Assembly (NCBI GenBank): GCA_016927685.1 | Contig: JAFGMD010000024.1 | Span: 7,314 to 71,313, forward strand | Source: Candidatus Falkowbacteria bacterium | Lineage (GTDB): Bacteria; Patescibacteriota; Patescibacteriia; CAIXNZ01 | Reading direction: 5' to 3' | Length of the DNA stretch: 64,000 nucleotides | Shown: piece after piece, positions 1-64,000 of the stretch | Layout of the letters: the number at the start of each line of letters is the position of its first letter | Position numbering within the stretch: the first letter of the stretch is position 1 | The notes under the pieces: model-generated | Told to the model about the DNA's origin: nothing | What the model saw: the letters and a program-made list of their open reading frames with translations, nothing else | The model's database searches: none | Position numbers and translations under genes: made by a program

Positions 1-655
1 AAAGTAGTGCATCTTGCTTAACTTGGGCCAAATTAACCATCATGCGAGCTAGCTTTGGAGGAAGCATTCCTGAAACATCGTCTCGGCTTGGCCTGGCATA
101 ATCCCTGGCGCCAAATTCCTCAAAAAGCTGGACTGCCAGTGTTTGCCCAATGATTATTTCGCTATCTTTAGCAAAAAAGCATATTTCTGCCCCATTTTCC
201 AGCAACTTATTCTTCTTCACAATAACCGAAGAAAGCTCTAAATCTCTGCTTGTTACCCAGCGAGAATTGATATTTTTCTCTTCTCTTAGCTTTCTTTTTA
301 TCTCCATAGCCACTGGCTCTAATTTCCTGGAAAGTTGCTTTAAGGGAGTTTTTAGCCCTAAATTATATAAACTAAAGCCAAAATAGACCTTTCCTTCGCC
401 AAATTTTACCAAATTAAAGAATTTATCTTCAAAATTTTCTAAGGTTTCAACTTTACCCAAAATTTTGCCAATCTTAACAGTCCCGCCCAAACGATTATTC
501 AGCCAATTCACATCAAACTCTTTTTCTGTTTCAATAATCAAAATATTATTACTATAATCAGTAATCTTAAATCTTATATCTTGTAAAGCAAAAACCGCCT
601 CGATTTCAGCTTTTGATAATATTGGATTTTTACCTAGAATAAAAAAGTATTGCAT
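1..655 (-). CDS. Partial gene (C-terminus beyond window start): putative RNA methyltransferase, Trm11/COG1041-like with THUMP-like N-terminal region
   Basis: Minus-strand ORF starting ATG at 655 (MQYFFILGKNPILSKAEIEAVFALQDIRF...) and running off the window. Motif ...SGMLPPKLARMMVNLAQ resembles the conserved KLAR.MVNLA element preceding the SAM-binding fold of Trm11-type N2-G MTases. Absent from the ORF track because no stop lies in the window. Confidence 0.4.
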   Translation of the reverse strand, partial: MQYFFILGKNPILSKAEIEAVFALQDIRFKITDYSNNILIIETEKEFDVNWLNNRLGGTVKIGKILGKVETLENFEDKFFNLVKFGEGKVYFGFSLYNLGLKTPLKQLSRKLEPVAMEIKRKLREEKNINSRWVTSRDLELSSVIVKKNKLLENGAEICFFAKDSEIIIGQTLAVQLFEEFGARDYARPSRDDVSGMLPPKLARMMVNLAQVKQDALL

Positions 656-674
656 AAGTGTATTATAACATAAT

Positions 675-701
675 AAAAAAGCCCCAGGATTTCCCGAGGC
701 T
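675..701 (-). terminator. Putative intrinsic terminator downstream of 718..1299 gene
   Basis: Minus-strand RNA agccucgggaaauccuggggcu forms an 8-bp stem (two G.U pairs) followed by UUUUUU. Confidence 0.4.
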
Positions 702-717
702 ATAATAGTAAAATCTG

Positions 718-1299
718 TCAATAAATATGTGCTCGAAGCAATTTAATTCTGGTTGGATGTCTAAGCTTTCTCAAGGCCTTATCCCTAATTTGGCCTATCC
801 GAGTATGTGAAACATGAAATATTTCGCCAACTTCCTGCAAGGATTTTTCTTCATAACCATCAAGGCCATATAAATACTTGAGTACTTGCTCTTCTCTGGG
901 CGCAAGAAGAGAAAGGGCCTCAGCTAATGATTGTTTAAATTCCTCCTCAATAATATCTTTTTCGGGATCGCTCGGCGCAGATAATTGTTTTAATTCACTC
1001 ATGGAAGGCAGCTGCGAAAATGAAATCTCCCAAATTCTTTCAGGCTGCTTTATTTTATATAAAGCTGGGGGAAAAAGCATATCCGGTGTCATCCGAAAAA
1101 TTTTTGCTATTTTTTCACAGGTGACTGAGTATGACTTATTTCTTGCAAGTGGCGACCGTTTTAAATTAAGCAGGCCCCCCACGCTACTCTGACAAAGCTT
1201 ATACTTTCTGCAAAATGACGCTACTGACTTGAACCTGTCAAAAATAGCGTGATACAAAATATTATTCCGCAATCGTGCCTCAACTCTTATTTCTTTCAT
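718..1299 (-). CDS. Sigma-70 region-4 (HTH) domain protein; possible atypical sigma/transcription factor
   Basis: C-terminal LSLLAPREEQVLKYLYGLDGYEEKSLQEVGEIFHVSHTRIGQIRDKALRKLRH is a classic sigma70 region 4.2 HTH. RBS aaggagggg upstream and a TTGACA-like -35 at 1359-1364. Confidence 0.6.
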   Translation of the reverse strand: MKEIRVEARLRNNILYHAIFDRFKSVASFCRKYKLCQSSVGGLLNLKRSPLARNKSYSVTCEKIAKIFRMTPDMLFPPALYKIKQPERIWEISFSQLPSMSELKQLSAPSDPEKDIIEEEFKQSLAEALSLLAPREEQVLKYLYGLDGYEEKSLQEVGEIFHVSHTRIGQIRDKALRKLRHPTRIKLLRAHIY

Positions 1300-1364
1300 T
1301 ATTTCCCCTCCTTAAATTTAATGAACTGATGTATTACCTTAGCTTATTTATTTACTTTTGTCAA

Positions 1365-1397
1365 TAAAAAAACCGCCAGACATTTCTGTGTGGCGGT
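1365..1397 (-). terminator. Intrinsic terminator of 1413..1817 gene
   Basis: Hairpin ccgcca...tggcgg (1372-1397) with a T-run on the minus strand (A-run 1365-1371 on plus). Confidence 0.5.
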
Positions 1398-1412
1398 TGA
1401 AGTTAATTTTTT

Positions 1413-1817
1413 CTAAGGCGATACAATCATACAAGCTTCACGGCCGATGTTGTTGCTGTATCCGTAAAAGACACATTTAAATTTGACCTGGCGCCCCGGC
1501 ACAAGATAGCGATAACTGGGATCAGTTACATTAGTGAGTACCGGGAACATACCATTGCCAACGATGACCTTAATGACCTGAACGGAACTATTGCGGTCAA
1601 TAATTTCCGGTTGGCCCACTATCGTCCCTGTGCCTTCATGGATGATACGGGTGGTGAGCGATAAATTTTCTTTTTGCTGCTGATTGTTTTTTTCTCCATT
1701 TCCAATTACAGCAAAGAGAAAAAGCACGATGACGAGAAGAACACCTCCACCGCCGAACAGGTATCCAAACCATGTTATTGTCTGTAGATTTTTGGCTTCT
1801 TTAACCGGATTATTCAT
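1413..1817 (-). CDS. Hypothetical N-terminally membrane-anchored protein
   Basis: 134-aa ORF with a single N-terminal TM segment (FGYLFGGGGVLLVIVLFLFAVIG). TTGACA -35 just upstream (revcomp of ttgtcaata at ~1935). Confidence 0.55.
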   Translation of the reverse strand: MNNPVKEAKNLQTITWFGYLFGGGGVLLVIVLFLFAVIGNGEKNNQQQKENLSLTTRIIHEGTGTIVGQPEIIDRNSSVQVIKVIVGNGMFPVLTNVTDPSYRYLVPGRQVKFKCVFYGYSNNIGREACMIVSP

Positions 1818-1983
1818 TTTTACCCTCCATTTTTCGCTAATTTTAGAATATTTATAAAACTTACCTATATTTCCAAATATCTATAAAGATCAATTATGTC
1901 TATAAGCATAGCATATTTTAACAATTTTGTCAATATTTATTATAAAAAAACCGCCAGGCATTGCTACCCAGCGGCTGTAATTA

Positions 1984-2670
1984 TTATTCACGAATAACGG
2001 CCCATTGAAGAAAATTCTGCCCGTCTTCGTAAAGAATCATGTATAATTTCAAATTTTTCTGTTTAGTCAAATCATTGTCCCTAAAACCACAATCAGAATT
2101 ATCAGGGGCCATAAAAGCCTCAATCTGCTCGGTCTTACCGTCAGAAACCTTGCTTTCCACGAAAACAAGGTATGGATCAATACCATCAAACCCCTCTGCT
2201 TCAATACCCCACATAACTCCTTGGACCTTAATAATTTCTCCTACGCGATCCTGATGGAGGTCAGTGACTTCGTACCAAGTGCTACCAGTGAAGTAAAAAC
2301 CTTCTTTCATGTTGCAGCCTCTGACTTCAACCTTTCTGGCCACTCGGCCTAGGCTGTAATTAACCAGCGTGTTGTTGTACCACTGCACATTCTGATATTC
2401 AACATGGTCGCCATTTTTAATGTTCTCGCTCATAGATACCAAAGCACCCCAGGTGCAGTTGTCGGTCGAGCAGTCAGCTGCGTCATTGGGTCTGATTCTC
2501 ACTACCCCAATCTGACCGTTAATATTGACTGGACCTTCCACTACCACGCCCATACCCTCATGTTTGGGCCAGGATTGATCATTGATGAGCGTCAGTTTGC
2601 CTCCGCCTTGGTCGCAGGAAGCCAAAATAGCTAAGAAAAATATTACCACGGAAATTTGCCTCAAGCTCAT
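1984..2670 (-). CDS. Hypothetical lipoprotein
   Basis: Signal peptide with canonical lipobox (FFLAILASC) and a Cys-containing secreted domain. -35 TTGACA upstream (revcomp of tgtcaa 2731-2736). Confidence 0.6.
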   Translation of the reverse strand: MSLRQISVVIFFLAILASCDQGGGKLTLINDQSWPKHEGMGVVVEGPVNINGQIGVVRIRPNDAADCSTDNCTWGALVSMSENIKNGDHVEYQNVQWYNNTLVNYSLGRVARKVEVRGCNMKEGFYFTGSTWYEVTDLHQDRVGEIIKVQGVMWGIEAEGFDGIDPYLVFVESKVSDGKTEQIEAFMAPDNSDCGFRDNDLTKQKNLKLYMILYEDGQNFLQWAVIRE

Positions 2671-2740
2671 GACATGTCCTCCTCTTTTTTAAAGAATTTA
2701 TCTATTAATATATCAAGCTTTTTAATTTTTGTCAATAAGG

Positions 2741-2769
2741 TTGACATAATTATTTTCTTTTGCTAAGAT
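2741..2769 (+). promoter_or_regulatory. Sigma70-type promoter (TTGACA-17-TAAGAT) driving a non-coding transcript
   Basis: -35 TTGACA 2741-2746, 17-nt spacer, -10 TAAGAT 2764-2769. No ORF follows before the terminator at 2912-2935. Confidence 0.5.
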
Positions 2770-2776
2770 AAGAACA

Positions 2777-2935
2777 CAACATTAAAAACACTATTCCACT
2801 CCGCTCTGCGGGGATAAATGAAACCTTAGAGGTTTCAATGGTGCGATTTTACAGCATAGAGTTATGAGCAACTGCAAGAGTATTCTTGCTAGCGTCTCTT
2901 GCTCTTGCTCCAAATCCCGCCATGGGATTTTTTTA
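2777..2935 (+). ncRNA. Candidate small RNA or cis-acting leader (~160 nt) with its own promoter and intrinsic terminator
   Basis: Several perfect hairpins (ccgctctgcgggg; gaaaccttagaggtttc; gcaagag...ctcttgc) ending in aaatcccgccatgggattt + TTTTTTT (2912-2935). Lies between a divergent lipoprotein gene and rpsF. Confidence 0.4.
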
Positions 2936-2949
2936 ATATAATAATAGAA

Positions 2950-3005
2950 TTTTAGAATTATAGAGTTATAGTACTATAACGCTGCAATCTATAACGCTAT
3001 AACAC
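2950..3005 (+). promoter_or_regulatory. Palindrome-containing element upstream of rpsF (shared with the ruvB upstream region)
   Basis: 14-bp perfect palindrome TTATAGTACTATAA at 2966-2979 plus direct repeats CTATAACGCT x2. Same element, same orientation relative to the gene, at 55991-56050. Confidence 0.5.
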
Positions 3006-3037
3006 TTATCAAATTAACAATATATAACAAACTAACT

Positions 3038-3517
3038 ATGAGACTAGAACACTATGAAATTCTTTACATTCTGCCCATGTCTTATACTGCAGAAGAAGTA
3101 AAGCCAATCACAAAAAAAGTCGCTGAATTAATTAAAACAAACGGCGGCACCATAACTAAAGAACAGGATTTAGACAAGCAAAAATTTGCCTATCCGATTA
3201 AAGGCCAAAGTCATGGCTACTATTTTCTTTATGAATTTAATTTAACTACTGATAAATTAATTGGCCTAAATCGTGCCTTACAATTAACTAACGAGGTTTT
3301 AAGATTTATTATTGTTAAGAAACAAGTTAAAACAGAAGAGCAATTAAAACAAGAGGCAAAAATTCAGGAAAAAATTGCAGCCAAACGAGAAAAAGAAAAA
3401 ACTGAAGAAGCAAAGGAAGAAAAAGTTAGCAAAGAAAAAGCCAAACCTAAAATTAGCTTGGAAGATCTGGATAAAAAACTGGATGAAATTTTGGGTGACA
3501 CGAAAGAAATGCTATAA
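3038..3517 (+). CDS. rpsF: 30S ribosomal protein S6 with Lys/Glu-rich C-terminal extension
   Basis: MRLEHYEILYILPMSYTAEEV...YPIKGQSHGYYFLYEF is S6-like, and the gene has the conserved rpsF-ssb-rpsR neighbourhood. Confidence 0.9.
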   Translation: MRLEHYEILYILPMSYTAEEVKPITKKVAELIKTNGGTITKEQDLDKQKFAYPIKGQSHGYYFLYEFNLTTDKLIGLNRALQLTNEVLRFIIVKKQVKTEEQLKQEAKIQEKIAAKREKEKTEEAKEEKVSKEKAKPKISLEDLDKKLDEILGDTKEML

Positions 3518-3697
3518 AATATAAGAGCTATAAGAAAAAAATGAGCTAAGGGATTATAGGAAAATAGGAAAATGCGCACACCTTTCAACTCTTAAGCCCA
3601 TGGTCCTTTCGCTCCTATAAACCATATAGTTCCTATAGCTCCTGTAAATAATTTATAAGTTTACTTAATTTAATTAAACTAAATTAACCAAAATTAT

Positions 3698-4162
3698 ATG
3701 AATTTAAACAAAGTCATGATCATTGGCAATCTTACCCGGGATCCTGAAGTAAGATCGACACCACAAGGGGCTTCAGTTGTTAGTTTTTCAGTTGCCACAA
3801 ATTTCGGTTGGACAGATGCTAATGGGCAAAGGCAAGAAAAGGCTGAATACCATAATGTGGTGGCTTGGAGAAAATTAGCTGAGATTATTGGCCAGTATCT
3901 AAGAAAGGGGAGCAAAGTTTATATTGAAGGCAGATTGCAGACCAGAGATTGGGTCGGACAAGATGGAGTTAAAAAATACAGAACAGAGATTGTTGCTGAA
4001 AATATGATAATGCTTGATCGGCCAGGCGATCGCTCAACTTCTACTCATTCTCCCGCTCCCGCTACTGATATTCCTGTCATTGAAGAAGAAACAGCACCGG
4101 CTTTGAAAAAGGAAACAGAAACCGACAGTGACGAAATTAAGTTGGAAGACATACCTTTTTAA
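3698..4162 (+). CDS. ssb: Single-stranded DNA-binding protein
   Basis: OB-fold motifs (MNLNKVMIIGNLTRDPEVR...YHNVVAWRKLAE) and an acidic C-terminal tail ending DIPF. Confidence 0.9.
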   Translation: MNLNKVMIIGNLTRDPEVRSTPQGASVVSFSVATNFGWTDANGQRQEKAEYHNVVAWRKLAEIIGQYLRKGSKVYIEGRLQTRDWVGQDGVKKYRTEIVAENMIMLDRPGDRSTSTHSPAPATDIPVIEEETAPALKKETETDSDEIKLEDIPF

Positions 4163-4205
4163 TTAAATTTTTAAACTAAATTATTTAAAATTTATTAATA
4201 TTTTT

Positions 4206-4457
4206 ATGATTAAAAGAAATCCCAGAGCCCATCAGCAAAACTCTCAGGAAAAAATAGCCAAAGAATGCTATTTCTGCCAAAACGGCATTAATGACATTGA
4301 TTATAAGGACGGCCAATTTTTAAGACGCTGGCTATCTTCATATAGCAAAATTGTACCTCGACGCCGCAGTGGTGTTTGTACGAAACATCAAAGAAAATTA
4401 GCTCAAGCTATTAAACGCGCCCGCTATATGTCATTAATTCCTTATTGCCCTCGCTAG
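4206..4457 (+). CDS. rpsR: 30S ribosomal protein S18
   Basis: CYFCQ...IDYKD...LRRWLS...RRRSGVCTKHQRKLAQAIKRAR is an S18 signature. Confidence 0.9.
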   Translation: MIKRNPRAHQQNSQEKIAKECYFCQNGINDIDYKDGQFLRRWLSSYSKIVPRRRSGVCTKHQRKLAQAIKRARYMSLIPYCPR

Positions 4458-4498
4458 GTTTTATAGCTTAATACCTTAAAAACTTTCAACTAAAAAAT

Positions 4499-5062
4499 AT
4501 GCTTTCAAGCTTAAATGAAATAAAAAAAGGTCTTAGTATTAATTTTAATAATGAACCATACATAGTTTTAGAAGCTAACTTTGTTAGAATGCAGCAAAGA
4601 AAACCAGTTATGCAAACAAAATTGCGCAATTTAATAACAGGTAAGGTTTTAGAATATTCTTTCAAGCAAGGCGAGCGAGTTGAAGAAGCTGATTTGCAAA
4701 GAGGCACGGCTAATTTTTTATATAAAGATGAAAAGTTTGCTAATTTTATGGATAATAAAAGCTATGAACAATTTGCCATACCCCTGGAAGTTCTGGGAGA
4801 AAAAATAAAATTTTTAAAAGAGGGGACTGGATGCGATGTGCTTTATTACGAAAATAATCCAGTCAATGTTGATATACCGATTAAAATTACTCTTAAAGTT
4901 ATTACAGCGCCTCCCGGCGTTAAGGGCGATACTGCCAGTAACGTCACCAAACAAGTTACTTTGGAAACTGGCGCAATTATAAATGCTCCTCTTTTTATCA
5001 AGGAAGGCGAAAATATAGTTGTAAATACTGAAACAGGCACTTATGTAGAACGCGCTAATTAA
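4499..5062 (+). CDS. efp: Elongation factor P
   Basis: Length 187 aa, EF-P three-domain pattern, C-terminal APLFIKEGENIVVNTETGTYVER. Confidence 0.8.
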   Translation: MLSSLNEIKKGLSINFNNEPYIVLEANFVRMQQRKPVMQTKLRNLITGKVLEYSFKQGERVEEADLQRGTANFLYKDEKFANFMDNKSYEQFAIPLEVLGEKIKFLKEGTGCDVLYYENNPVNVDIPIKITLKVITAPPGVKGDTASNVTKQVTLETGAIINAPLFIKEGENIVVNTETGTYVERAN

Positions 5063-5085
5063 AACTCTGCTTATATAAAAAAAAT

Positions 5086-5116
5086 CGGCTTTGTTTTTCC
5101 AAGGCCGGTTTTTTTA
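5086..5116 (+). terminator. Intrinsic terminator after efp
   Basis: Hairpin cggctttg...caaggccg followed by TTTTTTT. Confidence 0.55.
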
Positions 5117-5117
5117 T

Positions 5118-5149
5118 AAAAAACCCCGTTTCATTTTCATGAAACGGGG
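5118..5149 (-). terminator. Intrinsic terminator after the 5160..5738 gene (back-to-back with the efp terminator)
   Basis: Perfect hairpin ccccgtttcat/atgaaacgggg, with an A-run on plus that is a U-run on minus. Confidence 0.6.
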
Positions 5150-5159
5150 TTATAATCGT

Positions 5160-5738
5160 TTATATGCTGCCTCCCCAGCAATATCTAGAAGCATTCCATT
5201 TCCAAATATTGCCAGATTGGATCTGTTCAATAGCCCATTTTGTTGCGCAATCAATGTCAAGAGCGCATTCTTTTGTCACTTCAGGATTATGGCGTAAATT
5301 AATTTGCCACAATCCGTAATCACGGCTGGACCAATTGATCGCGTCGGGCCTCCAACTGCTTTCGCATTTGATTATTCTTTTCAGTAAATGAACATTTTTA
5401 TATTCAGCTTCTTCAGCAAGCTGCATGACCAATTGTTCTATCTCGCTAGAACAAACTCTGGTTTTCCCCGATGTTTTTTTTGGCCGTTTGACTTCGACAA
5501 CCGCTTTTGGACTTTCTGGAAGTTTAATTATTATTTTGCTATAAGGAATCTGTTTTCCGTCTGGCATCTCCACATAAACATCAGACATAATGTCTGATAC
5601 CTCTGCTGATTTTTCATTTATTCTGTCCTCATTGCCACGAAGATGCATGACTACGCATAGGGAAGCAAAAAATACAATTAACATTATTTCAATCGAAAAA
5701 ATTTTCCAAAAAATCCTATTACCATCTTTTCTTGTCAT
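5160..5738 (-). CDS. Membrane-anchored lytic transglycosylase-like (SLT/lysozyme-like) protein
   Basis: N-terminal TM, and a C-terminal CESSWRPDAINWSSRDYGLWQIN block resembling the SLT-domain catalytic region. Confidence 0.55.
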   Translation of the reverse strand: MTRKDGNRIFWKIFSIEIMLIVFFASLCVVMHLRGNEDRINEKSAEVSDIMSDVYVEMPDGKQIPYSKIIIKLPESPKAVVEVKRPKKTSGKTRVCSSEIEQLVMQLAEEAEYKNVHLLKRIIKCESSWRPDAINWSSRDYGLWQINLRHNPEVTKECALDIDCATKWAIEQIQSGNIWKWNASRYCWGGSI

Positions 5739-5885
5739 AGAACCCTCCTTTGTGCTTCCGGTTTATCCTCTTTATCCCACCAACCCTATAATATTTCAAA
5801 TAATACAATATCTTATCAAATTATTTTGTTTTTGTCAATATAAAACCCTTCGATTAAGAAGGGTTTTATTATATTATTTTTATTT

Positions 5886-6929
5886 TTAAGCATTTTCTTC
5901 TTCGCCGGACTCTACTTTTTCCCAAATATCTTTTTTAATGGATTTTATTGCTTTTGGATTTTCCCTTACAAATTGCTTGGCATTTTCCCGGCCTACGCCC
6001 AATTTAATTTCACCTTCTTTTTTATCTTCATAAATATAAGTATTGCCTGATTTTTTTATGATTCCAAAATTTACACCAGTATCCAGAACATCGCCGGCAA
6101 TAGAGATGCCTTCGTTGTATAAAATATCAAATTCGCAGGTGCGAAACGGGGGAGCGACTTTATTTTTCACGATTTTAGTTTTTACCCTATTGCCGATAAA
6201 CTTTTCTCCTTGCTTTATTTGCGCTGATCTGCGCACTTCGATTCGCACAGATGAATAAAATTTTAAAGCCGTGCCGCCTGTTGTTGTTTCAGGATTGCCG
6301 AAAAATACGCCGATTTTTTGCCTTGTCTGGTTTATAAAAATTAGAATTGTTTTTGATTTACTGATAATACCGGCCAATTTTCTTAGTGCTTGACTCATTA
6401 AACGCGCCTGCAACGCCATATGCTGTTCTCCCATTTCTCCTTCTATTTCAGCTTTAGGCGTTAAGGCAGCCACTGAATCGACCACTATTACATCCACGCC
6501 ATTAGAACGCACTAGTGTTTCCACAATATCTAAGGCCTGTTCGCCTGTGTCTGGTTGTGAAATCAAAAGCTCGTCTATATTAACTCCGATTTTTTTGGCA
6601 TAGTCCGGATCTAAAGCGTGTTCGGCATCAACAAAAGCCGCTAACCCGCCTTGCTTTTGCACCTCAGCTACAATGTGCTGAGCTAAAGTAGTTTTTCCAG
6701 AAGCTTCGGGGCCAAAAATCTCAATTATTCTGCCGCGCGGTACGCCACCCACGCCCAAAGCAATATCTAAAGACAAACAACCAGTTGAAATTGCTTCAAC
6801 CTGCATAGCTTTGGCTTCGCCAAGCTTCATAATAGCTCCGTCGCCAAATTTTTCTTTAATTTGTGAAATAGCTGTTTCAGCCGCCCTTTCTCTTTCCTGC
6901 TCTTCCCCCTTATCATTCCTTTTATCCAT
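5886..6929 (-). CDS. recA: Recombinase RecA
   Basis: Walker [14 protein letters not shown], the L1/L2 region and the whole-length RecA pattern. Confidence 0.95.
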
Positions 6930-6950
6930 AATATTTGGTTAAATTATTAA

Positions 6951-7574
6951 TTACTGCACTAAAACTTCCCTGTAAATTATATTTTCTTTGCTATGTTTTT
7001 TTGATGCTGATATTTTAATGGTATTTAAACCTTTTTGCAAATCTAATGTCGCCTTAAACTCCCCCTTGCTGCCAATGTAAATTTCTTTGTCGTTTATAAA
7101 GACTCTGGCTTCTTTTTCCGTAAAACCCTTAACTTCAATAAAATTTTGTAAAATTGTTATATTTTTATCTGGCTGATAAACTTCAAGTTTTGGCGCGATA
7201 AAAATATTATTTATCTGAAATCCTAAATATATAGCTAGAGCCAAAATTACCAAGCCAATAACAATATAACGAAATATTTGTGGCGTAATATATACTCTAG
7301 TTTTCTTTTGCTCTTTTATTACATTTCCCGTGATTTCACCGCGGTTCTCTTGGTAAAGATTTAGTAATTTATTGTAATCTAATGACAAGTAATCGGCATA
7401 TGTCTTTATAATATTTCTCACATAAAGATCCTCTGGCAAAATATCATATTTATCATTTTCTATGGCCTGCAGCATGCGCTGGCTTATTTTAATGTCTTTT
7501 TCTACTTGTTCAATTCTTAAACGGGCTTCTTCGCGATATCTTTTGAAAACTTGTCCCAGTGTTTCTTCTTTCAT
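6951..7574 (-). CDS. RodZ-like HTH-domain membrane protein
   Basis: N-terminal XRE-type HTH (LGQVFKRYREEARLRIEQVEKDIKISQRMLQAIEND), a central TM and a C-terminal beta-rich domain, which is RodZ architecture. Confidence 0.55.
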   Translation of the reverse strand: MKEETLGQVFKRYREEARLRIEQVEKDIKISQRMLQAIENDKYDILPEDLYVRNIIKTYADYLSLDYNKLLNLYQENRGEITGNVIKEQKKTRVYITPQIFRYIVIGLVILALAIYLGFQINNIFIAPKLEVYQPDKNITILQNFIEVKGFTEKEARVFINDKEIYIGSKGEFKATLDLQKGLNTIKISASKKHSKENIIYREVLVQ

Positions 7575-7591
7575 ATTAATTTATTATTTCA

Positions 7592-9895
7592 TTACGCTGG
7601 TCTTTTTTCTTCTTCATCGTTAATATCCTCTTCTGTTTCATCTTCTGGTAGTTCTAATTCCTCACCTTCTTCATCATCATCGCTTATTTCTTTCTCCTCG
7701 CCATCTTCTATCTCTTCTTCGTCAGAAGACAATTCAGCTTCATTTTCATCAACCTCTTTCTCGGTTATTAAAATTTCTCTTGGTTTTGCGCCCTCACCCG
7801 GACCGACAATACCTGCTTCTTCTAATAAATCCATCAAGCGGGCTGCGCGAGCATAACCAACTTTTAACCGTCTTTGCAAAAATGAAGTGGAGGCCTTGCC
7901 TGCCTGTAAAATAATTTCCTTTGCCTCCTCAAATAATTCATCGCCCTGATCTGGATCTGAAAAATCAACACTGCCATCTCCATTAAAAGATTTTTGCTTT
8001 TCAACTACTGAAGTATCGTAATCTGGCTTCTCTCCGCTTTCCTTTAAATAATTAACCACACGATTTATTTCTGGGTCTGATAGAAATGCCCCCTGTAAAC
8101 GTTTTGGTTTAGAAAGTTCAGCGCTAGTATATAGCATATCGCCCCTGCCAAGGAGTTTTTCTGCACCAGCATAATCTAATATGGTTCTAGAATCAGTAAT
8201 AGATGCTACGGCAAAGGCAATTCTGCCTGGTATATTAGCTTTGATTAAGCCAGTGATAACTTCAACAGATGGTCTTTGCGTTGCCAGAACTAAATGGATG
8301 CCGACAGCACGAGACATTTGAGCTAAGCGTATAATCAGTCCCTCAACTTCATGGCCCATGCTAGACATTAAATCTGCCATTTCATCTACTACAAAAACAA
8401 TGTATGGCATTTTCTCTTGTGAAATCTTGTTAAAATCATCAATATTTCTTTTACCCATCTTTTCCAAAACAATATAGCGCCTATCCATTTCCGCGATTGT
8501 CCATTTTAAAGCATTGACGGTTTTTTTAACATCAGTAATCACGGGAGTAAGTAGATGAGGAATTTCATTATATAAAGGCATTTCCACACGTTTAGGATCT
8601 ACTATAATAAATCTTAAAGTATCTGGCCCATTTTGATACAACAAACTTGTGATCACAGTATGTAAACAAACTGATTTGCCTGAACCAGTTTGACCAGCGA
8701 CTAATAAATGAGGCATTTTACCCAAGTCAGCCACCCATGTATTGCCTGCCACATCGCGCCCCAAAGGTATAGTGAGCATAGTTTTGCGTTGTTTAAACTC
8801 TGAGCTTTCTAATAATTCTCTTAAGCGTACAATTGCCACTGATTGATTTGGCACTTCAATGCCAACCAATGATTTGCCCGGAATGGGCGCCTCAATTCTT
8901 AGGGGGTGAGCAGCTAAGGCCAGGGCTAAATCATCTTGTAGCGCCGTGATTCTGGAAAGCTTAACTCCTTCTGCTGGTTTTAAAGTATATTGCGTAACAG
9001 TCGGCCCAACACTAATTTCTCCCATTTCCACGGGAATACCAAAACTTTCTAAAGTTTTTTGGATAATTTGTTTATTGGCAGCAATATTCCCAGATGTCGG
9101 CTTGCTAAATTTGTCATCCAACAAATTTAAGGGCAAATCTATTTTACGAAATACGCGCCTTGTTTTTGGTTCGTCTAGCTTATATTCTTCTTTAGGCGAT
9201 TCTTTTTGCCTTGATTCAACTTTCTTGCTGGCAAAAGCAATGTCTTTTTCTTCAGCGTCTTTTTCCTCCTCTGGCTGCACCTCTGGTTCTTGCTCTTCAT
9301 ACTCATCTTCGGGCCTGCGCGCTAATTTTAATTTCACATGATAGTACCAAATAGAGAGGCGGTCAAAAATTTTGCCTAAAACCGTGCCTGACTCTTTCAG
9401 ATTCTCAACTGAATCATTTATTATTAATAAAATTGAAATTATAAAAATAGCAACTAAGGTTATTAGCGTAGCCCAAAAACCCATAATGTTTTGCAAACTA
9501 TAACTCAAAAATAATCCAAAATATCCGCCGCCTTTACCCTCATCAACCGCCAAAACCGCATCGGGAAGGGGAATGGCTAAATGAAAAAGCGCAGTTAAAC
9601 TTAAAACAAAAAATAATAAACCAATATAGCTGGCGGCGTTTACTTTTTCCTTCTTAAATAATTTCCAACCCCATAAAACTAAAATGACAGGAAATATATA
9701 CTTAGTCCAGCCCAAAAACAATGCCAAGACCTTGTCTATTTCTTCACCTGCTCGCCCTGCTAAATTAAACAAGCCGAGCAAAGAGATGCCGGCTATTGCA
9801 AATAAAAAGATAATAAATATCCATTTTTTTGTTTCTGGATGAATTTCAGTTCGTCTAACTCCGTTACGGTTATTCTTATTTTTGTTTTTTGTCAT
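7592..9895 (-). CDS. ftsK: DNA translocase FtsK/SpoIIIE
   Basis: N-terminal TM helices, an acidic linker, motor domain with Walker A GQTGSGKS, and a C-terminal gamma domain (SFLQRRLKVGYARAARLMDLLEEAGIVGP). Confidence 0.9.
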   Translation of the reverse strand: MTKNKNKNNRNGVRRTEIHPETKKWIFIIFLFAIAGISLLGLFNLAGRAGEEIDKVLALFLGWTKYIFPVILVLWGWKLFKKEKVNAASYIGLLFFVLSLTALFHLAIPLPDAVLAVDEGKGGGYFGLFLSYSLQNIMGFWATLITLVAIFIISILLIINDSVENLKESGTVLGKIFDRLSIWYYHVKLKLARRPEDEYEEQEPEVQPEEEKDAEEKDIAFASKKVESRQKESPKEEYKLDEPKTRRVFRKIDLPLNLLDDKFSKPTSGNIAANKQIIQKTLESFGIPVEMGEISVGPTVTQYTLKPAEGVKLSRITALQDDLALALAAHPLRIEAPIPGKSLVGIEVPNQSVAIVRLRELLESSEFKQRKTMLTIPLGRDVAGNTWVADLGKMPHLLVAGQTGSGKSVCLHTVITSLLYQNGPDTLRFIIVDPKRVEMPLYNEIPHLLTPVITDVKKTVNALKWTIAEMDRRYIVLEKMGKRNIDDFNKISQEKMPYIVFVVDEMADLMSSMGHEVEGLIIRLAQMSRAVGIHLVLATQRPSVEVITGLIKANIPGRIAFAVASITDSRTILDYAGAEKLLGRGDMLYTSAELSKPKRLQGAFLSDPEINRVVNYLKESGEKPDYDTSVVEKQKSFNGDGSVDFSDPDQGDELFEEAKEIILQAGKASTSFLQRRLKVGYARAARLMDLLEEAGIVGPGEGAKPREILITEKEVDENEAELSSDEEEIEDGEEKEISDDDEEGEELELPEDETEEDINDEEEKRPA

Positions 9896-10007
9896 AAATA
9901 ATTGAAAAATTAAGAGGATAATCGCCCCTTTTGTACTAGAATTTTATCATAAAAATATCGTTTTGGCAAAATAAAAAAATAGCTGTTACTTATGCTATTT
10001 TCCTTAT

Positions 10008-10080
10008 AGCGGGTGAGCGGAATCGAACCGCCATCCTCAGCTTGGAAGGCTGATATAATAAACCATTATACGACACCCGC
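10008..10080 (-). tRNA. tRNA-Gly(TCC): tRNA-Gly (anticodon UCC)
   Basis: Revcomp reads GCGGGTGTCGTATAATGGTTTATTATATCAGCCTTCCAAGCTGAGGATGGCGGTTCGATTCCGCTCACCCGCT. Near-identical architecture to E. coli glyT, anticodon loop CTTCCAA, CCA not encoded. Confidence 0.85.
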
Positions 10081-10216
10081 CCAGTTAAAAGTTTATGTAA
10101 TCCGTAACCTATTCCATAGAACATCAATGCGGGTATTTTATACACAAAACTTATTTACACATATACTTTTAACTATGGGTACGCGCACGGACAACATTAA
10201 TTTTGAACAAAAGGAG

Positions 10217-10234
10217 TCGGGCTGGTGGGACTTG
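10217..10234 (-). repeat. 18-nt direct repeat of the tRNA-Pro 3' end (T-arm/acceptor fragment)
   Basis: tcgggctggtgggacttg is identical at 10217-10234 and 10284-10301 (the latter inside the intact tRNA-Pro). Followed by hairpin cccgccgaaggcggg. Confidence 0.7.
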
Positions 10235-10283
10235 CCCGCCGAAGGCGGGTCCGCCTCTGGCGAAAACCCATCATCCGCAACAT

Positions 10284-10357
10284 TCGGGCTGGTGGGACTT
10301 GAACCCACGATCTTCTGGTCCCAAACCAGACGCGATAGCCAACTTCGCTACAGCCCG
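10284..10357 (-). tRNA. tRNA-Pro(TGG): tRNA-Pro (anticodon UGG)
   Basis: Revcomp reads CGGGCTGTAGCGAAGTTGGCTATCGCGTCTGGTTTGGGACCAGAAGATCGTGGGTTCAAGTCCCACCAGCCCGA, with a cloverleaf and anticodon loop TTTGGGA. Confidence 0.85.
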
Positions 10358-10434
10358 ATGCACAACAAGAGATATGATTAATAAGCAAGAGTATCTTTTA
10401 CTGTTGCTACAACTCAAATCTCATTACTGATTAG

Positions 10435-10507
10435 TGCCAAGGGGGAGAATCGGACTCCCGACGCAAGGATTTTCAGTCCTTCGCTCTACCACTGAGCTAC
10501 CTTGGCT
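10435..10507 (-). tRNA. tRNA-Phe(GAA): tRNA-Phe (anticodon GAA)
   Basis: Revcomp reads GCCAAGGTAGCTCAGTGGTAGAGCGAAGGACTGAAAATCCTTGCGTCGGGAGTCCGATTCTCCCCCTTGGCA, anticodon loop CTGAAAA. Confidence 0.85.
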
Positions 10508-10512
10508 TAAAT

Positions 10513-10552
10513 AGTGGGCGTGGATGGAATCGAACCATCGACCTCGTCATTA
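10513..10552 (-). repeat. Partial duplicate (3' half, ~40 nt) of tRNA-Ile
   Basis: 35 nt identical (gcgtggatggaatcgaaccatcgacctcgtcatta) to 10577-10611 inside the intact tRNA-Ile. No D-arm or 5' acceptor, so not a functional tRNA. Confidence 0.7.
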
Positions 10553-10573
10553 CCTGCCCCGCACTAAATCATG

Positions 10574-10647
10574 TGCGCGTGGATGGAATCGAACCATCGA
10601 CCTCGTCATTATCAGTGACGCGCTCTAACCATCTGAGCTACACGCGC
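10574..10647 (-). tRNA. tRNA-Ile(GAT): tRNA-Ile (anticodon GAU)
   Basis: Revcomp reads GCGCGTGTAGCTCAGATGGTTAGAGCGCGTCACTGATAATGACGAGGTCGATGGTTCGATTCCATCCACGCGCA, anticodon loop CTGATAA. Confidence 0.85.
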
Positions 10648-10674
10648 ATGTATTTGATCGAAAAATTTAGAATT

Positions 10675-10871
10675 TTAGTGCGGGGTCAGTGACCGACCCC
10701 AAATTTTTAAAGCAGTGACCCCGCACCAATGCTTCGCATTGTGCGGGGCGCAGCGCGCTCTAACCCGCCTCGACGAGCTGACTCGTCTCAGCTCGCTTGG
10801 GCGAAGCACAGCGAGGGGGACATCTGCCTGCCCGCCGAAGCACAAAGTGCATAGGCGGGAGCTATACACCC
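10675..10871 (-). ncRNA. GC-rich highly structured spacer between the 16S 3' end and tRNA-Ile, starting with a tRNA-Ala-like 5' fragment (GGGTGTATAGCTC)
   Basis: ~60% GC versus a ~30% background. It has multiple 6-14-bp inverted repeats (cccgcc/ggcggg; gagctga/tcagctc; ccccgcac/gtgcgggg; ggggtc/gacccc; and gtgcggggtcactg twice in inverted orientation, which allows alternative foldings). No ORF with an RBS. Confidence 0.45.
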
Positions 10872-10974
10872 AAAAACCATATCAATAAGAGCATTATAAC
10901 AAAAAAAATCGGCTTAATCAAGATCTAATTGATATTAAATAAGCCGATTTTTTTTAAATTGCATCTTCAACCGC

Positions 10975-10992
10975 TAAAAAGTGATAGAATCA
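10975..10992 (-). promoter_or_regulatory. 16S rRNA trailer half of the leader/trailer processing stem (probable RNase III site)
   Basis: ctaaaaagtgatagaatc is the exact reverse complement of gattctatcactttttag at 12617-12634 in the 16S leader. Confidence 0.7.
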
Positions 10993-11065
10993 AAATCCAA
11001 AAATTTGTTTCGTTAGAAACAACCGACCGAATAGAGCGGACTTTCGTCGCGCTCATATACTCCTT

Positions 11066-12559
<1,494 letters not shown>

Positions 12560-12616
12560 AAATAAAATGGTGATAAGGTTCACCATAACAACCTTCCCCA
12601 GTTGGGGAAATAAGGA

Positions 12617-12634
12617 ATTGATTCTATCACTTTT
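12617..12634 (-). promoter_or_regulatory. 16S rRNA leader half of the processing stem
   Basis: Perfect 18-nt complement to 10975-10992. Confidence 0.7.
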
Positions 12635-12822
12635 TAGTTGTCAAAGAAGAAAAAACAGGGAAATCCATTGTCTCCAAAATTATACCTGAGTATTTTTTAG
12701 AGATCGAATTTCTCTGTTTTTTCTCCTCCCCATCGGAGCTGTTGCAAAGATGGGATATCTTTGAAAAATTAAATTTTTATTGTCTTTTTTGAGAACTTAG
12801 TAAAGTTATTTTTGATACTAGC

Positions 12823-12851
12823 ATTATAAACTTTATTATTTAAGCTGTCAA
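12823..12851 (-). promoter_or_regulatory. Consensus sigma70 rRNA promoter (TTGACA-17-TATAAT)
   Basis: Minus-strand TTGACA (12846-12851), 17-nt spacer, TATAAT (12823-12828), ~260 nt upstream of the mature 16S 5' end. Confidence 0.7.
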
Positions 12852-12894
12852 GAGGATTGACCTGTTATCTATATACAGCTTTTACACAATAAAC

Positions 12895-13539
12895 TCACGA
12901 CATTTTTTTGCGTTTCTCTCGCCATTCTCTAATTTTCCCGTGGTGACCGGATAAAAGAATCCTTGGCACTTTCCAGCCCTTAAAATTTTCCGGCTTTGTA
13001 TATTGAGGATATTCTAATTCTTTTTCTTTACTAAATGATTCGTCTTTTGGTGATTCTAAATTACCAAGTACGCCCGGCAATAGGCGAGTAATCCCGTCAA
13101 TCAAAACCATAGCTGGGATTTCACCGCCAGTTAGCACATAATTGCCAATGGAAATTTCTTCGTCTGCTATTTTTTCTGCTACGCGATTATCAACTCCTTC
13201 GTAACGACCGCAAATCATGATCAGCTGGTCATATTTTTTTAGCCGTCTCAAATCTTTTTGCGTCAGCGTTTTGCCGTGTGCGGAAAATAAAATAACTCGG
13301 CTCTTCTTTTTTCTTTTTATGCTTTTAAGCGCCTTGAAAATCGGCTCGATTTTTAAAATCATGCCAGCGCCGCCGCCATAAGGCGTGTCATCAACTGATT
13401 TATATTTATTACCTGCATAATGGCGTAAGTCAGTTATTTTAATCTGAATTAATTTCTTCAACTGCGCCCGTTTAACCATGGCCTTGGCAAAATATGAGTC
13501 AAAGATATCAGGGAAGATTGTAATGATGTTGAATAACAT
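12895..13539 (-). CDS. trmD: tRNA (guanine37-N1)-methyltransferase
   Basis: MLFNIITIFPDIF...TPYGGGAGMILK...GRYEGVDNRV...ISIGNYVLTGGEIPAMVLIDGITRL carries TrmD SPOUT-knot motifs. Confidence 0.9.
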   Translation of the reverse strand: MLFNIITIFPDIFDSYFAKAMVKRAQLKKLIQIKITDLRHYAGNKYKSVDDTPYGGGAGMILKIEPIFKALKSIKRKKKSRVILFSAHGKTLTQKDLRRLKKYDQLIMICGRYEGVDNRVAEKIADEEISIGNYVLTGGEIPAMVLIDGITRLLPGVLGNLESPKDESFSKEKELEYPQYTKPENFKGWKVPRILLSGHHGKIREWREKRKKMS

Positions 13540-13577
13540 TGGGATATGAAATAAGTAATACGAAATAAGAATTGGTA

Positions 13578-13949
13578 TTATTTATTTTTAATTGTGATTT
13601 TTATTAAATTATTTAATTTTGCATTCAAAAAGTCGAGTTTATTTATTAAATCGCTTTGGTCTTTTTCTGATAAAATTTCACGTTCATACAATAAATTTGT
13701 CCAATGTTTGGATTCAAACAAAGAAGCTCTAGCATTATAATAAAATTTCGCTTTATCTAAAAAATGATAACGACCGTATCCCTCAGCCACATTGGCGCCA
13801 ATTGAATCCACGGCAGTGATATATTGGCGGCCAAAAATATATTTCATTTCTGAATTTAAAGAATTATAAATATTCCATATTGATCTGGATAATTCTCTGG
13901 CGATTTGATAAACCTCTAAATCTTCTAATTTTAAATATTTATTTTCCAT
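13578..13949 (-). CDS. Four-helix-bundle protein (23S rRNA intervening-sequence protein family, TIGR02436-like)
   Basis: 123 aa starting MENKYLKLEDLEVYQIARELSRSIWNIY... with ...ITAVDSIGANVAEGYGRY...; matches the family pattern in size and motifs. Confidence 0.55.
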   Translation of the reverse strand: MENKYLKLEDLEVYQIARELSRSIWNIYNSLNSEMKYIFGRQYITAVDSIGANVAEGYGRYHFLDKAKFYYNARASLFESKHWTNLLYEREILSEKDQSDLINKLDFLNAKLNNLIKITIKNK

Positions 13950-14049
13950 TCCGTATTACATATTTCCTATTTCTTATTACACCAATTATATCATTAAATA
14001 AAAACTCCGCGAAAAAGTTGCGGAGGTTTTTAAGTTATATGTTAATAAA

Positions 14050-14802
14050 TTATAATAATGGCCTGGCAAATGGATAACTGTAAATTATTGAATCGTCAAA
14101 ATATGTAATACCTAATTTATAATTTACACCCTTTAATTGAATAGCCTTTTCTTCGGTAATTGGCCTTAGCGCAGGGTTTTCATCGTTTGGATTGATATAA
14201 TACAAGGAAGTATCGGTTACGCCCTGGACTATTAGCCCCTTAAGTTCTGCGATTCCTGGCATATCTGTAAAAACTGTTTTACCATTATCCAACATTAAAA
14301 TATGATAAACTTTAGTAATTTCGGGATTAACATTAGGTAAATTTTTATAATATTCTTGTGCTGTAATTTTAACCCCGTCAATTAAGCGCTGTGCACAGAC
14401 CGGGGTGATACGAACTTTAGGTTCAAGAGTATAGCGGCCTGTCGCAAAAATTTCAGCATTTTGACATAGCTGATTGTCGTATATAGTGTTACTTATTACT
14501 GCATTTGGTTCATCATTGACTATGGAGATTGGGTTTTCAGTCATTTCTTCGGCTATTACACTAGGCAGATAAAATATTTTTTCTAAATTAGTAGCCTCAA
14601 TGAATCCGCTTAAATATGAGGGGGAATTAGGAATATCATGAAAATGATATTCTCCATTTGCTAAACCATATATTAAGCAGTCTTTTTCACATTCATGACC
14701 GCCATACTGATCAAGCTGTCCCGGACTTGCCAAAACTACTCCTGGAACAAGCAAAGCGCAAAAAATAATTGCAAAAAATAATGTTTTTTTCATATATTTC
14801 AA
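14050..14802 (-). CDS. Hypothetical secreted protein
   Basis: N-terminal signal peptide MKKTLFFAIIFCALLVPGVVLASP; no recognisable catalytic motif. Confidence 0.55.
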   Translation of the reverse strand: MKYMKKTLFFAIIFCALLVPGVVLASPGQLDQYGGHECEKDCLIYGLANGEYHFHDIPNSPSYLSGFIEATNLEKIFYLPSVIAEEMTENPISIVNDEPNAVISNTIYDNQLCQNAEIFATGRYTLEPKVRITPVCAQRLIDGVKITAQEYYKNLPNVNPEITKVYHILMLDNGKTVFTDMPGIAELKGLIVQGVTDTSLYYINPNDENPALRPITEEKAIQLKGVNYKLGITYFDDSIIYSYPFARPLL

Positions 14803-14923
14803 TTAATTTTATAGTGCTTTTAAATTATCAAATAATCGAATATGACGCAAGTGGAAATATTGAGGATAAAAAAAGAAAAAAGCCCTGTTTCACGGGACCT
14901 TTTTCTTTATTATCTAATAAATT

Positions 14924-15241
14924 TTAGATCTTTAAATCGTCAACGACATCTGTGTCAACATCTGCAGATCTGCGAGGGCGTTTTGAACCCTCTGGTTCAT
15001 TAATCTTCAGGTTAACACGTGCATTGTTTTTAGCGCCAATAATTTTTAAAAGAGTACGAATGGCGCGGGCAGTATTGCCTCTTTTGCCGATAACATAGCC
15101 GATATCGGCGGGGTTGATGTTCAGGGTCAATAAGACGCCCATTTCATCAACTTTTCTGTCAACTTTCACATCGCTGGGGTTACCAACAATGTTCTTGACA
15201 ATGTACTCAACAAATTCTACCTCTGGATGTTTTTCTGCCAT
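14924..15241 (-). CDS. KH-domain RNA-binding protein (KhpA/YlqC-like)
   Basis: GYVIGKRGNTARAIRTLLK is a KH GxxG-type motif, and the gene sits in the conserved position after rpsP. Confidence 0.75.
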   Translation of the reverse strand: MAEKHPEVEFVEYIVKNIVGNPSDVKVDRKVDEMGVLLTLNINPADIGYVIGKRGNTARAIRTLLKIIGAKNNARVNLKINEPEGSKRPRRSADVDTDVVDDLKI

Positions 15242-15437
15242 AGGTTTGAAACCTTCTCGTCTTTTAATCGTGAAACCGATTAAAAGCTTAATTTTTAAAC
15301 TGCAATCCTCAAAATCCGAGGATCATCCGTTTTTTGCGGATGATATTATTATATCATATCTGAAGTAATTGTCAACTCCGATTTATGTCTAAATTTAAAA
15401 ACGCCAGAAATAATGAGGCGTTTTTATGTATAAAGTG

Positions 15438-15803
15438 TTAAACTTTAGGTGTTGGTGCTGACTCTGCTGTAGGAGTAACGGGCACTTCTGGTTTTTTTGC
15501 CTCACCTTGTTCTTTTTTAATCTTTTCCTGTCGTTTTTTTGATATCTTAGATACTTTCTGCTTTTTGCCTTCAACCAAACCCTTGTCTACTAAAAGATTC
15601 CAAATAGTCGCGCTTGGCTCGGCACCCTTGTCTAACCAATATTTTATTCTATCAGCTTCTAATTTCAATTCCTTGGTTCGGGGATTATAAAAGCCTAAAT
15701 TTTCTAAATATGACCCCCAGGGATCTTTAGTTTTTTCGCAGACAATTAGCCTAAAAGTTGGTTCTTTTGTCTTGCCTTTTCGTGAAAGTTTAATAGCGAG
15801 CAT
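15438..15803 (-). CDS. rpsP: 30S ribosomal protein S16 with basic C-terminal extension
   Basis: MLAIKLSRKGKTKEPTFRLIV...GFYNP... is the S16 signature. Confidence 0.9.
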   Translation of the reverse strand: MLAIKLSRKGKTKEPTFRLIVCEKTKDPWGSYLENLGFYNPRTKELKLEADRIKYWLDKGAEPSATIWNLLVDKGLVEGKKQKVSKISKKRQEKIKKEQGEAKKPEVPVTPTAESAPTPKV

Positions 15804-15908
15804 AGTAAAATAAAAAAATTAACTCAGTAGTTAAAGTTATTTAATATTTATAATATTATAGTATTGAGTATAAAAAGTCAAGAATAAATCTAAGATAAGC
15901 TAAAAGTG

Positions 15909-15937
15909 TTGACAAATTAAGTTTTTTATGCTATAAT
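15909..15937 (+). promoter_or_regulatory. Consensus sigma70 promoter (TTGACA-17-TATAAT) for the 15964 gene
   Basis: -35 at 15909-15914 and -10 at 15932-15937. Confidence 0.6.
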
Positions 15938-15963
15938 TAGATGAATTTGATAATATTTAAAAT

Positions 15964-18030
15964 ATGCGAAAAATATTGTCTAAAAAAATAGATAAACTCA
16001 TTACTATTACCATAATTATGGTTTTGGGCATATTTTTATGTTTCCCAAATAATACTTTTGCAGCTACAGATGGTTACCCAAGGTTAGCCAACTATTATAT
16101 TGCTTGGGATGTTAAAACTGATATAGACATTGAAAACCTATCTAAATGGGACTTGGTGATTTTAAGCCCGCAATCAATGGAAAGAAACCCTCAGCTTATA
16201 TCTAAATTAAGACAAAAAAATAGTAAGATAAAAATTCTGGTTTATATGCCTATTCAGGAAATAACTTATGATCCTGCCCTGTTAAAAGAAACGCCTTATT
16301 GGACAGAGGTTTATAATACTGTTAACCAAAACAATTGGTGGCTAAAAAAATCTGACGGCCAACATGCCAGTTTTTGGCCGGGTAATTGGTTTATCAATGC
16401 TTCTTCAGTTGCGCCTAAAACAAATGGGCAAAATTGGGCTGATTATTTGCCAGAATTAATGTATAAAAAATATTTAAGCACAGATACTTGGGATGGTATT
16501 TTTTATGATAATGTCTGGCATGGACTTTCTTGGCTGAAACAGCCGATTGATATTAATGGCGATGGCCCTGCTGATAGCGATCAAGCTGTTGATGAGGCCT
16601 GGCGTTCTGGCTTAAGTCAAATTATTATAAAAACGCGTAATTTGGCCCCAACTAAAATGATTTTTGCTAATGCCAATACAAATTATTATAATAATATCTT
16701 AAATGGCCGCATGCATGAAAATTTCCCAACGCAAAGTGAAGGCGGCTGGAGCGGCTCGATGAGTAATTACCTAAGCGCAAATTTCGCTTATGCTCCCAAA
16801 GGGTTTATTCTTAACGCAAACACAAATAATACTGGTGAGAAAAATAATTATCAAATTTTTCGTTATAATATGACCTCTGCCTTAATGGGCGATGGCTATT
16901 TCAGTTTTGATTATGGCGATTTGGGCCATGACAGATTATGGTGGTATGACGAATATGATTATTATTTGGGGCAAGCAAAGACAGAGGCTAAAAATTTGTT
17001 GGATGCAAAATCGAAAGAAATTAAAGCTGGTGTTTGGCAACGTGATTTTGAAAATGCTTTAGCTATCGTTAATTCAACTTCAACAAATCAAAAAATTTCT
17101 TTTGAGGCAGAATATGAAAAAATTAAAGGTATTCAAGATAAAACAACTAATAATGGCGCGGTAATAAAAAATATAACTTTGTCGGCTAATGACGGCTTGA
17201 TTCTTTTGCGTCGCATTGAGGAAATAACAAATACGGCATTTTTTAACGGCTCTTTTATTCGTGTTTTTGACAATAAGGGCCTTAGTCAAAGAAACGGCTT
17301 TTTCTTATATGAAAATGAGTTCCGTGGCGGTAATGTTATTAGCAAAGAAGATATTAATAAAGATAATAAATATGAAATAATTGTAGCTGATGCCAGTAAA
17401 ATTACTATTTATGATGAAAATAAAAATGTATTAAATACTTTTTATCCTTATGGCACAAAATATAATAAGGGCATAAATTATGACTTAGCTGATTTAGACG
17501 GCGATGGTAATAAAGAAATTATTACTGGTACCTTAAGGGGATACGCTCCTTTAGTTAAAATTTTTGACAATAAGGGCAAGGTCATTAATCCTGGTTTTTA
17601 TGCTTATGCCAAATCATTTACCGGAGGCGTAAATGTATCAGTCTGCGATTTTAAAGGCAATGGAGAAAAAAGCATTGTTACTGGCGCCGGTTATATGGGC
17701 GGCTCATCCGTTAAAATATTTAATAAAAATGGCAAGTTGTTAGGCGCTGCTTATGCTTATGCCAAAACATTTAAAGGCGGTGTTTATGTAACTTGCGGTG
17801 ATATCAATGGAGATAATAAAGATGAAATTATTACTGGGGCTGGCTATAGTGGCACGCCTCAGGTGCGCATATTTAACAATAAATTCCAAGAAGTTGGAAA
17901 AAGTTTTTGGGCTTATGAACAAACCAGTAAAAACGGAGTGCGCGTTTTTGCCAATGACATAGACGGTGATGGTATTGATGAAATATTAGCCGCTACGCCT
18001 TCAACTTTTACGACTTCCATAACAAAATAA
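15964..18030 (+). CDS. Secreted protein: N-terminal TIM-barrel glycoside-hydrolase-like domain (GH114/GHL-like) plus C-terminal FG-GAP/VCBS-type repeats
   Basis: Signal peptide, then YYIAWDVKTD...WDLVILSP...KILVYMPIQE resembling the GH114-like fold (assignment uncertain). Four C-terminal repeats D(L/I)(D/N)GDG(N/I)(K/D)EIITG. Confidence 0.55.
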   Translation: MRKILSKKIDKLITITIIMVLGIFLCFPNNTFAATDGYPRLANYYIAWDVKTDIDIENLSKWDLVILSPQSMERNPQLISKLRQKNSKIKILVYMPIQEITYDPALLKETPYWTEVYNTVNQNNWWLKKSDGQHASFWPGNWFINASSVAPKTNGQNWADYLPELMYKKYLSTDTWDGIFYDNVWHGLSWLKQPIDINGDGPADSDQAVDEAWRSGLSQIIIKTRNLAPTKMIFANANTNYYNNILNGRMHENFPTQSEGGWSGSMSNYLSANFAYAPKGFILNANTNNTGEKNNYQIFRYNMTSALMGDGYFSFDYGDLGHDRLWWYDEYDYYLGQAKTEAKNLLDAKSKEIKAGVWQRDFENALAIVNSTSTNQKISFEAEYEKIKGIQDKTTNNGAVIKNITLSANDGLILLRRIEEITNTAFFNGSFIRVFDNKGLSQRNGFFLYENEFRGGNVISKEDINKDNKYEIIVADASKITIYDENKNVLNTFYPYGTKYNKGINYDLADLDGDGNKEIITGTLRGYAPLVKIFDNKGKVINPGFYAYAKSFTGGVNVSVCDFKGNGEKSIVTGAGYMGGSSVKIFNKNGKLLGAAYAYAKTFKGGVYVTCGDINGDNKDEIITGAGYSGTPQVRIFNNKFQEVGKSFWAYEQTSKNGVRVFANDIDGDGIDEILAATPSTFTTSITK

Positions 18031-18054
18031 ACATTTATTTGCTAAACTATAAAT

Positions 18055-19890
18055 ATGACCCCAGAAGACGAAAAAATAAATAAACAAACAGATAGCAAGG
18101 TAGTTAAGGTTGATGCCAAACCCATTGTTGAAAATAAAGAAATTGATAAAACTCGTATCGGCAATATTACGATTGATAAAATTGGCAGTTTAACATTAAA
18201 TATTGCCGCTGAACCCCTGAAAAAACGTTATGAAAAATATTATAAAAAAAATAAGCTCCACTTGCTAGTGGACTTGGTTTTGGCGGCTATTGTTATAATG
18301 CTACTGGGTAGCTTAGTAAATCTTTGGTTATTTAGCCGCGCTAAACTTTTTAATTTGATGGAATTCAGAGTAACTTCTAGCCCAGAAGCCTTGATTAATG
18401 GGCAAACAACAGAGTTCGTTATTGCATATTCTAATACAACAAATGATCAATTAACAAATGTTGCTTTAGTGCTCAAATTACCTGACAGCTTAAGAAATCC
18501 TCAATTTAATATTGATGGCTACGATACCAAAACTCATACCTTAAGAATTGGTGATATGCCTGCTAAGGCGCACGGTGAATTAATAGTAAAGGGGCTGCTT
18601 TTGGATAATTTTGACGCTAAGCAGGAATTTTTAGCGGTAATTAATTATAAAAATAAATATGGCCAGGATAGGCAGGAATTTTTTAATCAGGATTTTATTT
18701 TAAGCAATTCTGTCATTGAAACAAAAATTAATCTGCCCGAACGACTAATCGCCACATCTCCTTTTGACGGTAAATTTTCCATTAAAAATAATTCTGATTT
18801 AACATTTAAAAATTTAAAGGTTAAATTTGGCGACTCAAATACTTTTAGACTGATAAAATCTGAACTTGGCAAAATAGACGCGCAACCCTGGCCGATTGAC
18901 TCTTTGCCAAGGGACTTAGAAAAAAATTATAATTTTTCAGGCAAAGTATATATTGATAAGCCGCAAAATACTCCTATTATGATTGAAACATATGCAACTT
19001 ATGAAGATAAAGAATATTTAATCAGCAAAAGTACCGCGGTTGCCTGGACAGAGTTTGCTAGATTTATTATTGATTTTATTAATACGGAAAAAAATCAAAT
19101 TGCCAGCCCAGGTGATAGTACAACCTATACGATTCATTATAAAAATACAGAGAATGTCAGTCTGCAAAATGTTGAACTGGGAGTCGTGGTTAGGGGTGAA
19201 TATGCAGAGCAGGAAAAATATAGCGCTCTAAAAATAAATTTAATTGAACCTGGCCAAGAAGGGACCGCTGAAGTTAATGTCCCCATAAAACAAAACATTA
19301 ACTTTGATACATATAACGAAAATGGTTATAACCTTGAAGCTCGTGTTTTTGCTAATTATTCAGGCAACTCTATAGAAAGCTTGCCCCTGATGACTAAATT
19401 GAACTCTCGCCTGATCGTTAGCACCGCGGCTGTTTTTTTCACTTCTGAAGGCGACCAAATCGGCGTAGGCTCAGTACCGCCGAGAGTGGGAGAATATACC
19501 TCTTACTGGGCAGTTATAAAAGTAATGAATACTAATAATAAAGTGCGTGATACAAAATTGATTGCCCAACTTCCGGACGGTGTTGAATTCACAAATATTT
19601 ATAATGTTACGGCAGGCAATCAAATAATCCATCATGAAAATTCTAATCAAATAGAATGGCAAATTGAAGATATTCCTGTCTTGGCTGGATATTATAACCC
19701 TGCGCCAGAAGCTAGGATACAATTAGCCATAACTCCCACAGAATCACAAATGGGACAAACCCCGGCTTTATTATCCAGTATTTCTGTTTCGGCAACTGAT
19801 GATGCGACTGGCGCACTTATATCAGCGGCAGGCAAAAACATTACAACCGCAATTTCCAGCGATAATAGTTTAAATAAAGTCATTGAATAA
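18055..19890 (+). CDS. Membrane-anchored large cell-surface protein (hypothetical)
   Basis: Single TM (LVDLVLAAIVIMLLGSLVNLWLF) after a charged N-terminus, followed by a ~520-aa beta-rich extracellular region. Confidence 0.55.
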   Translation: MTPEDEKINKQTDSKVVKVDAKPIVENKEIDKTRIGNITIDKIGSLTLNIAAEPLKKRYEKYYKKNKLHLLVDLVLAAIVIMLLGSLVNLWLFSRAKLFNLMEFRVTSSPEALINGQTTEFVIAYSNTTNDQLTNVALVLKLPDSLRNPQFNIDGYDTKTHTLRIGDMPAKAHGELIVKGLLLDNFDAKQEFLAVINYKNKYGQDRQEFFNQDFILSNSVIETKINLPERLIATSPFDGKFSIKNNSDLTFKNLKVKFGDSNTFRLIKSELGKIDAQPWPIDSLPRDLEKNYNFSGKVYIDKPQNTPIMIETYATYEDKEYLISKSTAVAWTEFARFIIDFINTEKNQIASPGDSTTYTIHYKNTENVSLQNVELGVVVRGEYAEQEKYSALKINLIEPGQEGTAEVNVPIKQNINFDTYNENGYNLEARVFANYSGNSIESLPLMTKLNSRLIVSTAAVFFTSEGDQIGVGSVPPRVGEYTSYWAVIKVMNTNNKVRDTKLIAQLPDGVEFTNIYNVTAGNQIIHHENSNQIEWQIEDIPVLAGYYNPAPEARIQLAITPTESQMGQTPALLSSISVSATDDATGALISAAGKNITTAISSDNSLNKVIE

Positions 19891-19895
19891 CAAAA

Positions 19896-19921
19896 ACACC
19901 CCGCATAGGGGTGTTTTTTTA
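19896..19921 (+). terminator. Intrinsic terminator
   Basis: acaccccgcataggggtgt + TTTTTTT. Confidence 0.75.
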
Positions 19922-20092
19922 TTGCTTCTATTATTGACTTTTGGCCAAGTTTAAGCTACTATACTTATATTATTCACAAAAAATGAAAAATTATTCTCAA
20001 AAAATAAATAAAAAAATAATACGCTTTAGAACCCCCAGTACTTTTCGCGCCAATATTAAATTTAATAAACCTAATAAAATTAAATAAAAAAA

Positions 20093-21415
20093 ATGCAATA
20101 TAAATACGATGTCAAAAAGCTGCCTAAAAGCCAGCTGGAAATAAAAGTAACAATTCCTGCTAATGAGCTTGAGCCATTTTTAAATAAAGCTATTGAAAAC
20201 TTGTCTAGCCAAACTAAAATTGACGGCTTCCGCCCAGGCAAAGTGCCGTTGGAGATGCTTAAGAAAAAAGTGGGGGAAATGAAGATTTATGAAGAAGCTG
20301 CTGTTTTAGCCGTAGAAAAATCATATATAGAAATTGCCCAAAAAGAAAAATTTGAACCACTTGGCTCTCCAAAGGTAGATTTTGAAAAATTAGCTCCCCA
20401 AAACGATTTTATTTATAAAGCGACTGTTGATTTGATGCCAGCAATAAAAATTGGCGATCTCAAATCAATCAAGATTAAAGAGAAAGAAATAAATATAAGC
20501 GCCCAAGACATTGAAAAGGTTATTGAGGACTTGAGAAAGATGCGCGCCACAGAAGCTTTGGAAAGCAAAAAAGCGGAAAAGGGCGATAAAGTAGAAGTTG
20601 ATTTTGATATTCTGCGTAATAATGTATCAATTGACGGCGGAGCACAAAAAAAATACCCACTAATTATAGGCGAGGGTCAGTTTATCCCTGGCTTTGAAGA
20701 TAATTTGATTGGCTTAGAAGCGGGGTCAGACAAAGAATTTGAATTAATTTTTCCGGAAAAATACCATAACAAAAATTTGGCGGGCAAGCCAGCTAAATTT
20801 AAAGTAAAAATGTTAGCTGTCTACAAAAGAACCCTGCCAGAACTAAACGATGAATTTGCCAAAACTTTGGGTGCGCCAACAATTGCTGAATTAAAAAAAC
20901 AAATTGAACATAATTTAGAGCACGAAGAGCACCATAAAGAGGAGGAAAGGGTTGAAACGGAACTTTTAAACAAACTTATTGATAAATCTCAAGTGGGGGA
21001 AATACCTGATACTTTAATCAATAGCGAAGCCGCTAAAATGGTCCAAGAGCTACAAAGCAATGTGGCAATGCAAGGCCTAAAATTTGAGGATTACTTAAAA
21101 CATTTAAATAAAACTCCTGATCAATTAAAATTAGATTTTGCTCCCCAGGCTATTAAGAGAATTAAAGCTGCCCTAATAACCAGAACAATTTTCTTTAATG
21201 AAAAAATGGAAATTAGCGAAGCTGATACTGATAAAGAAATTGAAGCCATGAGCCACTATTACCAAAATAATCCAGATATTATTAAATCCTTAAAAACTCC
21301 TGAATACCGGGATTATATTAAAAATGTCATTGGCAACCGCAAGGTTATGGAATATTTAAAAACACTGTGCGTAGAAAGACCTGAAAAAAATAGTAAAATT
21401 GAACATAATCACTAA
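20093..21415 (+). CDS. tig: Trigger factor
   Basis: N-terminal ribosome-binding domain with ...IDGFRPGKVP..., central PPIase-like and C-terminal arm, 440 aa. Confidence 0.85.
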   Translation: MQYKYDVKKLPKSQLEIKVTIPANELEPFLNKAIENLSSQTKIDGFRPGKVPLEMLKKKVGEMKIYEEAAVLAVEKSYIEIAQKEKFEPLGSPKVDFEKLAPQNDFIYKATVDLMPAIKIGDLKSIKIKEKEINISAQDIEKVIEDLRKMRATEALESKKAEKGDKVEVDFDILRNNVSIDGGAQKKYPLIIGEGQFIPGFEDNLIGLEAGSDKEFELIFPEKYHNKNLAGKPAKFKVKMLAVYKRTLPELNDEFAKTLGAPTIAELKKQIEHNLEHEEHHKEEERVETELLNKLIDKSQVGEIPDTLINSEAAKMVQELQSNVAMQGLKFEDYLKHLNKTPDQLKLDFAPQAIKRIKAALITRTIFFNEKMEISEADTDKEIEAMSHYYQNNPDIIKSLKTPEYRDYIKNVIGNRKVMEYLKTLCVERPEKNSKIEHNH

Positions 21416-21475
21416 AAAACTGTCCCGCTCCGCGAGGCGGTTTTTTTATTTAAAATATAATGTTAAACTTAAGCC

Positions 21476-21982
21476 ATGCTAATAGCTCTTATATCCGACT
21501 CCCATGACAATTGGCCAAATGTTGAGAAGGCCATAAAATATATTAATAAAGAAAAAATTGCTACAATAATTCATTGCGGTGATGTTTGCGCTCCAGCAGT
21601 TTTGGAAGAAATGGCAAAATTATTTGCAGGGGACAGAATTCATTTAGTTAAAGGCAATGTTGATGGTGATATCGAAGGCTTCCGAAGAAAGGCAAAAGAT
21701 AATACTAAAATTAATTACCAAGGCAATACAGGTAAATTAGAAATTGATAATTTAACAATAGTTTTTTGTCATGATCCGTTTTTGGCTAAAAAAATGGCTG
21801 AAACGCAAAAATATGATTTTGCTTTTTATGGTCATACGCACAAACCCTGGCAGGAAAAAATTGGTAAAACAGAACTAATTAACCCGGGGACTTTAGCTGG
21901 TCTTTTTACTAAGGCGACCTTTGCTATTTTTGATACTATAACGAAAAAAGCCCAACTGATCCTTTTGGAAAAAATAAAATAA
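21476..21982 (+). CDS. Metallophosphoesterase (YfcE/MJ0936 family)
   Basis: Carries DSHDN, GD and GHTH metal-binding motifs; 168 aa. Confidence 0.75.
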   Translation: MLIALISDSHDNWPNVEKAIKYINKEKIATIIHCGDVCAPAVLEEMAKLFAGDRIHLVKGNVDGDIEGFRRKAKDNTKINYQGNTGKLEIDNLTIVFCHDPFLAKKMAETQKYDFAFYGHTHKPWQEKIGKTELINPGTLAGLFTKATFAIFDTITKKAQLILLEKIK

Positions 21983-21991
21983 AACGCCCCA

Positions 21992-22195
21992 CTAAGTGGA
22001 GCGTTTTCCCCTCTCTAAAAGCTTTTCTACATACCATACTTTTTGGCATAAAGTGCATTTTAACCTGAAAAGGTCAAATGCTTTTAGCTTGCCCCTGCAG
22101 TTGGGGCATTTCTTTTTAAGGGCTTTTTTTTGTTTTCTGTAAATTGCATTATACATCCGATACATCGCCGCATCCCGCTTTGACAGCCCACTCAT
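21992..22195 (-). CDS. Small zinc-ribbon protein
   Basis: Two CxxC pairs (CPNCRG...CTLCQK); 67 aa. Confidence 0.45.
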   Translation of the reverse strand: MSGLSKRDAAMYRMYNAIYRKQKKALKKKCPNCRGKLKAFDLFRLKCTLCQKVWYVEKLLERGKRST

Positions 22196-22288
22196 TTTCC
22201 GCTTCCTCCTTTTTGGTTTTTGGTAAATATTTTTTTCTAAAATCTGATATAATAATACTATACTTAAAAATTAATTTATACAAGATCT

Positions 22289-22741
22289 ATGTATGACATC
22301 TTAATAATATTGGCTAAGTTGCTTTTAGCCATTATATTGGGCGCAATAATCGGTTACGAGCGAGAATCCATAGGGAAGCCGGCTGGATCTAGAACATATG
22401 CCCTAATCGCTCTTGGCTCTGCTTTATTTACTATTCTTTCAGTAGATGGATTTGGCAAATTGCCCAATGGCAATCCCACCTCTATGATGGGCCAAATATT
22501 AATTGGTATAGGTTTTATTGGCGCTGGCTTGATTGTTTATCATAAGCATCATGTTGAGGGCCTAACTACTGCCTCTGCTCTCTGGTCAATCGCTGCTATT
22601 GGTATTGCCGTTGGCTTGGGCTGGTATGTTGTCGCTATTATTGCCTCCTTGTTGGTTTTCCTTCTTTTATTTATTGTTAGAAGGGTAGAATTTGAAAAAA
22701 ATAAAAAGAAAACACTATGGTCTTTATTCGACAAGAAATAA
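22289..22741 (+). CDS. MgtC/SapB family membrane protein
   Basis: N-terminal GAIIGYERE and LIALGSALFT motifs typical of the MgtC family; four TM helices. Confidence 0.6.
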   Translation: MYDILIILAKLLLAIILGAIIGYERESIGKPAGSRTYALIALGSALFTILSVDGFGKLPNGNPTSMMGQILIGIGFIGAGLIVYHKHHVEGLTTASALWSIAAIGIAVGLGWYVVAIIASLLVFLLLFIVRRVEFEKNKKKTLWSLFDKK

Positions 22742-23505
22742 TTGATAAAATAAAAAAATTAACAAGGAACGCCGGGCAAATTTTGCTCAAAAATTTTAAT
22801 TTGCCAAAACAAAATCATGCCAAATTTAAAAGTAAGCATGAGATCTTGACCACTGCCGACTTGATTGCTGAAAAAATAATTATTAATAAGCTAAAAAAAC
22901 TTACTCCTAATTTTCGCATTCTCTCTGAGGAATCTGGCGATAATAAAAAGAAAAGCGATTTTCTATGGACCGTTGATCCCTTAGACGGCACAACCAACTA
23001 TTACATGGGCAATCCGCTTTTTGCTGTGCAAATAGCTTTAGTTTATAAAAATGAACCCATTTTGGCATTTATTTACTCTCCTTATATCAAGGAGTTTTAT
23101 TTTGCCCAAAAAAATAAAGGGGCTTTCTTAAATGGCAAAAAAATTCATGTTTCAAATAAAAAATTTAAAACCGCTCTTTTAACATTTTGCCATGGTTCAA
23201 CAAAATCAGATGTGCTTAGGGCTATTAAAATTTATGAGCATTTTAAATTAGCCAGTTTTGACATTAGACAAATCGGTTCGGCTGCTTTAGAATTCGCCTG
23301 GGTAGCCAAGGGACGCACTGAATGCTATATTTCGCCTGGCCATCGGCTTTGGGATATTGTGCCAGGCGCATTAATTGTGCGTGAAGCCGGCGGCAGAATT
23401 TATGATTTTAAAGGAAATAGCTGGAATCTAGTAAAATCAAAAGCTATTTTTGCTTCAAACGGCATTATTGATAATAAAGTTTTAAATTTTTTGAAAAAAC
23501 TATAA
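22717..23505 (+). CDS. Inositol monophosphatase family protein
   Basis: WTVDPLDGTTNY metal-binding motif plus the C-terminal WD..A pattern. Confidence 0.8.
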   Translation: MVFIRQEIIDKIKKLTRNAGQILLKNFNLPKQNHAKFKSKHEILTTADLIAEKIIINKLKKLTPNFRILSEESGDNKKKSDFLWTVDPLDGTTNYYMGNPLFAVQIALVYKNEPILAFIYSPYIKEFYFAQKNKGAFLNGKKIHVSNKKFKTALLTFCHGSTKSDVLRAIKIYEHFKLASFDIRQIGSAALEFAWVAKGRTECYISPGHRLWDIVPGALIVREAGGRIYDFKGNSWNLVKSKAIFASNGIIDNKVLNFLKKL

Positions 23506-24122
23506 TGACCCTTGTTTTAAAAATTCATCCTGATCACCCGGAGATAAAAAAAATAGAACGTGTAGTAGAAATATTAAAATCGGATGGAATTTTTGTTTAT
23601 CCCACTGACACTATTTATGGCTTAGGTTGCGATATTTTTAACAAAGAAGCGGTGGAAAAAATTTATCAATTAAAAGGCAGGGATAGAAGAAAACCATTAA
23701 GTATTATTTGTTCTGATATTAAAGAAGCGGCCAAATATGCGATTATTCAAGATTATGCTTATCGGCTTATGAAAAAAGTTTTACCTGGCCCTTATACCTT
23801 TGTCCTAAAAGCCAGAAGTGAAATCCCCAAAACTTTTTTACCAAAAAATAGAACAGTTGGTATCCGAATTCCTAATAATCAAATCTGTCTAGAAGCTGCC
23901 AAAAAATTAGGCAACCCAATTATTACCACAAGCTTAAATATCTCGGGTCAAGAAGTTATGGCTAGCCCCAGCCAACTAAGTAAAGAGCTAACCAATAAAA
24001 TTGATGTAATTATTGACGCGGGTGTGCTGCCTCGGCAACCATCTTCAATTATTGACCTTAGTGGGGATAAGCCAATAATTTTACGCGAGGGATTGGGTGA
24101 TTTAACATTATTTAAATACTAA
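23505..24122 (+). CDS. tsaC: L-threonylcarbamoyladenylate synthase (TsaC/YrdC/Sua5 family)
   Basis: GIFVYPTDTIYGLGCD...KGR...KPLSII is the YrdC-domain signature. Confidence 0.8.
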   Translation: MTLVLKIHPDHPEIKKIERVVEILKSDGIFVYPTDTIYGLGCDIFNKEAVEKIYQLKGRDRRKPLSIICSDIKEAAKYAIIQDYAYRLMKKVLPGPYTFVLKARSEIPKTFLPKNRTVGIRIPNNQICLEAAKKLGNPIITTSLNISGQEVMASPSQLSKELTNKIDVIIDAGVLPRQPSSIIDLSGDKPIILREGLGDLTLFKY

Positions 24123-24123
24123 T

Positions 24124-24402
24124 ATGAAAAAAACTTTAATTATTATTATTATCTTTTTAGTTTTTGCTGTTGGTGTGGCCTTGGCATTTGCCACCTTCTT
24201 TAACCCAAAAAAAGTTATTACTCAGCGCTTTAATGAATGTGTTTTAATGCGAGACAAAATGACTGGCGTTGTCGGCTGTTTTGGCTGCGCCAATAATATT
24301 TGCAAGGACGCCCCGGAAAACTGGGTAATTTATCAGAACCCAGAGATTGGCATCCCTTATGCTTGTGTACCCGAAGAAACCGGCTGTGAATTAAAACAAT
24401 AG
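24124..24402 (+). CDS. Small secreted/membrane-anchored Cys-rich protein (hypothetical)
   Basis: N-terminal TM/signal followed by six Cys (CVLM...CFGCANNIC...CVPEETGC). Confidence 0.45.
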   Translation: MKKTLIIIIIFLVFAVGVALAFATFFNPKKVITQRFNECVLMRDKMTGVVGCFGCANNICKDAPENWVIYQNPEIGIPYACVPEETGCELKQ

Positions 24403-24404
24403 CT

Positions 24405-24647
24405 ATGCAAAAAATTTATAGCATAAAAGTCCTGCCTGGTTCTAAGGTAAATAAAATTATTGAGCAAAAGCAAAATTATTTGAAGATTAAATTAAGCGCT
24501 CCTGCATACGAAGGCAAAGCAAACCTGTCTTTAATTAAATTTTTAAGTGCATGTTTTAATATTTCTAAAAATAAAATTAAAATTATCTCTGGGCTCAAGT
24601 CTAGAGATAAAAAGGTTAGTCTTAATATAAATATTGACAAAAGATAA
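24405..24647 (+). CDS. DUF167/YggU-family protein
   Basis: ...EGKANLSLIKFLS...ISKNKIKIISGLKSRDKKV matches the YggU pattern; 80 aa. Confidence 0.65.
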   Translation: MQKIYSIKVLPGSKVNKIIEQKQNYLKIKLSAPAYEGKANLSLIKFLSACFNISKNKIKIISGLKSRDKKVSLNINIDKR

Positions 24648-24706
24648 AAAGGAGAATAAGGTAAAAATAACCCGCTTTTAATAAATGGCGGGAAAGGAGG
24701 AGGAAG

Positions 24707-25240
24707 ATGCGCAAATTGTTTGTTGGTCTTATGGTCATGTGCTTACTAACCCTGATTTCAGCTGAAACAAAGCACGAGCAGGAAATCAACAGCAAAAAAG
24801 TCGGCATCAAACTGGTTACGCCAGTGGATTGGACATATGATGAAAACAAATGTGACCCATTACTTAGCCTTTATTCGCCAGAAACCAAGGAACACCCCCA
24901 CAAGACTCTTGATTTGGAAAAGGGCTTGAAAATGGAGCTGGCACTCGGACTTAACGAAACGCGCTTTATGGAAGCCATGAAGGGCGTAAAAGCTGAAAAA
25001 TTTACTACACTCGTCAATATTAAGGACAAAGATTTCACGGCTATTTATCTTGAAAAAGGCACTTATGGCAGCGGCAGAGAAATGCTTTGCTTACATGCGC
25101 TTTTAAAAAATAAGGAAAAAAGCGTTTGGGTCATCGGCTATATCCCAGAGAAAGAAAAGCTTAACGAATACGCGGAAAAATATACGCTCATCCTTGCTTC
25201 AATTGAATTTCTTAAACAAACCAAGAGCGACTCTAAGTGA
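24707..25240 (+). CDS. Hypothetical secreted protein
   Basis: Strong RBS ggaaaggaggaggaag and signal peptide MRKLFVGLMVMCLLTLISA. Confidence 0.55.
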   Translation: MRKLFVGLMVMCLLTLISAETKHEQEINSKKVGIKLVTPVDWTYDENKCDPLLSLYSPETKEHPHKTLDLEKGLKMELALGLNETRFMEAMKGVKAEKFTTLVNIKDKDFTAIYLEKGTYGSGREMLCLHALLKNKEKSVWVIGYIPEKEKLNEYAEKYTLILASIEFLKQTKSDSK

Positions 25241-25251
25241 GTCGCTCTTTT
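25224..25251. terminator. Bidirectional intrinsic terminator (24707..25240 / yidD)
   Basis: Perfect hairpin agagcgactc taagt gagtcgctct + TTTT, overlapping the stop codon. Confidence 0.7.
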
Positions 25252-25274
25252 ATATTTATCTTTATAATATTTGA

Positions 25275-25538
25275 TCAAGGCACCGGATCGTGACCGCCCT
25301 TGGCAAGGGGATGACAGCGTATTAAGCGTTTTAACCCTAGCCAACCACCTTTAATCACGCCGTATTTGGCTATTGCTTCATATGTATATTGACTGCAAGA
25401 AGGATAAAAACGACAACCCCAAAAAGGGAATATCTTGGCTAAGGGACTGTGATCAAAAGAAAGTGTTTTTTGATAAGCTCTTATGGCGAATAATACTGGG
25501 ATTCTTGCTTGAAAAATAATTTTTGAATATAAATTCAT
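25275..25538 (-). CDS. yidD: Membrane protein insertion efficiency factor YidD
   Basis: ...YQKTLS...[17 protein letters not shown] is the YidD signature, in the rnpA-yidD context. Confidence 0.85.
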
Positions 25539-25888
25539 ATTAATTTTACCTTTTTAAACGCACCCAACAAATTTTTCTCGATTTCTTCATATGTTGCTGT
25601 TTTGCCTAAATTATTTATTATCTTGGGAGACACAATAACAACTATATCATACCCTTTTGCTATTTTAGCTAAATTTAAGCGCACAATTTCACTAATTCGG
25701 CGCTTAATCAAGTTTCTTTTTGTTGCTTTTTTGCTGACTTTTGTGGAAACAACAATAGCAAAACGAGGATAAGGCAAACTATTTTGCTTATATTTTATTA
25801 TTAAAAACAAAAAATAAACCGGCTTACCATGCTTCATTAGCGCTCCAATGTCCTTTTTTTTGGTTAAACGGTTTATTTTTTTTAACAT
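25535..25888 (-). CDS. rnpA: Ribonuclease P protein component
   Basis: Basic 117-aa protein between rpmH and yidD (KINRL.K..D...[23 protein letters not shown]). Confidence 0.85.
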
Positions 25889-25898
25889 AGATTAAAAT

Positions 25899-26060
25899 TT
25901 ATTTTTTTCCTTTTCTTTCAGTTGAAACTGTTAAGCTGTGTCGGCCCCTTGCCCTTCGTCTTTTTAATACAATTCTGCCCTTTTTGCTTTTCATGCGGGC
26001 GCGGAAGCCATGAGTCTTTACTCTTTTTCTCTTTTTTGGCTGATAAGTTCTTTTTGGCAT
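25899..26060 (-). CDS. rpmH: 50S ribosomal protein L34 (missed by the >=60-aa ORF track)
   Basis: Minus-strand translation [53 protein letters not shown]. Conserved rpmH-rnpA-yidD order next to dnaA. Confidence 0.85.
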
Positions 26061-26093
26061 AAACTTTTAAAATTATAGTAAAATTATATAAAA

Positions 26094-26122
26094 ATAATAG
26101 CAGTTGTGGAAATATTTGTCAA
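26094..26122 (-). promoter_or_regulatory. Consensus sigma70 promoter for rpmH (TTGACA-17-TATTAT)
   Basis: Minus-strand TTGACA 26117-26122, 17-nt spacer containing a DnaA-box-like TTTCCACAA, -10 at 26094-26099. Confidence 0.6.
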
Positions 26123-26153
26123 AATAAAAATAATGTATTAAGATAAATCCACA
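26104..26153. promoter_or_regulatory. Degenerate DnaA boxes in the rpmH-dnaA intergenic region (oriC candidate part 1)
   Basis: TTGTGGAAA (26104-26112) and TAAATCCACA (26144-26153) match TTATCCACA with 1-2 mismatches; AT-rich surroundings. Confidence 0.4.
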
Positions 26154-26266
26154 ATTTATTAACACTCTATAAACATTTGAAGGATTGCGGATGATTTTTA
26201 GTTGTGTATTTTTATGATATTATTTTTATATAAAACAAAAATCACAATTAACTTATTTGGGGAACT

Positions 26267-27655
26267 ATGAATACCCAACAAATTTGGCAAGCAGTGCTTG
26301 GTGAATTAGAACTCGGCTTGTCTAAGGCTAATTTTACCACATGGTTCAAGGGCACCTTTATATTAGAGCTCGAGGAACCCAAGGTTGTAATTGGCGTACC
26401 CAATGCTTTCACCAAAAGTTGGCTGGAAAAAAAATATACTTCTGACATAATTAAGGCTCTTAGAAATATCACGGAAAGCAACTTAAGAGAAATAATATTT
26501 AAAGTTGCTTCTTTAAAAAATATACAAAAGGAATCTGCCGAATTTAATAAAGAAGAGTCTCCCATGCAAAACAGACCTGTAATTTCTGTTGACTCTATCT
26601 CCAAGCGTCAAGCTCCTGTAAATAATTTTGGGCTAAACCCAAAATATACGTTTTCAACATTTGTGGTTGGCAAGAATAATGAACTGGCCCGTGCCGCAGC
26701 CATGGCTGTAGCCGGTAACCCGGGCGTTACTTACAACCCTCTTTTTATTTATGGAGGCGCTGGATTGGGGAAAACCCATTTATTACAAGCAATAGGCCAT
26801 GATATTGCCGCCCGAAATTTAGATAAAAAGGTCCTTTATTTAACCTGTGAAAAATTTACTAATGATTTTGTGAATGCCATGACTGCCGGTCACGGACGCG
26901 CTAACGACTTTAAGGACATATATCGTAATGTTGATGTTCTGTTAATCGATGACATTCAATTTATAGCAGGTAAGGAAGGAACTCAAGAAGAATTTTTCCA
27001 TACATTTAACGTTTTACACCAAAACAATAAACAAATCGTTTTGTCTTCGGATCGTCCGCCAAAATCCATTCCAGCGCTAGAAAACCGACTTTTAACTCGT
27101 TTTGAGTGGGGGATGATAGCTGATATATCTTTACCTGATTATGAAACCAGGCTAGCTATTTTAAAAAGCAAAACGCAAGAAAAAAATTATTCTCTAGACC
27201 AAGCTGTTTTAAATTATTTAGCCAATTCTATAGCTTCTAATATCAGAGAGCTGGAAGGCGCTTTAAACCGCATCGTTGCTTATCATCAATTAAATGGTCT
27301 GCCTCCGACTCTGGAAAGCGTGAAAAAAATATTGGCCACCCTGACAACAAACTTGCAAAAACGTTCCTTGACCGCTAAAGACATCATCCAAACCGTGGCT
27401 AATTTTTATGACGTCACAATTGATGATATTACTGGCAAGTCCCGCGAAAAAAAATTAGTTGTTCCGCGACAAATAATTATGTTTCTAATGAGAAACGAGA
27501 CCAAAAGCTCTTTCCCCGCGATTGGTACGGAGTTGGGGGGGCGCGACCATACAACAGCCATGCATGCAGTGGAAAAAATTCAAAACGATTATGATAATGA
27601 TGAAAAAATACGCAGGGAAATCGAACAACTTAAACAAAGAATGTATAATTTATAA
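26267..27655 (+). CDS. dnaA: Chromosomal replication initiator DnaA
   Basis: AAA+ Walker A GGAGLGKTHLLQAIGH, sensor motifs and a C-terminal DNA-binding domain (...TGKSREKKLVVPRQIIMFLMRNETKSSFPAIG...). Confidence 0.95.
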   Translation: MNTQQIWQAVLGELELGLSKANFTTWFKGTFILELEEPKVVIGVPNAFTKSWLEKKYTSDIIKALRNITESNLREIIFKVASLKNIQKESAEFNKEESPMQNRPVISVDSISKRQAPVNNFGLNPKYTFSTFVVGKNNELARAAAMAVAGNPGVTYNPLFIYGGAGLGKTHLLQAIGHDIAARNLDKKVLYLTCEKFTNDFVNAMTAGHGRANDFKDIYRNVDVLLIDDIQFIAGKEGTQEEFFHTFNVLHQNNKQIVLSSDRPPKSIPALENRLLTRFEWGMIADISLPDYETRLAILKSKTQEKNYSLDQAVLNYLANSIASNIRELEGALNRIVAYHQLNGLPPTLESVKKILATLTTNLQKRSLTAKDIIQTVANFYDVTIDDITGKSREKKLVVPRQIIMFLMRNETKSSFPAIGTELGGRDHTTAMHAVEKIQNDYDNDEKIRREIEQLKQRMYNL

Positions 27656-27918
27656 TTACCTGTGTTTATTTTGGGGGAAAAGTATAATATTTTTGTGAAA
27701 AAGTTATGTAAATAAAAAGGATGAGGTCTGTAAATTTTTTTCTTTTCTCCTATATATTAAATTTACTCAAAACCCTTCCCCACAAAACCCACAAGCAAAT
27801 AAAATTTTTTTACACATCTTTTCAATATATATTTTTCAAAAATTCATAACAATAAACATATTTCTTCCCCTTATCCACAATACTATATAATATAACTATT
27901 TAATTTAATACAAAAATT
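27656..27918. promoter_or_regulatory. dnaA-dnaN intergenic region: probable oriC/DUE with a perfect DnaA box
   Basis: Perfect TTATCCACA at 27871-27879; partial boxes (cccacaa) at ~27776-27800; very AT-rich. Confidence 0.5.
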
Positions 27919-29082
27919 ATGAAAATAACTTGTACACAGGAAAATTTAAAACGCGGGCTTAATTCGGTTTCTCATATTGCTAGCAAAAATACTTCCCTGC
28001 CAATATTAAGCAATGTTTTAATAAAAGCAGATAAGGGTTCGGTAAGTTTAACTACCACAAATCTAGAAATTGGCATACGTTGTTTGGTGCGTGCAAAAAT
28101 ATATAAAGACGGCAGCTTTACTGTTAATTCTAAACTTTTAACGGATTTTATCAATCTATTGCCAAACGAAAAAATTGATTTGGAACTTAAAGACGATATG
28201 TTAGAAGTATGGACTGAAAACCAAGAAACAAAAATGAAGGGTGATAGCGCTGAAGATTTCCCCCTCATACCACAAGTAGTAAAAAAGTCTGCGTATACTT
28301 GCAGGGTTGAAGATTTATTAAAAGCATTTACACAGGTTTTATTTGCGGTTTCAGTTTCTGAGACTAGGCCCGAGATTTCCGGAGTATATTTTAATTTTAG
28401 TGAAAATAATTTAACCATTGCCGCTACAGATAGTTACCGATTGGCCGAAAAAAAGATAAGATTGTCCGAAAACGTGAAAGAAGAAAAGGAGGTCATAATC
28501 CCAGCCAGAACCATACAAGAACTCTTTAGAATATTATCATCATATTCTGGCTCTGCTATTGGCGAAGAAGAGCCCGTTAGTTTAGATAAAATTGATATTT
28601 ATTTTGAAGAAAACCAGGTCTTGTTTGTATTTAATAATATTGAGCTTGTTTCCAGAATTATTGAAGGGCAATATCCAAATTATAAGCAAATAATACCCAC
28701 AACACACAAAACAAAAGCAATAGTCAATATCGCAGAATTTGTCAAAGCGGCTAAAACAGCCTCTTTGTTCTCGCGCACCGGCATTTACGATGTCAATTTA
28801 GAGCTAAAAGACGGCAAAATAACAGTTTTTTCTACAAACAGCCAGATGGGAGAAAGCAAATCCAAGGTTAACGGCAAGATCGAGGGGGATAATAATAAGG
28901 TAGTGATAAATTATCGTTATTTATTAGATGGTTTGCAAAATACTGATTCAACCGATGTTATATTTGAAATGATTGATGCAGCCAACCCTTGCGTGTTGAG
29001 ACCAGCTGAAAGCTTAGACGAGAAAAAAGAAGCCATTGCGGCAGAGGATTATTTGTATATAATAATGCCCATAAAACAATAA
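27919..29082 (+). CDS. dnaN: DNA polymerase III beta sliding clamp
   Basis: 387 aa, three-domain clamp pattern (MKITCTQENLKRGLNSVSHIASKN...LPILSNVLIKA). Confidence 0.9.
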   Translation: MKITCTQENLKRGLNSVSHIASKNTSLPILSNVLIKADKGSVSLTTTNLEIGIRCLVRAKIYKDGSFTVNSKLLTDFINLLPNEKIDLELKDDMLEVWTENQETKMKGDSAEDFPLIPQVVKKSAYTCRVEDLLKAFTQVLFAVSVSETRPEISGVYFNFSENNLTIAATDSYRLAEKKIRLSENVKEEKEVIIPARTIQELFRILSSYSGSAIGEEEPVSLDKIDIYFEENQVLFVFNNIELVSRIIEGQYPNYKQIIPTTHKTKAIVNIAEFVKAAKTASLFSRTGIYDVNLELKDGKITVFSTNSQMGESKSKVNGKIEGDNNKVVINYRYLLDGLQNTDSTDVIFEMIDAANPCVLRPAESLDEKKEAIAAEDYLYIIMPIKQ

Positions 29083-29098
29083 AAAATTGGGGGTAAAT

Positions 29099-29130
29099 AA
29101 GGCAGCCCTAATCTAGCTGCCTTTATTAAT
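29099..29130 (+). terminator. Intrinsic terminator after dnaN
   Basis: aaggcagccctaatctagctgcctt followed by a T/A-rich run. Confidence 0.55.
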
Positions 29131-29136
29131 AAAAGT

Positions 29137-29847
29137 ATGCCAAAATTAATTTTTGATATAGAAACCGTGGGGGAAGATTTTGATTCCCTAGACCAAGACA
29201 CGCAAAAAGCTCTCACGCGCTGGTTAAAGCGCGAAATTTTTAGCGACGAGGATTATCAGGCTAAGATGATTGAAATAAAAAATGGCCTGGGCTTTTCACC
29301 CTTAACAGGCGAAATAGTTGCCTTGGGCGTTTTAGACGTAGAATCAGATAAAGGGGTAGTTTATTATCAGGCACCAGGAGAAAAAACAGAAGAAACCGAA
29401 AAAGATGGCATAAAATATAAGCTGACTACCGAAAAAGAGATGCTGGAGAAATTTTGGCAAGGAGCCGCCAAATATTCCGAATTTATCAGTTTTAACGGTC
29501 GAGCTTTTGATGTTCCTTATTTGATGATTCGTTCCGCGGTACATAGCATAAGACCAACCAAAAATTTATTATCAAATCGTTATGTAAATAGCCAGAGGTC
29601 CGACGCGCTTCATCTCGACCTGATTGATCAGCTGTCTTTTTATGGCGCTATGCAACGCAAGGGCAGTCTGCATCTTTATTGCCGCGTTTTCGGCATAAAA
29701 AGCCCAAAGACAGAGGGGATTACTGGCGATGATGTGTCAAAACTATTTAAAAATAAAGAATACAAAAAAATCGCTGAATATAATTCTTGGGACTTGCGCG
29801 CCACGCGCGAACTTTATGAAAAATGGGATAAATATTTAAATATATAA
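29137..29847 (+). CDS. RNase H-like 3'-5' exonuclease superfamily protein
   Basis: Exo I motif FDIETVG, later ...FNGRAFDVPYL... and ...YNSWDL (Exo III-like H/YxxxD). Confidence 0.5.
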   Translation: MPKLIFDIETVGEDFDSLDQDTQKALTRWLKREIFSDEDYQAKMIEIKNGLGFSPLTGEIVALGVLDVESDKGVVYYQAPGEKTEETEKDGIKYKLTTEKEMLEKFWQGAAKYSEFISFNGRAFDVPYLMIRSAVHSIRPTKNLLSNRYVNSQRSDALHLDLIDQLSFYGAMQRKGSLHLYCRVFGIKSPKTEGITGDDVSKLFKNKEYKKIAEYNSWDLRATRELYEKWDKYLNI

Positions 29848-29849
29848 TA

Positions 29850-30755
29850 ATGCTTTGGTTATATATCACAATCGGTGCGTATTTACTATTTGCCCTAGCC
29901 AATATCGGGGACAAATTAATGGTGAGCAAATACGAAACAAAGCCAATCGTATATGCTTTTTATGTCGGGGCTTTGGGCGCTCTTAGTTTTACTTTAATAC
30001 CGTTTGGCGTGATAATTCCTGGCTTTAACCATCTTTTTTGGTCGCTTTGCGGAGGTCCGGCTTTTGTGGTGGCATTATATTTTATGTATAAAGCGTTCCA
30101 TGCCGGCGAAACAACCAGGGCAGTAACAATTTTAGGCGGCACGAGCCCAATTTTTACATACATTTTTTCTTCATTCTTTATACCCGAGTCATTAAAATGG
30201 ACAGAAATTTTTGCTTTTGTTGTATTGGTTATTGCTATTATTATTATTTCTTGGCCATCTAAAGACCATGATCATGAAGGAAAAAAAACGCTCAAGAAAC
30301 AGGCCCGCTTTGCTTTATATGCCGGTATAGCTTTTGCTGCCAGCTATGTATTTGCAAAATATGCTTATGCTCACCAGCCATTTATTTCGGGTTTCTTTTG
30401 GGTTAGAATGGGCGGTTTTTTAGCGGCTTTAGTGATTTATTTGATTCCTAGATACAAGAAATTTATAAAAGAAGACCTTAAAAAGCCAAAGAAAAGCAAA
30501 AAAGCCGGTCTATTAGTAGCCGTACAGATCTTGGGGGGTGCGGGCGTTGTTGGCCAAAGCTATGCTCTTTCATTGACAAGCGCCAGTTTAGTAAATGCCT
30601 TGCAGGCGATCCAATATGCCTTTATATTTTTGTTGGCGGCCATTTTGGGCAGAAAGTACAGTGTTTTAAAGGAAAAATTTACTCGTGCCGAGATTATCCG
30701 CAAAATAATTGCTATAATATTAATAGGCATTGGTTTATATTTTTTAACCATTTAG
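29850..30755 (+). CDS. Polytopic membrane protein, EamA/DMT-like transporter
   Basis: ~10 predicted TM helices in two repeats; no soluble domain. Confidence 0.45.
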   Translation: MLWLYITIGAYLLFALANIGDKLMVSKYETKPIVYAFYVGALGALSFTLIPFGVIIPGFNHLFWSLCGGPAFVVALYFMYKAFHAGETTRAVTILGGTSPIFTYIFSSFFIPESLKWTEIFAFVVLVIAIIIISWPSKDHDHEGKKTLKKQARFALYAGIAFAASYVFAKYAYAHQPFISGFFWVRMGGFLAALVIYLIPRYKKFIKEDLKKPKKSKKAGLLVAVQILGGAGVVGQSYALSLTSASLVNALQAIQYAFIFLLAAILGRKYSVLKEKFTRAEIIRKIIAIILIGIGLYFLTI

Positions 30756-30761
30756 AGCATT

Positions 30762-31760
30762 ATGAGCAAAAGAACTAAACTAGTTTTTGGTAGCATCTTT
30801 TTTTGTATAGTTTTGATAGCTATATTTTTTTATATATTAGCAATATATACATACAACCCCAATAAACAAATTGTGTATGGCGTTACTTTTTCCAAAAAAT
30901 TCGCTAAACAGATGAATCTAAACTGGCAAGAAACATATAATGCAATTTTAGACGATTTAAAAGTAAAATATATTAGAATACCGACTTATTGGGATGAAAT
31001 TCAGCCGGAAAGAGATATTTATAATTATAATGATATTGATTGGATGATAGATGAAGCGGCTAAAAGGGATGTTAGAATAATTTTAGTTTTAGGCAGGCGT
31101 CAGCCGCGTTGGCCTGAGTGCCACGATCCGGCTTGGGCTAAGGGCATGAGCCAAGAAGAATTAAGACCAATAATTTTAGATAATATTAAAAGAACCGTGG
31201 AAAAATACAAAAATAACCAAGCCATTGAAATTTGGCAGGTAGAAAACGAACCATTTTTAGATTTTTTTGGAGAATGTCATAAAATGACCAAAGATGAGGT
31301 GAAAGAAGAAGTGGACTTAGTGCGCTCGCTTGATAACCGTAGAATTATGTTAACTGATTCTGGCGAATTAAGCACATGGTTCCCCTTAATTAAAATGGCT
31401 GATTTGTTTGGCACTACTTTGTATAGAATTACTTGGAATGATTATATCGGTTATTGGCGTTATTATATTCTTTACCCCTCTTTTTATCGTATTAAGGCCT
31501 TTATTTGGAGTAAGCCGCAAGAAGCTATGTATGTAGCTGAATTACAAGCAGAGCCCTGGTTTCCACACGATCCACCCAATACGCCGGTAGAAGAACAATT
31601 TAAGTCCATGAATGCAAAAATTTTAGTTGAAAATGCTGAATTTGCAAATAAAACAAATTTTTATCGAGCATATTTTTGGGGAGTGGAATGGTGGTATTGG
31701 CTAAAAATAATAAAAAATGATAATTCGGTTTGGGAGGCGGCTAGAAAATATTTTAAATAA
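30762..31760 (+). CDS. Membrane-anchored glycoside hydrolase (GH5-like TIM barrel)
   Basis: N-terminal TM, then ...IWQVENEP... (the NEP catalytic acid/base motif of clan GH-A) and ...QAEPWF... (candidate nucleophile region). Confidence 0.5.
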   Translation: MSKRTKLVFGSIFFCIVLIAIFFYILAIYTYNPNKQIVYGVTFSKKFAKQMNLNWQETYNAILDDLKVKYIRIPTYWDEIQPERDIYNYNDIDWMIDEAAKRDVRIILVLGRRQPRWPECHDPAWAKGMSQEELRPIILDNIKRTVEKYKNNQAIEIWQVENEPFLDFFGECHKMTKDEVKEEVDLVRSLDNRRIMLTDSGELSTWFPLIKMADLFGTTLYRITWNDYIGYWRYYILYPSFYRIKAFIWSKPQEAMYVAELQAEPWFPHDPPNTPVEEQFKSMNAKILVENAEFANKTNFYRAYFWGVEWWYWLKIIKNDNSVWEAARKYFK

Positions 31761-31816
31761 ACAGAATTGACAAGAAGTCATAAATTTGCTAAGTTTCCAT
31801 CAAAGGAGGGGTTAGA

Positions 31817-32302
31817 ATGAGATATAAAAGAGATCTTTTTTGTGCAGAAAATATGGGGTTTTGCGTGGGAATCAACAGTCTTAAAAAAATGGGCGCCAGT
31901 GAAAAAGATATCGAAGAGGTGATAATTCAAGTTTTAGCCCTGCGGCTCCATTTAAATGCCGTTGTCTCCAAGTCATCCGTTTACGTGCGAAATTGTGAGT
32001 GGCAGAGGCAGTGCAACAAAAAGTGGGGCGGGTATGCGAAAGAATTACTCGATATGCCAAAAAGCGTTAATCTCAGGATTTCTAGTGAAGAACGCCGTAC
32101 TCTTGCCAAAGAATATAAAATTTTTACGGACTTTTTCTTTAGGAAAAGCAAAATGAGCGTTGCCCAAATAGCAGAAAAACATGGTCAGACAAGGGGTAGT
32201 ATTTACGCTTACTTTAAGCGGTATTTAATGCTTCTAAGGCATCCCAGAAACAAGCAGGAAATCTACCAGCGGCTGCTGGAAAGAGTTATGGTTCAGAATT
32301 AA
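31817..32302 (+). CDS. Hypothetical HTH-containing protein on a GC-richer islet
   Basis: RBS aaaggagggg; a probable HTH in MSVAQIAEKHGQTRGSIYAYFKR; local GC is visibly above the flanks. Confidence 0.45.
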   Translation: MRYKRDLFCAENMGFCVGINSLKKMGASEKDIEEVIIQVLALRLHLNAVVSKSSVYVRNCEWQRQCNKKWGGYAKELLDMPKSVNLRISSEERRTLAKEYKIFTDFFFRKSKMSVAQIAEKHGQTRGSIYAYFKRYLMLLRHPRNKQEIYQRLLERVMVQN

Positions 32303-32310
32303 ATAAAAAT

Positions 32311-32343
32311 AGACCCAGTATAAAAACTGGGTCTATTTTATTT
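32311..32343. terminator. Bidirectional intrinsic terminator
   Basis: agacccagt ataaaaa actgggtct + attttattt. Confidence 0.65.
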
Positions 32344-32350
32344 GAATATA

Positions 32351-34927
32351 TTATATTTTATATTTGAGATTAAGCTCTATTTCCACCGATGATGAATTAT
32401 CAATATCGTCATACGCCGTTACTTTTAATTTGTGGTAGCCGTGTGCAAAGCCGTTGAGAGTTGTCGTAAGATTATAAGGTGACATATAAGATGTCCCGAT
32501 GTTAATACCATCAATTTCATAAACGACGCGGCTTAGCGCTCGCGGTGCGCTGACTTGGACCTGAAAATTAACAGGGTTAGATTCTATGAGTTGCTGGTTT
32601 GCGGGGGAGAGCAAGGTAATCGTCGGGAAATTTATTGGAACATGAACATCGTCTGTCGTGGTTGGTGGCTCTTCAAAAATATATGTTTGTCCGCTTTCTT
32701 GTGCTTGTTTTTCATACCATTGTTTAACGCCATCTTCCCACCATTGAAACATTGGGTCGCTAGAAGGGTTAGTTGGCGGAGGTCCAGCTGGATTATCTTT
32801 GTCTATATAAAATAAAATATCATGAGCAACAGTAAATTTCTTTTTTTCTCTGAATGTGATTGGTGTATATTCGGTTGCTAATTTACCAGATGCGCGATCA
32901 ATTTCAACTTCAACTTCTCCAGGCATTTGTCCGCGTAAAATCGCAGGCAAAGAAGTGTCTAAGGGCTCGGGTTCTTTAAAATATTCAACGGGCGTGCCAC
33001 TTAAAATTTTAGCCATATATTCGTGCCAAATAGGAGCTGCTACCACAACACCGTCTGCACTGCCCGACATGCTCTCTCCTCTGTTATTGCCAACCCAGAC
33101 GCCTGTTACAAATGAAGGAGTATATCCTATAGCCCAGGCGTCTTTATTGTCGTTAGTCGTGCCAGTTTTTGCGCAGACAGGCCTGTCTTTTAATACCAAA
33201 GGAGAACCAGAACCAAAAATAAAAGAACGAGCGCCGTCGTCAGAAAGAATGCTGTTAATTTGCCTGACAGAGCTTTCCGATAAAACTTTATGTTTTTTGG
33301 GTTGGAATTCTTCTAATATTTTCCCCGTTTTATCTTCAACCTTTAAAATGCCTGCCAACTCAGATCTCTCTCCGTCACGGGCAAAGGCAGTAAAAGCGCC
33401 AACATGATCAATTAATTTTACTTCGCAGCCGCCAAGGACAAGCGCCAAGCCACATTGACTTTCATCAGTTATTGTTGAATATCCCATATTTTTCATCAAA
33501 TTTTTAACATTTTCATAGCCAGCCAGATATAAAGTTTTTACCGCAGGGATATTTAATGAGCCAGCAAGAGCACGGCGCAAAGTTATTGGTCCATATTCTT
33601 TTTTATTATAGTTCCTTGGTGCATATTCTTTTGGGCTTTTAGCAAAAATTGTGTAAGCATCGTATAGCACGGTTTCGGTAGTAAAGCCTTTTTCAAAGGC
33701 TGCCGCGTAAATAATAGGTTTTATAGACGAGCCCGGCTGCCGCGCTTTGATTGTGACATTAACCTGGCCGTCAATATCATTATTATTAAAGTCCTGCGAA
33801 CCGACCATGGCTAAAATTTCTCCAGTTTTAGCGTCAACAGAAAGCAAGGCCGCATTCGTCGCTTTATATGTTAAATTTTTTTCATTAGCGTTATGAACAG
33901 CATCCTCCGCGATTTTTTGTTTTTCCAAATCTAATGTAGAGGTTATTTTTAAACCACCTTTTTCCAGCGTTTCTTCGCCGTATTTTTCAGCCAATATTTC
34001 TTTGATATAAAAGACAAAATGCGGAGCAATTATGCCACCAACATTTTCTTGGCTAAATGTAACTTTTTCTGCCTTTGCCGAGTCTGCCTCTTCTTGTGTG
34101 ATATAACCATCTTGAGCCATTTCATTTAAAATCCATTTTTGTCTGTTGAATAATTCATCAACATGAGAGCCAAAAGGAGAAAGGCGCGTTGGGGCTTGAG
34201 GTAAGGCGGCTAAAATAGCGGCTTCAGCCAAGGTTACATCAGAGGCATGTTTGCCGAGATAATAATTGGCTGCTGACTCTACGCCATAATTTACCGAGCC
34301 ATAAGGGATTTGGTTAAAATACATTTTAAGAATTTGATCTTTGGTAAATTTTTTTTCAATTTGATAAGAGAGTATAAGCTCTTTTAACTTGCGCGAAATT
34401 TTCTTTTCCCTTGTTAAAATTACATTTTTGACTAGTTGTTGCGTTATAGTTGAACCGCCTTGCGCCCTACTGCCGCTTAAAATATCAAATATTATTGAAC
34501 GAATAATACTGGTGATTTTGAATCCCTTGTGTTTATAAAAATTTTTATCTTCTGCAGAAATGGTTGCCCATTTGATATAGTCAGAAATTTGGTCAAGCTC
34601 AACAATGGTGCGCCTTTCACCGCCATGCATTTCCCAAAGGATTGTTTTACCGGTACGGTCAAGAATTTTTGTTGATTCTGGGACAACGCGGTTTACCATT
34701 TCATTGGGGTCTGGCAGGTCATGAGAATACCAGGCAATTAAGCCGACAAAAATTATTCCACCCGCTAGACAACCGATAATGCAAACAATAATCAGGTTTG
34801 GCAGAATGCTTTTTATATCCCATTTGCTTTTTTTAAAAAAATTAAAATTAAGCCTTTTTAACGGGCTTTTTCTTTTCTTGTATTTTTGCCAGGATTTGGG
34901 AGAGCGAGTGAGTTGAGAAATCGGCAT
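32351..34927 (-). CDS. Class A penicillin-binding protein (PBP1A; transglycosylase + transpeptidase) with a C-terminal beta-rich extension
   Basis: GT51 motifs (EDKNFYKHKGF; GGSTITQQLVKN), transpeptidase SxxK (GSSIKP), SxN and KTG, and an N-terminal TM. Confidence 0.9.
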   Translation of the reverse strand: MPISQLTRSPKSWQKYKKRKSPLKRLNFNFFKKSKWDIKSILPNLIIVCIIGCLAGGIIFVGLIAWYSHDLPDPNEMVNRVVPESTKILDRTGKTILWEMHGGERRTIVELDQISDYIKWATISAEDKNFYKHKGFKITSIIRSIIFDILSGSRAQGGSTITQQLVKNVILTREKKISRKLKELILSYQIEKKFTKDQILKMYFNQIPYGSVNYGVESAANYYLGKHASDVTLAEAAILAALPQAPTRLSPFGSHVDELFNRQKWILNEMAQDGYITQEEADSAKAEKVTFSQENVGGIIAPHFVFYIKEILAEKYGEETLEKGGLKITSTLDLEKQKIAEDAVHNANEKNLTYKATNAALLSVDAKTGEILAMVGSQDFNNNDIDGQVNVTIKARQPGSSIKPIIYAAAFEKGFTTETVLYDAYTIFAKSPKEYAPRNYNKKEYGPITLRRALAGSLNIPAVKTLYLAGYENVKNLMKNMGYSTITDESQCGLALVLGGCEVKLIDHVGAFTAFARDGERSELAGILKVEDKTGKILEEFQPKKHKVLSESSVRQINSILSDDGARSFIFGSGSPLVLKDRPVCAKTGTTNDNKDAWAIGYTPSFVTGVWVGNNRGESMSGSADGVVVAAPIWHEYMAKILSGTPVEYFKEPEPLDTSLPAILRGQMPGEVEVEIDRASGKLATEYTPITFREKKKFTVAHDILFYIDKDNPAGPPPTNPSSDPMFQWWEDGVKQWYEKQAQESGQTYIFEEPPTTTDDVHVPINFPTITLLSPANQQLIESNPVNFQVQVSAPRALSRVVYEIDGINIGTSYMSPYNLTTTLNGFAHGYHKLKVTAYDDIDNSSSVEIELNLKYKI

Positions 34928-34999
34928 TATTTTGAGATTATAAAGTAATTGAAATTATGCCTATTATATAATATTTTAATAAATTTTTCAAGACTAGAA

Positions 35000-35506
35000 T
35001 TAAGCTCCTGTCTTCTCTAAAAATTTTTTGCAATTTATATAGGTTAGGGCAATAGCCAGGGCATCGGCAGCATCGTCGGGCCTAGGCACTGATTTTAGGG
35101 ATAGCAAAATTTTAACCATATCTTGGACTTGGCATTTTTGTGCCTTGCCATAGCCGCAAACCGACTGCTTTACCTGTAAGGGCGTAAATTCATAAAGGGG
35201 CAGTTTATTTAAAATAGCAGTTAATAATATTACGCCGCGGGCTTGTCCGACTAAGAGGGCAGTTTTTACATTTTTACAGAAAAAAAGCTGTTCAGCCACC
35301 AAAACGTCAGGTTTGTATTTTTTTATTAATTTATTTAAAGATTGATGTATGAATTTCAAGCGCATTGAAAAATTTTCTTTGCTTGAAGTGCAAACAACGC
35401 CATAATCTAAAACCTCCATTTTTTTTCCGCTTTTAATAAAAGCATAGCCAGTTGTAGCTAAGCCCGGATCAATGCCCAACACTATTATATTTGTTTTGCT
35501 AGTCAT
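35000..35506 (-). CDS. ruvC: Holliday junction resolvase RuvC
   Basis: MTSKTNIIVLGIDPGLATTGYA... and catalytic acidic residues in conserved positions. Confidence 0.85.
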   Translation of the reverse strand: MTSKTNIIVLGIDPGLATTGYAFIKSGKKMEVLDYGVVCTSSKENFSMRLKFIHQSLNKLIKKYKPDVLVAEQLFFCKNVKTALLVGQARGVILLTAILNKLPLYEFTPLQVKQSVCGYGKAQKCQVQDMVKILLSLKSVPRPDDAADALAIALTYINCKKFLEKTGA

Positions 35507-35585
35507 TATATTTGTAATTTTAGCAAATTTTTTGTTTTTAATAAAGATAATAAAACGCCCCGGGGATTTTTATTTGGGGCGCCAC

Positions 35586-36311
35586 TTATTTTATATTTGA
35601 GAAATAATTATCAACGTCTTCCATTTCATCAAGCGCTTCAAAAAGTTCTTCATTTTTTTCCTGCGTTGTTGGATCAACTGCGATTTTTTCTTTGGCTATA
35701 TATTCTATTTCAGCATAATCAGGGGTTAATTCAATATCCTCTAGTCCCTTATTTACTTTTTGCAGGTCTTCCAGTTTTGTATAAATAAGCAGCGAGTCTT
35801 CTTCTTTAATAATTTCTTGTGCGCCAAGGTCAATAATTTTTAATTCTAATTCATCTAAATTTTTACCTTCTAATTTTTCTTTTAAAATTCTAATTACACC
35901 CTTTAATTCGTATTGCCACATCACCGCATTTTTACCAGCCAAAGAACCGCCATGAGCGGCAAGAACATGTTTTATTTCAGAGGCGGTGCGATTTTTATTA
36001 TCACTTAAACACTTGATAATTAATGTAATACCACCCGGCCCAAACCCCTCGTAAAGTAACTCTTCAATTATCTCGCCTTTAATTTCGCCAGTGCCACGTT
36101 TAATAGCGCGCTCTATATTTTCTTTGGGCATATTAGCCGTTCTAGCTCTTTCTATGGCTAGCCTCAAAGAAAAATTTGTTGCAGGATCGCCGCCTTTTTC
36201 TCTGGCTGCTACAGTGATGCCCTTGCCTAATTTAGTGAAGAGATTTGCTCGCTTAGCATCAGTAACTGCTTTTTGCCTTTTTGTGGTCGCCCACTTTGAA
36301 TGGCCGCTCAT
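35586..36311 (-). CDS. yebC: YebC/PmpR family DNA-binding transcriptional regulator
   Basis: MSGHSKWATTKRQKAVTDAKRANLFTKLGKGITVAARE..GGDPATNFSLRLAIERARTANMPKENIERAIKRG. Confidence 0.9.
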   Translation of the reverse strand: MSGHSKWATTKRQKAVTDAKRANLFTKLGKGITVAAREKGGDPATNFSLRLAIERARTANMPKENIERAIKRGTGEIKGEIIEELLYEGFGPGGITLIIKCLSDNKNRTASEIKHVLAAHGGSLAGKNAVMWQYELKGVIRILKEKLEGKNLDELELKIIDLGAQEIIKEEDSLLIYTKLEDLQKVNKGLEDIELTPDYAEIEYIAKEKIAVDPTTQEKNEELFEALDEMEDVDNYFSNIK

Positions 36312-36450
36312 ATAAAATAATTCAGTTAATAATATTATCTTGATTTTAGTAAATTTTCAGCAATTAATCAAGTTACGTTTTTTCTATCCACAGAAATTTT
36401 CTTGCTTAATTTAGTATAAATGATATACTAAAGATATAAATTTTGGGGGA

Positions 36451-36550
36451 ATGCATATTAAGGAGGAAATGCAATTTAAATAACAAACTATGACAAAACA
36501 ACCCTGTTTCATTATTTTGCGCCCATGCTTAGCAAAATAATGAGCGGGGT
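36451..36550 (+). promoter_or_regulatory. Short uORF (MHIKEEMQFK or MQFK) followed by a long hairpin + U-run: candidate attenuator ahead of the 36560-41439 glycosylation cluster
   Basis: aaggagg immediately before ATG 36469 (in-frame ATG 36451), stop at 36481-36483. Then ccctgtttcattattttgc...gcaaaataatgagcgggg (about a 15-bp stem) + TTTTT ending 9 nt before the CDS start. Confidence 0.35.
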
Positions 36551-36559
36551 TTTTATAAT

Positions 36560-37180
36560 ATGTTTATACCAACCTTTGTTTTAATAGGATTATTGCTCTT
36601 ATTAACATTTTTAGCCTATATGGGGTTATATTCAATTTCACTTTATGGTTTATATTTTCTATTAATAATAACCATAATTTATTTAATTTCCATATTGATT
36701 GATGCCTATAAAGTTATGGTATGGGGCTATGCGCCTTATATTAGAAGCGGAAAAAAAATAGTAAATAGAATTTTGCAAGAAGTTGATTTTAGAGACAACT
36801 CTGTTGTTTATGAGTTAGGCTGTGGTGATGGCAGATTTATTAGAGAGTTAGCCAAACAGAGGGAGATTAATTGTATAGGTTATGAATATTCTTTAGCGCC
36901 ATATTTATTGGCTAAATTATTTAATTTTTTTAGTAGAAAAAAGGTAAAAATATATTATAAAAATTTTTTTAATGAAAATTTGTCTAACGCCGATTACGTT
37001 TTTTGTTATTTAATGCCCAAGCCAATGGAAAAATTGTCTAAAAAATTTGAAAATGAATTAAGCCCAGGCGCTGTAATTATTTCCAATACATTTGCTATAA
37101 AAAATTGGCGGCCAAAAAAAGTTATAGAATTAAAAAAGAGAGGGGTCTTAAGCAATAAAATATACATATATATTAAATAA
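36560..37180 (+). CDS. Membrane-anchored class I SAM-dependent methyltransferase
   Basis: Two N-terminal TM helices, then motif I VYELGCGDGRF and a post-I acidic residue. Confidence 0.7.
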   Translation: MFIPTFVLIGLLLLLTFLAYMGLYSISLYGLYFLLIITIIYLISILIDAYKVMVWGYAPYIRSGKKIVNRILQEVDFRDNSVVYELGCGDGRFIRELAKQREINCIGYEYSLAPYLLAKLFNFFSRKKVKIYYKNFFNENLSNADYVFCYLMPKPMEKLSKKFENELSPGAVIISNTFAIKNWRPKKVIELKKRGVLSNKIYIYIK

Positions 37181-37220
37181 AGCTATTTGCAGATATAAGC
37201 CCAATTGATATAATTTATTT

Positions 37221-38825
37221 ATGGAGATAAAGAATATATATACTAAAATAAAAGAACTGATTGAAAGGAATCAGTTCGTTTTGTATTTAGTTATTTTTAT
37301 TATTGTATTATTTACTTATTTATGGGTTCAATCAAGCCCGACCTTTTTAGATCCAGATTCATATTATCATTTGAAAATATCTAGGCTTATATATGAAAAT
37401 AGAGGCCCAATAATAAATTTTCCCTGGCTTCAATTCACGGTTTTAAAAAATTATTATATTGATCATCATTTTTTATACCATGTTTTAGCCGTCCCCTTCA
37501 TTTTGCTATTTGGCGATTTCCCTGGTTTTAAATTTTTTACTGTTATTCTAGCAACGGCTTTCGTATTACTTTCCTACACTTTTTTTAAGCGCTATAAATT
37601 AATATATCCTGAAATTTTTATTTTAACATTACTATTTGCCCCGGCACTTCTTTTTAGGATATCGCTAGCTAAAGCAAGCGCCTTTTCACTTTTAATTTTG
37701 TTTTTCGGGATTTACTGCCTTTTTAAAAGATATTATTACCTGTTATTTTTATTATCATTTTTTTATGTTTGGTCTTATGGTGGTTTTTTATTAATTTTGG
37801 GCGTAACAGGAATTTATGTTTTATCTGAAGCCGTTAATAAAATGATAAAAAGAAACCTAGCTAAAAGTTATAACCATAATTTAATCTTTTTATTTAAACA
37901 TATTTTTAATATTGAAAATTTGAAACTAGTATTTGCCTCTGCCACGGGGATTATCTGCGGTTTGATTATAAACCCTTATTTTCCCAAAAACCTTTTATTT
38001 TATTGGCAACAAATTGTGCAAATTGGCTTAGTTAATTATCGTAAAGTAGTTAATGTGGGTGGGGAATGGTACCCATATAATATTTCTAATTTATTACCAG
38101 ATAGTGGCGTTATTATTATTTTTGCCGCCCTTGCCCTAGTTTTATTTTTCATTTTTCACAAAAAGCAAAAAACCGAAAGTATTTTTTTTCTAATTTTAAG
38201 CATACTTTTTTTTATATTGACCCTTAAATCCAAGCGCTATGTTGAATATTTTATTCCTTTTTTAGTTTATTTTTCAGCTTTTTCATTAACACATAGCCTG
38301 CAAGGCATTAATATAGCAGAATATTTTAAAAAAATAAAAAAAGAAAGCGCAAGATTGGGCAAAATTATTTTTATTACAATTATTTATTTAGCGATTATTA
38401 TACCCACGATATTCATCAAAGATATTATTGAGATACATAAATCCTTTGAGGGCGGAATAAAATTCACGCGTTTTAGCGGTATAGCAACATATTTAAAAAA
38501 TAATAGCGCAAAAGGCGATATTATAATGCATACTTCTTGGGATGATTTTCCAATGCTATTTTATCAAAATGATAAAAATTATTATATTGTCGGCTTAGAC
38601 CCCACTTTTATGTATAAATACAATCCGAACCTTTATGAATCATATGCTGATATTACTATGGCAAAAAAATCAGATAATCTTTACCAGGAGATAAAAAACA
38701 ACTTCCGGGCAAGCTATTTTATTGTTAATAAAGGGCGTGATCAATTGGAGCGCAATTTGATCTTAGATGATAATTTTAGTAAAGTTTATGAAGATAATGA
38801 CGCTAAAATATTTAAGTTAAAATAA
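37221..38825 (+). CDS. Polytopic membrane protein (~13 TM), possible GT-C-type glycosyltransferase (ArnT/PMT-like)
   Basis: Many TM helices; early loop DPDSYYH resembles a GT-C DxD/loop motif; adjacent to a GT2 DPM-synthase-like gene. Confidence 0.45.
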   Translation: MEIKNIYTKIKELIERNQFVLYLVIFIIVLFTYLWVQSSPTFLDPDSYYHLKISRLIYENRGPIINFPWLQFTVLKNYYIDHHFLYHVLAVPFILLFGDFPGFKFFTVILATAFVLLSYTFFKRYKLIYPEIFILTLLFAPALLFRISLAKASAFSLLILFFGIYCLFKRYYYLLFLLSFFYVWSYGGFLLILGVTGIYVLSEAVNKMIKRNLAKSYNHNLIFLFKHIFNIENLKLVFASATGIICGLIINPYFPKNLLFYWQQIVQIGLVNYRKVVNVGGEWYPYNISNLLPDSGVIIIFAALALVLFFIFHKKQKTESIFFLILSILFFILTLKSKRYVEYFIPFLVYFSAFSLTHSLQGINIAEYFKKIKKESARLGKIIFITIIYLAIIIPTIFIKDIIEIHKSFEGGIKFTRFSGIATYLKNNSAKGDIIMHTSWDDFPMLFYQNDKNYYIVGLDPTFMYKYNPNLYESYADITMAKKSDNLYQEIKNNFRASYFIVNKGRDQLERNLILDDNFSKVYEDNDAKIFKLK

Positions 38826-38827
38826 AT

Positions 38828-39544
38828 ATGAAGGTTTTAATTGTTATACCGGTTTATAACGAAGAAAAAATTATAGTTAAGAATTTAAAAAAATTGTATG
38901 ATTTCGCCCAGACAAATCTAACAGCATACAATTATAAAATTATAATTGCTGATAATAATTCAAGCGATCGGACAGCTACATTAGTTAAGGAAATAGAAAA
39001 ATCTTATCCGTTAATAAGCTATGAATTTTTTGTAAAAAGAGGCAAGGGCTTAGCAGTTATGCGAACGTGGCAAAAATATCAAAATGACTTTGACATCTTT
39101 GCTTTTATGGATGCGGATTTATCAACTGATTTAAGCGCCTTGCCACTACTTATAAATTCAATTATTACAAAAAATGATATAGTTATTGGTTCTCGGTATC
39201 AAAAAGGAGCAAGCGTGCAAAAACCTTTAGTGCGCCATATTCTCTCCCTTGGTTATCGCACAATTTTGCATTTATTATTAGATACAAAAATTAATGATTT
39301 TCCCTGTGGCTTTAAGGCTATTAATAAAAAAATCCTTGAACAAATTGTTCCGCTTATTAAAAATGACCAATTCTTTTTTGATACAGAATTGGTCTATTTG
39401 GCCGAGCAACGAAATTTTATGATTGAAGAAATACCCGTAAAATGGTCTGAGCCACGAAGTAAAAGTGAAAGTAAAATTAACTTGAAAAGCGTATCATGGC
39501 GTTATTTAAAAGAGGTGTGGAGGATAAGCCGTAAGAAATATTAA
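38828..39544 (+). CDS. Family 2 glycosyltransferase (polyprenyl-phosphate sugar synthase, DPM-synthase-like)
   Basis: VIPVYNEE, ...ADNNSSDRT... and DxD FMDADLSTD. Confidence 0.8.
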   Translation: MKVLIVIPVYNEEKIIVKNLKKLYDFAQTNLTAYNYKIIIADNNSSDRTATLVKEIEKSYPLISYEFFVKRGKGLAVMRTWQKYQNDFDIFAFMDADLSTDLSALPLLINSIITKNDIVIGSRYQKGASVQKPLVRHILSLGYRTILHLLLDTKINDFPCGFKAINKKILEQIVPLIKNDQFFFDTELVYLAEQRNFMIEEIPVKWSEPRSKSESKINLKSVSWRYLKEVWRISRKKY

Positions 39545-39555
39545 AATTTTAAGGA

Positions 39556-41439
39556 TTAAATAACAGCAAATTCACCTAAAATTTTTTCTGTATCAATTAT
39601 TTTTTTAATACTACCAACGCCTGTAAGTTCAAATCCACCCATGATATCAATTAATAATATATTATCATTGATTATTGGCATATCGTAAAAATTTATTTGG
39701 ATTATTTGATTGGTTTGCCATTCGCTTGTAGGGTAAAGCCCATAGCCTAAAGTTTGTATTACACCATTAATTTTTAAAAAGTAATTTTTATCAATCTTCT
39801 GAAGCGGCTTAAAGAACAATGAAATTTTATCGCCCTCTTTATTATAGCCAAGAAATTTTATTTTTCCTCCCAAGCTTGTCTCTTGGGGGGTTTTAATATC
39901 AGGCAGTCTATTTTCATATATTTCATATAATACAGGCTCTGCTCCGTTATAATCTTTTTGCCATAGGGCGATATTATTCTTAAGCATCTTTAGGTGTAAG
40001 TTTTTTTCCCTCAATAATTTTTTTAAATTATTATCGCCCTCATAATAATAAGTAGGAACAGTGTTTTGATATTGTAAATGGAAGCCTGTTATATCATTAA
40101 AATCTACTAGTAAATACTGGGTATCATTTGGGACAATATAATCTCCTACATTGTATTGTTGTCGGCCCAAAAAGACATAGTTTAGTGCATATAATTTTTT
40201 ACGCGATGATAAATAAGTCAGAAAATCATACCCCGTTATTACAGAGTCGGATTCTGGTATTTGTTCTATAAATTCATTTCTTAATTTTACTTTTTCATAA
40301 TCTGTAATAAAAATTATTTTAATAAATGGCAAAAGTGGCCCGAGAGTTAGAAAAATATAGATAAAAGCCGAGATTAAAACAATAATTAAAACATCTTTAC
40401 TCTTTTCATAAAAGTTCATAAATTTTCTACTACTAGAAAGAGCTTTTATAGAAAAAATTGTTGAGAGGCAAAAAACTGCAATAAAGACTGTGGCATAGTG
40501 TGTTTTAAACACGATATCGCCGGGTTTAAGTATAAAAATAATACCTAAAAAGTATCCTAAACATAGTAATAAATTTTTTGGGCGGTATAGCGGAATAAAA
40601 AGAAAAACCATAAAAAATCCCAAAACAATTTCTAGATTTTGTATTATCATAATTTTTTGCAGGACTTCTGGAAATTTAATAAAAACATTTTCAATCATTT
40701 CCAGCGGGTTATTACCTAGCCAGGAATAATTTACAAAAAATTTATAAGAACCGGAAGTGGAAAAATGAGCAATAATTTTTAAGGCAAGTAAAAAATATAT
40801 TGCCGAAAGGATCATTGGGGATAAAATCCATTTTAATTTTTTTCTTTCAATAATGGCAAGAATGCCAAACATAAAAATAGCCAGCGGTATATCTTCGCGT
40901 ATTAATAAACTCAATAAAATAAATATAATAAAAGGTTTGAATTTATTTTGGTCATAAAAATAATATGCGTAAAACAGGAAAAATATTGCGAGGGGCAACA
41001 TATGAAATTCAAAAAGGTTTATATCCATGGTGACTGGGTTAAACAAGTAAAGCAAAATAACCAATAAAGATTGCAAAGGGCTTAAATGATTTTTACATAT
41101 TAAAAAAAGCGGAATAGCTGCCAGGGTAATAAATATAGTTTGTAAAAATAATAAAACAAGAGGAGATTTATAGAGAGAATAAAATGGTATGAGAAATAAA
41201 ATCAAAGGTTTAAAATGATCGCCTAAATATGAAGTGGGGTGAATAGTAAAATGGAAGAAATTGCCCAGGGAAGAGTTATAAAAAACCTGGTTAAAAATTG
41301 CCAGATCCATGGCATGATAAAGAAAGGTAAAATATTTAAATAAACAGATACTAAAAGTGAAGGCAATGTAGATTGCCATTAAAATCCAGGTTAATTTGGC
41401 TAATTTTAGCCAATCAATTGTTCTGAAGTATTTGATCAT
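39556..41439 (-). CDS. Large polytopic membrane protein (DUF2079-like)
   Basis: ~13 TM helices plus a C-terminal beta-rich extracytoplasmic domain; the N-terminal AMDLAIFNQ...HPTSYLGDHF block fits DUF2079 (family assignment from memory, uncertain). Confidence 0.45.
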   Translation of the reverse strand: MIKYFRTIDWLKLAKLTWILMAIYIAFTFSICLFKYFTFLYHAMDLAIFNQVFYNSSLGNFFHFTIHPTSYLGDHFKPLILFLIPFYSLYKSPLVLLFLQTIFITLAAIPLFLICKNHLSPLQSLLVILLYLFNPVTMDINLFEFHMLPLAIFFLFYAYYFYDQNKFKPFIIFILLSLLIREDIPLAIFMFGILAIIERKKLKWILSPMILSAIYFLLALKIIAHFSTSGSYKFFVNYSWLGNNPLEMIENVFIKFPEVLQKIMIIQNLEIVLGFFMVFLFIPLYRPKNLLLCLGYFLGIIFILKPGDIVFKTHYATVFIAVFCLSTIFSIKALSSSRKFMNFYEKSKDVLIIVLISAFIYIFLTLGPLLPFIKIIFITDYEKVKLRNEFIEQIPESDSVITGYDFLTYLSSRKKLYALNYVFLGRQQYNVGDYIVPNDTQYLLVDFNDITGFHLQYQNTVPTYYYEGDNNLKKLLREKNLHLKMLKNNIALWQKDYNGAEPVLYEIYENRLPDIKTPQETSLGGKIKFLGYNKEGDKISLFFKPLQKIDKNYFLKINGVIQTLGYGLYPTSEWQTNQIIQINFYDMPIINDNILLIDIMGGFELTGVGSIKKIIDTEKILGEFAVI

Positions 41440-41486
41440 GATAATTCAATTTTATACTATTTTTTGTTTAAGATAAAGCTGTGGTC

Positions 41487-41515
41487 TTGACAGAATTGTT
41501 AAAATATGCTATAAT
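41487..41515 (+). promoter_or_regulatory. Consensus sigma70 promoter (TTGACA-17-TATAAT)
   Basis: -35 at 41487-41492 and -10 at 41510-41515, upstream of the 41586 gene. Confidence 0.6.
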
Positions 41516-41585
41516 TCAGTAATGAATTGATAATATATAGTGTACTTTGATTTTTAACTAAAACTGAAAAAATAGGAGGAATAGA

Positions 41586-42122
41586 ATGAAAAAGTATCTG
41601 GTGTTGGCATTTGTGGCTTTTCTGGCGGTCAATTGTGCGACTAAAAAGTCAAGCGTGTACCGTACCGAGATCAAGAGGCCAGGCGTGGTTTTGTCAACTA
41701 ATGACGTTGATATCGCAACCGAGGTTGCTAACCACAACAACAATTACGCGACTCTGCCGCCAAGTATTGACGAGGCCTTGAAGGTCAACCCGCATGCTTA
41801 TGTCAAAGTTGACGCAAATGGCGTGACCTACTATGGCGAGTCTGCCAGCGGTGGGTATATGCAGGGCATCTGGGAGAATTATACTAATTCTCCTCTAGAG
41901 GTGACCATTTTCCAGCAAAATGAGCAGATAGCTCAATTCATGGTCCCGCCAAAGAAGTATACCCGCCTTGCTTTGCTCCCCGGGTCTTATCAATCAGTTG
42001 TCAAGGCTGGTAGAGAGGTTGTCCGTTCGGAATTCCTACTCAGCCCGATCAAAGGGCGAGCCTATTCATCATTAGCTAAGGAATGGTGCGATTTTACTCA
42101 ATACAATCGCACCAAAGATTAA
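41586..42122 (+). CDS. Hypothetical secreted protein on a GC-rich islet
   Basis: RBS ataggagg; signal peptide MKKYLVLAFVAFLAVNCA; GC clearly higher than the neighbours. Confidence 0.55.
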   Translation: MKKYLVLAFVAFLAVNCATKKSSVYRTEIKRPGVVLSTNDVDIATEVANHNNNYATLPPSIDEALKVNPHAYVKVDANGVTYYGESASGGYMQGIWENYTNSPLEVTIFQQNEQIAQFMVPPKKYTRLALLPGSYQSVVKAGREVVRSEFLLSPIKGRAYSSLAKEWCDFTQYNRTKD

Positions 42123-42140
42123 TAAGCATTCAAAAAATAA

Positions 42141-42172
42141 CGAGGCTGTTGTTATGACAGCCTCGTTTTTAT
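42141..42172. terminator. Bidirectional intrinsic terminator
   Basis: acgaggctgt tgttatg acagcctcgt + TTTTT. Confidence 0.7.
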
Positions 42173-42189
42173 TTTGATCCTTAATTTTG

Positions 42190-42615
42190 TTAGGGCGTTG
42201 TTCCGCCTTGTTCAATTCCATTGCCGCCAGGAGCAAAAATTCCGCCCTGTGAAGAGTTTATAATTACATAAAAGACAAAATTAGTAATAGCATAAGCAGA
42301 AATTATAATAACTAAGCCGATTATTGCGTAATAAATTATGTTTTTCCCTTTTTTCACCGCATCTTCCTTCCCTTGGGCTGTCATATATATAAAGCCGCCA
42401 TATATTATTAAAATAACAGCAGCAATCCCCAAAATGGTCAGGGCAGTTCTTATTAAAACAGCAGCAATTTGCTGCGGCGAAGTATAACTGCCGCCATATA
42501 CCTGTTGGCCAAAGCTATTTACATTTTCGCTGATACTAAAAGCGCCTGCTAGATTTGGCAATAAACAAAGAGAAATTAATATTAAGTAAAATAATTTGTA
42601 TAAATTTTTGTTCAT
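42190..42615 (-). CDS. Pilin-like two-helix membrane protein, paralog 1 (VirB2/TrbC-like topology)
   Basis: Signal/TM, then conserved core ILGIAAVILIIYGGFIYMTAQGKEDAVKKGKNIIYYAIIGLVIIISAYAITNF, then a Gly-rich tail. Confidence 0.6.
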   Translation of the reverse strand: MNKNLYKLFYLILISLCLLPNLAGAFSISENVNSFGQQVYGGSYTSPQQIAAVLIRTALTILGIAAVILIIYGGFIYMTAQGKEDAVKKGKNIIYYAIIGLVIIISAYAITNFVFYVIINSSQGGIFAPGGNGIEQGGTTP

Positions 42616-42636
42616 AAAAATTATTATTATAAACTA

Positions 42637-43197
42637 TTATATTGGCGGGTTTTCTGGGGCAGTCGGCGTTTGCGGCTGGTCTATTGTGTGCGTACAACCA
42701 CAGCCCGTTGCACAGCATGATTGGCTGCAACATTCTAGCTCCCCCTGATTGCGATAACTGCAGCAATAACAAGAAAAGTAATCTCTATCTTCTGGATTTT
42801 CGCATCTTTCTGTAAAAGGAGGAGGAGTAGCGCCTGGTTGCTCTAAATTTTTGGCAACAAAATAAGTAATAGAATAACCTGAAATAATAATTACCAGGCC
42901 AACTACAGCCGTAGTGATTGTTTTTTTACCGCTACTAACCTTTTTTTCATCACCCTGTGAAGTTAAATATAAATATCCTCCGTATATTAATAATATTGTA
43001 AAGATAATGCCAATGAGGGTAAAGGCCACTTTAATGATGCTTGCTGCGTATTGTTGCGGCGTTGTGGTTTCCCCATAGCCAACTTGAGTAGCAGTGCTAG
43101 TAAGCCCTTGCAGGAATTTTGAGGCCTGAATTTCTTGGCAGGACAATAAAATTCCTAAACTAATAACGATTATTAAAATGATAATTTTTTTGTTCAT
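42637..43197 (-). CDS. Pilin-like paralog 2 with an extremely Cys-rich C-terminal tail
   Basis: Core LIGIIFTILLIYGGYLYLTSQGDEKKVSSGKKTITTAVVGLVIIISGYSITYF, and tail CENPEDRDYFSCYCCSYRNQGELECCSQSCCATGCGCTHT (14 Cys in ~40 aa). Confidence 0.6.
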   Translation of the reverse strand: MNKKIIILIIVISLGILLSCQEIQASKFLQGLTSTATQVGYGETTTPQQYAASIIKVAFTLIGIIFTILLIYGGYLYLTSQGDEKKVSSGKKTITTAVVGLVIIISGYSITYFVAKNLEQPGATPPPFTERCENPEDRDYFSCYCCSYRNQGELECCSQSCCATGCGCTHTIDQPQTPTAPENPPI

Positions 43198-43601
43198 ATT
43201 TGTACTTCTATTGACGGCTCAGTTGTTTCTTGTGGTTCAAGGAGGGAAGCCACAAAATACGAAATTGAATAAGCAGTTACAATGATGGCCAAGCCAATTA
43301 TTGCGCTAATTATTATTTTTTTCGCCTTATTGACATTTTCCTCATTTCCTCTGGCTGTCATCCAGACATAGCCTCCATAAATAACTAGAATAAAAAATAC
43401 TACTCCAACTAGGCCTAAAATTGCTTGTATGATCCTGACTACAATTTCAGTCCACCCTATGCCAGTTTCTAAGCCTGCTTCGCCGGCTGATGTATTAATA
43501 TATTGACCTGAATTTTGAATATTCAAGGCCAGGCAGGGGAGCGCTGACATGCCAAGGAGAACTATTAGTAAAAATATTATAAAAGTAATTTTTTTTCGCA
43601 T
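43194..43601 (-). CDS. Pilin-like paralog 3
   Basis: Core ILGLVGVVFFILVIYGGYVWMTARGNEENVNKAKKIIISAIIGLAIIVTAYSISYF; 4-nt overlap with paralog 2. Confidence 0.6.
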   Translation of the reverse strand: MRKKITFIIFLLIVLLGMSALPCLALNIQNSGQYINTSAGEAGLETGIGWTEIVVRIIQAILGLVGVVFFILVIYGGYVWMTARGNEENVNKAKKIIISAIIGLAIIVTAYSISYFVASLLEPQETTEPSIEVQI

Positions 43602-43609
43602 AGTAATGA

Positions 43610-44026
43610 TTAAATTTGATAAATTTGGTCCGAGTCCTGTTCTGGCGTTTCCGGTTCAATGGCCGAGGAAATAAAATATGTTATTGAATAAGCCGCTGCC
43701 ACTATTAATAAGCCTATTACAGCGTAAATAATAATTTTTTTAGCTTTTTGAACTTTTTCTGTAGTCCCTGCCGCAGTCATATATAAAAAACCTCCATAGA
43801 TAATTAATACTACAAACATGGCACCAACAAGACCCAAAAATAAGTTAATTACCATCGCTACTACTTCGGCAAACTCCGCTTTTTGCAAACCTGTTTCGGT
43901 TTGTGTCTGCTGGGTAAATTCATTAATATTTTGCAAGCTATAGGCATTGAGCAGAGAAGCAGAAAATAAAAAAATACCAAACAGAATGGTTGTTAAAAGA
44001 AAAAATTTTAAATATTTACTAGGCAT
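43610..44026 (-). CDS. Pilin-like paralog 4
   Basis: Core FLGLVGAMFVVLIIYGGFLYMTAAGTTEKVQKAKKIIIYAVIGLLIVAAAYSITYF. Confidence 0.6.
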   Translation of the reverse strand: MPSKYLKFFLLTTILFGIFLFSASLLNAYSLQNINEFTQQTQTETGLQKAEFAEVVAMVINLFLGLVGAMFVVLIIYGGFLYMTAAGTTEKVQKAKKIIIYAVIGLLIVAAAYSITYFISSAIEPETPEQDSDQIYQI

Positions 44027-44039
44027 GTTTAAGATTTAT

Positions 44040-44414
44040 TTATTGCCCGCCAACTGCCTGAAAAATAAGTGCTGTTATGGCATATGCGGCCCCCAGAACA
44101 ATAGCGCCGATAATTGACCACTTAATTACCTCCTTGCCCTTATCGACTTTTTTAGAATCACCAGCCGCACTCATTATTAAAATTCCGCCGTATACCATTA
44201 AAAATAAGAAAAGCGAACCAGCAATGGCCAAGGCAGCGCCGGCAATGCGGCCCAGAAATACTGGTGCATCAATCATAAGGCTTTCGCCTAGCCCTGCCTC
44301 TTTAGCCGTGGTTGATAAACCATGATCTCCTTGAGCAGAAACAGTATTAGCGCCATAAATAGAAAATAATAAAATAAAAATTTTTGTAATACTTGTTATA
44401 TATTTTTTAATCAT
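44040..44414 (-). CDS. Pilin-like paralog 5 (C-terminus ends GGQ)
   Basis: Core LAIAGSLFLFLMVYGGILIMSAAGDSKKVDKGKEVIKWSIIGAIVLGAAYAITAL. Confidence 0.6.
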   Translation of the reverse strand: MIKKYITSITKIFILLFSIYGANTVSAQGDHGLSTTAKEAGLGESLMIDAPVFLGRIAGAALAIAGSLFLFLMVYGGILIMSAAGDSKKVDKGKEVIKWSIIGAIVLGAAYAITALIFQAVGGQ

Positions 44415-44426
44415 ATTGACTATTAA

Positions 44427-44460
44427 ATATTAAGGGCAGACGATTGCCTGCCCTTAATAT
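44427..44460 (-). terminator. Strong hairpin between paralogs 6 and 5 (possible internal terminator/attenuator)
   Basis: 13-bp perfect inverted repeat atattaagggcag / ctgcccttaatat with an 8-nt loop; the downstream U-run is weak (aauauuu). Confidence 0.4.
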
Positions 44461-44467
44461 TCCTTAA

Positions 44468-44842
44468 TTACTGTTGAGATGTCGCATTAATAATATTGGT
44501 CAAAACGAAATTGGCAATGGCATATGCCGATAAGATAATCACAAGACCTATTACGCCCTGAAAGATAAGCTTCTTTGCAGTTTTTACGTTTTCTTCATTA
44601 CCCATGGCAGTCATCCATTTAAAGCCGCCTACTAATATGATAACCACGGCAACTACGCCTAAAAGGCCCATGGCCACATTAATTATTGTGGCAATAGTTG
44701 TTCTGATGTCGCCTGTGGGTAAACCGGTTGAAGTAACATAGCTTAAGCCCACATCTAAAGTTGTTTGCGCTGCGACTAATTCTGGCAAAAGAATTAGGGC
44801 TAAAAGTCCTAATATCATGCCAATTTTCATCCCTTTTTTCAT
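44468..44842 (-). CDS. Pilin-like paralog 6
   Basis: Core AMGLLGVVAVVIILVGGFKWMTAMGNEENVKTAKKLIFQGVIGLVIILSAYAIANF. Confidence 0.6.
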   Translation of the reverse strand: MKKGMKIGMILGLLALILLPELVAAQTTLDVGLSYVTSTGLPTGDIRTTIATIINVAMGLLGVVAVVIILVGGFKWMTAMGNEENVKTAKKLIFQGVIGLVIILSAYAIANFVLTNIINATSQQ

Positions 44843-45000
44843 AATTGGATCCTTCTTAGCTTAGTTAATTCACTAAGCAATAAGATTAATTATTTAAATA
44901 TATTTATCCGTTTAAAAGCGGTTTTTAAAAAAACATTATCTTTATAATATTATACTATTTTAGCTTTCAAACCGCAATATTTAAATATTTTTTATTATAT

Positions 45001-45372
45001 TTATGTGCCACTCTGTGTAATACCCGTTATAATATAATTTACAAAAATATAGCTGCCAAATATTATTAAAAGTCCGATTACAGACCAAATTAGTATGTCT
45101 TTGCCCTTTTTAACCATATCTGGGTTGCCATGGGAAGTCAGCATAAACATGCCGCCATAGATAAACATAATAAAGGCAATTGAGCCAACTATAGCCAAAA
45201 CAGCTTTTATGATTCGCCCTATTAATTTTTGCACTCCGGCCTCTCCCGGCTCAAGCTTAATAGGCGAAATATCACTAATACTTACTTGACCTAATGCGGG
45301 AATATAATTAAGAAATATTCCTATAGTGGCCAATAATATTGTTATTAAGATAAGAAATCTAATTTTTTTCAT
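45001..45372 (-). CDS. Pilin-like paralog 7
   Basis: Core VLAIVGSIAFIMFIYGGMFMLTSHGNPDMVKKGKDILIWSVIGLLIIFGSYIFVNY. Confidence 0.6.
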   Translation of the reverse strand: MKKIRFLILITILLATIGIFLNYIPALGQVSISDISPIKLEPGEAGVQKLIGRIIKAVLAIVGSIAFIMFIYGGMFMLTSHGNPDMVKKGKDILIWSVIGLLIIFGSYIFVNYIITGITQSGT

Positions 45373-45388
45373 AAAAATTTATATTAAT

Positions 45389-45853
45389 TTATTTACATTC
45401 TCCGGTTTGGACGTCACATTTTTTGCCCGCTGGGCAATTAGCATCGCTTTTACACGGGCAGATGAGCTTTGATTCAATCCATTGCTGGGGGTCTGAAATT
45501 TCACCGCCTGAAACAACAACCAATATAAAGGCAATAATAAAATATGCCAAAAAAATAATGGCCATCCCAATTAAGGCATTAATTATTATATCTTTACCCT
45601 TTTTAACTTGATTTGGGTTACCACCAGAAATCAGCATTGTAAAACCGCCATAAATAAAATATAGCAGCAACAAACTTCCAACTATAGCTAAAATGAATTT
45701 GCCAATATTTATCGCCACATTGACCATATCACAAAGTGTGCAATCTCCAGTCGCAGTGCAAGGTGGTAAGATTTGGGCATTTGCGCATTTTATTCCAAAA
45801 AACAATATAAAAATTATTACGAATAAGCTGAGGATGTATTTTTTGTTTAACAT
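45389..45853 (-). CDS. Pilin-like paralog 8 with Cys-rich N- and C-terminal exposed segments
   Basis: Core ILAIVGSLLLLYFIYGGFTMLISGGNPNQVKKGKDIIINALIGMAIIFLAYFIIAF; N-terminal CTATGDCTLCD and C-terminal CPCKSDANCPAGKKCDVQTGECK. Confidence 0.6.
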   Translation of the reverse strand: MLNKKYILSLFVIIFILFFGIKCANAQILPPCTATGDCTLCDMVNVAINIGKFILAIVGSLLLLYFIYGGFTMLISGGNPNQVKKGKDIIINALIGMAIIFLAYFIIAFILVVVSGGEISDPQQWIESKLICPCKSDANCPAGKKCDVQTGECK

Positions 45854-45858
45854 ATAAT

Positions 45859-47223
45859 CTATTTATAGGTTTGATTAATTTTTTGCACTGCCAGAGAGAC
45901 AATTTCATTGGTTTTTAATATGCCCTCTAAATTACCAGATATCATTTCTTCTAAAATTTTATCGCTTGCCTCTGCATCTTTGCCTTTATACCAGCTCCTT
46001 GACGTAAGAATCTGGTCAGCGAATGGTGCTAATTCCAAATCATCTGTCTGTGTAATTATCAAATTTCTTAGAGCTATAGGTAATCGTGATTTTTGCAAAT
46101 ATGTTTTATTCATTTCTTCATTCGTTGTCATAAATATTATAAAATCCCACGCCTCATTTTGATTTTTACTTTTTTTAGATACTGTCTCTGTCCAGTAATT
46201 CGCAAAATTTATTGGCGTACCCACTTGAGGCATTTTCGCAATTTCAAAATTTAATTTTGGAGCACGCGCTTTAATAGTAGAAAGATTATAAGCATAACCA
46301 AAGAAAAAGGCTGTTTTACCGCTCATAAAGCTTTCCAATGAATTTGGCAAATTTTCATTCCAAGTATAAGATTGTGTCGCTGGAGAGGCAAAGCCATTAT
46401 AAAAGTTTAAAGCTTCAGCAGCTGGGGGGAGCTCTCTTTGATAGCCAGTTGGCTTTTGGTTAAATGTTGCATAACCATTAGAATCTGTCATGGGGGTACC
46501 ATTTTGCATCATGAGCAAGCTGATTATATCAGGAGAGCGCGCAACATTAGTGGCCGTTCCAATGGCCGCTCCTGATTGGATAATATTGCCTTTTGAATCT
46601 TGCTTTGTTAATTTAATGACGTCTTCTCTGAATTCATCCCAGTTAGTCGGCGGATTAGAAATACCAGCATTATTCAATAGGTCCCGATTATAATATAAGG
46701 CTAATGTATCAATACTTAACGGTAGGCCGTAAATTTGATCATTAATGACCTGATTATCGTAAATAACATCAGGAAATAGAGCTTTAACATCTCTTAGTGT
46801 TAAAGTTTTTTTTGTGCGCATTTCAGTATAAGTTTCTTTCTTGATGGTACCCTTAGTTACTTGATATGCAATTGTTACAGTCGCTGGTAAGGGAGAGATA
46901 AGACTTTGATATTCCCTCATCCAAGTAGTATTAATTGAAAAAATATCAGGGCCTCTATCTTCTGCTAAAGCACGCACTAATTGTTTTTCGTATTCATCAT
47001 AAGTAAAGTTTCTGTAATTAATAACAATATGCGGATGCTCTTTCTGATAGGCACTTATTAAATCCTGGACATCTGAACTTTCCTCAAATACTTTCCAGTA
47101 TTCAAGAGTAACTGGTTGTGGTTTGCCTAAAGTTAAACCAGCGGGCGGTCCTCCGCATTTGAAGCCACTAGTAACCAATAAAGCAGCTAGTAAGAAAAAA
47201 ATTATTATTTTGGTTGTTTTCAT
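45859..47223 (-). CDS. Extracellular solute-binding protein (sugar ABC transporter SBP family 1-like); likely start at internal Met (MKTTKIII...)
   Basis: Signal peptide after the internal start, ~450-aa periplasmic-binding-protein-like body. No permease or ATPase genes adjacent (orphan SBP). Confidence 0.6.
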   Translation of the reverse strand: MKTTKIIIFFLLAALLVTSGFKCGGPPAGLTLGKPQPVTLEYWKVFEESSDVQDLISAYQKEHPHIVINYRNFTYDEYEKQLVRALAEDRGPDIFSINTTWMREYQSLISPLPATVTIAYQVTKGTIKKETYTEMRTKKTLTLRDVKALFPDVIYDNQVINDQIYGLPLSIDTLALYYNRDLLNNAGISNPPTNWDEFREDVIKLTKQDSKGNIIQSGAAIGTATNVARSPDIISLLMMQNGTPMTDSNGYATFNQKPTGYQRELPPAAEALNFYNGFASPATQSYTWNENLPNSLESFMSGKTAFFFGYAYNLSTIKARAPKLNFEIAKMPQVGTPINFANYWTETVSKKSKNQNEAWDFIIFMTTNEEMNKTYLQKSRLPIALRNLIITQTDDLELAPFADQILTSRSWYKGKDAEASDKILEEMISGNLEGILKTNEIVSLAVQKINQTYK

Positions 47224-47227
47224 ATTT

Positions 47228-48094
47228 TTATTTAAGCTGTTTAAGATATTTTTTAAAGTCAATCGCTAAATCTTTGCGTTGCAGCGCCAAATCAACGTTA
47301 GCTTTAAGCCAGCCGATTTTTGAACCAGCATCATAATATTTGCCATCTACCAGACAGGCATAGATAGGTCTTTTTTTGGATAAATTAAAGATAGCATCAA
47401 CTAACCATAATTCTCCGCCTTGCCCTATTTTTGTGCTAGCCAATGTCTCGAATATATCTGGTGTTAAGATATAGCCTCCTAATACGCCAATGCGACTCGG
47501 TGCTTTTTCCGGCCCGGGTTTTTCTACTAGTTTTTTTATTTGATAAATATTTTTTTCTATTTTTACGCCATCAATCACGCCATACTTTTTAGTCCCCTCA
47601 TCATCAATGGCCATGGCAGTTAGAACAGGATCGCCATATTTATAATAAACATCCATTAGCTGTTTTAATCTGTTTTTTTTGGGACTGATAAAAAATTCAT
47701 CTCCCCAGATAACAGCAAATGGTTCGTTGCCAATTACTTTTGCGGCATTAAGCACTGGTGTGCCATTGCCATAAGGCCCCTTTTGTCTAATATAAATAAA
47801 ATTTGCCAAATCTGCTATTTTTTTTATTTCCTGCCGCAATCCTTCCTTACCTTGTTTTTTTAACCAATTTTGTAATTCATAATTATAATCAAAGTGATCT
47901 TCAATAGCCCTTTTTGATGCCCCGGTTACCAGAATAATATCCTCTATGCCCGATTCAACCGCCTCCTCTACGATATATTGTATAACAGGCTTATCAATAA
48001 TTGGCAGCATTTCTTTTGGCATGGCTTTGGTAGCCGGTAAAAAACGAGTGCCAAAGCCTGCTACTGGGATAACTGCTTTTTTAATTTTTGACAT
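47228..48094 (-). CDS. galU: UTP--glucose-1-phosphate uridylyltransferase
   Basis: MSKIKKAVIPVAGFGTRFLPATKAMPKEMLPIIDKPVIQYIVEEAVESGIEDIILVTG; probable start at the internal Met (ORF-track start 48178 is likely too long). Confidence 0.85.
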   Translation of the reverse strand: MSKIKKAVIPVAGFGTRFLPATKAMPKEMLPIIDKPVIQYIVEEAVESGIEDIILVTGASKRAIEDHFDYNYELQNWLKKQGKEGLRQEIKKIADLANFIYIRQKGPYGNGTPVLNAAKVIGNEPFAVIWGDEFFISPKKNRLKQLMDVYYKYGDPVLTAMAIDDEGTKKYGVIDGVKIEKNIYQIKKLVEKPGPEKAPSRIGVLGGYILTPDIFETLASTKIGQGGELWLVDAIFNLSKKRPIYACLVDGKYYDAGSKIGWLKANVDLALQRKDLAIDFKKYLKQLK

Positions 48095-48219
48095 ATCAAA
48101 AATAACTAAAAATAGGTATTTCTTTAATTTAATAATATCACAAAATAAGCCAAAATAAAACAAATTTACCCCAAGCATTTATCTTGGGGTAAATTTTATT
48201 TAAATATGGAGCTTTGTTG

Positions 48220-50487
48220 TTATTTTTTAGTGACTTCAGTATTTAAGGTCAAATTGCCCGTGCTTCCCAAATAAATCTGTGTTTTGCCGTCATAAAGCTT
48301 GAAAACTTGCGGATAAGTATTAGCTTTCCAGTAGGCTTGAAGTTTGAAAGTAAAGGTAATTTTTTCGCCAGGTTTTACCTCTTTTTTGTATTGTTTTACT
48401 GTTTTATTATTTAGCCAGGTCCAATCTTTAAACCAGGAATTTGTGCCATCAATGTCATAGCTTCTAATAGTTGGCAATTTCCATGTTTTTGTGCCAGTAT
48501 TTTCGAAGGTCAGCGTGACAGTTTTTCTGGTATTTCTGACCATGGATTCTGGTATGGTATTTTCTTTTATTTCAGCTAAATATGGCGAAATAACTTGTAT
48601 TGTTTTGTTGAATTTATGCAGTTCTTGTTCGTTATAAATCAAAGAAAAACTATAATCATATGCGCCTATATTTTTTCTGGCCTTAAGATTAAATTCAAAA
48701 GCGACTGATCCGTCTGGTTTAATAGTATCTTTAGCTTCAAAAATAGTAATTTCATTTTCAGCATTAATTACTTTTAATTTTAATTTTTCTGGCATCCAAG
48801 CATAGCCGCTAGTATTTTTAAATTGTATTTTAACTTTTTGGCTTTCAGAAATTCCGACTTTTTCACTAAAAATCAGATCAAATAATTCTGCGGGCGCGTG
48901 CTTAGTGTTTTCCTCTACCTGATTACAGCTAGTGCAGGGAATTTTATTAATAGCAATGGAAAATTCAGTATTGGGGAAATAGCCCTTATCTGACCAAGCA
49001 AGGATAAATTTTTTTGTTTCTTTTGCAGTGCTTGGTGGCGGGTTTAAAGCTAATTTAAATTGACCTATTTGCCCCGGATATACATTGCCGCCAACCAATT
49101 TATAAATCATTAAGTTATCCGTTGCCAAATTATCCTTACCGTCGCTTTCCAGGGCTATTTTTAAAGAATCTATTTTACTTAATTTATTTTTAATAATTTC
49201 ATCTGTCACATAAAGATAATTATCTTCATAGCCGCGCCAGGTTTCTTCGCCAGTATTTTTAAATTCAGCAGTTGCCACGGCAGTTTTTGTTTCTTCAATA
49301 TTTATTTCAGTCGTACTTTGTCTAACAAATTCTGCGGCGGTGGGCAATATTTTTTTATAACCGCCTAATTCCTGCAATAAGTTATAAGATAGCTGGCGTA
49401 TTTGCGGAAGCATATTATATATAATTGTTCCCGGACAATTGGTTTGGCTTAAATCTCTGTGGCCTAATATATTTGGCATCATTCTGCCTTGATATTCGCT
49501 TTGTCCCATTGGATCAATATTAAATTCTCTAGATTTTTCAGCGATTAGTTTGTTTAATGCAATTTTTGCCGCCTCTGTTAAATGATCAGGCGTATTGCAG
49601 CTAGAGTTTTTAGCATCATTCTTTGTCTCATAGCAGCCCAAAATAGCAATGCCAATTGAATTGCGATTATTCATGTAAGCATGACCGCCAACTACGCCAT
49701 CGCCGCCAAATCTGCCCTCATAAATATTCCCCTTAGAATCAATTATATAATTATAGCCAATATCGCCCCAGCCCTTAATTTTTGAATGCCAATAAAAAAT
49801 TGCTCTTATTGCAGATTCAATATTTGTATCGGGGTTTTCGCCAGCAGTATGATGTATAACAAATCTTTTGGGAGTGTAATATTCTTCTTGCCAAAGCGGT
49901 AATCCCAAGGCATCATAACGATAAGATTCTTCTGCTCCCCAATTTTTTCTAGCAATAATTTGGAAATTATTTTGTTCCAGGCTTGCTCTAAAATTATTAG
50001 AAGGGCCTTTAGTGGTGTCTAAATAGGCAAATTCCAATTTTTCTAAATTATTTTTATCTATATCATTAGCAAAAGAAATTCTATATTGGAATGTATCGGT
50101 CAGTTTCGTAGAGAGCATTTGGCTTTCTGTAATTATGCCGCCATCTTTCCCATTAGCATCATCATTTAATTCAACTTTTATCCATTCTGACCAGCTTTCG
50201 TTTAAAAAGCGGACAGCTACATCTGGAACACGATCAATATCTTTTACCTGCCATGTCGCAAATAAAGCATTAAAGGGGAAATCAGCACGCATAATAGGGG
50301 ATATTGTTTCATTATGGCTAGTGTTTGTAGCAATAAAAAAAGAGCCATTTTTGTTAGGATTATCTATAAAAATATGGCCCTCTTTAATATTTGAGGTTGA
50401 TTCTGCATTAACTAAGACAAAAGTTAGGGTTATTGAACAAAAAATAACTAAAATTAATACAAATTTTGACTTTAATGTAAATTTCAT
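48220..50487 (-). CDS. Large secreted N-acetylmuramoyl-L-alanine amidase (Amidase_2/PGRP domain) with C-terminal beta-sandwich repeats
   Basis: Signal peptide; HHTAGENPD...GWGDIGYNYIID..G.IYEGR...GGHAY..NNRNSIGIAILG (Amidase_2 zinc-binding pattern); ~350-aa repeat-like C-terminal region. Confidence 0.65.
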   Translation of the reverse strand: MKFTLKSKFVLILVIFCSITLTFVLVNAESTSNIKEGHIFIDNPNKNGSFFIATNTSHNETISPIMRADFPFNALFATWQVKDIDRVPDVAVRFLNESWSEWIKVELNDDANGKDGGIITESQMLSTKLTDTFQYRISFANDIDKNNLEKLEFAYLDTTKGPSNNFRASLEQNNFQIIARKNWGAEESYRYDALGLPLWQEEYYTPKRFVIHHTAGENPDTNIESAIRAIFYWHSKIKGWGDIGYNYIIDSKGNIYEGRFGGDGVVGGHAYMNNRNSIGIAILGCYETKNDAKNSSCNTPDHLTEAAKIALNKLIAEKSREFNIDPMGQSEYQGRMMPNILGHRDLSQTNCPGTIIYNMLPQIRQLSYNLLQELGGYKKILPTAAEFVRQSTTEINIEETKTAVATAEFKNTGEETWRGYEDNYLYVTDEIIKNKLSKIDSLKIALESDGKDNLATDNLMIYKLVGGNVYPGQIGQFKLALNPPPSTAKETKKFILAWSDKGYFPNTEFSIAINKIPCTSCNQVEENTKHAPAELFDLIFSEKVGISESQKVKIQFKNTSGYAWMPEKLKLKVINAENEITIFEAKDTIKPDGSVAFEFNLKARKNIGAYDYSFSLIYNEQELHKFNKTIQVISPYLAEIKENTIPESMVRNTRKTVTLTFENTGTKTWKLPTIRSYDIDGTNSWFKDWTWLNNKTVKQYKKEVKPGEKITFTFKLQAYWKANTYPQVFKLYDGKTQIYLGSTGNLTLNTEVTKK

Positions 50488-50555
50488 TTTTGTTTTTATT
50501 TTAAGAATTTAGCTAATTTTAGCTTAATTCTATATTCATTATAGCATATTTTTTT

Positions 50556-50614
50556 GGCTTTGTAAAGAACATTAATTAAAAAAATGGCTAATTAAAGCCA
50601 TTTTTTATTAATAT
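50556..50614. terminator. Bidirectional terminator
   Basis: Palindrome aaaaaaatggctaattaaagccatttttta. Confidence 0.5.
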
Positions 50615-52069
50615 TTATAATGAATTATCAATTGAGGGTAATTCTGGTCTTGCTTTAGTTCGCAAAATTTCCTGGACGAATTCTCTTGAAAACCCCTTGA
50701 ATAAATATATAAATATTAAATATATAATACTAGCTAAGATAATTTGTAAAATTACATTAAGATTAGCCAAAAAATACAAGCCTAAACACATAAATGCTGA
50801 AGCTAGAATTGTTTTAGGAATAATGGCTAAATTTGGCCAAAATTTAATAGTTTTTACAGTAACAATTAGGTTAAAAATAAGAATCATTGCTTCAGAAATT
50901 ACTGTAAATACCGCAGCGCCATAATAGCCATATTTTGGTATGGTAATTAAATATCCAATCAGGGAAATTAGCGCAACAAAAACATATGCCCACACCATCT
51001 TTCTTTGTTTGTCTAAAGTTACAATAGTATAGCCAAAGAGCGAATTTATAAAAATAATGCCCGTGGCTACAATAATTATTTTTAAGACATCGCCTGAAGC
51101 TGAAAATTCAGACCCAGCAATTAAAAGCATTAATTTTTTAGCAACAAAAAGCGTGCCAAAAACCATTGGTAAGCTAATTATAAGTAAAATATCAAATGTT
51201 TTTTGAAAAATATCTTTAAAACGATCATAATTTTTTTCTATCCAAGCTGCGGTTAAAATAGGGAAAATAATTCCCACAAATAAATAGATAAAGTTTACTA
51301 AAATTTCCAAGACACGATATGGCGCATTATATATTCCAACCTCTGCCTGAGATCTTGTTAAAGATAAAATCAAAGTATCGGCTTTAAAGTAAACTAAATT
51401 TAGAGCAATAGATAGGGCTAGTGGCCAAGTGATATAAAATATTTTTTTCCAAATCTGCCAATCAAAGGCAAATTTTATTTTTACAAATTTTAAAGCAAAA
51501 AGATAATTCAAAATAAAATTTGTCAAACTGCCCAATACAACTGCCCAGACAATAGCTATCAAACCTTTGTCAGCAAAAGCAAAATAAGCGACTAAAAATA
51601 AAAGTATTAATCGTCCCGCAACTTCTGAAATAGCCACGCCATTTAATTTTAATTCTTTTTGAAATAAACTAATTAGAATTTGATTAAGCGAGGAAATAAA
51701 AAATGATAAAGAAGCAATGGCAATGCCAAACTTTACTATATTGCTATAAGGGAAAAAAATAACAACAAGTGGCGCCAGTCCTAAAAAAATTAAAGCGCTA
51801 AAAAATCTGAAAGTAAAAATATTATTCATGGCTCTCCCTTTTTCCAATGAGGGATCAGAAATCAATTTTATTACAGTCAGAGATAATCCCATGTCTACTA
51901 AAATGGCAAACAGCTGAAGATAGGCCATAATAGTAGAATATTGTCCAAAGCCTATTTGACCAAGATAACGAGTCATTATGGCAATGGTCAGCACGCCAAT
52001 TAGCGTACCCAAAATTTTGCCGATAAATTGGATTATTGTATTGTAGGCAATTTTTCTTGTTAGTGACAT
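50615..52069 (-). CDS. Oligosaccharide/polysaccharide flippase (Wzx/MOP-superfamily polysaccharide biosynthesis protein)
   Basis: 14 TM helices; N-terminal KIAYNTIIQFIGKILGTLIGVLTIAIMTRYLGQIGFGQYS typical of Wzx/PST-family proteins. Confidence 0.75.
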   Translation of the reverse strand: MSLTRKIAYNTIIQFIGKILGTLIGVLTIAIMTRYLGQIGFGQYSTIMAYLQLFAILVDMGLSLTVIKLISDPSLEKGRAMNNIFTFRFFSALIFLGLAPLVVIFFPYSNIVKFGIAIASLSFFISSLNQILISLFQKELKLNGVAISEVAGRLILLFLVAYFAFADKGLIAIVWAVVLGSLTNFILNYLFALKFVKIKFAFDWQIWKKIFYITWPLALSIALNLVYFKADTLILSLTRSQAEVGIYNAPYRVLEILVNFIYLFVGIIFPILTAAWIEKNYDRFKDIFQKTFDILLIISLPMVFGTLFVAKKLMLLIAGSEFSASGDVLKIIIVATGIIFINSLFGYTIVTLDKQRKMVWAYVFVALISLIGYLITIPKYGYYGAAVFTVISEAMILIFNLIVTVKTIKFWPNLAIIPKTILASAFMCLGLYFLANLNVILQIILASIIYLIFIYLFKGFSREFVQEILRTKARPELPSIDNSL

Positions 52070-52280
52070 ATATTTAATTTAATGATACTAAAAAAGTCAA
52101 TTATCGTCTAGGTTTTGTGCTATTTTTCAGTAACAAAAATTTTAAAGCATTGAGCAATTTTTACTTGAAAATACTGGGATTTTGATGAACACAAAAATTA
52201 TACAAAGAGTCCAAATTCATTGACCCAAAATGAAAAAAATGCTATAATAGATATATAAAATAAAAATAAAAACAAATATT

Positions 52281-54089
52281 ATGAAAGCCACTTATAACAC
52301 ATATTTCGGCTGGAAATATTGCAAGCAAAAAGAATTAGCTATGAGCAGAAAAAAGTCATATTGGGATTTTTTTCTAAGTATTGTCATAGCTTTTTTTATT
52401 ATATTATTAATTTCTCATCTTTTAGCCAAACTAGATTCAATAATTAAGCTGACATCAATTAATCCGTTTGGGATTAGTATAGCCAATGCGGCCTCTAGCC
52501 ATTCTATTAGTGATGGCGATTTAATAAAATGCTCCGGCTCAACTGCTGTCTATCTAGTTAAAGATAACAACAGATATTCATTTCCATTCAAAAAGGTATA
52601 TGAAGCTTATTATGGCAATGATTTTTCAAAAGTTAAAACAGTATCGCTAGCGACTTTATCAAGTTTATCTTTGAAGGGCAATGTTAAGCTGCCCGAAAAT
52701 ACTTTAGTAAAGATTGCCACAGATCCTAAAGTTTATAAAGTTGTTAGCATAAACAATTCAAAATATTTGGAGTGGATAAAAACAGAAGCAGAGGCAAAAT
52801 CGCAATTTGGTTCTAATTGGGCAAAAAGTATTATTGATATTCCAGATGTATTTTTTGTTGATTATCAGACAGTAACAGTGCAAGCCAGCCAGCCAATCAA
52901 CACTTCTAAGCCAGCAGGTTTGATAGAAATTTGCATGAGCATTAAACCAAGTGAACAAATAACACCGGCACAAAAAATGCTTTTAGAGCAATGCGAAAAA
53001 ATGGGCGCTAAAGTTACGGACGAGGGAGTGGCTTTTGTAAATGAACCAATGATTCCGCAATCAGTCACATATAATAATGAGCCAATAGAACAAGATACAA
53101 CACCGACAAATTCTGGCAATAATTCCAATTCAGATTCCAATAATTCTTCAAATACCTCGCCAACGCCAACTAATAATAATTCTACAAATCCCGAAAGCAA
53201 TACTATTAATCCGGCTTATGGGCCCTTAATTCGTGTAGGATTATTTTCATCTACCGAAACTCAAACTATAAAAGCAAATACCAGCTTTAAGATTAAAGAT
53301 GCTAATGGGGCTGTGTTAGCTTCAGTGCCTTTAAACGCTTTAGCAACTGCCAGTTTTAATTTTACTAATAAAACATATTCTTTCGCAGCCAATGGTACAA
53401 GCATATCAACAAGTTCATATTTACGCTTTGTAGGAGATTCAAATAATACAGTTTTTGAAATAGTTAATTTAGAATGGAGACCAGCCTGGAACACAAGCTT
53501 AAATGATAATAAGTTTTTGGGCGTTTTAGAATTAAGATACAGCCCAACTACTAATAAGCTTTGGATGATTAATGAACTGCAATTAGAATATTATTTAAAG
53601 GGTTTGGCCGAAACCTCCAACAGTTCCCCGATGGAATATCAGAAAGCTTTGATTACTGCCGCCAGAACATATGCCATGTATCATTATAATCGCGGAACAA
53701 AGCATGCGGCTGAATATTATACTTTGGATGCAACATATGACCAGGTTTATAAAGGTTATAATTCGCAATTGCGTTTGCCTAAAGTTTCCGAAGCAGTAGA
53801 GGCAACAAAAGGCCAAGTTGTAACATATCAAGGCAATGTTGTTGTTACGCCTTATTTCTCGCATTCTGATGGTTATACCAGAAACTATGAAGATGTTTGG
53901 GGAGGCAAAATAGTGCCTTGGTGCCGTTCTGTAAAAGAACCTAATGGCTATACTAAAACTACTTTATATGGGCATGGCGTTGGCTTGTCAGCTTATGGTG
54001 CGATTCTTTTGGCTAACGATTATAATTATAATTTTGAACAGATATTAAAGTATTATTATACTGGCATAGAACTTAAAAAAATATATTAA
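52281..54089 (+). CDS. SpoIID/LytB-domain protein (peptidoglycan-lytic/amidase-enhancer family) with an N-terminal TM and a low-complexity Asn/Ser/Thr linker
   Basis: C-terminal ...EYQKALITAARTYAMYHY... matches the conserved SpoIID block; real start may be the internal Met (MSRKK, ~52341). Confidence 0.65.
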   Translation: MKATYNTYFGWKYCKQKELAMSRKKSYWDFFLSIVIAFFIILLISHLLAKLDSIIKLTSINPFGISIANAASSHSISDGDLIKCSGSTAVYLVKDNNRYSFPFKKVYEAYYGNDFSKVKTVSLATLSSLSLKGNVKLPENTLVKIATDPKVYKVVSINNSKYLEWIKTEAEAKSQFGSNWAKSIIDIPDVFFVDYQTVTVQASQPINTSKPAGLIEICMSIKPSEQITPAQKMLLEQCEKMGAKVTDEGVAFVNEPMIPQSVTYNNEPIEQDTTPTNSGNNSNSDSNNSSNTSPTPTNNNSTNPESNTINPAYGPLIRVGLFSSTETQTIKANTSFKIKDANGAVLASVPLNALATASFNFTNKTYSFAANGTSISTSSYLRFVGDSNNTVFEIVNLEWRPAWNTSLNDNKFLGVLELRYSPTTNKLWMINELQLEYYLKGLAETSNSSPMEYQKALITAARTYAMYHYNRGTKHAAEYYTLDATYDQVYKGYNSQLRLPKVSEAVEATKGQVVTYQGNVVVTPYFSHSDGYTRNYEDVWGGKIVPWCRSVKEPNGYTKTTLYGHGVGLSAYGAILLANDYNYNFEQILKYYYTGIELKKIY

Positions 54090-54100
54090 ATTTTTGAAAC

Positions 54101-54133
54101 AAAAAAGCTCCCCGTGCTAAGGGGAGCTTTTTT
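54101..54133. terminator. Bidirectional intrinsic terminator
   Basis: aaaaaagctcccc gtgctaa ggggagctttttt. Confidence 0.8.
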
Positions 54134-54136
54134 ATG

Positions 54137-54715
54137 TTATTCCATTGAATTTTGTGGTCTTATTTTTTCCATAAGTTCATGCTCTTCATTTTTTTGAAAT
54201 TTTTTAATTTCCTCATTGATTATCCTTACGACATTAAAGGGATCATTCACTTGCCTAAAAATAAAACGCTGAATTTCACCAGCAGTTTGCACATGGACAT
54301 CGCCGTAAGAAAAAAGAGTTTGCCAAAATCCTTTTTGAATTGCCGTGACATCTTGGATGCGTTCTAGGGTATGCTCGGCGATTTCTCTGTTAAATAGTCC
54401 TCGTTGTTCAATATTTATTATCCTGTGGTCAGTTACAATCCAGACGTCAAGATAATAATCAATAAAAGCATTTAAAAAGAATAGCAGGGTAAAAAGATAG
54501 TAAAGACTAGACAGCAAGAATAAAAATGCATAATAAATATTATTATCTAATACCTCTGGTTCAAAATAAGAAAGAAAAAGATAAAGTGCCAGGGGAACAA
54601 AAGCAATAACTATAATAACTAGCCACTTGATAATTAAAATTATCCAGTGCCTCCTTAAAAATAATACCAATTTTTCATCCTTTTCCCTATTAGGGATATG
54701 TTTTTCTATATACAT
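54137..54715 (-). CDS. Membrane protein with a bacterial PH-like domain (DUF304/bPH_2, YdbS/YdbT-like)
   Basis: Two N-terminal TM helices followed by a ~100-aa domain; family guess based on architecture and moderate motif similarity. Confidence 0.5.
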   Translation of the reverse strand: MYIEKHIPNREKDEKLVLFLRRHWIILIIKWLVIIVIAFVPLALYLFLSYFEPEVLDNNIYYAFLFLLSSLYYLFTLLFFLNAFIDYYLDVWIVTDHRIINIEQRGLFNREIAEHTLERIQDVTAIQKGFWQTLFSYGDVHVQTAGEIQRFIFRQVNDPFNVVRIINEEIKKFQKNEEHELMEKIRPQNSME

Positions 54716-54719
54716 AAAT

Positions 54720-54944
54720 TTAAATGACTAATGTGGCACTCCAGTCAATTAGTTGGCCGTAGGTATAGGTAATAAAAAGTAATAGAATTGTTATGGCTAA
54801 AAATAAGAAAGTAACAAAAAAACTGGAAAAACTTAAAAAGCCGTAAGCAAAAAGATGATAAAGGTTAAAAATGGCGAAAACGATAAATATACCCACGCCA
54901 AGACCGTAAATAATTAATAAGGTGTATAAAGATATTTCTATCAT
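54720..54944 (-). CDS. Small two-TM membrane protein (hypothetical)
   Basis: 74 aa, hydrophobic throughout; co-directional with and immediately downstream of ruvB. Confidence 0.4.
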   Translation of the reverse strand: MIEISLYTLLIIYGLGVGIFIVFAIFNLYHLFAYGFLSFSSFFVTFLFLAITILLLFITYTYGQLIDWSATLVI

Positions 54945-54950
54945 ATATAT

Positions 54951-55988
54951 TTATAATAAACTATTTTGCTCTTTATCCAAAATTGGTTTAAAGCCCAGAT
55001 GTTCAAATGCTAGTTTGGTCGCGGTTCTGCCCCGAGGAGTTCGATGTAAAAATCCCAATTGCATTAAAAACGGTTCATAAATATCTTCTAATGTATCCAT
55101 TTCTTCGTTAGTTGCCGCTGCTAAAGTGTTTAAGCCGACTGGGCCTCCGGAAAATTTTTCAATAATTGTTTTTAATATCTTGCGATCAACTTCATCAAGG
55201 CCTAATTCATCGATTTCTAATAGTTTTAAGGCATTTAATGCTAAATTTTCTGTAATTTTCCCATCAGCTTTAACTTGGGCAAAATCGCGTACGCGTTTGA
55301 GTAGACGATTAGCCACGCGCGGGGTTCTGCGTGCTCGCTCAGCAACTAAAGAGCTGGCCATTGCTTCAATTTCAATCCTTAATATCTTAGCAGAGCGGTC
55401 AATTATTTTTTGTATATCTTCGTCTTCGTAAAAATCTAGTTTATACTGGGCGCCAAAACGGTCGCGTAAAGGAGCAGAAATTAAACTGACTCTGGTTGTG
55501 GCGCCGATTAAGGTAAATTTAGGAAGATCTAATCTTAAAGTTCTGGCACTGGGCCCTTTGCCAATTATTATATCAAGCGAATAGTCTTCCATGGCAGGGT
55601 AGAGTATCTCTTCAATGGTTTTATTTAAACGATGGATTTCATCAATAAATAAGATATCGCCTTTTTCCAAATTAGTTAAAATAGCAGCCAGGTCACCGGT
55701 TTTTTCAATAGCTGGTCCAGAAGTGATCCTAATATTCGAGCCCATTTCATTGGCAATAATATGAGCTAATGTTGTTTTACCTAAACCAGGACAGCCATGA
55801 ATTAAAACATGCTCAATGGGCTCACCGCGCTTTTTAGCGGCCTGCAAAAAAATATTAAGGTTGTCCTTGACCTTATTTTGCCCGATGTATTCATTTAACT
55901 TTTTGGGGCGCAGATTCTTTTCAAAAGCGACTTCTTCAGCGCTTTCTTTAGAGGAGACTATGCGGTTTTTATCTTGTTTTTTGGACAT
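54951..55988 (-). CDS. ruvB: Holliday junction branch-migration helicase RuvB
   Basis: Walker [20 protein letters not shown], Walker [11 protein letters not shown], sensor 2 and a winged-helix C-terminus. Confidence 0.9.
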
Positions 55989-55990
55989 AA

Positions 55991-56050
55991 TTAGCGTTAT
56001 AGAATTATAGCGTTATAGAATTATAGTACTATAATGCTATAAATCTATAA
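55991..56050 (-). promoter_or_regulatory. Palindrome-containing element upstream of ruvB (same as at 2950-3005)
   Basis: TTATAGTACTATAA at 56021-56034 flanked by repeated AGCGTTATAGAATTATAG units. No SD before the ruvB ATG. Confidence 0.5.
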
Positions 56051-56151
56051 TCTAAAATCTATTTCAATCTTAGCTTTTTTGAGCTAAAAAGACAAGGCAA
56101 ATAAAAAACCCATAGACATAGATCTATGGGTTCACACTAGATTATCGACAT

Positions 56152-56358
56152 TCAATCGGAAAGGGCAAGCAAGATCTTGCGCCGCAGATAAGGATCGCTG
56201 CTGTTATTCATTGCATCAACAAGTTGCTGTAGTATTTGGCCTTCTTTTGCAGCTTCATTGATTTTCTGTCTTTCAGTTTTTTCAATAAGCGATGCGCCGG
56301 CTTCACTGTTTAAGTCACCACCCTTAGCAACAAATTCGACGATAGGGTTATTTGACAT
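56152..56358 (-). CDS. Hypothetical small soluble protein (68 aa), GC-richer than the flanks
   Basis: Strong RBS gaaaggaggaaag; GNRA-type terminators on both sides. Confidence 0.5.
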   Translation of the reverse strand: MSNNPIVEFVAKGGDLNSEAGASLIEKTERQKINEAAKEGQILQQLVDAMNNSSDPYLRRKILLALSD

Positions 56359-56419
56359 CTTTCCTCCTTTCTCAAGATTTATAATTGTAGCTTAATAATA
56401 AAAGTTTGTCAAGAATTTT

Positions 56420-56455
56420 AATACAAAAAGGCCCTCTTGCGAGAGCCCTTAATCG
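56420..56455 (-). terminator. Intrinsic terminator with GCAA tetraloop (near-duplicate of 58990-59030)
   Basis: Minus-strand RNA ggcucucGCAAgagggcc + UUUUUGUAUU. Confidence 0.6.
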
Positions 56456-56470
56456 TATAAGATAGACTTA

Positions 56471-56665
56471 TCATTTTAAAAAATCTAGTAAATAGCATAG
56501 CACTAGAGCAAATGATAATGTCGCAAGAAATAACATTATAATGAGAATGTCTAAGCCAGGTAGATCTTCGAGTATGGCCTTAAAGATTTCATTTGCGGTG
56601 AAAAGGAGTAAACATAAAATAATTGAAAGCACTATAATAGCCACTACTATTGTTGTCATATACAT
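56471..56665 (-). CDS. Small two-TM membrane peptide (64 aa)
   Basis: RBS aaaggagg; upstream leader carries AAATCGGTTTGTAA (56708-56722). Confidence 0.5.
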   Translation of the reverse strand: MYMTTIVVAIIVLSIILCLLLFTANEIFKAILEDLPGLDILIIMLFLATLSFALVLCYLLDFLK

Positions 56666-56724
56666 TCTTTCCTCCTTTGGCTGTTTTGCGCCTATTCAAT
56701 AATCAAAGTTACAAACCGATTTTT

Positions 56725-57018
56725 TTATTTAGGGCAAAGTAATTTTTTCAGCCCTTGCCGCCAGTTATTTTCTGTTTTAAACTCTCGTTTTTTTAATTCT
56801 ATGGTTGGTATCCCAAATTCTTCTATACATCTTGGATCTCTCACGCTTTTCCAATGATGACGGTCGTCTAGGTAAAGTGTCTTTCCATAAAGTCCGCATG
56901 TAATTCGTCTTCCCCCTAAAAGATCCTCGCGGCAACGAAAATTACATGCGCTAGAGCAATAATGAGGATTAGAATCATCAACATTAATTACCAAGGAAAT
57001 GCTCTCGGTGATATTCAT
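56725..57018 (-). CDS. Cys-rich small protein (97 aa; C-x3-C-x3-C plus three further Cys)
   Basis: Start overlaps the stop of the upstream 57-aa peptide (ATGA), and RBS aggagg sits inside the upstream ORF, implying translational coupling. Confidence 0.5.
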   Translation of the reverse strand: MNITESISLVINVDDSNPHYCSSACNFRCREDLLGGRRITCGLYGKTLYLDDRHHWKSVRDPRCIEEFGIPTIELKKREFKTENNWRQGLKKLLCPK

Positions 57019-57188
57019 TTTTTCCTCCGTATCAGGTAAAGAAATGTTTCTGTGATCGCAAACCCCAGCACAATCGGCAGAGCATTTGGAATAAGGGAAT
57101 AGTGCTGGAATAGCCAGGCGTAAGTGGCAATAAAGAAAAAAGCAATCAATGAGCTAAGGGTACAAAAAAAATCAGGTAACTCTTTCAT
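57015..57188 (-). CDS. Small two-TM membrane peptide (57 aa; missed by the >=60-aa ORF track)
   Basis: Translation MKELPDFFCTLSSLIAFFFIATYAWLFQHYSLIPNALPIVLGFAITETFLYLIRRKK; purine-rich RBS gggaaaggggagggaaag. Confidence 0.45.
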   Translation of the reverse strand: MKELPDFFCTLSSLIAFFFIATYAWLFQHYSLIPNALPIVLGFAITETFLYLIRRKK

Positions 57189-57229
57189 CTTTCCCTCCCC
57201 TTTCCCTCTCTTCGCTCACCGAAGCTCCA

Positions 57230-57340
57230 AAGGAGCGAAGGCGGGCTTGTTTTAAGTTGTCAAATTACAAACCGATTTTCATACAGCGACACTTTGTCGC
57301 GACCTGGAGAAAGGGGGCGACTCGAAGTCGCCCGAATTTG
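57230..57340 (-). promoter_or_regulatory. Leader/promoter unit A: terminator, conserved AAATCGGTTTGTAA motif, TTGACA, structured 5'UTR
   Basis: Terminator gggcgacucgaagucgccc (57305-57323), motif at 57265-57279, TTGACA at 57258-57263, 5'UTR hairpin cttcgctc...gagcgaag. Homologous to unit B at 57640-57760. Confidence 0.45.
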
Positions 57341-57413
57341 TTTTGAATTTTTTATTTAAATTATTCCATCCCTTCTTTTTCGATTTCAGTCATCCTTCAG
57401 CGCTTTGTGCCGT

Positions 57414-57620
57414 TCAGTGTGTCAGAATAAAGAACCCTAAAAAGCTACATGCCAAAACAAACATTACGCATAGGACTAAAGTTGGCAATTGTAGGGCAAA
57501 TCCAATAGCGGCAAAAGGATTATTTTTATCCTTTTCCATTTGCACGATGCCTATTATGGAAGTGGCAATAAAAACGCTTGCCATTAAAAACAAGGCAATA
57601 GCGCCAAAAATATTTTGCAT
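57414..57620 (-). CDS. Small two-TM membrane peptide (68 aa)
   Basis: RBS gaaggaggag; preferred over the overlapping plus-strand ORF 57343..57675, which lacks an RBS. Confidence 0.5.
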   Translation of the reverse strand: MQNIFGAIALFLMASVFIATSIIGIVQMEKDKNNPFAAIGFALQLPTLVLCVMFVLACSFLGFFILTH

Positions 57621-57639
57621 GATTTTTTTCTCCTCCTTC

Positions 57640-57760
57640 TACCTAGCGGCGTTTAAGTTGTTAAAGTACCCGTAAAAATATAACCAATTTCCAGCCTGCG
57701 GCACCATGTCACGGCCTGGAAAAAGGGGGCGACTCCATTCAAATGAAATCGCCCATAATT
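57640..57760 (-). promoter_or_regulatory. Leader/promoter unit B (paralogous to unit A)
   Basis: Terminator gggcgauuucauuugaauggagucgccc (57727-57754) + CCUUUUUUCC; shared blocks ccagg.cg.gaca, gaaa(a)t(c/t)ggtt and ttt(g/a)acaacttaaa(a)c. Confidence 0.45.
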
Positions 57761-57770
57761 ATTTTTGTAC

Positions 57771-58019
57771 TTAGATCATTTTGTCTCTCCTTTTCTGTGT
57801 CCATTCATCCAAAAGATCAAAAAATAATTTTGCCATTTGTCCAAAACAAAAGAGATCAATAATTGGCCAGCCAAACTGTCCCACGGTTATGGTCGTTGCG
57901 TTTTTTATAATTACGAATGCTTGCCAAAAACCAAAGCTGAGAAAAATAATAGCCGTAGTCCCGGAAAAAAACATGCCAAACATCAAAAAGATGATAATAC
58001 GAGTTCTTCTGACGTTCAT
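57771..58019 (-). CDS. Small two-TM membrane peptide with amphipathic C-terminus (82 aa)
   Basis: RBS aaaaggaggaataaa; consensus promoter TTGACT-17-TATAAT ~60 nt upstream (plus coordinates ~58085-58120). Confidence 0.55.
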   Translation of the reverse strand: MNVRRTRIIIFLMFGMFFSGTTAIIFLSFGFWQAFVIIKNATTITVGQFGWPIIDLFCFGQMAKLFFDLLDEWTQKRRDKMI

Positions 58020-58175
58020 TTTATTCCTCCTTTTATTTTTTCTATTTTGTTTAAGAACCCATCCCGCACATTTTGCAAGATTTTATATTATAACAACAAA
58101 ATTAATTTTAGTCAATACTATCCGTCTAGCTTATATATTATTACTGCTGATACTATCGCAAAAATAGCTAATTCT

Positions 58176-58210
58176 ATTGACAAATTCTGTAAATATGCTA
58201 TACTGTATTT
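58176..58210 (+). promoter_or_regulatory. Sigma70 promoter (TTGACA-16-TATACT) for the TrmB-like regulator gene
   Basis: ctattgacaaattctgtaaatatgctatactg, ~25 nt upstream of ATG 58232. Confidence 0.5.
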
Positions 58211-58231
58211 AGTAGTCGGAAAATTACGAAT

Positions 58232-58978
58232 ATGACCATAAAAGAATCATTGGAACAAATAGATATTACAGGCAAAAAGGCAGATATTTATCTAGCCTGC
58301 TTGGAAATGGGGGGCGCCACTGCCTATGCCATAGCCAAAAAAGTGAGCCAAAAAAGGCCCACTGTTTATGATATTTTAAACCAGCTTTTGAACGAAGGTT
58401 TAGTTTACAAATCGCTCAAGCGAGGCAAGATGTATTTTTTCCCAAGCGATCCAGCTCGGCTTTTAAAGAAAGCTAAAGAGCGCCAGGAAAACATTGAAGC
58501 GATTTTGCCTGAATTACAAAATCTATATAATGCTCCCAGATTTAAACCTACTATCAGGTATTTTGAGGGTAAAGAGGGTATTAAACAGATGTATGATGAT
58601 AGTTTAAAAAGTTTGAGAAAAGGCGATGAGATTTTAGGTTTTGTGGGCGAAGGTATTTTACAATATTTACCAAAATATGCTGATGAATATATTACCGAAA
58701 GAATTACTAAGGGAATAAGATTTCGTGGCATTTATAAAAAAGAGCTAGGAATTATGGAGTATATGGAGAAAAATGTTGAACAGCTTCGCGAAGTTCGCCT
58801 TTTGAATCCTAAGGATTTTCCAGTTAATAATGAGACAAATATTTATGGCAATAAAGTTGCTTTTGCCAGCTATGGCAAGGAAATGTTTGGTATTATCATA
58901 GAATCAGAAGAAATCAGTAAGTCGCAAAAAGCAATTTTTGAGCTGGCATGGAAAGGTGCAGAAAATTTGGAAAAATAA
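58232..58978 (+). CDS. TrmB-family transcriptional regulator (N-terminal winged HTH)
   Basis: N-terminal ...ADIYLACLEMGGATAYAIAKKVSQKRPTVYDILNQLLNEGLV... is an HTH_TrmB-like pattern; 248 aa with a C-terminal effector-binding-like domain. Confidence 0.65.
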   Translation: MTIKESLEQIDITGKKADIYLACLEMGGATAYAIAKKVSQKRPTVYDILNQLLNEGLVYKSLKRGKMYFFPSDPARLLKKAKERQENIEAILPELQNLYNAPRFKPTIRYFEGKEGIKQMYDDSLKSLRKGDEILGFVGEGILQYLPKYADEYITERITKGIRFRGIYKKELGIMEYMEKNVEQLREVRLLNPKDFPVNNETNIYGNKVAFASYGKEMFGIIIESEEISKSQKAIFELAWKGAENLEK

Positions 58979-58989
58979 AATTTATATAA

Positions 58990-59030
58990 ATACAAAAAGG
59001 CTCCCTTACGAGAGCCCTTTTGCTTTTTGA
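58990..59030. terminator. Bidirectional intrinsic terminator with GNRA tetraloop (near-duplicate of 56420-56455)
   Basis: ggcucccuuacgagagcc (plus) or ggcucucGUAAgggagcc + UUUUUGUAUU (minus). Confidence 0.6.
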
Positions 59031-59059
59031 AATAAAGAACGCTACTCCGATTTTACGGA

Positions 59060-59148
59060 TGGTGCCGAAGGCGGGACTCGAACCCGCACGGAGGATTAAC
59101 TCCAAAGGATTTTAAGTCCTTCGTGTATACCAATTTCACCACTTCGGC
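59060..59148 (-). tRNA. tRNA-Leu(TAA): tRNA-Leu (anticodon UAA), long variable arm, CCA encoded
   Basis: Revcomp reads GCCGAAGTGGTGAAATTGGTATACACGAAGGACTTAAAATCCTTTGGAGTTAATCCTCCGTGCGGGTTCGAGTCCCGCCTTCGGCACCA. Confidence 0.85.
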
Positions 59149-59202
59149 GTGTTTTTGCTATTTTCCTTTTTGTATCTACTATATTAAAATAAAATTAAGC
59201 CT

Positions 59203-59682
59203 ATGTCAAAGAAGAAAAAAGAAATTTATTTGGTTTTACAAAATATACGCTCCCTTTTTAATATTGGGTCTATTTTTAGATCAGCTGATGCATTTTTGGT
59301 TGATAAAATTTATCTTTGCGGTTATTCTGGTTATCCGGTAGATAAACAAATTACAAAAATTGCCAAGACGGCGTTGGGAGCAGAAAAAACCGTGCCTTTT
59401 GAACATTATTGGCAGACTGCCAGCTTGATTAAAAAGTTAAAAAAACAGAAAATTCAGATAGTTACTTTAGAATTAGGTAAAAAGGCTATTCCTCTTCAAA
59501 AATTTAAACCCAAGTTTCCATTAGCAATTATCGTAGGCAACGAAGTGACCGGAGTGACAAAAAATATTTTAAAGCAAACAGATAAAATTATTTATATACC
59601 AATGCAAGGAGCCAAGGAGTCGCTTAATGTGGCTATTGCGGTTAGTATCGCTCTTTATGATATTAATTTGAAAAGAAAATAA
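59203..59682 (+). CDS. SPOUT (SpoU/TrmH-family) RNA 2'-O-methyltransferase, TrmL-like by size
   Basis: 159 aa; LVLQNIRSLFNIGSIFRSADAF...IIVGNEVTGV...IPM.G..ESLNVA are SpoU motifs 1-3; no N-terminal extension, as in TrmL. Confidence 0.65.
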   Translation: MSKKKKEIYLVLQNIRSLFNIGSIFRSADAFLVDKIYLCGYSGYPVDKQITKIAKTALGAEKTVPFEHYWQTASLIKKLKKQKIQIVTLELGKKAIPLQKFKPKFPLAIIVGNEVTGVTKNILKQTDKIIYIPMQGAKESLNVAIAVSIALYDINLKRK

Positions 59683-59753
59683 AAAACTCCCCAGGAGTTT
59701 ATATAAATTTCCAATACCTAATTACTAATTACAAATTACCAATTACTAATTTG

Positions 59754-59827
59754 AGCGGGTGACCGGATTCGAACCGGCGACCTTTTCCTTGGCAAGGAAA
59801 CGTTCTAGCCAACTGAACTACACCCGC
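59754..59827 (-). tRNA. tRNA-Gly(GCC): tRNA-Gly (anticodon GCC)
   Basis: Revcomp reads GCGGGTGTAGTTCAGTTGGCTAGAACGTTTCCTTGCCAAGGAAAAGGTCGCCGGTTCGAATCCGGTCACCCGCT. Confidence 0.85.
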
Positions 59828-60041
59828 ATCATGTAAAATCAGTTTACTACAATTAATAAAAAAAATCAAGAGCTCTTTACTTTTAGATGTCTGTACTTTG
59901 TGGAATTTATTGGAGCATTTCTATTTAGATTTATAATATGAAATTAGCAAAATTAATTGAATAATTTTCCACAATTCATCCACTTGCTCAATTTTTTAAA
60001 TAAGATAAAATTGAACCAAGAATATTTATTTTATTCATTTT

Positions 60042-60674
60042 GTGAAGAATCGTTGGAAAATTTTTTTGGGGGCGGTAATTATCATTACTGCTTTTTTATT
60101 TGCAGATTATAGTTGGGCAAAAACGATTATTTCGGTAAATGAAAATTTAAATTATAAGATAACCGTTCGTATTGTTTTTGATTTTAGGGACGACGAGGCA
60201 TTAAAATATTCTGATGAATTGTTAGTTAGATGGAAAGAAGGTATGAATATTATTTGGAATAATAATTCAAGCGATGATATTGGCAAAATCTTTTACGAAT
60301 TTGATTTAATAAAAAAAGAATCGTGTAAAACTTGCGCAGATTATCCAGAATATCATTGCATAAGCGTAATAAGCGATAAAAGAAATCAAAGAGGAAATAT
60401 TGCAGATGTTACTTTTAATTTTCCTAATTCTGGTTTGAATAGCGATGGGGAGTGGTCAATATATGCTTCAGATAAAGTTGCCGCACATGAAGTCGGTCAT
60501 TTGATGGGATTATTAGACGAATATCACTATGAATATATTAATGGTGAAAAAAAATGGGTTAATGATAATAACAAAGAATCAGAACAACAAAGCATAATGG
60601 CACAAACATGGGGTACGGTTACTGTTTTTAGCGATCAAATTAATAAAATTTTAAAAAGTGCAGGTATTGTATAA
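60042..60674 (+). CDS. Secreted zinc metalloprotease (HExxHxxGxxD zincin, snapalysin/metzincin-like)
   Basis: N-terminal signal/TM (GTG start); motif AAHEVGHLMGLLDEYH. Confidence 0.6.
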   Translation: MKNRWKIFLGAVIIITAFLFADYSWAKTIISVNENLNYKITVRIVFDFRDDEALKYSDELLVRWKEGMNIIWNNNSSDDIGKIFYEFDLIKKESCKTCADYPEYHCISVISDKRNQRGNIADVTFNFPNSGLNSDGEWSIYASDKVAAHEVGHLMGLLDEYHYEYINGEKKWVNDNNKESEQQSIMAQTWGTVTVFSDQINKILKSAGIV

Positions 60675-60691
60675 TATTTTTTATAAGAAAA

Positions 60692-60716
60692 GGGAGTCCG
60701 AACGGACTCCCTTTTG
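60692..60716. terminator. Bidirectional intrinsic terminator at the edge of the GC-rich island
   Basis: gggagtccg aac ggactccc + TTTT. Confidence 0.7.
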
Positions 60717-60718
60717 TG

Positions 60719-61183
60719 TTAAACGATTTTTTCGAAAAACACTTTTTTCGGTTGGCTTTGGTCGAGTCGAGCCATGAAGATTTCAATGTTGTTGGCGGCT
60801 GGGACATATTTTTTAAAAAGTTCAACCGCTTTTTTTAAGTCATTGATCTGGTGCTCGCTGATACTGATTTTTTTGCAGACCAAGTTATGGATCTTGCCAT
60901 ACATCTGGCAGTCATCGTGATTGATAATGATCAGGCGCGGTTGCTTGGCATGCTTGAGCATGAATTCGATTTGGTCCTTGAGCGTCTTGAGGTGTTTGGG
61001 TGCAAAAAGTTCGGCGCCGACCGAGCTGACACTGCCAGGAACGACAATGTAAGCCGGGTGCTGAATTTTCAGCTCGTTTTTAACAAAGGACTTGAAGGCC
61101 TCTTGAAAGCGCGGGTCTGAGCAATGGACAATTATTGCATCGGCTCCGCTTGCTTCAAGTAGCGGATAGAAAATTTTCTCCAT
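60719..61183 (-). CDS. Hypothetical protein on the GC-rich island (weak beta-carbonic-anhydrase-like Cys/His motifs)
   Basis: HCSDPRF and NHDDC loosely resemble beta-CA zinc-ligand motifs (low confidence); GC ~50%. Confidence 0.5.
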   Translation of the reverse strand: MEKIFYPLLEASGADAIIVHCSDPRFQEAFKSFVKNELKIQHPAYIVVPGSVSSVGAELFAPKHLKTLKDQIEFMLKHAKQPRLIIINHDDCQMYGKIHNLVCKKISISEHQINDLKKAVELFKKYVPAANNIEIFMARLDQSQPKKVFFEKIV

Positions 61184-61245
61184 TTTGCCTCCTTTAAAAA
61201 AGAAAGGGAGGAGGCTGGGCCTCCTCCCTTGTTAGTGGTTAATGG

Positions 61246-62874
61246 TTATTTCTTCTTGGGTTCGTCAGCCTTGGGCCTTGAACCGTCTTCGGTCTTGGCC
61301 GGCTGGCCGGTTTTGTCTCCGACAGCTTCCTTGCTCATGGCTGCCAGCTTGTTGCCGAGCAGTTCACTCGCTTTTTTCAGGATTTCGGTCGGATCGACCA
61401 GGCCGCTGGCTTTGAGCTGCTGCACAAAGTCAAAGAACATTTTGGGAACGATGGAGGCCACACGGTTCATCGCTCCGTCTCCGCCGCTGCCAGTGTCCCA
61501 GACAGTGAGGTTGTCGATGCTGCCGAGTGAAGAGGCTAGTGAGGAGAATATTTTTTCGGCAACTTCGCCGCCTGCTTCGCCAATGGCTTTAATGACTTCG
61601 GGTGATTTTTCCATGAGGAAGAGCAGTTGGCCGGCCTGATTCAGTTTGGTCAGGGCCTCGGCCAGTTTTTCCTTGCCTTCGGCTTCGGCCAGTAGCTGGG
61701 CCTTGGTGCCATCGGCGATGGCGACCAACTTGGCCTTTTCCGCGTCTGCGGCTGCTTGGCCTTGTTGCCTGATTTTGGCAGCATCGCCTTCGGCTTCCAG
61801 AACAGCTGCACTCTTTTTGGCCTCGGCCAATTTGATCGCGGCCTGCGCTTCACCATCGGCCTTGAGAATGGCCGCCTGTCGTTGTGCTTCGGCATTGATG
61901 ACTGCGGCTTTTTGGTTTGCCTCGGCTTCTCTGATGGTCGTGGCTTCCAACTGTTTTTGCCGACGAGCCGCTTCTTTTTCCTGGACCAAAGTAGCGCCTT
62001 CGGTCTCAGCCGCAAGAGTGGCCTGCTCAGCAGTTTTCACGTCCTTTTCAGCCAAGGCCTTGGCTTTGGGCCCTGCCTGGGCAGCCAATGCTTCCTGGGC
62101 CTGAACTTCTGCCGCGTAAGCGGCCTTTTTGACTGACAGGTTTTTGTTGGCTTCGGCGATTTTTCTTTCGTTTTCGGCCGCAATCTCCGCTGCCTCTCTC
62201 ATGGCTTCAGATGTCTTTTTCTTGGCTTCGGCTTCGGCCTGGGCTTTGCCGATGGCCGCGTCACGCTGGACTTCGGCGGTTCTCTTTTGGCCCAGGGCGT
62301 TCAAATAGTTGTGAGCGTCGGAGATGCTTTTGATGCCGATAGAATCGGCATCCAAGCCCATTTTCTGCAGATCCACCAGGGACTCGCTGGTTATCTTTTC
62401 GGCAAAGGTTTTACGATCCGAGTTGAGTTCTTCAATAGTCATGGTGCCGACAATGGCGCGCAAATGCGCTTCCAAAGTCTGCAGAGCCGTGTTTTGGATT
62501 TCCTGAGGCCTGCCCAGGAATCGTTCAACGGCGTTGATTACTGAGGTATCATCGCTCTTGATCTTGATATTGGCGATCGCATCAATGCTGACTGGCACGC
62601 CGTCTTTGTTGTAGGCGTCAGTGACTCTGACATCGATCGTCATCAATTCCAGGCTCAGGTATTGGGTCTGTTCGATGATAGGCCAGACAAAGGTAGCACC
62701 GCCGCGAACAATCCTGTAGCCGACCTCCTTGTCTCCCAGTTTGCGTTTGCGTCCAGTGATGATAGCCACCTTATCTGGCGGAACCTTGATGTAGCGTTTG
62801 GACCACACCAGAAAACCGCCAACAAAGGCGAGTGCCAGAACGACAATAATGACTGGAATAATGAACGCTCCCAT
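61246..62874 (-). CDS. Flotillin-like SPFH/band-7 protein (YqiK/FloT-like) with a long Ala/Glu/Lys-rich coiled coil
   Basis: N-terminal TM, SPFH domain (KVPPDKVAIITGRK...VTDAYNKDGVPVSIDAIANIKI), ~250-aa EA-rich coiled coil, C-terminal region. Confidence 0.85.
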   Translation of the reverse strand: MGAFIIPVIIVVLALAFVGGFLVWSKRYIKVPPDKVAIITGRKRKLGDKEVGYRIVRGGATFVWPIIEQTQYLSLELMTIDVRVTDAYNKDGVPVSIDAIANIKIKSDDTSVINAVERFLGRPQEIQNTALQTLEAHLRAIVGTMTIEELNSDRKTFAEKITSESLVDLQKMGLDADSIGIKSISDAHNYLNALGQKRTAEVQRDAAIGKAQAEAEAKKKTSEAMREAAEIAAENERKIAEANKNLSVKKAAYAAEVQAQEALAAQAGPKAKALAEKDVKTAEQATLAAETEGATLVQEKEAARRQKQLEATTIREAEANQKAAVINAEAQRQAAILKADGEAQAAIKLAEAKKSAAVLEAEGDAAKIRQQGQAAADAEKAKLVAIADGTKAQLLAEAEGKEKLAEALTKLNQAGQLLFLMEKSPEVIKAIGEAGGEVAEKIFSSLASSLGSIDNLTVWDTGSGGDGAMNRVASIVPKMFFDFVQQLKASGLVDPTEILKKASELLGNKLAAMSKEAVGDKTGQPAKTEDGSRPKADEPKKK

Positions 62875-62897
62875 TTTTTCTCCTCCTTCTTTTCGGG

Positions 62898-63539
62898 TTA
62901 ATTTTGGCCTAGACGCGTGACTATCACGGTCTGCCCCATGGCCTTGGTGACTTTGACAGTGTTGCCTTCCAGAATTTCAGATCCGTCCTCGGATTGGGCC
63001 AGGTAAGTGATGGTGCCGGTATGAGTGGTGGCCTGAATTTGGCCGGCTTCGTTTTTCGGAATTTTCACAATAACCATAACTTCCTTGCCCACAAGATCAT
63101 TGGCCGAGATGTTAGCAGAGGCCTGTTGCTTGGCCAAAAAGTTGACAAAGGCATACATAAGAACGGCCATAAGAAAACCGGCCAGAATGCCAATTCCGCT
63201 TGAGGCAAATACGCCCATTTTTAAATAGCTGCAGATTGCACCGACCAGGCCAAAGCCTGCGACAAATGACATTATGATTCTGAATGAAAAGAAGCCGGGT
63301 GCGCGTAAGCCGGCCATATCCGTATGGTCGCCTCCCGAGTCTGGATGATCGGCTCCATGGTCGACGTGCAGGTCATGATCGGGATGATCAAAATCATGAT
63401 CAATGCCGAACGCGTCTCCTAATTCTCCAAGAAAGAGAGAAAAGAGACTGATACCTGCGGCGACCAATCCAATGGTCAAAAATACGCCAAAGGTGAATAT
63501 TTTGTCAAGGTGCGCTAAAAGTCCGGTAAGCCATTCCAT
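62898..63539 (-). CDS. NfeD-like membrane protein (YqiJ/YuaF-like flotillin partner) with a His/Asp-rich loop
   Basis: TM helices, DHDFDHPDHDLHVDHGADHPDSGGDH loop and a C-terminal OB-fold-like beta domain; sits immediately upstream of the flotillin gene. Confidence 0.75.
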   Translation of the reverse strand: MEWLTGLLAHLDKIFTFGVFLTIGLVAAGISLFSLFLGELGDAFGIDHDFDHPDHDLHVDHGADHPDSGGDHTDMAGLRAPGFFSFRIIMSFVAGFGLVGAICSYLKMGVFASSGIGILAGFLMAVLMYAFVNFLAKQQASANISANDLVGKEVMVIVKIPKNEAGQIQATTHTGTITYLAQSEDGSEILEGNTVKVTKAMGQTVIVTRLGQN

Positions 63540-63764
63540 TTTCTACCTCCTTTTTTTTATTCATTTTTCCTTTTTTTGCCACAATTACAACAAATTTCGC
63601 CTCCTTTCAAAACATTAAAATTTTGTTAACCGAACACTTTAACTTAACATAACTGTCCTATTATGTCAAGGTTTATAGGTATTTATTGTAAAAATCTTGA
63701 CAACATTTTTTAATCCTGTTAAACTACTCCATATTTCACAAATAAAAAGGAGGGATAGTAGTAA

Positions 63765-64000
63765 TGTCCGACAGTCAATTTGTTGACGGCGAGATGTATT
63801 TTGTTCTTTTGGATACCCTGACTGAGATTGAAGAAGAAATTCGCAGTAATGGCCACAGTAATGTGGAAAAAGCGCGTCTTTTCCATCAATTAGGTAGTAT
63901 TTACGGATTGATGGGAGAGATGAACCAGCAGAAATTTTCATGGCAAAAGGCGGTGGAACTAGATCCCCAATCAAAAATTTTCCAGCAAAGCCTGGCAAGT
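63765..64000 (+). CDS. Partial CDS (runs off the window end), hypothetical
   Basis: RBS aaaaaggaggg 8 nt before ATG 63765; translation MSDSQFVDGEMYFVLLDTLTEIEEEIRSNGHSNVEKARLFHQLGSIYGLMGEMNQQKFSWQKAVELDPQSKIFQQSLAS... is open to the window end. Confidence 0.45.

Follow-up and report, generated by a model that had tools for sequence, protein, structure and literature searches.

The locus raises the question of what a GC-rich, stem-loop-dense stretch of 197 nt is doing between a 16S rRNA gene and an intact tRNA-Ile gene. The stretch lies at 10675-10871 of the window, i.e., the whole 64-kb piece of DNA that was analysed, and the window version of the locus comes from one metagenome assembly. All tRNA pieces, inserts, and neighbouring elements described below are on the minus strand. 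The GC content of 10675-10871 is 61.4%, which agrees with the roughly 60% of the original prediction and is the maximum among all 197-nt windows in the 64 kb (mean 36.1%, SD 7.1%); the genomic background, which had been put at about 30%, is about 36% here. The predicted RNA fold reaches −98.1 kcal/mol as against −77.0 ± 4.4 kcal/mol for 200 dinucleotide shuffles (z −4.8), none of which (0/200) folded as well. As predicted, it contains at least five hairpins, three of which, taken singly, gave z values of about −3.0 to −3.3; an alternative 49-nt pairing folded singly gave z −4.8. Two mutually exclusive pairings had also been proposed, and they do exist: GTGCGGGG(TCACTG) at 10726..10713 can pair with either GCCCCGCAC (10750..10742) or CACTGACCCCGCAC (10691..10678), the latter over 17 nt with 88% complementarity. 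GTGCGGGG is found four times in the window (0.62 expected), and all four copies lie within the tRNA-Ile locus. The Rfam/Infernal scan with intron models that had been suggested accounted for tRNA and 16S rRNA only: these alone were returned over the whole window at the gathering score, and over 10350-11100 at E ≤ 10 they were joined by weak microRNA/sRNA noise and no other family, with no group I or group II intron match up to E = 10.

The stretch contains the front part of a tRNA gene in pieces. The tRNA-like fragments described earlier are present, namely GGGTGTATAGCTC at 10871..10859 and a D-arm-like GGGTTAGAGCGC at about 10765..10754. The accompanying statement that a T-arm and a 3′ acceptor are missing holds inside 10675-10871, but both are found at 10552..10515, past the intact tRNA-Ile. 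This 3′ half had been overlooked, as had the fact that the intact tRNA-Ile sits inside one of the inserts, an arrangement that we call a nest. When five inserts of 33, 56, 35, 26, and 133 nt were taken out of 10871..10515 in silico, the 74-nt remainder (GGGUGUAUAGCUC-AGAUG-GUUAGAGCGCG-UCACUGA-UAAUGACG in RNA letters) was called as tRNA-Ile(GAT) by ARAGORN and ended in the discriminator A73, which bears out the earlier idea of a heavily disrupted, insertion-bearing tRNA gene. As encoded, the outer gene gave no tRNA call over 10871..10675 or 10552..10515 (ARAGORN; Rfam at the gathering score and at E ≤ 10), and the inner gene was the only one called within the nest by ARAGORN and Rfam. The joined outer tRNA is identical to the inner tRNA-Ile at 70/74 positions; all four mismatches fall in the acceptor stem (4/14 positions), and the remainder is identical at 60/60. 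The outer acceptor stem (5′ GGGUGUA ... CACGCCCA at the 3′ end, RNA letters) forms five Watson–Crick pairs, one G.U pair (U4.G69), and one A.C mismatch (A7xC66). Folding of the complete locus, by minimum free energy and as a centroid, pairs piece 1 with piece 5 and forms the outer acceptor and T arms, and a 12–15-bp stem encloses the inner tRNA-Ile.

Outer piece 1 (10859..10871; GGGTGTA TA GCTC) supplies the 5′ strands of the acceptor and D stems and matches the inner tRNA-Ile of the relative L018 (GGGCGTATAGCTC) at 12/13 positions. It is followed in the D-loop by insert 1 (33 nt, 10826..10858), a GC hairpin with a CAGG tail (CCGCC..GGCGGGCAGGC; −17 kcal/mol, z −3.3). A homologue of insert 1 (90% by BLAST) occupies the identical D-loop site in an outer tRNA-Phe of L002, and by inspection the site is also filled in L016 and L020, with stem pairing kept despite two-sided changes. 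Piece 2 (10821..10825), which the ARAGORN call on the joined pieces places in the D-loop (AGATG), separates insert 1 from insert 2 (56 nt, 10765..10820). The latter, again in the D-loop, is GC-rich with a 9-bp hairpin; its boundary G may belong to either end, and none of the fetched loci has a homologue by BLAST. Piece 3 (10754..10764; GTTA GAGC G CG), identical in L002 and L018, comprises the end of the D-loop, the D-stem 3′ strand, and the start of the anticodon stem. This stem is interrupted between positions 28 and 29 by insert 3 (35 nt, 10719..10753), a hairpin of the form CTGCG-CCCCGCAC..GTGCGGGG (−20.6 kcal/mol, z −3.3) that is identical at 35/35 nt in L002 and has one base changed in L018 (CTACG for CTGCG). 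Piece 4a (10713..10718; TCACTG) completes the anticodon stem and starts the loop. Insert 4 (26 nt, 10687..10712) consists of CTTTAAAAATTTGGGGTCGG and a second copy of TCACTG and is found in L002 and L018, with two differences in each. Piece 4b is a single nucleotide, A35 of the GAT anticodon (10686..10686).

Insert 5, the nest cassette (133 nt, 10553..10685), contains a left arm CCCCGCACTAAA (10685..10674), a leader, a tRNA-Ile, a trailer, and a right arm TTTAGTGCGGGG with CAGG (10568..10553), the tRNA thus being flanked by a perfect 12-nt inverted repeat. The tRNA-Ile(GAT) inside it (10574..10647; acceptor GCGCGTG/CACGCGC) is intact, was identified by both Rfam (tRNA, 75 bits) and ARAGORN, and is the working gene. 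Piece 5 (10515..10552), the 3′ half from T36 to A73 (TAATGACG AGGTC GATGG TTCGATT CCATC CACGCCC A), lies within a 52-nt direct repeat of the 3′ part of the inner gene (87% identical). An anticodon GGT (tRNA-Thr) at the junction was considered and dropped, since CAGG is the tail of the insert family, and CTGA|TAA therefore gives GAT.

Several features surround the nest. The GC-rich element had been described as the spacer between 16S rRNA and tRNA-Ile; it does not adjoin 16S, as a hairpin and a promoter-like site lie in between. The hairpin (10901..10955) is AT-rich, with 25-nt arms (88% complementary) and flanking A and T runs, and resembles a terminator or a processing stem. It is kept in L002 and L018, and L013 and L020 have a counterpart with other stem bases at the equivalent place. 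The promoter-like site, TTGATT-17-TATAAT preceded by TG (10893..10921; 10/12 plus TG in a consensus scan), is presumably functional and lies 21 nt 5′ of the outer tRNA; it is also kept in L002 and L018, and in L013 and L020 it stands upstream of an uninterrupted tRNA-Ile. Further along the cluster, tRNA-Pro is followed by a 49-nt GC-rich insert and an exact 18-nt duplicate of its own 3′ end as a direct repeat (10217..10283; the duplicate at 10234..10217). The core of this insert is homologous to elements of L002, and the equivalent duplicated tRNA-Pro site of L016 holds a different insert of roughly 150 nt. An AT-rich MITE-like element (10083..10174) with 16-nt arms, AGTTAAAAGT.. and ..ACTTTTAACT (94% complementary), lies 2 nt upstream of tRNA-Gly(TCC) and shares a 15-nt terminal match with a family of elements abutting tRNA 5′ ends in L013 and L024.

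The Ile-in-Ile nest recurs in two close relatives (16S rRNA 95% and 98.5% identical), namely L002 and L018/L019; inserts 3, 4, and 5 are common to all of these nests and that of the window. The outer tRNA 5′ end has the same position behind the hairpin and the promoter-like site in the window, L002, and L018, and the more distant L013 and L020 have an uninterrupted tRNA-Ile at the corresponding position. Inserts 1 and 2 are absent from the closest relatives, which have an AT-rich MITE there instead. The ends of insert 5 flank tRNA-Ile in L002 and L018, tRNA-Phe in L013 and L020, and tRNA-Arg in L021 and L022. In the Phe-in-Phe nests of L013 and L020 the homologous ends still pair after a two-sided change (CCCTGCAC/GTGCAGGG); Arg-in-Arg nests occur in L021 and L022, and a Gly-in-Gly nest with different ends in L012, where an otherwise intact tRNA-Gly is interrupted in the anticodon loop only. 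Removal of the inserts in silico gave valid tRNAs in 6/7 cases. Partial duplications were found as well, with the 3′ piece only (tRNA-Pro of the window; tRNA-Gly of L002) or the 5′ piece only (tRNA-Arg of L002). Several outer copies in relatives are structurally dead: the acceptor strands of outer tRNA-Phe are mismatched in L020 (GCCTGGG with CCTCAGC), in L016 its anticodon loop measures 8 nt and its T-stem contains a mismatch, in L002 it is without an anticodon stem, and L022 has only a 5′ fragment of the outer tRNA. The A7xC66 mismatch and U4.G69 wobble of the window shell point the same way. At every fetched locus, the interrupted tRNA is accompanied by an uninterrupted gene of the same anticodon, inside or beside it. 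Small GIY-YIG genes lie inside or beside nested tRNAs, or in the corresponding clusters, in L007, L013, L016, and L020.

Divergence within the nest is uneven. Across the three genomes (16S rRNA 95–98.5% identical), identity is 96.6–97.8% for inserts 3 and 4 and the left arm but 62–70% for the AT-rich leader within the cassette, so the hairpins look either constrained or recently exchanged; neighbouring spacers are 62–87% identical. In the comparative alignment that had been proposed, inserts 3 and 4 are almost invariant in the three carriers and hence uninformative on covariation. Between genomes, the acceptor pair 2:71 and, in L018, the T-stem pairs 49:65 and 50:64 differ by full compensation. 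With respect to the acceptor alleles, inside and outside are reversed between the window and L018: the outer allele of the window resembles the inner one of L018, and its inner allele equals the outer ones of L002 and L018. A single ancestral insertion is thus insufficient as an explanation. Among the relatives reached via FtsK, the contigs of L001 and L011 end before the tRNA cluster, and L012 and L017 have another gene order. A search via TrmD found no further Ile nests (L026 to L028 break inside 16S, L025 stops after TrmD, and L029 has another gene order). A metagenome scan for the cassette ends gave four loci, two of them already in the set. The cassette pattern had no match in a viral-contig scan; 13 matches to a short hairpin pattern, nearly all in GC-rich phages, were judged to be chance.

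The suspicion that GC-rich selfish elements are involved finds support in the inserts themselves. Inserts 1, 3, and 5 belong to one recurrent type of small, GC-rich palindrome in which a hairpin carries a CAGG-type tail; inserts 3 and 5 share the hairpin core CCCCGCAC..GTGCGGGG, and insert 1 has CCCGCC..GGCGGG. Insert 2 also forms a GC-rich hairpin, and the short insert 4 is AT-rich. A REP/REPIN-type form, CCTG+CCCCGYAC..GTRCGGGG or the reverse with a CAGG tail, is found in the window, L002, L016, L018, L020, L021, and L022. On the tRNA sense strand, the family appears both as CCTG plus hairpin and as hairpin plus CAGG, i.e., in both orientations, and non-tRNA copies exist too, one in the loop of a terminator that follows recA in L016 and an intergenic one in L003. 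These two properties argue for DNA-level palindromic elements and not for introns. Most inserts, by reading of the loci, lie 3′ of GA when read in one orientation, and the GC palindromes of the window are found only within about 0.4 kb of the tRNA cluster. A Pfam search of about 65 ORFs in the window returned no transposase, integrase, homing endonuclease, HNH, GIY-YIG, RtcB, or EndA; there is likewise no Y1/RAYT gene among the window ORFs and no endonuclease ORF in the window's tRNA cluster. The terminal inverted repeats are 12 nt and perfect in the window and 16–18 nt in relatives, and insert 5 has no flanking direct repeat (CTGA on one side, TAAT on the other). A DDE-type MITE was rejected, given terminal inverted repeats without target-site duplication. 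An integrase-mediated tRNA island was also rejected, since there is no integrase, both 5′ and 3′ fragments are left, and a whole tRNA is carried; the 18-nt repeat at tRNA-Pro is of the type that such islands leave. A homing-endonuclease cassette was rejected for the window, where no endonuclease ORF lies in or adjoins the insert. Inspection of all junctions led us to reject bulge-helix-bulge introns too: the hairpins are wholly inside the inserts, the 3′ exon start is unpaired with the insert start, and at the insert 5 junction bulges of 1 nt and 4 nt lie on the 3′ side of a central helix of 3 bp, so that both geometry and handedness are wrong.

The resident tRNA-Ile shell is probably a relic that was invaded by a palindrome-flanked cassette with a replacement tRNA and that is now a 5′ leader only. 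The GC-rich element would be the 5′ half to two-thirds of the resident tRNA-Ile(GAT) gene of a Falkowbacteria-like member of the Patescibacteria, still behind its own promoter but broken into six pieces by five DNA insertions. Insert 5, with the palindrome as 12-nt terminal inverted repeats and a complete replacement tRNA-Ile as cargo, would have cut the old gene inside the anticodon, between A35 and T36, and left the displaced 3′ half just downstream. Transcription from the old promoter would put the outer pieces and hairpins into a long, structured 5′ leader and a trailer, from which ordinary RNase P and 3′-end processing would free the inner tRNA; an RNase P protein gene is located in the window at 25535-25888. 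The shell would be tolerated because the cassette supplied its own tRNA copy; it would no longer yield a tRNA and may have gathered further palindromic inserts since. We infer this order of events, and the recurrence of the nest layout in related Patescibacteria points to a tiny mobile cassette overwriting tRNA genes. Against a relic counts the 60/60 identity of the shell to the inner gene outside the acceptor stem, as do the compensated stem differences between genomes, which are the expectation under structural selection and which we infer to reflect different resident alleles and mosaic recombination. Further points against this reading are that no gene for a mobilising enzyme was found in the 64 kb, that the palindromes in the window are confined to one tRNA cluster, that the hairpins diverge so little, that the acceptor alleles are swapped relative to L018, and that the window version rests on one metagenome assembly.

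Those same stem differences would suit an outer gene that is still functional. Its hairpins would be RNA-level intervening sequences that a bacterial endonuclease/ligase pathway cuts and ligates, so that the outer gene gives a second tRNA-Ile and the inner tRNA is released from the largest "intron," a counterpart of archaeal multi-intron and split tRNAs. The joined pieces do form a near-perfect cloverleaf, without substitutions outside the acceptor stem; the acceptor and T-stem differences are compensated across genomes, the hairpins are conserved to about the level of rRNA, the predicted folds pair up the outer acceptor and T arms, and the tRNA-Gly of L012 is intact but for its anticodon loop. 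We nevertheless regard splicing as improbable, because the insert family lies either way round with respect to tRNA transcription and turns up in DNA without tRNAs, the 3′ exon fails to pair over its first 4 nt with the insert start and the junctions cannot form a bulge-helix-bulge, no group I/II intron signal was detected, several outer copies are dead, an uninterrupted gene of the same anticodon is always alongside, and the ORFs of the 64-kb window include no splicing endonuclease or RtcB-type ligase. It is unlikely, too, that the nest arose in situ without an invading cassette, by palindrome-induced template switching or slippage that copied parts of a single tRNA-Ile. On this view the hairpins would have brought about the duplication, and inner and outer copy alike would go back to one origin in this genome, a scenario that accords with their identical bodies, with the palindromes and short direct repeats (TCACTG twice) at the junctions, and with the existence of 3′-only and 5′-only partial copies. 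The differences, however, are concentrated in the acceptor stems (4/14 vs. 0/60 elsewhere), and the outer allele is the working allele of another genome; cassette ends conserved for Ile, Phe, and Arg on different contigs argue for a transferable unit.

Whatever its origin, the shell could have been exapted, i.e., kept for expression or processing of the downstream tRNA cluster, which is compatible with a relic invaded by a cassette. It could protect the 5′ end, serve as a point of entry for RNase III or RNase P, or act as an attenuator through its two competing pairings. Its position between the promoter-like site and the inner tRNA, the mutually exclusive helices, the 97% conservation of inserts 3 and 4 and the left arm compared with 62–87% in neighbouring spacers, and the 12–15-bp stem around the inner tRNA, which is like an rRNA processing stem, all fit such a role. 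We think it doubtful, since L013 and L020 express the same tRNA cluster without this leader, inserts 1 and 2 are specific to the window and absent from its closest relatives, and the invariant hairpins give no covariation. The processing scaffold suggested at the outset is neither needed nor supported, the region being the upstream leader of the inner tRNA. The other early suggestion, a disrupted tRNA-Ala in the canonical 16S–tRNA-Ile–tRNA-Ala–23S slot, has next to no chance of being right. The one point for it is that GGGTGTATAGCTC matches the first 13 nt of E. coli tRNA-Ala at 11/13. The identity of tRNA-Ala is defined by the G3:U70 pair; the joined pieces, by contrast, have G-C at 3:70 and the anticodon GAT, and they were called tRNA-Ile(GAT) by ARAGORN, which refutes a tRNA-Ala identity. 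The clade's own tRNA-Ala(GGC), seen in L002, does carry G3:U70, and it begins differently (GGGCCGCTAGCTC), the 5′ piece matching it at only 9/13, compared with 12/13 for a relative's tRNA-Ile. Rfam found no 23S rRNA after the tRNA cluster. As the pieces reassemble to tRNA-Ile and the element lies where relatives have an ordinary tRNA-Ile, no "tRNA-Ala position" is occupied. Just as hard to credit is a small protein-coding gene: a 64-codon ORF with a GTG start does exist (10869..10675, minus strand), but it coincides exactly with the stop-poor GC-rich inserts, its frame cannot be conserved in the closest relatives, which have the AT-rich MITE in place of inserts 1 and 2, and tRNA pieces and palindromes explain its sequence fully.

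That mobile DNA disrupts tRNA genes while bringing replacement sequence is a known theme. In the literature, we found no bacterial report of a roughly 130-nt palindrome-flanked whole-tRNA cassette nested in the same tRNA, no description of a bacterial tRNA gene cut at five positions, and none of nested or palindrome-interrupted tRNA genes in CPR bacteria; both the nested cassette and the five-cut gene appear to be unreported for bacteria. If a palindrome-flanked cassette did invade the resident gene, the tRNA genes of these minimal genomes would be repeatedly overwritten by tiny selfish cassettes. This would account for acceptor stems that turn over very fast, with compensation, in near-identical strains, for the tendency of assemblies to break at the nest locus, and for missed or mis-called fragments in tRNA annotation. 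It would also be a bacterial parallel to the debated mobile-element origin of archaeal split and intron-bearing tRNAs, testable here with RNA data. There is a slim chance that, in this branch of Patescibacteria, the CAGG-tailed hairpins are instead intervening sequences of a kind new to bacterial tRNAs, which a structure-specific nuclease and a ligase take out at the RNA level, with one precursor giving two tRNA-Ile with orthogonal acceptor stems. Bacteria would thereby gain their first tRNA system that is fragmented or spliced by proteins, and the locus would serve as a living model for the origin of split and multi-intron tRNAs.

Among known systems, group I introns in anticodon loops are the only established interruption of bacterial tRNA genes (bioRxiv 10.1101/2020.01.27.920355). 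The nest shares with them an interrupted anticodon loop; unlike them, it has no detectable intron core, its inserts are hairpins of 26–56 nt, and most sites are outside the anticodon loop. Archaeal tRNA genes can be disrupted by multiple and non-canonical introns, split or tri-split, and hit by transposing introns (PMC4033280, PMC4390854), a state for which a Caldiarchaeum model has been described (PMC3293823) and which a meeting report citing Fujishima 2009 and 2010 also treats (PMC10714607). Like these genes, the nest has several non-canonical cuts (D-loop, anticodon stem, anticodon, variable loop, and T-loop), short GC-rich, hairpin-forming inserts that recur at homologous sites of different tRNAs, and a complementary GC-rich helix joining the 5′ and 3′ halves. 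It differs in its bacterial host, in having no bulge-helix-bulge, in inserts of both orientations, and in an intact nested copy, and the dead outer copies speak against splicing. Free-standing GIY-YIG homing endonucleases are known from tRNA clusters, e.g., SegB of phage T4 (PMC2330249). The small GIY-YIG genes in or beside the nested tRNAs of L007, L013, L016, and L020 recall this system, and homing with co-conversion of the flanking tRNA would explain a shell with a donor-like body and resident-like acceptor ends; the window, however, has no endonuclease gene in or near the element, and the CPR proteins are short, single-domain GIY-YIG.

REP/REPIN elements are mobilised by RAYT transposases, and related palindromes derive from IS200/IS605 (PMC3337134, PMC3686654). 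The inserts share with them short GC-rich palindromes with a conserved tetranucleotide (CAGG/CCTG here, GTAG in REPs), placement without target-site duplication in a specific orientation beside a short motif (GA in most cases, with the element on its 3′ side), and copies in terminator loops and intergenic DNA. They differ in being concentrated in tRNA genes instead of dispersed extragenically, in one version with a tRNA cargo between the arms, and in a window without a RAYT/Y1 gene. Yeast mitochondrial GC clusters and Rickettsia palindromic elements are GC-rich mobile palindromes that can land in genes, RNA genes included. Like them, the inserts are GC-rich palindromes inside genes of an AT-rich genome, but the yeast and Rickettsia elements are without tRNA cargo or nesting, and sequences and hosts are unrelated. 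Prophages and genomic islands were reported by Reiter et al. (1989) and Williams (2002) to integrate at tRNA genes and to bring along a 3′ segment that replaces the lost one, with attL/attR duplication. The nest departs from such integrative elements in an insert of about 130 nt that brings a whole tRNA instead of a 3′ part, in leaving both 5′ and 3′ fragments, and in having inverted-repeat ends and no integrase. In other respects it resembles them: a tRNA gene is disrupted and its function restored by the insert's own tRNA copy, the displaced resident fragment remains next to the insert in the form of a direct repeat, insertion favours the anticodon loop and the T-loop, and the 18-nt duplicate after tRNA-Pro looks like a remnant of such an element.

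The flagged GC-rich block (10871..10675) lies on the minus strand between the 16S rRNA gene (12565..11068), which is followed by an AT-rich spacer, and an intact tRNA-Ile(GAT) gene (10647..10574); genes for tRNA-Phe, tRNA-Pro, and tRNA-Gly and then ftsK (9895..7592) follow on the same strand. The GC content of the block (61.4%) is the maximum among all 197-nt windows, compared to an average of 36.1% over the window, and its predicted fold (-98.1 kcal/mol) is more stable than those of shuffled sequences (-77.0 +/- 4.4, z -4.8). The stem-loops described in the original prediction, including the competing pairings of GTGCGGGGTCACTG, were all recovered, as were the motif GGGTGTATAGCTC at the 5' end and GGGTTAGAGCGC farther on. 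In addition, GTGCGGGG occurs four times in 64 kb (0.6 expected), always within the nested tRNA-Ile locus. The reported features of the block are real and not a product of chance.

We then traced tRNA-Ile pieces from 10871 on and verified their coordinates by script. Outer piece 1 (GGGTGTATAGCTC) is separated from piece 2 (AGATG) by insert 1 (33 nt), piece 2 from piece 3 (GTTAGAGCGCG) by insert 2 (56 nt), piece 3 from piece 4a (TCACTG) by insert 3 (35 nt), piece 4a from piece 4b (A) by insert 4 (26 nt), and piece 4b from piece 5 (TAATGACGAGGTCGATGGTTCGATTCCATCCACGCCCA) by insert 5 (133 nt), within which lies the whole intact tRNA-Ile, flanked by a perfect 12-nt inverted repeat (CCCCGCACTAAA / TTTAGTGCGGGG). 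Directly after this annotated gene, at 10552..10515, is a second copy of the tRNA-Ile 3' half, TAATGACG...CACGCCCA. ARAGORN calls the joined pieces (74 nt) as tRNA-Ile(GAT), so that insertions have broken up a second tRNA-Ile gene here, and the flagged block covers its 5' two-thirds. A disrupted tRNA-Ala, as originally proposed, is ruled out by the G-C pair at 3:70 and the GAT anticodon of the joined pieces; the idea of an intron or another structured RNA fared no better, as an Rfam search at the block returned nothing besides tRNA and 16S, without any group I or II intron, which excludes group I introns at this locus. The outer and inner genes differ at four positions, every one in the acceptor stem (outer GGGTGTA/CACGCCC; inner GCGCGTG/CACGCGC), and in a thermodynamic fold of the whole 376-nt locus the distant outer acceptor strands are paired in both the MFE and centroid structures.

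The gene order and the Ile nest, i.e., a complete tRNA-Ile inside a broken one, are common to the window and two close relatives, L002 (16S 95.0% identical) and L018 (98.5%; L019 is identical to L018 over the compared region). Both relatives share inserts 3, 4, and 5. Inserts 1 and 2 are window-specific, and in their place L002 and L018 have an unbroken outer D-arm and an AT-rich MITE at the outer 5' end. Their outer acceptor stem is GCGCGTG/CACGCGC, with inner stems of GGACGTG/CACGTCC in L002 and GGGCGTA/TACGCCC in L018, where the T-stems also differ (outer CCTGG/CCAGG vs inner GATGG/CCATC). More distant relatives (L013 and L020) carry an ordinary unbroken tRNA-Ile at the corresponding place, behind the same hairpin and promoter, and therefore the outer gene is the resident one. 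The working tRNA-Ile genes (window 10574-10647, L002 8971-9045, and L018 2410-2484) are identical apart from their acceptor stems (GCGCGTG, GGACGTG, and GGGCGTA), all fully compensated, in three genomes with 16S 95-98.5% identical; tRNA-Phe acceptor stems vary likewise (GCCAAGG, GCCGAGG, GCCTGGG, and GCCGAAG). Acceptor-stem turnover is unusually fast.

Nests of other tRNAs were also found. A tRNA-Phe lies inside a tRNA-Phe in L002, L013, L016, and L020, and the Phe cassette ends in L013 and L020 are homologous to those of the window, with one pairing-preserving change per arm (CCCTGCACTAAA.../...TTTAGTGCAGGGCAGG). A scan for the cassette-end pattern revealed two unrelated metagenome contigs where tRNA-Arg is enclosed by Arg-like remnants, and L012 has a tRNA-Gly(TCC) inside an otherwise intact tRNA-Gly(TCC), with inverted repeats different from the window's. 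Of seven outer genes from which the inserts were removed in silico, six yielded a valid tRNA. Behind the tRNA-Pro(TGG) of the window (10217-10358, minus strand) come a GC-rich insert of 49 nt and then an exact 18-nt copy of the gene's 3' end (CAAGTCCCACCAGCCCGA). The site is likewise duplicated in L016, where it holds another insert of roughly 150 nt; the core of the window's insert, GCCAGAGGCGGACCCGCCTTCGGCGG, recurs in L002 just upstream of 16S and also within a 5' fragment of tRNA-Arg, in its D-loop. The window's tRNA-Phe (10435-10506) has a T-loop of UCCGAUU, as in L002 and L018, so that position 55 is C instead of the nearly universal U (pseudouridine 55); the T-loop reads UUCGAUU or UUCAAUU in L013 and L020.

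GC-rich hairpins make up inserts 1, 3, and 5 as well as many of the relatives' inserts. A four-base CAGG tail is common among them; insert 3 instead terminates in CGCAG. On the tRNA sense strand, inserts 1 and 5 read hairpin+CAGG, and the variable-loop and T-loop inserts of outer tRNA-Phe genes read CCTG+hairpin; the insert family therefore occurs in both orientations relative to transcription. Outer tRNA-Phe genes carry homologues of insert 1 at exactly the same D-loop position (after GCT^C), identified in L002 by BLAST (90%) and in L016 and L020 by inspection; in the latter two the stems still pair despite changes on both sides. Outside tRNAs, the CCCCGCAC hairpin sits within the loop of a terminator after recA in L016 and occurs in intergenic DNA in L003. 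By our own reading of the sequences, five of nine independent insert sites lie immediately 3' of GA in one orientation. Inserts 3 and 5 are among these five: the quasi-palindrome TCACTGA has one TGA motif on each strand, and the two inserts use one apiece, which accounts for the "mutually exclusive pairings" first noticed. The inserts show no target-site duplication. The hairpins and tails, both orientations, non-tRNA copies, GA sites, and lack of target-site duplication are together what one expects of palindromic elements at the DNA level, similar to REP elements or IS200/IS605 derivatives; they do not agree with strand-specific introns, and the insert junctions are unable to form the motif of a bulge-helix-bulge (BHB) intron. 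We know of no cognate transposase for the small inserts. A two-tailed palindrome, CCTG-CCCCGCAC...GTGCGGGG-CAGG, lies at 2923-2966 of L037, a moderately AT-rich viral contig from IMG/VR (45% GC); the remaining 12 viral matches, in GC-rich phages, look like chance. Separately, AT-rich MITE-like elements of roughly 95 nt, with arms ..GATAAAAGT.. / ..ACTTTTATC.., sit exactly at the 5' ends of Ile, Phe, Gly, Ala, and Arg tRNA genes (window 10083-10174, 2 nt upstream of tRNA-Gly; L002 8728-8833, 9126-9225, and 20440-20540; L013 1801-1897, 2291-2389, and 3246-3340). Members of this family repeat the acceptor strand's first 5-7 nt, and therefore the tRNA stays intact.

The outer 5' end is separated by 21 nt from the end of a promoter-like site (TTGATT-17-TATAAT, preceded by TG), which overlaps a conserved hairpin downstream of 16S. 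The window contains the RNase P protein gene, and the organism therefore uses ordinary bacterial RNase P; no transposase, integrase, homing endonuclease, RtcB, or splicing endonuclease was found among the about 65 window ORFs scanned. The 16S 3' end (11068-11100) reads GGAUGGACCAUCUCCUUUCU in place of the bacterial consensus GGAUCACCUCCUU, which changes the anti-Shine-Dalgarno region (UCUCC) and is common to L002, L013, L018, and L020. A gene for a PF05635 "23S rRNA intervening-sequence protein" (13578-13949, minus strand) stands free upstream of trmD and the 16S gene, outside any 23S rRNA; the latter is absent from the window, and the rRNA genes are therefore unlinked. Elsewhere, 25275-29082 is a likely replication origin region (yidD-rnpA on one strand, dnaA-dnaN on the other), 42190-45853 (minus strand) holds eight tandem paralogues (123-186 codons), all of which encode a T4SS_pilin domain (PF18895), and a second GC-rich stretch (61300-61930, about 58-60% GC), located beyond the Band 7 domain of a 542-codon SPFH/Band 7 gene (61246-62874), is probably its low-complexity C-terminal region.

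From the anatomy and recurrence of the nest, we infer an order of events, cassette mobility, and transcription as follows. It is likely that a palindrome-flanked cassette invaded a resident tRNA-Ile and that the disabled shell then gathered inserts. The cassette (inverted-repeat arms, short leader, complete tRNA, and trailer) would have entered the anticodon of the resident gene, perhaps through a transposase that recognises hairpins, or perhaps through homing triggered by an endonuclease and accompanied by co-conversion. A cell would survive such an insertion since the cassette brings along the very tRNA that is disabled, which would also account for all nests being same-in-same. Further palindromic inserts would accumulate in the disabled shell, which the old promoter would co-transcribe with the inner tRNA as its leader and trailer, both to be removed by RNase P and 3' processing. 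Shells would finally erode or be deleted by direct-repeat recombination, and the incoming allele would stay; remnants after tRNA-Pro (window) and tRNA-Gly and tRNA-Arg (L002) look like such later stages. Small single-domain GIY-YIG genes are carried between or inside tRNA genes of relatives' clusters (L007 7690-8230; L013 1998-2264 and about 2950-3240; L016 277-525; L020 3083-3400), one being a pseudogene with an in-frame stop, and in L007 a unit of a tRNA-Ile 5' part with a D-loop GC hairpin plus a GIY-YIG ORF occurs at least twice before an intact tRNA-Ile. Phage T4 SegB is a precedent for GIY-YIG nucleases in tRNA clusters (PMC2330249).

Could the shell still be a working gene rather than a relic? 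Its pieces show 0/60 differences from the inner gene outside the acceptor stem, acceptor and T-stem differences between genomes are compensated, and inserts 3 and 4 with the left arm are 96.6-97.8% identical across the three Ile-nest genomes, compared to 83-87% for the 16S-proximal spacer and 62-70% for the AT-rich leader of the cassette. We instead read the compensated differences as the mark of distinct resident alleles that were once functional: in the window, the outer allele is near L018's inner one, and the inner allele is the outer allele of L002 and L018. Recurrent invasion or recombination would then have joined such alleles in one locus. Decay also points to a relic. Outer tRNA-Phe genes have mutually mismatched acceptor strands (L020), an 8-nt anticodon loop and a T-stem mismatch (L016), or a lost anticodon stem (L002), the Arg nest L022 retains only a 5' fragment of its outer gene, and the window's shell has an A7xC66 mismatch, exactly what would arise from its chimera-like 3' strand CACGCCC, intermediate between relatives' CACGCGC and TACGCCC. 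Moreover, in all loci examined, which comprise the 64-kb window and fragments of relatives' genomes, an interrupted gene has an uninterrupted gene of the same anticodon inside or adjoining it. On this evidence the outer shell is probably an inactive relic. The allele account leaves over the swap of inner and outer alleles between the window and L018 despite 98.5% identical 16S. The Ile nest was seen in three genomes, the window's version being one assembly, and an assembly chimera among strains may lie behind any single contig's version, this swap included.

A full-text literature search found no description of nested or palindrome-shattered bacterial tRNA genes, and a paper on CPR insertion sequences treats rRNA genes only, without nested tRNA genes; the layout thus appears undescribed in bacteria, although the theme of an insert restoring a tRNA is already known. 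Archaeal multi-intron and split tRNA genes are strikingly alike, with many short GC hairpins at non-canonical positions and halves joined by a GC helix (PMC4033280, PMC3293823), but the locus described here fails the BHB test, and nothing in it points to splicing. REP/REPIN or IS200/IS605-derived palindromes (PMC3337134) are similar to the small inserts, which differ from them in an unusual preference for tRNA genes. Finally, tRNA-targeting integrative elements likewise restore the target gene with their own copy, whereas the nest cassette has no integrase, carries a whole tRNA aboard, and is only about 130 nt long.

Follow-up and report, generated by a model that had tools for sequence, protein, structure and literature searches.

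What would a cell make of eight diverged pilin-like genes that stand in tandem with no secretion machinery beside them? The question is raised by a 64-kb stretch of DNA (the window) whose source is the MAG of an ultra-small Candidatus Falkowbacteria bacterium, within class ABY1 of the Patescibacteria; this agrees with the CPR-type host guessed in an earlier note made from the sequence. An ORF check recovered the array as that note had read it: eight consecutive minus-strand ORFs at 42190–45853, with products of 123–186 aa. Our preferred reading, to which we give a probability of roughly 0.6, is that the locus is a VirB2-like pilin array with differentiated roles, serving a surface filament or conduit driven by a VirB4 machine. 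The earlier note overstated its novelty, because such arrays were already described in 2023–2025 (PMC12102498; essential Southlakia series, PMC10633639), and the present locus is their class-ABY1 version. Its genes and signals, from high to low coordinates, are as follows.

47228–48178, minus strand: galU-type UTP-glucose-1-phosphate uridylyltransferase (PF00483 NTP_transferase, 4.1e-25), first gene of the conserved module
45859–47223, minus strand: family-1 (CUT1-type sugar) solute-binding protein (SBP), 454 aa; SBP_bac_1 PF01547/PF13416
45389–45853, minus strand: pilin-like paralog A, 154 aa; PF18895 35.6 bits
45001–45372, minus strand: pilin-like paralog B, 123 aa; PF18895 42.9 bits; 16 nt after A
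44843–45000, minus strand: spacer between B and C, 158 nt; promoter-like site, ~100-nt leader, Shine-Dalgarno
44468–44842, minus strand: pilin-like paralog C, 124 aa, no Cys; PF18895 42.9 bits
44425–44462, minus strand: stem-loop after the C stop codon; 17-bp stem, dG -25.6 kcal/mol, z -8.6
44040–44414, minus strand: pilin-like paralog D, 124 aa; PF18895 35.3 bits
43610–44026, minus strand: pilin-like paralog E, 138 aa; PF18895 41.7 bits
43194–43601, minus strand: pilin-like paralog F, 135 aa; PF18895 40.5 bits
42637–43197, minus strand: pilin-like paralog G, 186 aa; PF18895 32.9 bits; 4-nt overlap with F
42190–42615, minus strand: pilin-like paralog H, 141 aa; PF18895 38.2 bits; last gene of the array
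42139–42167, no strand assigned: bidirectional intrinsic-terminator-like hairpin; 11–13 bp stem, 6 G-C pairs, T-run on both strands

Family membership and topology

All eight products exceed the gathering score of PF18895 (T4SS_pilin; Pfam scan, 32.9–42.9 bits against a cut-off of 26.6), which puts the array far beyond chance. Matches to TrbC/VirB2 (PF04956) were found in five of the eight, all sub-threshold (best 23.8 bits, cut-off 27.9). The NCBIfam model NF045849, built as an 'equivalog' of one ICE gene, was matched by seven paralogs at E ≤ 0.005, with C alone above its cut-off of 40. These searches bear out the earlier assignment to a VirB2-like pilin family. The architecture held as well: each paralog passes from an N-terminal hydrophobic signal-like segment through a variable segment to two hydrophobic helices, separated in 8/8 by a K/R-rich loop, and ends in a variable tail, and the proposed core consensus coincides with the invariant alignment columns G62, G72, G73, G81, V86, K90, G99 and Y107. 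The AF2 model of paralog C, with a signal helix and a helical hairpin (pLDDT 78), is in keeping with this topology. As the earlier note had argued, a type IV (PilA) pilin identity was rejected, because a sequence check found the G|F..E prepilin motif in none of the eight paralogs.

In these respects the products resemble the VirB2/TrbC pilins (PF04956; Agrobacterium VirB2, RP4 TrbC), which are small and combine a long signal peptide with a pair of hydrophobic helices and a short basic loop, both termini being predicted to face outward. Unlike those diderm proteins, they belong to a monoderm host, have no adjacent virB genes, come as eight paralogs rather than one and match PF04956 below threshold. 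Outside the CPR, the nearest curated family is the pilin-like conjugal transfer protein Mbov_0395 / MMCAP2_0565 of Mycoplasma ICEs (NF045849), which shares the single-membrane host; by contrast, the ICE, relaxase and T4CP context of that gene is absent here, and 7/8 paralogs fall below the NF045849 cut-off.

Could this topology have arisen by convergence in small two-TM proteins of another origin, for example holin-like proteins or small transporter subunits? Weak matches to Phage_holin_3_6, DctQ, FixQ and DUF898 point that way, as does the 'TRAP small permease' label on relatives in some JGI annotations. The fold search is also compatible with convergence: a helical hairpin pilin is indistinguishable from other hairpins in such searches. 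By sequence search, neither a solved structure nor a plasmid-borne gene was detectably related to the pilin-like proteins and their genes. However, all four of these matches lie below curated cut-offs, whereas PF18895 lies above for 8/8; the earlier note had named confident matches to an unrelated family as a possible refutation. Moreover, tens of thousands of family members (83,105 representative clusters at E ≤ 0.001) have the invariant Gly, Tyr and Lys residues in common with the paralogs. We consider convergence very improbable.

The locus plan across relatives

About 86 related loci were compared, most of them fetched via orthologs of C and three chosen through the SBP. The order galU–SBP–A–B–C–(F/E/G/H)n recurs in 83 of them and in all three SBP-selected loci. 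Where the upstream side is visible (63 loci), galU lies at most five genes upstream of the array in 48 and the SBP adjoins it in 55; a pilin gene directly follows the SBP in 3/3 SBP-selected loci. The first position after the SBP is always held by the A type. The galU–SBP–A–B–C plan is thus kept across related genomes, and the later pilins, D–H, differ between lineages in number and in their exposed ends. Of the neighbours listed in the earlier note, the secreted protein on a GC-rich islet, the SBP and galU are all present, but the SBP is no orphan: together with galU it is a conserved, tightly coupled member of the locus.

The SBP carries an N-terminal signal/anchor and matches solved sugar-binding proteins (for example, 3uor at 3.8e-18), and 5 nt separate its stop codon from the pilin A start. 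Its orthologs are 49–83 % identical, and the named ones all come from Patescibacteria. No ABC permease or ATPase gene was found among the window ORFs scanned. The true start of galU is probably the ATG at about 48094, upstream of which lies a terminator-like hairpin (48162–48196). At the other end, the hairpin at 42139–42167 sits between H and the convergent gene for the 178-aa secreted protein (gene GC 0.475 versus 0.36 for the window) and marks the end of the operon.

The paralogs are 25–52 % identical at the amino-acid level, and an exact-word comparison of the eight genes found no long identical tracts, the longest common nucleotide word being 13 nt; both results agree with the moderate identity reported earlier. 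They bear on the suggestion that the filament is phase-variable. Under that explanation, modelled on a proposal for VirB2 paralogs in Bartonella and Anaplasma, the genes would be antigenic- or phase-variation cassettes, with a single pilin expressed at any one time and switching achieved through recombination or the inversion of a promoter. A set of diverged paralogs whose exposed ends vary would suit such a system, and a published survey has raised the analogy (PMC12102498). Yet gene conversion would find no common tracts longer than 13 nt, a repeat search at the array returned no credible inverted repeats flanking a promoter, and the genes form a tightly packed operon with one terminator at its end. 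The A-B-C-... subtype order is, in addition, conserved across the bacterial class, which supports the old diversification that the earlier note had proposed. Switching is therefore most unlikely here, and we do not retain 'phase-variable'.

Paralog C as a candidate major subunit

The eight genes are not equivalent to one another: C alone carries the marks of a major subunit. The spacer ahead of it, reported correctly along with the F/G overlap, holds a promoter-like site (TTGCGG at 44972–44977, a 17-nt spacer and TATAAT at 44949–44954) that a hexamer scan did not list because TTGCGG matches at only 3/6 positions. The only clear Shine-Dalgarno of the array, AAGAAGGA, also stands ahead of C (nine genes compared). 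Two related loci, L006 and L045, retain this TTGC..-17-TATAAT arrangement as well as the Shine-Dalgarno AAAGGA.

The hairpin after C is real and stronger than the 13 bp first claimed for 44427–44460. At the equivalent position in 80 loci, the median MFE after C orthologs is -25 kcal/mol, against -8.6 kcal/mol after other pilin genes and -11.9 where a gap of at least 45 nt follows them; the SBP-selected loci (n=3) gave -24.0, -23.5 and -24.6 kcal/mol. Its presence is conserved among relatives and its sequence is not, and it could partially terminate transcription or stabilise the mRNA from its 3' side.

C is also 69 % identical to its L006 ortholog, compared with 43–56 % for the other paralogs, and many relatives carry C orthologs 60–83 % identical to it. 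This higher conservation is partly biased, C orthologs having served to retrieve most of the related loci, but it also holds in L006 and the SBP-selected loci. Its profile matches include TrbC (5.2e-05) and NF045849 (41.9 versus the cut-off of 40). Because C is the best conserved paralog and lacks Cys, is preceded by a promoter-like site of its own and by the one clear ribosome-binding site of the array, and is followed by a recurrent hairpin, it is probably the major subunit, a candidacy read from sequence signals. In operons such as those of pap/fim pili and the minor-pilin clusters of type IV pili, the gene for one abundant subunit is marked off by separate expression signals and a downstream stem-loop, with low-abundance specialised paralogs beside it. 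The array is likened to these operons by analogy only, because folds and assembly machines are unrelated and the subunit stoichiometry here would be that suggested by sequence signals. The combination of a galU–SBP head, ordered pilin subtypes and one main-looking subunit seems to be a previously unreported layout; the head, the fixed A-B-C order and the promoter/hairpin signature of one paralog are unmentioned in PMC12102498 and PMC10633639.

Secretion machinery and proposed assembly

As the earlier note had observed closer to the array, no VirB4, VirD4, VirB6, VirB11, relaxase or sortase was found in the 64-kb window (Pfam, essentially all ORFs). VirB4 lies within 10 kb of the array in 0 of the ~86 related loci, nor does any other T4SS gene. 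Because no T4SS gene lies near the arrays, what ties them to a T4SS is their family membership and the evidence from other Patescibacteria classes. The closest known systems are the VirB2-like arrays of Patescibacteria (Quinonero-Coronel et al. 2025, Microb Genom 11:001409, PMC12102498; Wang et al. 2023, Cell, PMC10633639), of which 441, with 2–11 pilin genes each, were reported in 383 assemblies (PMC12102498). The present locus shares their phylum, their PF18895 family with PF04956 traces, their gene number (8 here), their chromosomal setting without relaxase and their low paralog identity (25–52 % here; published mean 25 %, maximum 54 %). VirB4 is present in 2,417 of 3,035 Patescibacteria assemblies, and a pilin lies near virB4 in only 1135/1948 (PMC12102498); in ABY1, T4SS genes are located near comF, recG and radA. 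The pilin series SEML1_0006-0019 of Southlakia epibionticum is essential, together with the T4SS (PMC10633639). Unlike that array, which lies inside a T4SS cluster, neither ours nor its ~86 ABY1 relatives have a T4SS gene within 10 kb.

This distance invites a T4SS-independent explanation, in which the hairpins would be membrane anchors or oligomeric modules working with the SBP and the neighbouring glycan genes, with no VirB4-driven pilus, either displaying variable ectodomains at the cell surface or forming an SBP-fed uptake or sensing complex. In its favour, VirB4 is absent within 10 kb in all related loci, the genes for the SBP and pilin A stand in strict adjacency, in many cases with an overlap or a gap of a few nt, and no pilin is as well conserved as the SBP. 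The array is also surrounded by envelope genes, namely those for an amidase, a flippase, SpoIID, DUF2079 and GT2 proteins and a 534-aa polytopic protein. One relative fuses the pilin core to a Big_5 Ig-like domain, another protein is a 3077-aa pilin-core fusion, and some database proteins carry 2–17 pilin repeats; a simple pilus shaft does not readily accommodate the 3077-aa fusion or the proteins with up to 17 repeats. We know of no organism in which a pilus built from PF18895 proteins has been seen. Against such an envelope system, 8/8 products pass the curated pilin model and resemble TrbC/VirB2 and ICE pilins, and its permease-like features are limited to weak sub-threshold Pfam matches such as DctQ and DUF898. 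In addition, the same family occurs inside a T4SS cluster, and is essential with it, in Saccharimonadia (PMC10633639), and pilins far from virB4 are common in virB4-bearing genomes (PMC12102498). We regard this explanation as unlikely.

On the preferred reading of a VirB4-driven pilin array, each product would be exported by its Sec signal peptide and settle in the membrane as a helical hairpin, its basic loop predicted to be cytoplasmic and its variable N-terminal segment and C-terminal tail facing outward. Conserved sequence signals suggest that C would be the abundant, shaft-forming subunit. Extraction and polymerisation would fall to a monoderm-type (MPF-FATA-derived) VirB4/VirB3/VirB6 machine, which the literature suggests is encoded elsewhere on the chromosome in the ABY1 lineage. 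The resulting surface filament or conduit may allow an epibiotic cell to attach to its host or exchange material.

Paralogs A and B, probably co-transcribed and tightly coupled with galU and the SBP, would be specialised minor subunits, possibly an initiator, tip or adhesin, because relatives carry large Cys-rich ectodomains at these positions; the SBP may be a glycan-recognising partner. Both extracellular sides of paralog A are rich in Cys. Among A-type orthologs the median length is 228 aa and the median Cys count 9, with the pilin core C-terminal; B-type orthologs, in second position, are often long and Cys-rich. D–H may supply alternative subunits, or ones that decorate the filament, and so vary its surface for contact with the host. 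Among relatives, the F type is most often expanded (211 F-type genes in the related loci); the C-terminal tail of paralog G is Pro- and Cys-rich, and that of H is Gly-rich.

Family and layout of the eight pilin-like genes

All eight genes of the array proposed in the earlier note were recovered as open reading frames (ORFs) at exactly the positions it had given, all on the minus strand, and the array proteins are identical to JW977_03530-03545 (e.g. MBN1326021.1), encoded on a 74,372-bp contig of a Candidatus Falkowbacteria MAG. In operon order, the paralogs are as follows:

45389-45853, minus strand, paralog A, 154 aa
45001-45372, minus strand, paralog B, 123 aa
44468-44842, minus strand, paralog C, 124 aa
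44040-44414, minus strand, paralog D, 124 aa
43610-44026, minus strand, paralog E, 138 aa
43194-43601, minus strand, paralog F, 135 aa
42637-43197, minus strand, paralog G, 186 aa
42190-42615, minus strand, paralog H, 141 aa

The paralogs share one architecture: a hydrophobic, signal-like N terminus that closes with an AxA-type site, then a segment of variable sequence, a two-helix core and a variable tail. Hydropathy segments place a K/R-rich loop between two hydrophobic helices in all eight, and the AF2 model of C comprises a helical hairpin of residues 46-78 and 83-122. VirB2/TrbC pilins have the same signal peptide, the same two helices joined by a short basic loop (predicted to be cytoplasmic) and a similarly small mature protein. 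Every paralog exceeded the gathering score of the T4SS_pilin model PF18895 (26.6 bits), with whole-protein scores of 32.9-42.9 bits, and a precomputed PF18895 annotation of the same proteins in a public collection agrees with our own scan. None reached the gathering score of the TrbC/VirB2 model PF04956 (27.9 bits); C came closest at 23.8 bits, and E values for five of the eight ranged from 5e-05 to 0.02. Against NF045849 (Mbov_0395 pilin-like ICE protein; cut-off 40 bits), C scored 41.9 bits and the other seven fell below, at 11.6-35.8 bits. The VirB2/TrbC-pilin-like assignment, for which the earlier note had suggested such profile searches, is thus largely right, with PF18895 passed by all and PF04956 matches sub-threshold. 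Its separation of these proteins from type IV (PilA) pilins also holds, as a regular-expression search found no G|F(T/S)LxE motif in any of the eight and none matched PF07963 (N_methyl). That they are unrelated two-TM proteins which converged on this topology clashes with the scores of the curated models, and we consider it highly improbable. A profile search with the pilins found no relative among PDB sequences, tblastn found no match in 72,556 plasmids, and fold searches did not discriminate helical hairpins from one another.

Paralogs share 25-52% local identity, and no two have an exact nucleotide word longer than 13 nt in common, in agreement with the moderate identity and lack of long identical tracts first described. 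The 4-nt overlap (F/G) and the 158-nt spacer before C (44843-45000) are both real, as is the hairpin after C (44425-44462), whose stem measures 17 bp rather than the 13 bp originally reported.

Arrays of this kind are already in print. Quinonero-Coronel et al. 2025 (PMC12102498) applied PF04956 and PF18895 to 3,035 Patescibacteria assemblies, took as an array at least two such genes in a Patescibacteria genome, in tandem or split by one non-pilin gene, and counted 441 arrays, each of 2-11 pilin genes, across 383 assemblies; paralog identity averaged 25% and reached at most 54%. With eight consecutive genes in a MAG of Falkowbacteria (class ABY1 of Patescibacteria), the present locus falls under that definition and shares the high paralog divergence. 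In the same survey, pilin genes lay near virB4 in only 1,135 of 1,948 assemblies, that is, they were detached in about 40%. Because both the arrays and their detachment are published, the lack of machinery nearby is a known and frequent situation; the novelty suggested in the earlier note was not borne out, and the locus adds no new kind of system. What is apparently unreported so far is the class-specific layout of the locus: neither PMC12102498 nor a full-text literature search mentions a linkage between the pilins and the sugar-binding protein gene described below.

Locus layout in relatives

Orthologs of C led us to 80 comparison loci in species-representative genomes, pilin homologs on long contigs to three, and homologs of the sugar-binding protein alone to three more. 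Their genes were typed by local HMM and BLAST searches; 83 of these roughly 86 loci underlie the array-size and upstream counts. Copy number, which the earlier note had proposed comparing, was at least three pilin genes in 75 of the 83 (mode 8, maximum 13). The order of subtypes is fixed: the SBP_bac_1 sugar-binding protein (SBP), A, B (sometimes duplicated) and C, followed by F/E/G/H types in varying number. This order bears out an old diversification. Most A-type orthologs (median 228 aa, 9 Cys) and B-type orthologs (median 186 aa, 6 Cys) are long and rich in Cys, and their pilin core is C-terminal; C-type orthologs are short and Cys-free. The fixed order also clashes with phase or antigenic variation, the basis of the phase-variable filament once envisaged for this array: searches for invertible-switch repeats and gene-conversion tracts, the usual sequence signatures, were negative, leaving this explanation scarcely credible.

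The SBP gene (45859-47223, minus strand) had been taken for an orphan, and SBP and galU (47228-48178, minus strand) for mere flanks of the array; synteny in relatives indicates that both belong to the module. Among the 63 loci with a visible upstream side, SBP heads the array in 55 and lies slightly further off in about five more, and galU precedes the SBP-pilin array in 48. The distance from the SBP stop to the first pilin start is typically -4 to +10 nt. In the reciprocal test, a pilin gene directly follows SBP in all three SBP-selected loci. SBP is a genuine homolog of CUT1-type sugar-binding proteins and is better conserved than any pilin, with orthologs 49-83% identical. Unlike in an ABC sugar importer (CUT1), no permease or ATPase partner was found among the scanned ORFs of the window, and in relatives the gene is flanked by galU and pilins.

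In some relatives, the pilin core is fused to Ig-like or very large ectodomains. Adjacent genes in one locus (L074, 5712-16903) encode two such proteins: one of 642 aa that joins a T4SS_pilin core to a Big_5 Ig-like domain, the other of 3077 aa with the pilin core at its N terminus; here the pilin hairpin appears to anchor giant surface proteins. Four database proteins (P0241, P0248, P0270 and P0325) hold 8-17 tandem pilin cores in one polypeptide of up to 1775 aa; they may be genuine precursors of several pilins, or else artefacts of gene calling, caused for example by a wrong genetic code. In L090 (11377-17196), and also in L070 and L083, five to six unrelated genes (HTH, methyltransferase, GT2, GT87-like) separate the SBP-A head from the C-led rest, indicating that the two halves of the array can be uncoupled.

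In L007 (2077-5873) and, at equivalent positions, in about 25 loci of the Magasanikbacteria type, galU-SBP-pilins is preceded by three conserved genes with products of ~600, 205 and 460 aa. The ~600-aa product combines a type IV prepilin N_methyl motif with a CarboxypepD_reg domain, which puts genes of type-IV-pilin-like and VirB2-like character side by side in these loci. Directly after many arrays (L007 13717-14808 and equivalents) lies a convergent MGDG_synth/GT28 glycolipid-synthase-like gene (~360 aa); behind it come another, isolated pilin gene and rpsO-pnp. Conjugative pili consist of pilin co-polymerised with lipid. The galU link, together with glycosyltransferase or glycolipid-synthase genes beside many arrays, leads us to speculate about glycosylation or a glycolipid partner. 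Many loci fetched through C, including L010, L012 and L015, come from MAGs titled 'uncultured Gammaproteobacteria bacterium', 'Binatia', 'Nanoarchaeia' or 'Acutalibacteraceae'; with a Patescibacteria-type locus, these records are probably mislabelled.

Predicted expression signals around paralog C

C is 69% identical to its ortholog in L006, the closest collinear relative, compared with 43-56% for the other seven. Many database relatives of C are 60-83% identical, and its apparent conservation among the 80 loci chosen through C is inflated, whereas the collinear locus and the SBP-selected loci are free of this bias. The spacer before C contains TTGCGG-17-TATAAT, which is kept in L006 and L045 (another relative), and the sole clear Shine-Dalgarno sequence of the array precedes C. 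A scan for sigma-70 hexamers gave 35 sites against 27 +/- 5 in shuffles, which is no enrichment, and did not list TTGCGG-17-TATAAT; the promoter call is based on conservation in relatives instead. RNAalifold found no consensus structure in the leader upstream of C.

The 17-bp hairpin after C is strong (dG -25.6 kcal/mol, z -8.6). In relatives, the 70 nt after C orthologs have a median fold of -25 kcal/mol, with 86% at -12 kcal/mol or lower, compared with a median of -8.6 kcal/mol after other pilin genes (-11.9 where a gap of at least 45 nt follows). The hairpin sequences themselves differ between loci. The same pattern is seen in the three SBP-selected loci, in which values of -24.0, -23.5 and -24.6 follow C, against -2 to -17 elsewhere, and a Shine-Dalgarno sequence occurs only before C. 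Promoter, major-subunit role and membrane topology are all predictions from sequence.

Machinery, possible function and surroundings

The window is ordinary chromosome, with a 16S rRNA gene, six tRNAs, ftsK, recA, tig, dnaA-dnaN, PBP1a, ruvABC-related and envelope genes. Cell-envelope genes lie on both sides of the array: SpoIID, a flippase, an Amidase_2 protein, galU and the SBP_bac_1 protein on one flank, and a GC-rich secreted protein, DUF2079, GT2 and a polytopic 534-aa protein on the other.

5160-5738, minus strand, 192-aa SLT/SLT_3 lytic-transglycosylase-domain protein, adjoining recA and ftsK, ~37 kb from the array
26267-29082, dnaA-dnaN; the array starts ~14.5 kb from dnaA
41586-42122, plus strand, 178-aa secreted protein, convergent with the array; GC 0.475, no Pfam match

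The 178-aa protein is kept at the same position in L006 and is therefore not a recent insertion. Pfam scans of essentially every ORF in the window found no VirB4, VirD4/T4CP, VirB6, VirB3, VirB11, relaxase or sortase, confirming the reported lack of secretion machinery near the array. The pilins here are not clustered (within ~20 CDS) with virB4, virB3/prgI, virB6 or trsD of the MPF-FATA-derived T4SS of Patescibacteria. The 192-aa SLT protein is the sole VirB1-like candidate and the sole loosely T4SS-like item in the window; it is weak evidence, because SLT domains are common.

Detachment extends to the relatives, as neither a VirB4-like ATPase nor the other genes of this cluster were found within 10 kb in the ~86 loci. 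A Walker A motif is present in only 7 of 147 large unannotated ORFs of the related loci. Those with the motif and a length of 400 aa or more proved to be T4CP (one locus), DnaX, ChlI-like, SMC, CysS or AAA_14 proteins, none of them VirB4. The only T4CP near a pilin is two genes away in L087, a single-pilin locus. Other candidates for machinery were likewise discarded: the 765-aa ORFs near single pilins in L075 and L080 encode secreted proteins with no Pfam match, the 769-aa ORF of L086 is a spurious high-GC ORF, and ORFs of ~800 aa encode pyruvate phosphate dikinase. T4SS genes in ABY1 sit near comF, recG and radA. VirB4 is the ATPase by which every T4SS is recognised; given its published prevalence (2,417 of 3,035 Patescibacteria assemblies, 80%), this genome likely encodes a VirB4 machine.

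A T4SS-independent, SBP-associated membrane or surface-display system would also fit the data: the arrays are constantly detached from VirB4 and strictly coupled to SBP, and large fusions and multi-repeat proteins occur. This is a serious alternative that we nevertheless consider rather unlikely, given the family assignment and the precedent of Southlakia epibionticum, in which Tn-seq showed a series of predicted pilins within the T4SS cluster to be essential (Wang et al. 2023, PMC10633639). A 2025 review highlights these as the sole VirB2-like pilins in a monoderm T4SS.

The comparison shows the family of the proteins, their topology features and operon structure, a synteny and subtype order that relatives keep, and conserved expression signals around C. 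Beyond this we favour, with a probability of about 0.6, a differentiated pilin array feeding a VirB4-driven filament or conduit for host contact. Each product would insert into the membrane as a hairpin whose basic loop points inward and whose two ends point outward. C would be the abundant shaft subunit, A and B with SBP a specialised tip, initiator or adhesin set, and D-H a source of lineage-specific surface diversity; a VirB4/VirB3/VirB6 machine encoded elsewhere would extract and polymerise the pilins. A bolder reading, which we find quite doubtful, is that in ABY1 the galU-SBP-ordered-pilin locus encodes a surface organelle module of its own, distinct and complete in itself. A VirB2-like filament would then consist of one major subunit and several specialised minor ones, with a co-opted SBP at its tip or base recognising host glycans or feeding a conduit, and assembly might proceed without a canonical VirB4 machine or only loosely with it. 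If true, epibiotic CPR bacteria would have a new docking route onto hosts, by way of the first conjugative-type pilus coupled to an SBP.

Much of the uncultured diversity of bacteria belongs to Patescibacteria, whose cells live attached to other microbes. Few systems are known to be essential for this lifestyle, and the T4SS with its pilin series is one of them. To our knowledge, no pilus of the PF18895 pilin family has been seen so far. Comparison of relatives gives the array a testable structure: it points to the paralog that should be the shaft subunit, singles out the A and B types as likely carriers of adhesive domains, and shows SBP and galU as conserved module members in one large class. 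These predictions can steer proteomics, cryo-ET and structure prediction, and ABY1 is a lineage in which the dependence of pilins on VirB4 is testable by phylogenetic profiling.

Several other features of the region were observed. Just past the end of the window, in the overlapping contig L003 (~0.1-3.5 kb beyond position 64000), lie a bAvd gene (PF22296, DGR accessory protein) and a gene for a 693-aa lamin-tail-domain protein, which suggests a putative DGR cassette ~18 kb from the array; nothing points to the pilins as its targets. At 10007-12565 (minus strand), the 16S rRNA gene is followed by tRNA-Ile, -Phe, -Pro and -Gly, and a gene for a 23S-rRNA-intervening-sequence-type protein lies at 13578-13949. 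The window holds no 23S rRNA, and the genes of the rRNA operon seem to be unlinked. Finally, the stretch at 61246-63539 (minus strand), with genes for a 542-aa Band_7/flotillin-like protein and an NfeD-like protein, has a GC content of 0.53-0.54, against 0.36 for the window, and may be a horizontally acquired islet.

Follow-up and report, generated by a model that had tools for sequence, protein, structure and literature searches.

The chromosome of a Candidatus Falkowbacteria bacterium (Patescibacteria/CPR) carries eight tandem VirB2-like pilin genes oriented in one direction, and the outward-facing, cysteine-packed ends of two of their products, paralogs 2 and 8, most likely fold into small disulfide-bonded knobs. 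The window analysed here is the 64-kb stretch of DNA that contains the array. The best overall explanation, to which we assign a probability of roughly 0.55, is that the array combines scaffold pilins with cysteine-decorated pilins, the disulfide-bonded modules of which would be displayed on the cell surface and contact a host or partner cell. The computation shows homology, topology logic, conservation of the cysteine framework, the even-number rule, and the slot pattern across genomes; that the disulfide bonds form, and that the proteins assemble into pili, are displayed at the surface, and have a binding function, is inferred.

All eight proteins score above the gathering threshold of the Pfam family PF18895 (T4SS_pilin; 32.9–42.9 bits versus a cutoff of 26.6), in agreement with their earlier assignment as VirB2-type pilin homologues. 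The identity of the other window paralogs to paralog 2 is 27–39%. Sub-threshold TrbC Pfam matches occur among the paralogs. The most canonical member of the array is the plain pilin paralog 6 (44468–44842, minus strand, as are all other genes described here): it obtains the highest Pfam score for TrbC/VirB2 and exceeds the cutoff of NCBIfam NF045849 (41.9 bits versus 40); paralog 2 (33.6 bits) and paralog 8 are below this cutoff. Hydropathy and AxA-type cleavage sites indicate, for each paralog, a signal peptide followed by a pair of hydrophobic helices that are connected by a Lys-rich loop. In paralogs 2–8, the loop contains three to five Lys or Arg residues and is net positive, and the termini are net acidic. 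The signal peptide, the two transmembrane helices, and the positive loop with acidic termini together place both ends of the protein outside the cell. The array thus has the VirB2-like architecture of a signal peptide, two helices, a short basic loop, and external termini. Hydropathy and charge support the outward orientation proposed in the earlier note. The note's description of the tails as tips needs correction, because in solved conjugative pili, such as the F-pilus, the termini are exposed all along the outside of the fibre and not at a tip.

The VirB2, TraA, and TrbC pilins of Gram-negative type IV secretion systems (T4SS) and archaeal CedA1 share the signal peptide, two-helix hairpin, basic loop, and small size with the Falkowbacteria proteins. 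In contrast, the Falkowbacteria array has terminal extensions, which are 40–70 residues long in the window and reach about 190 in relatives, and a PDB sequence search with a profile of the eight paralogs matched no entry at all, solved pilins included. To our knowledge, canonical pilins are bare two-helix hairpins that lack additional domains and have essentially no cysteine-rich ends. The pilin-like conjugal transfer protein of Mycoplasma integrative conjugative elements (NF045849, Mbov_0395 family) is similarly a VirB2-like protein of the monoderm type, but is encoded by a single gene on a mobile element, whereas the genes described here form a chromosomal array.

The array is located about 15 kb from dnaA, within a block of approximately 20 kb of cell-wall and polysaccharide genes that is kept between genomes. 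Its conserved neighbours are cell-envelope genes, which encode an amidase, SpoIID, PBP1A, a flippase, GT2, DUF2079, GalU, and an SBP. The gene of this orphan solute-binding protein (SBP_bac_1; 45859–47262) directly precedes the array, in the same orientation, in all syntenic loci and appears to be co-transcribed with the pilins. The array and two upstream genes probably form one transcript, and a bidirectional hairpin terminator with 13 pairs and a T run (42139–42167) ends the array downstream of paralog 1. Comparison of the 59 largest open reading frames (ORFs) with Pfam identified no VirB4, VirB6, VirD4, or other T4SS component in the 64-kb window, including VirB3/PrgI and TrsD beside the pilins. 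Together with the envelope-gene surroundings, the apparent co-transcription of the SBP, and the lack of any pilus observation in Patescibacteria to date (PMC12857230), this would fit an alternative in which the proteins, rather than building a T4SS pilus, are two-helix membrane anchors that expose small ectodomains at the cell surface and serve envelope biogenesis or architecture independently of a T4SS. This alternative is unlikely, given that eight of eight proteins pass the T4SS_pilin model and that pilin genes of Patescibacteria are often not next to virB4: in a published survey they were near virB4 in 1,135 and away from it in 813 of 1,948 assemblies (Quinonero-Coronel et al. 2025, PMC12102498). 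Furthermore, the sole array tested, that of Southlakia epibionticum, is essential and belongs to a T4SS cluster (Wang et al. 2023, PMC10633639). Arrays of VirB2-like pilins are already known in Patescibacteria, with 441 published; the survey reported 2–11 pilin genes per array with a mean paralog identity of 25%, and detected no PrgB-like adhesin (PMC12102498). The Falkowbacteria array resembles the published ones in its PF18895 membership, tandem layout, low paralog identity, and chromosomal site not far from dnaA, but differs from them in that it is not beside virB4 and lies in a conserved block of cell-envelope genes.

Paralog 2 (42637–43197) is a 186-residue VirB2-like pilin precursor with a C-terminal extension of 69 residues (118–186) and a PF18895 score of 32.9 bits; an identical protein is present in the NCBI Candidatus Falkowbacteria record JW977_03515. 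Its signal peptide, recognised from the hydrophobic N-terminus and an AxA-type site, comprises residues 1–25 (43123–43197), with cleavage between IQA and SKF. Of the 11 cysteines of the precursor, one (C20) belongs to the signal peptide, and orthologues do not retain it. C20 (in LLSC) was considered as a lipoprotein cysteine and was ruled out because of this lack of conservation and because five orthologues share an unchanged ASKF cleavage context. The helical hairpin core (residues 50–117; 42847–43050), delineated by hydropathy, is composed of TM1, the Lys-rich loop SQGDEKKVSSGKKTIT, and TM2. The loop has four Lys or Arg and two Asp or Glu residues, and the tail three and ten, respectively. 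A Pro-rich linker precedes the cysteine-rich module (residues 132–168; 42694–42804), which contains ten cysteines in 37 residues in the arrangement C-x10-C-x-CC-x9-CC-x3-CC-x3-C-x-C. The protein ends with a Pro/Thr-rich segment (THTIDQPQTPTAPENPPI; 42640–42693) that is variable or absent in orthologues.

The coordinates, ORF, and 40-residue tail segment given in the earlier note are correct; however, that segment (residues 132–171) holds 10 cysteines, not 14. The enrichment is nevertheless extreme relative to the cysteine background of 0.66% in the 52 other window ORFs (binomial P = 4.5e-14 for 10 of 37 residues). The 64 kb contain 60 non-overlapping ORFs of 100 or more residues, and the two cysteine-densest 40-residue stretches in this set are the tails of paralogs 2 and 8. 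The six other mature pilins (paralogs 1 and 3–7) contain no cysteine, as the earlier note stated for their tails; paralogs 1 and 3 have one each within the signal peptide and paralogs 4–7 have none. The idea that the cysteine-rich tail is a product of a frameshift, mis-assembly, or low sequence complexity is refuted: an identical protein is encoded in an independent Logan assembly, 11 orthologues share the reading frame and the cysteine framework, the tail contains no tandem DNA repeat, and its dN/dS is 0.24.

The 11 orthologues of paralog 2 are always encoded by the second-last pilin gene of syntenic arrays. Scans for further orthologous arrays returned few loci, four from genomes and five from metagenomes. 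In all 11, the framework C-x12-CC-x9-15-CC-x5-8-C is kept, while the residues between the cysteines diverge. Five to ten of the ten cysteine positions are kept, and the non-cysteine identity of the tail is 19–67% versus 56–90% for the core. The orthologues contain 6, 8, 10, 12, or 14 cysteines, always an even number, and the minimal one has six in the pattern C-CC-CC-C. The synonymous sites are near or at saturation, with dS of about 1–1.5 for the closest pair and most other values not computable, and therefore only the closest pair is usable for dN/dS. In this pair, the ratio is about 0.24 for the tail versus 0.06 for the core, indicating purifying selection. Since the value for the tail is below 1, there is no sign of diversifying selection in it. 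Contrary to the expectation that the paralog 2 tail is hypervariable, every orthologue carries the same kind of module.

Disulfide bonds are strongly favoured over metal binding in the cysteine-rich ends, because the cysteine counts are even both among the orthologues and family-wide. By automatic count, 44 of 49 cysteine-bearing relatives have an even number of cysteines (binomial P = 3.8e-9); four of the five odd-count relatives resolve on manual inspection, and one stays odd. In exported proteins, a preference for even cysteine numbers is accepted as a sign of disulfide formation (PMC2823432). Mature paralogs 2 and 8 contain ten and eight cysteines, respectively, the parity of disulfide-bonded domains, and the ten cysteines of paralog 2 can be read as five intramodule disulfides. 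Such bonds would hold very short sequences, which are devoid of a hydrophobic core, in a stable extracellular fold.

Extracellular binding of metal by the tails, in the manner of metallothioneins or zinc ribbons, is very unlikely. Paralog 2 shares the high cysteine density (27%) and the CC and CxC motifs with metallothioneins, and the only PDB matches of its tail, which are weak and not significant (E = 0.3–3), are zinc-finger proteins. Many CPR bacteria live without oxygen, where the formation of extracellular disulfides is less assured, and an anoxic habitat would keep thiols reduced. However, the number of cysteines changes in steps of two, the counts 6, 10, and 14 are not divisible by four, and the even-number rule extends across the family. 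The 37-residue module contains four aromatic residues, and its single His is not conserved. None of ten cysteine-rich tails from this and related arrays matched any Pfam family, including metallothioneins and zinc fingers, at E ≤ 1. Metallothioneins reside in the cytoplasm, contain few aromatic residues, and follow no even-number rule, whereas the pilin tails are extracytoplasmic, contain aromatic residues, and have even cysteine counts. Of the two chemistries suggested in the earlier note, the disulfide-rich one is thus supported, and the metallothionein-like or metal-binding one fits poorly.

The paralog 2 tail resembles disulfide-rich mini-proteins, such as beta-defensins, knottins, hydrophobins, and conotoxins, in its small size, conserved cysteine framework with fast-changing loops, CC pairs, and even cysteine number, but differs from them in having no family or structure match. 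We know of no standard framework that fits C-CC-CC-C with added pairs. The kept framework is distinct from the C-C-CC-C-C order of the six knottin cysteines, and the minimal orthologue from the eight-cysteine C-CC-C-C-CC-C order of hydrophobins, a family also missed by the Pfam search. A phmmer search of the tail against 1.84 billion representative proteins found no true relative. Four matches to FG-GAP repeat proteins were rejected as spurious, because the alignment is on the linker PPxFTER and not on the cysteine module. The AlphaFold2 prediction of paralog 2, calculated from a five-sequence alignment, has a pLDDT of 49.8 overall and 35–49 in the tail, which makes it unusable; no predicted fold therefore backs the idea of a knot.

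Paralog 8 (45389–45853), encoded by the first gene of the array, is a 154-residue VirB2-like pilin precursor (PF18895, 35.6 bits) with cysteines at both ends, exactly as had been noticed before. The segment CTATGDCTLCD, which follows the signal peptide, contains a C-x5-C-x2-C motif (C32, C38, and C41; 45731–45760) right before TM1. The C-terminal segment CPCKSDANCPAGKKCDVQTGECK (45395–45460) contains C132, which is part of a conserved L-x-C, C134, C140, C146, and C153. The N-terminal three-cysteine motif is kept in the relatives P0013-15, L002_1, L010_1, and L017_1. Proteins of this class combine it with five (window and P0013-15), one (L010_1 and L017_1), or 19 (L002_1) C-terminal cysteines, which are all odd numbers, and relatives without the third N-terminal cysteine have an even count at each end. 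The three N-terminal cysteines together with the odd C-terminal number therefore imply a disulfide joining both termini. The three plus five cysteines of paralog 8 can be read as four disulfides, at least one of which would link the N- and C-terminal segments. C132 is probably the partner of an N-terminal cysteine in this bond, and C134, C140, C146, and C153 are read as a terminal four-cysteine knot with two disulfides.

The AlphaFold2 model of paralog 8 has a pLDDT of 71.5 overall and 80–88 in the hairpin core. Its best Foldseek match in the PDB is the Aeropyrum pernix conjugation pilus, which is formed by CedA1 (8dfu; probability 0.80, target-normalised TM-score 0.67), and the match is not significant (E = 2.4). 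A link between the ends of paralog 8 would tie the hairpin termini together on the outer face, similar to the head-to-tail cyclisation reported for T-pilin and RP4 TrbC. However, the cyclisation involves a peptide bond, whereas the disulfide of paralog 8 is deduced from cysteine counts; the cyclisation of T-pilin is, moreover, disputed by cryo-EM (PMC9905601).

Comparison of six arrays reveals that slots 1, 3, 5, and 6 are always plain, that slot 2 always carries the same module, and that cysteine-rich modules are gained, lost, or swapped between genomes in slots 4, 7, and 8. Paralog 1 (42190–42615), encoded by the last gene of the array, has a Gly-rich tail and no mature cysteine. The plain pilins paralog 3 (43194–43601), the stop of which overlaps the start of paralog 2, and paralog 5 (44040–44414) are cysteine-free in every array. 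Paralogs 4 (43610–44026) and 7 (45001–45372) lack a module in this genome. Elsewhere, slot 4 has six or 12 C-terminal cysteines (L007, L006, and L018), and slot 7 has six, 16, or a combination of 14 N-terminal and 16 C-terminal cysteines (L017, L018, and L002). The modules of relatives are 60–200 residues long and contain up to 30 cysteines (L002_1 and L002_2). In the relative P0017, the same C-terminus bears a peptidoglycan-binding domain. The diversity of tails on one pilin scaffold, which the earlier note proposed, is thus found in slots 4, 7, and 8, but not in paralog 2, the tail of which is constant in kind.

The disulfides could be purely structural, with no ligand bound: bonds inside one chain or between chains would stabilise or cross-link the subunits and yield a tough fibre or membrane complex. 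The bond suggested by the odd-plus-odd cysteines of paralog 8 could equally join neighbouring subunits, and L017_1 and L010_1 have the three plus one cysteines alone, without an extra module; the purifying selection on the paralog 2 tail would fit as well. We consider such a role rather doubtful, as modules of 60–200 residues with up to 30 cysteines exceed what a staple needs, four slots manage without any cysteine, and the swap, gain, and loss of modules between close genomes are typical of interaction surfaces.

In the preferred reading, that of scaffold pilins accompanied by cysteine-decorated ones, the Sec signal peptide would export each pilin, resulting in a membrane helical hairpin with the Lys-rich loop towards the cytoplasm and both termini towards the outside. 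Slots 1, 3, 5, and 6 would provide the plain scaffold, and slots 2, 4, 7, and 8 would be decoration slots that accept cysteine-rich modules. Should these pilins, like their relatives, build a T4SS pilus, its fibre would be studded with the modules on the outside. The most likely role of the modules would be specific contact with the envelope of a host or partner cell, that is, as adhesins, and the set of paralogs together with module swapping could generate different specificities.

A more specific version, which we put forward tentatively as the less probable one, distinguishes two classes of subunits: an invariant plain scaffold, and display pilins with interchangeable modules that recognise the host or attack its envelope, so that swapping would set the host range. 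The displayed modules would include the paralog 2 module, the four-cysteine knot, the peptidoglycan-binding domain, and a beta-defensin-like six-cysteine module, and the N-to-C disulfide of the paralog 8 class would turn the hairpin of these proteins into a closed, ring-like one. The six-cysteine module is a separate one found in other CPR pilins. It alone resembles beta-defensins in spacing, and its PDB profile matches are beta-defensin-fold proteins (E = 0.1–5, not significant); the resemblance serves as a lead only.

These beta-defensin-fold matches and the Pro-rich linker ahead of the paralog 2 module would also be consistent with the tails being precursors of cysteine-rich peptides, such as defensin-like toxins or ribosomally made modified peptides, that are cut from the anchor and released. 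This is highly improbable, as no modification enzyme, protease, or export gene adjoins the array, a leader-core architecture is not evident, and all paralog 2 orthologues have the module as part of a conserved membrane pilin.

The pilin array is thought to connect the ultrasmall CPR bacteria to their hosts. Both the T4SS and its array are essential in the only species tested, yet no adhesin has been found so far. If the preferred reading is true, swappable disulfide-rich pilin modules are a new route for a T4SS fibre to gain binding specificity. They would also offer concrete candidates for the factors that set host range, and each module is so short that it can be synthesised and assayed for binding. 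These bacteria are usually regarded as anaerobic fermenters with minimal genomes. The even-number rule implies oxidative protein folding outside their cells and raises the question of the enzyme responsible; a search of the real genes of the 64-kb window with Pfam and for CxxC motifs found no DsbA, DsbB, VKOR, or thioredoxin-like gene.

Cysteine-rich or disulfide-bonded termini are not mentioned in the survey of Patescibacteria pilins or in the Southlakia study (PMC12102498, PMC10633639), and a literature search found no paper combining Patescibacteria, pilin, and cysteine-rich. The cysteine-rich decoration of the known pilin array is thus undescribed in the literature searched. The tandem virB2 genes of Bartonella and Anaplasma, as cited in PMC12102498, are likewise amplified and divergent, and have been proposed to vary the exposed surface. 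These genes vary by point divergence of a small pilin, whereas the Falkowbacteria array varies by the gain or loss of whole disulfide-rich modules.

Eight closely packed pilin genes, numbered here from the last gene of the array (paralog 1) to the first (paralog 8), are positioned at 42190-45853 on the minus strand and comprise 123-186 codons each. All eight proteins score above the Pfam gathering threshold for T4SS_pilin (PF18895; 32.9-42.9 bits versus 26.6), matches to TrbC/VirB2 in Pfam are below threshold for several of them, and paralog 6 passes the cutoff of NF045849, the NCBIfam Mycoplasma ICE 'pilin-like conjugal transfer protein'. The array and the protein family are already known, and arrays of 2-11 VirB2-like pilin genes have been published for Patescibacteria (PMC12102498, PMC10633639, PMC12857230). 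The window comes from the chromosome of a Candidatus Falkowbacteria bacterium (Patescibacteria/CPR) and also holds one 16S rRNA gene, six tRNAs, and dnaA-dnaN. A strong hairpin terminator (42139-42167) follows the last gene of the array, and no RNA family was detected in the pilin region.

Paralogs 2 and 8 have cysteine-rich termini. The open reading frame of paralog 2 (42637-43197) is as described in the earlier note, which quoted its 40-residue peptide exactly; however, the peptide contains 10 cysteines rather than the 14 claimed, and an eleventh is in the signal peptide. Paralog 8 was described accurately: C32, C38, and C41 follow the signal peptide, and C132, C134, C140, C146, and C153 are C-terminal. 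The tails of the other six paralogs, said to be cysteine-free, belong to mature proteins without a single cysteine. Given the 0.66% cysteine background of the 52 other open reading frames in the window, 10 cysteines within 37 residues of the paralog 2 tail have a binomial probability of 4.5e-14. The tails of paralogs 2 and 8 are the cysteine-densest stretches among the 60 non-overlapping open reading frames of at least 100 residues in the window. The paralog 2 tail contains no tandem DNA repeat; NCBI protein JW977_03515 is identical to paralog 2, and the same protein is encoded in an independent Logan assembly of run SRR13394437. The cysteine-rich feature is real and conserved, even though its cysteines had been miscounted.

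Database, metagenome, and genome searches identified ten orthologues of paralog 2 with 41-78% identity. In every case with known gene context, the orthologue occupies the second-last pilin position of a syntenic array; a solute-binding protein (SBP) gene borders the array at one end, and a small lipoprotein-like gene and DUF2079 border it at the other. The tail framework C-x12-CC-x9-15-CC-x5-8-C is conserved, with additional cysteines in some lineages and a duplicated CC-x9-CC unit in the orthologue P0002. The hairpin core of paralog 2 (residues 50-117) is 56-90% identical to those of the orthologues, whereas identity at the non-cysteine positions of the tail is 19-67%, and five to ten of the ten tail cysteine positions are kept. 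The dN/dS ratio of the closest orthologue pair is 0.06 for the core and 0.24 for the tail, a rough measure because synonymous sites are near saturation. These sequence comparisons indicate that the tail evolves faster than the core, yet is constrained. The module has no Pfam match at E≤1 and no meaningful match in the PDB, and searching 1.84 billion representative proteins with the tail alone returned only spurious linker matches, indicating that relatives elsewhere are undetectable by such searches.

The tails of eleven paralog 2 orthologues contain 6, 8, 8, 8, 8, 10, 10, 10, 10, 12, and 14 cysteines. All the counts are even, so cysteines are gained and lost in pairs. A profile search identified 105 further family members, 49 of which have cysteines in the mature protein; by automatic counting, the number is even in 44 of the 49 (P = 3.8e-9). 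Inspection of the five exceptions attributed four to cysteines in the signal peptide or embedded in the membrane, while one remains odd. Among exported proteins, a bias towards even cysteine numbers is accepted as an indicator of disulfides (PMC2823432). The even counts in orthologues and family favor a disulfide-rich module, which was one of the two readings proposed earlier. The other, metal binding, is the weaker: Cys4 metal sites do not account for counts of 6, 10, and 14, the module contains aromatic residues, and its single histidine is not conserved. No thiol oxidase gene was found within the 64-kb window.

All eight proteins start with a hydrophobic signal sequence that has an AxA-type cleavage site, and two hydrophobic helices come after it. 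The inter-helix loops of paralogs 2-8 contain 3-5 Lys/Arg residues and are net positive, whereas acidic residues outnumber basic ones in the N-terminal segments and tails (3 K/R versus 10 D/E in the paralog 2 tail). The positive-inside rule and the signal peptide place both termini outside the cell, in agreement with the proposed outward orientation. P0017, a relative from the paralog 8 class, has a peptidoglycan-binding domain, PG_binding_1 (PF01471), at this C-terminus. The domain fits an outside location and shows that ordinary binding domains, besides cysteine-rich knots, can sit on the exposed end. We estimate a probability of about three in four that the knobs of paralogs 2 and 8 are disulfide-rich and extracytoplasmic. 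AlphaFold2 modeled paralog 8 with a helical hairpin at high confidence (pLDDT 80-88). In a PDB fold search, this model matched the Aeropyrum pernix conjugation pilus 8dfu best (probability 0.80, target-normalized TM-score 0.67), but at an E-value of 2.4 the match lacks significance, given the simplicity of the fold. The paralog 2 tail was predicted with pLDDT <50. Six relatives (P0007, P0008, P0025, P0026, P0084, and P0124) are fused tandem pilins with two full hairpins, or four transmembrane helices, per polypeptide.

Reciprocal best hits between core regions were used to assign array positions (slots 1-8, matching paralogs 1-8) in six arrays. Slots 1, 3, 5, and 6 have no mature cysteines and no module in the window or in any other array. 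Slot 2, with 10 C-terminal cysteines in the window, carries the same module with 8-12 cysteines in the other syntenic arrays. Slot 8 has three N-terminal and five C-terminal cysteines in the window, 3+1 in locus L017, and 3+19 in L002. Slots 7 and 4 are cysteine-free in the window; slot 7 has 6 cysteines in L017, 16 in L018, and 14 N-terminal plus 16 C-terminal in L002, and slot 4 has 6 in L007 and L006 and 12 in L018. The suspected diversity of tails is thus borne out as gain, loss, and exchange of modules in three slots, but the tail of paralog 2 itself is not hypervariable.

A six-cysteine unit, C-x6-12-C-x3-6-C-x10-17-C-x4-7-CC, often followed by K/Q-P, accounts for many of the other modules. 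A regular-expression scan of 145 proteins, in which the first gap was capped at 10, found 14 copies in 10 of them, compared with 0.07 expected from shuffles. The best PDB matches of the unit are beta-defensin-fold proteins (beta-defensins and tick carboxypeptidase inhibitor), with non-significant E-values of 0.1-5. The unit is absent from the window. Other CPR pilins carry it in one to three copies at the N- or C-terminus: those encoded at L002 4598-6681 and 8789-9577 and L017 7618-8202, and P0018, P0020, P0034, P0037, P0038, P0059, and P0084.

Proteins of the paralog 8 class have three N-terminal cysteines (C-x5-C-x2-C), and their C-terminal cysteines are odd in number: five in the window and P0013-15, one in L010_1 and L017_1, and 19 in L002_1. 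The first C-terminal cysteine has a conserved L-x-C position about 15-18 residues past the second transmembrane helix. P0016, P0017, P0019, P0093, and P0117 lack the third N-terminal cysteine and have an even number at each end. If all cysteines are paired, the odd numbers at both ends, from which alone the bond is deduced, mean that at least one disulfide must link the N-terminal to the C-terminal segment, within a subunit or between neighbors. The effect would resemble the reported cyclization of T-pilin, which has been disputed based on cryo-EM (PMC9905601). A non-exhaustive literature search found no mention of cysteine-rich pilin termini; as far as we found, the disulfide-rich terminal modules, the pattern of plain and decorated slots, and the putative N-to-C bond are undescribed.

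Solved conjugative pili, such as the F-pilus, have the pilin termini on the outside of the fiber and the loop facing the lumen. The model with the best support makes paralogs 2 and 8 decorated subunits, the disulfide-stabilized knobs of which would be exposed outside the cell, and on the fiber surface if a pilus forms. In this model, the knobs would mediate specific contact with the envelope of a partner cell, although an adhesion role is a tentative proposal. No adhesin has been found in studies of the Patescibacteria T4SS (PMC12102498, PMC10633639, PMC12857230). No gene of T4SS machinery was found within the 64-kb window, and the neighbors of the array are cell-envelope genes in conserved synteny. 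Therefore, a T4SS-independent role of the pilin-like proteins as surface anchors is a serious rival to that of decorated pilus subunits.

A GalU-like gene and an orphan SBP gene lie directly upstream of the array on the same strand. The latter (SBP_bac_1/SBP_bac_8, 45859-47262, minus strand) ends 5 nt before paralog 8, and its position is kept in L001, L002, and L017. Since no ABC permease or ATPase gene adjoins it, the partner of this protein may be the pilin array and not a transporter. A 178-residue lipoprotein-like open reading frame (41586-42122, plus strand) is convergent with the array at its end; neither Pfam nor NCBIfam has a match for this frame, and a counterpart of 172-204 residues occupies the equivalent place in every syntenic locus. 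Gene order is shared over approximately 20 kb between 32351-54089 of the window and 1-20504 of L017, a 193-kb contig from another Patescibacterium. The block contains SpoIID, flippase, Amidase_2, GalU, SBP, eight pilins, lipoprotein, and DUF2079, and the remainder GT2, a 534-residue unknown, methyltransferase, YebC, RuvC, and PBP1A. The 534-residue frame (37221-38825, plus strand), without a match in Pfam or NCBIfam, is conserved between GT2 and methyltransferase in L005 and L017.

A small lytic transglycosylase-like open reading frame (5160-5738, minus strand), 37 kb from the array and near an FtsK gene (7592-9895), matches SLT and SLT_3 (PF18896), enzymes of the kind that serve as VirB1 in T4SS. 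The 16S rRNA gene (11068-12565) lies in the region 10007-13949, with four tRNA genes (Ile, Phe, Pro, and Gly) after it. A '23S rRNA-intervening sequence protein' gene (PF05635, 13578-13949) adjoins this cluster, and there is no 23S rRNA in the window. The G+C content of 60001-64000, which spans a flotillin/NfeD gene pair and several overlapping shadow open reading frames, is 0.44-0.47, compared with 0.30-0.40 in most of the remaining window; the only other peak, 0.49, is over the 16S rRNA gene.
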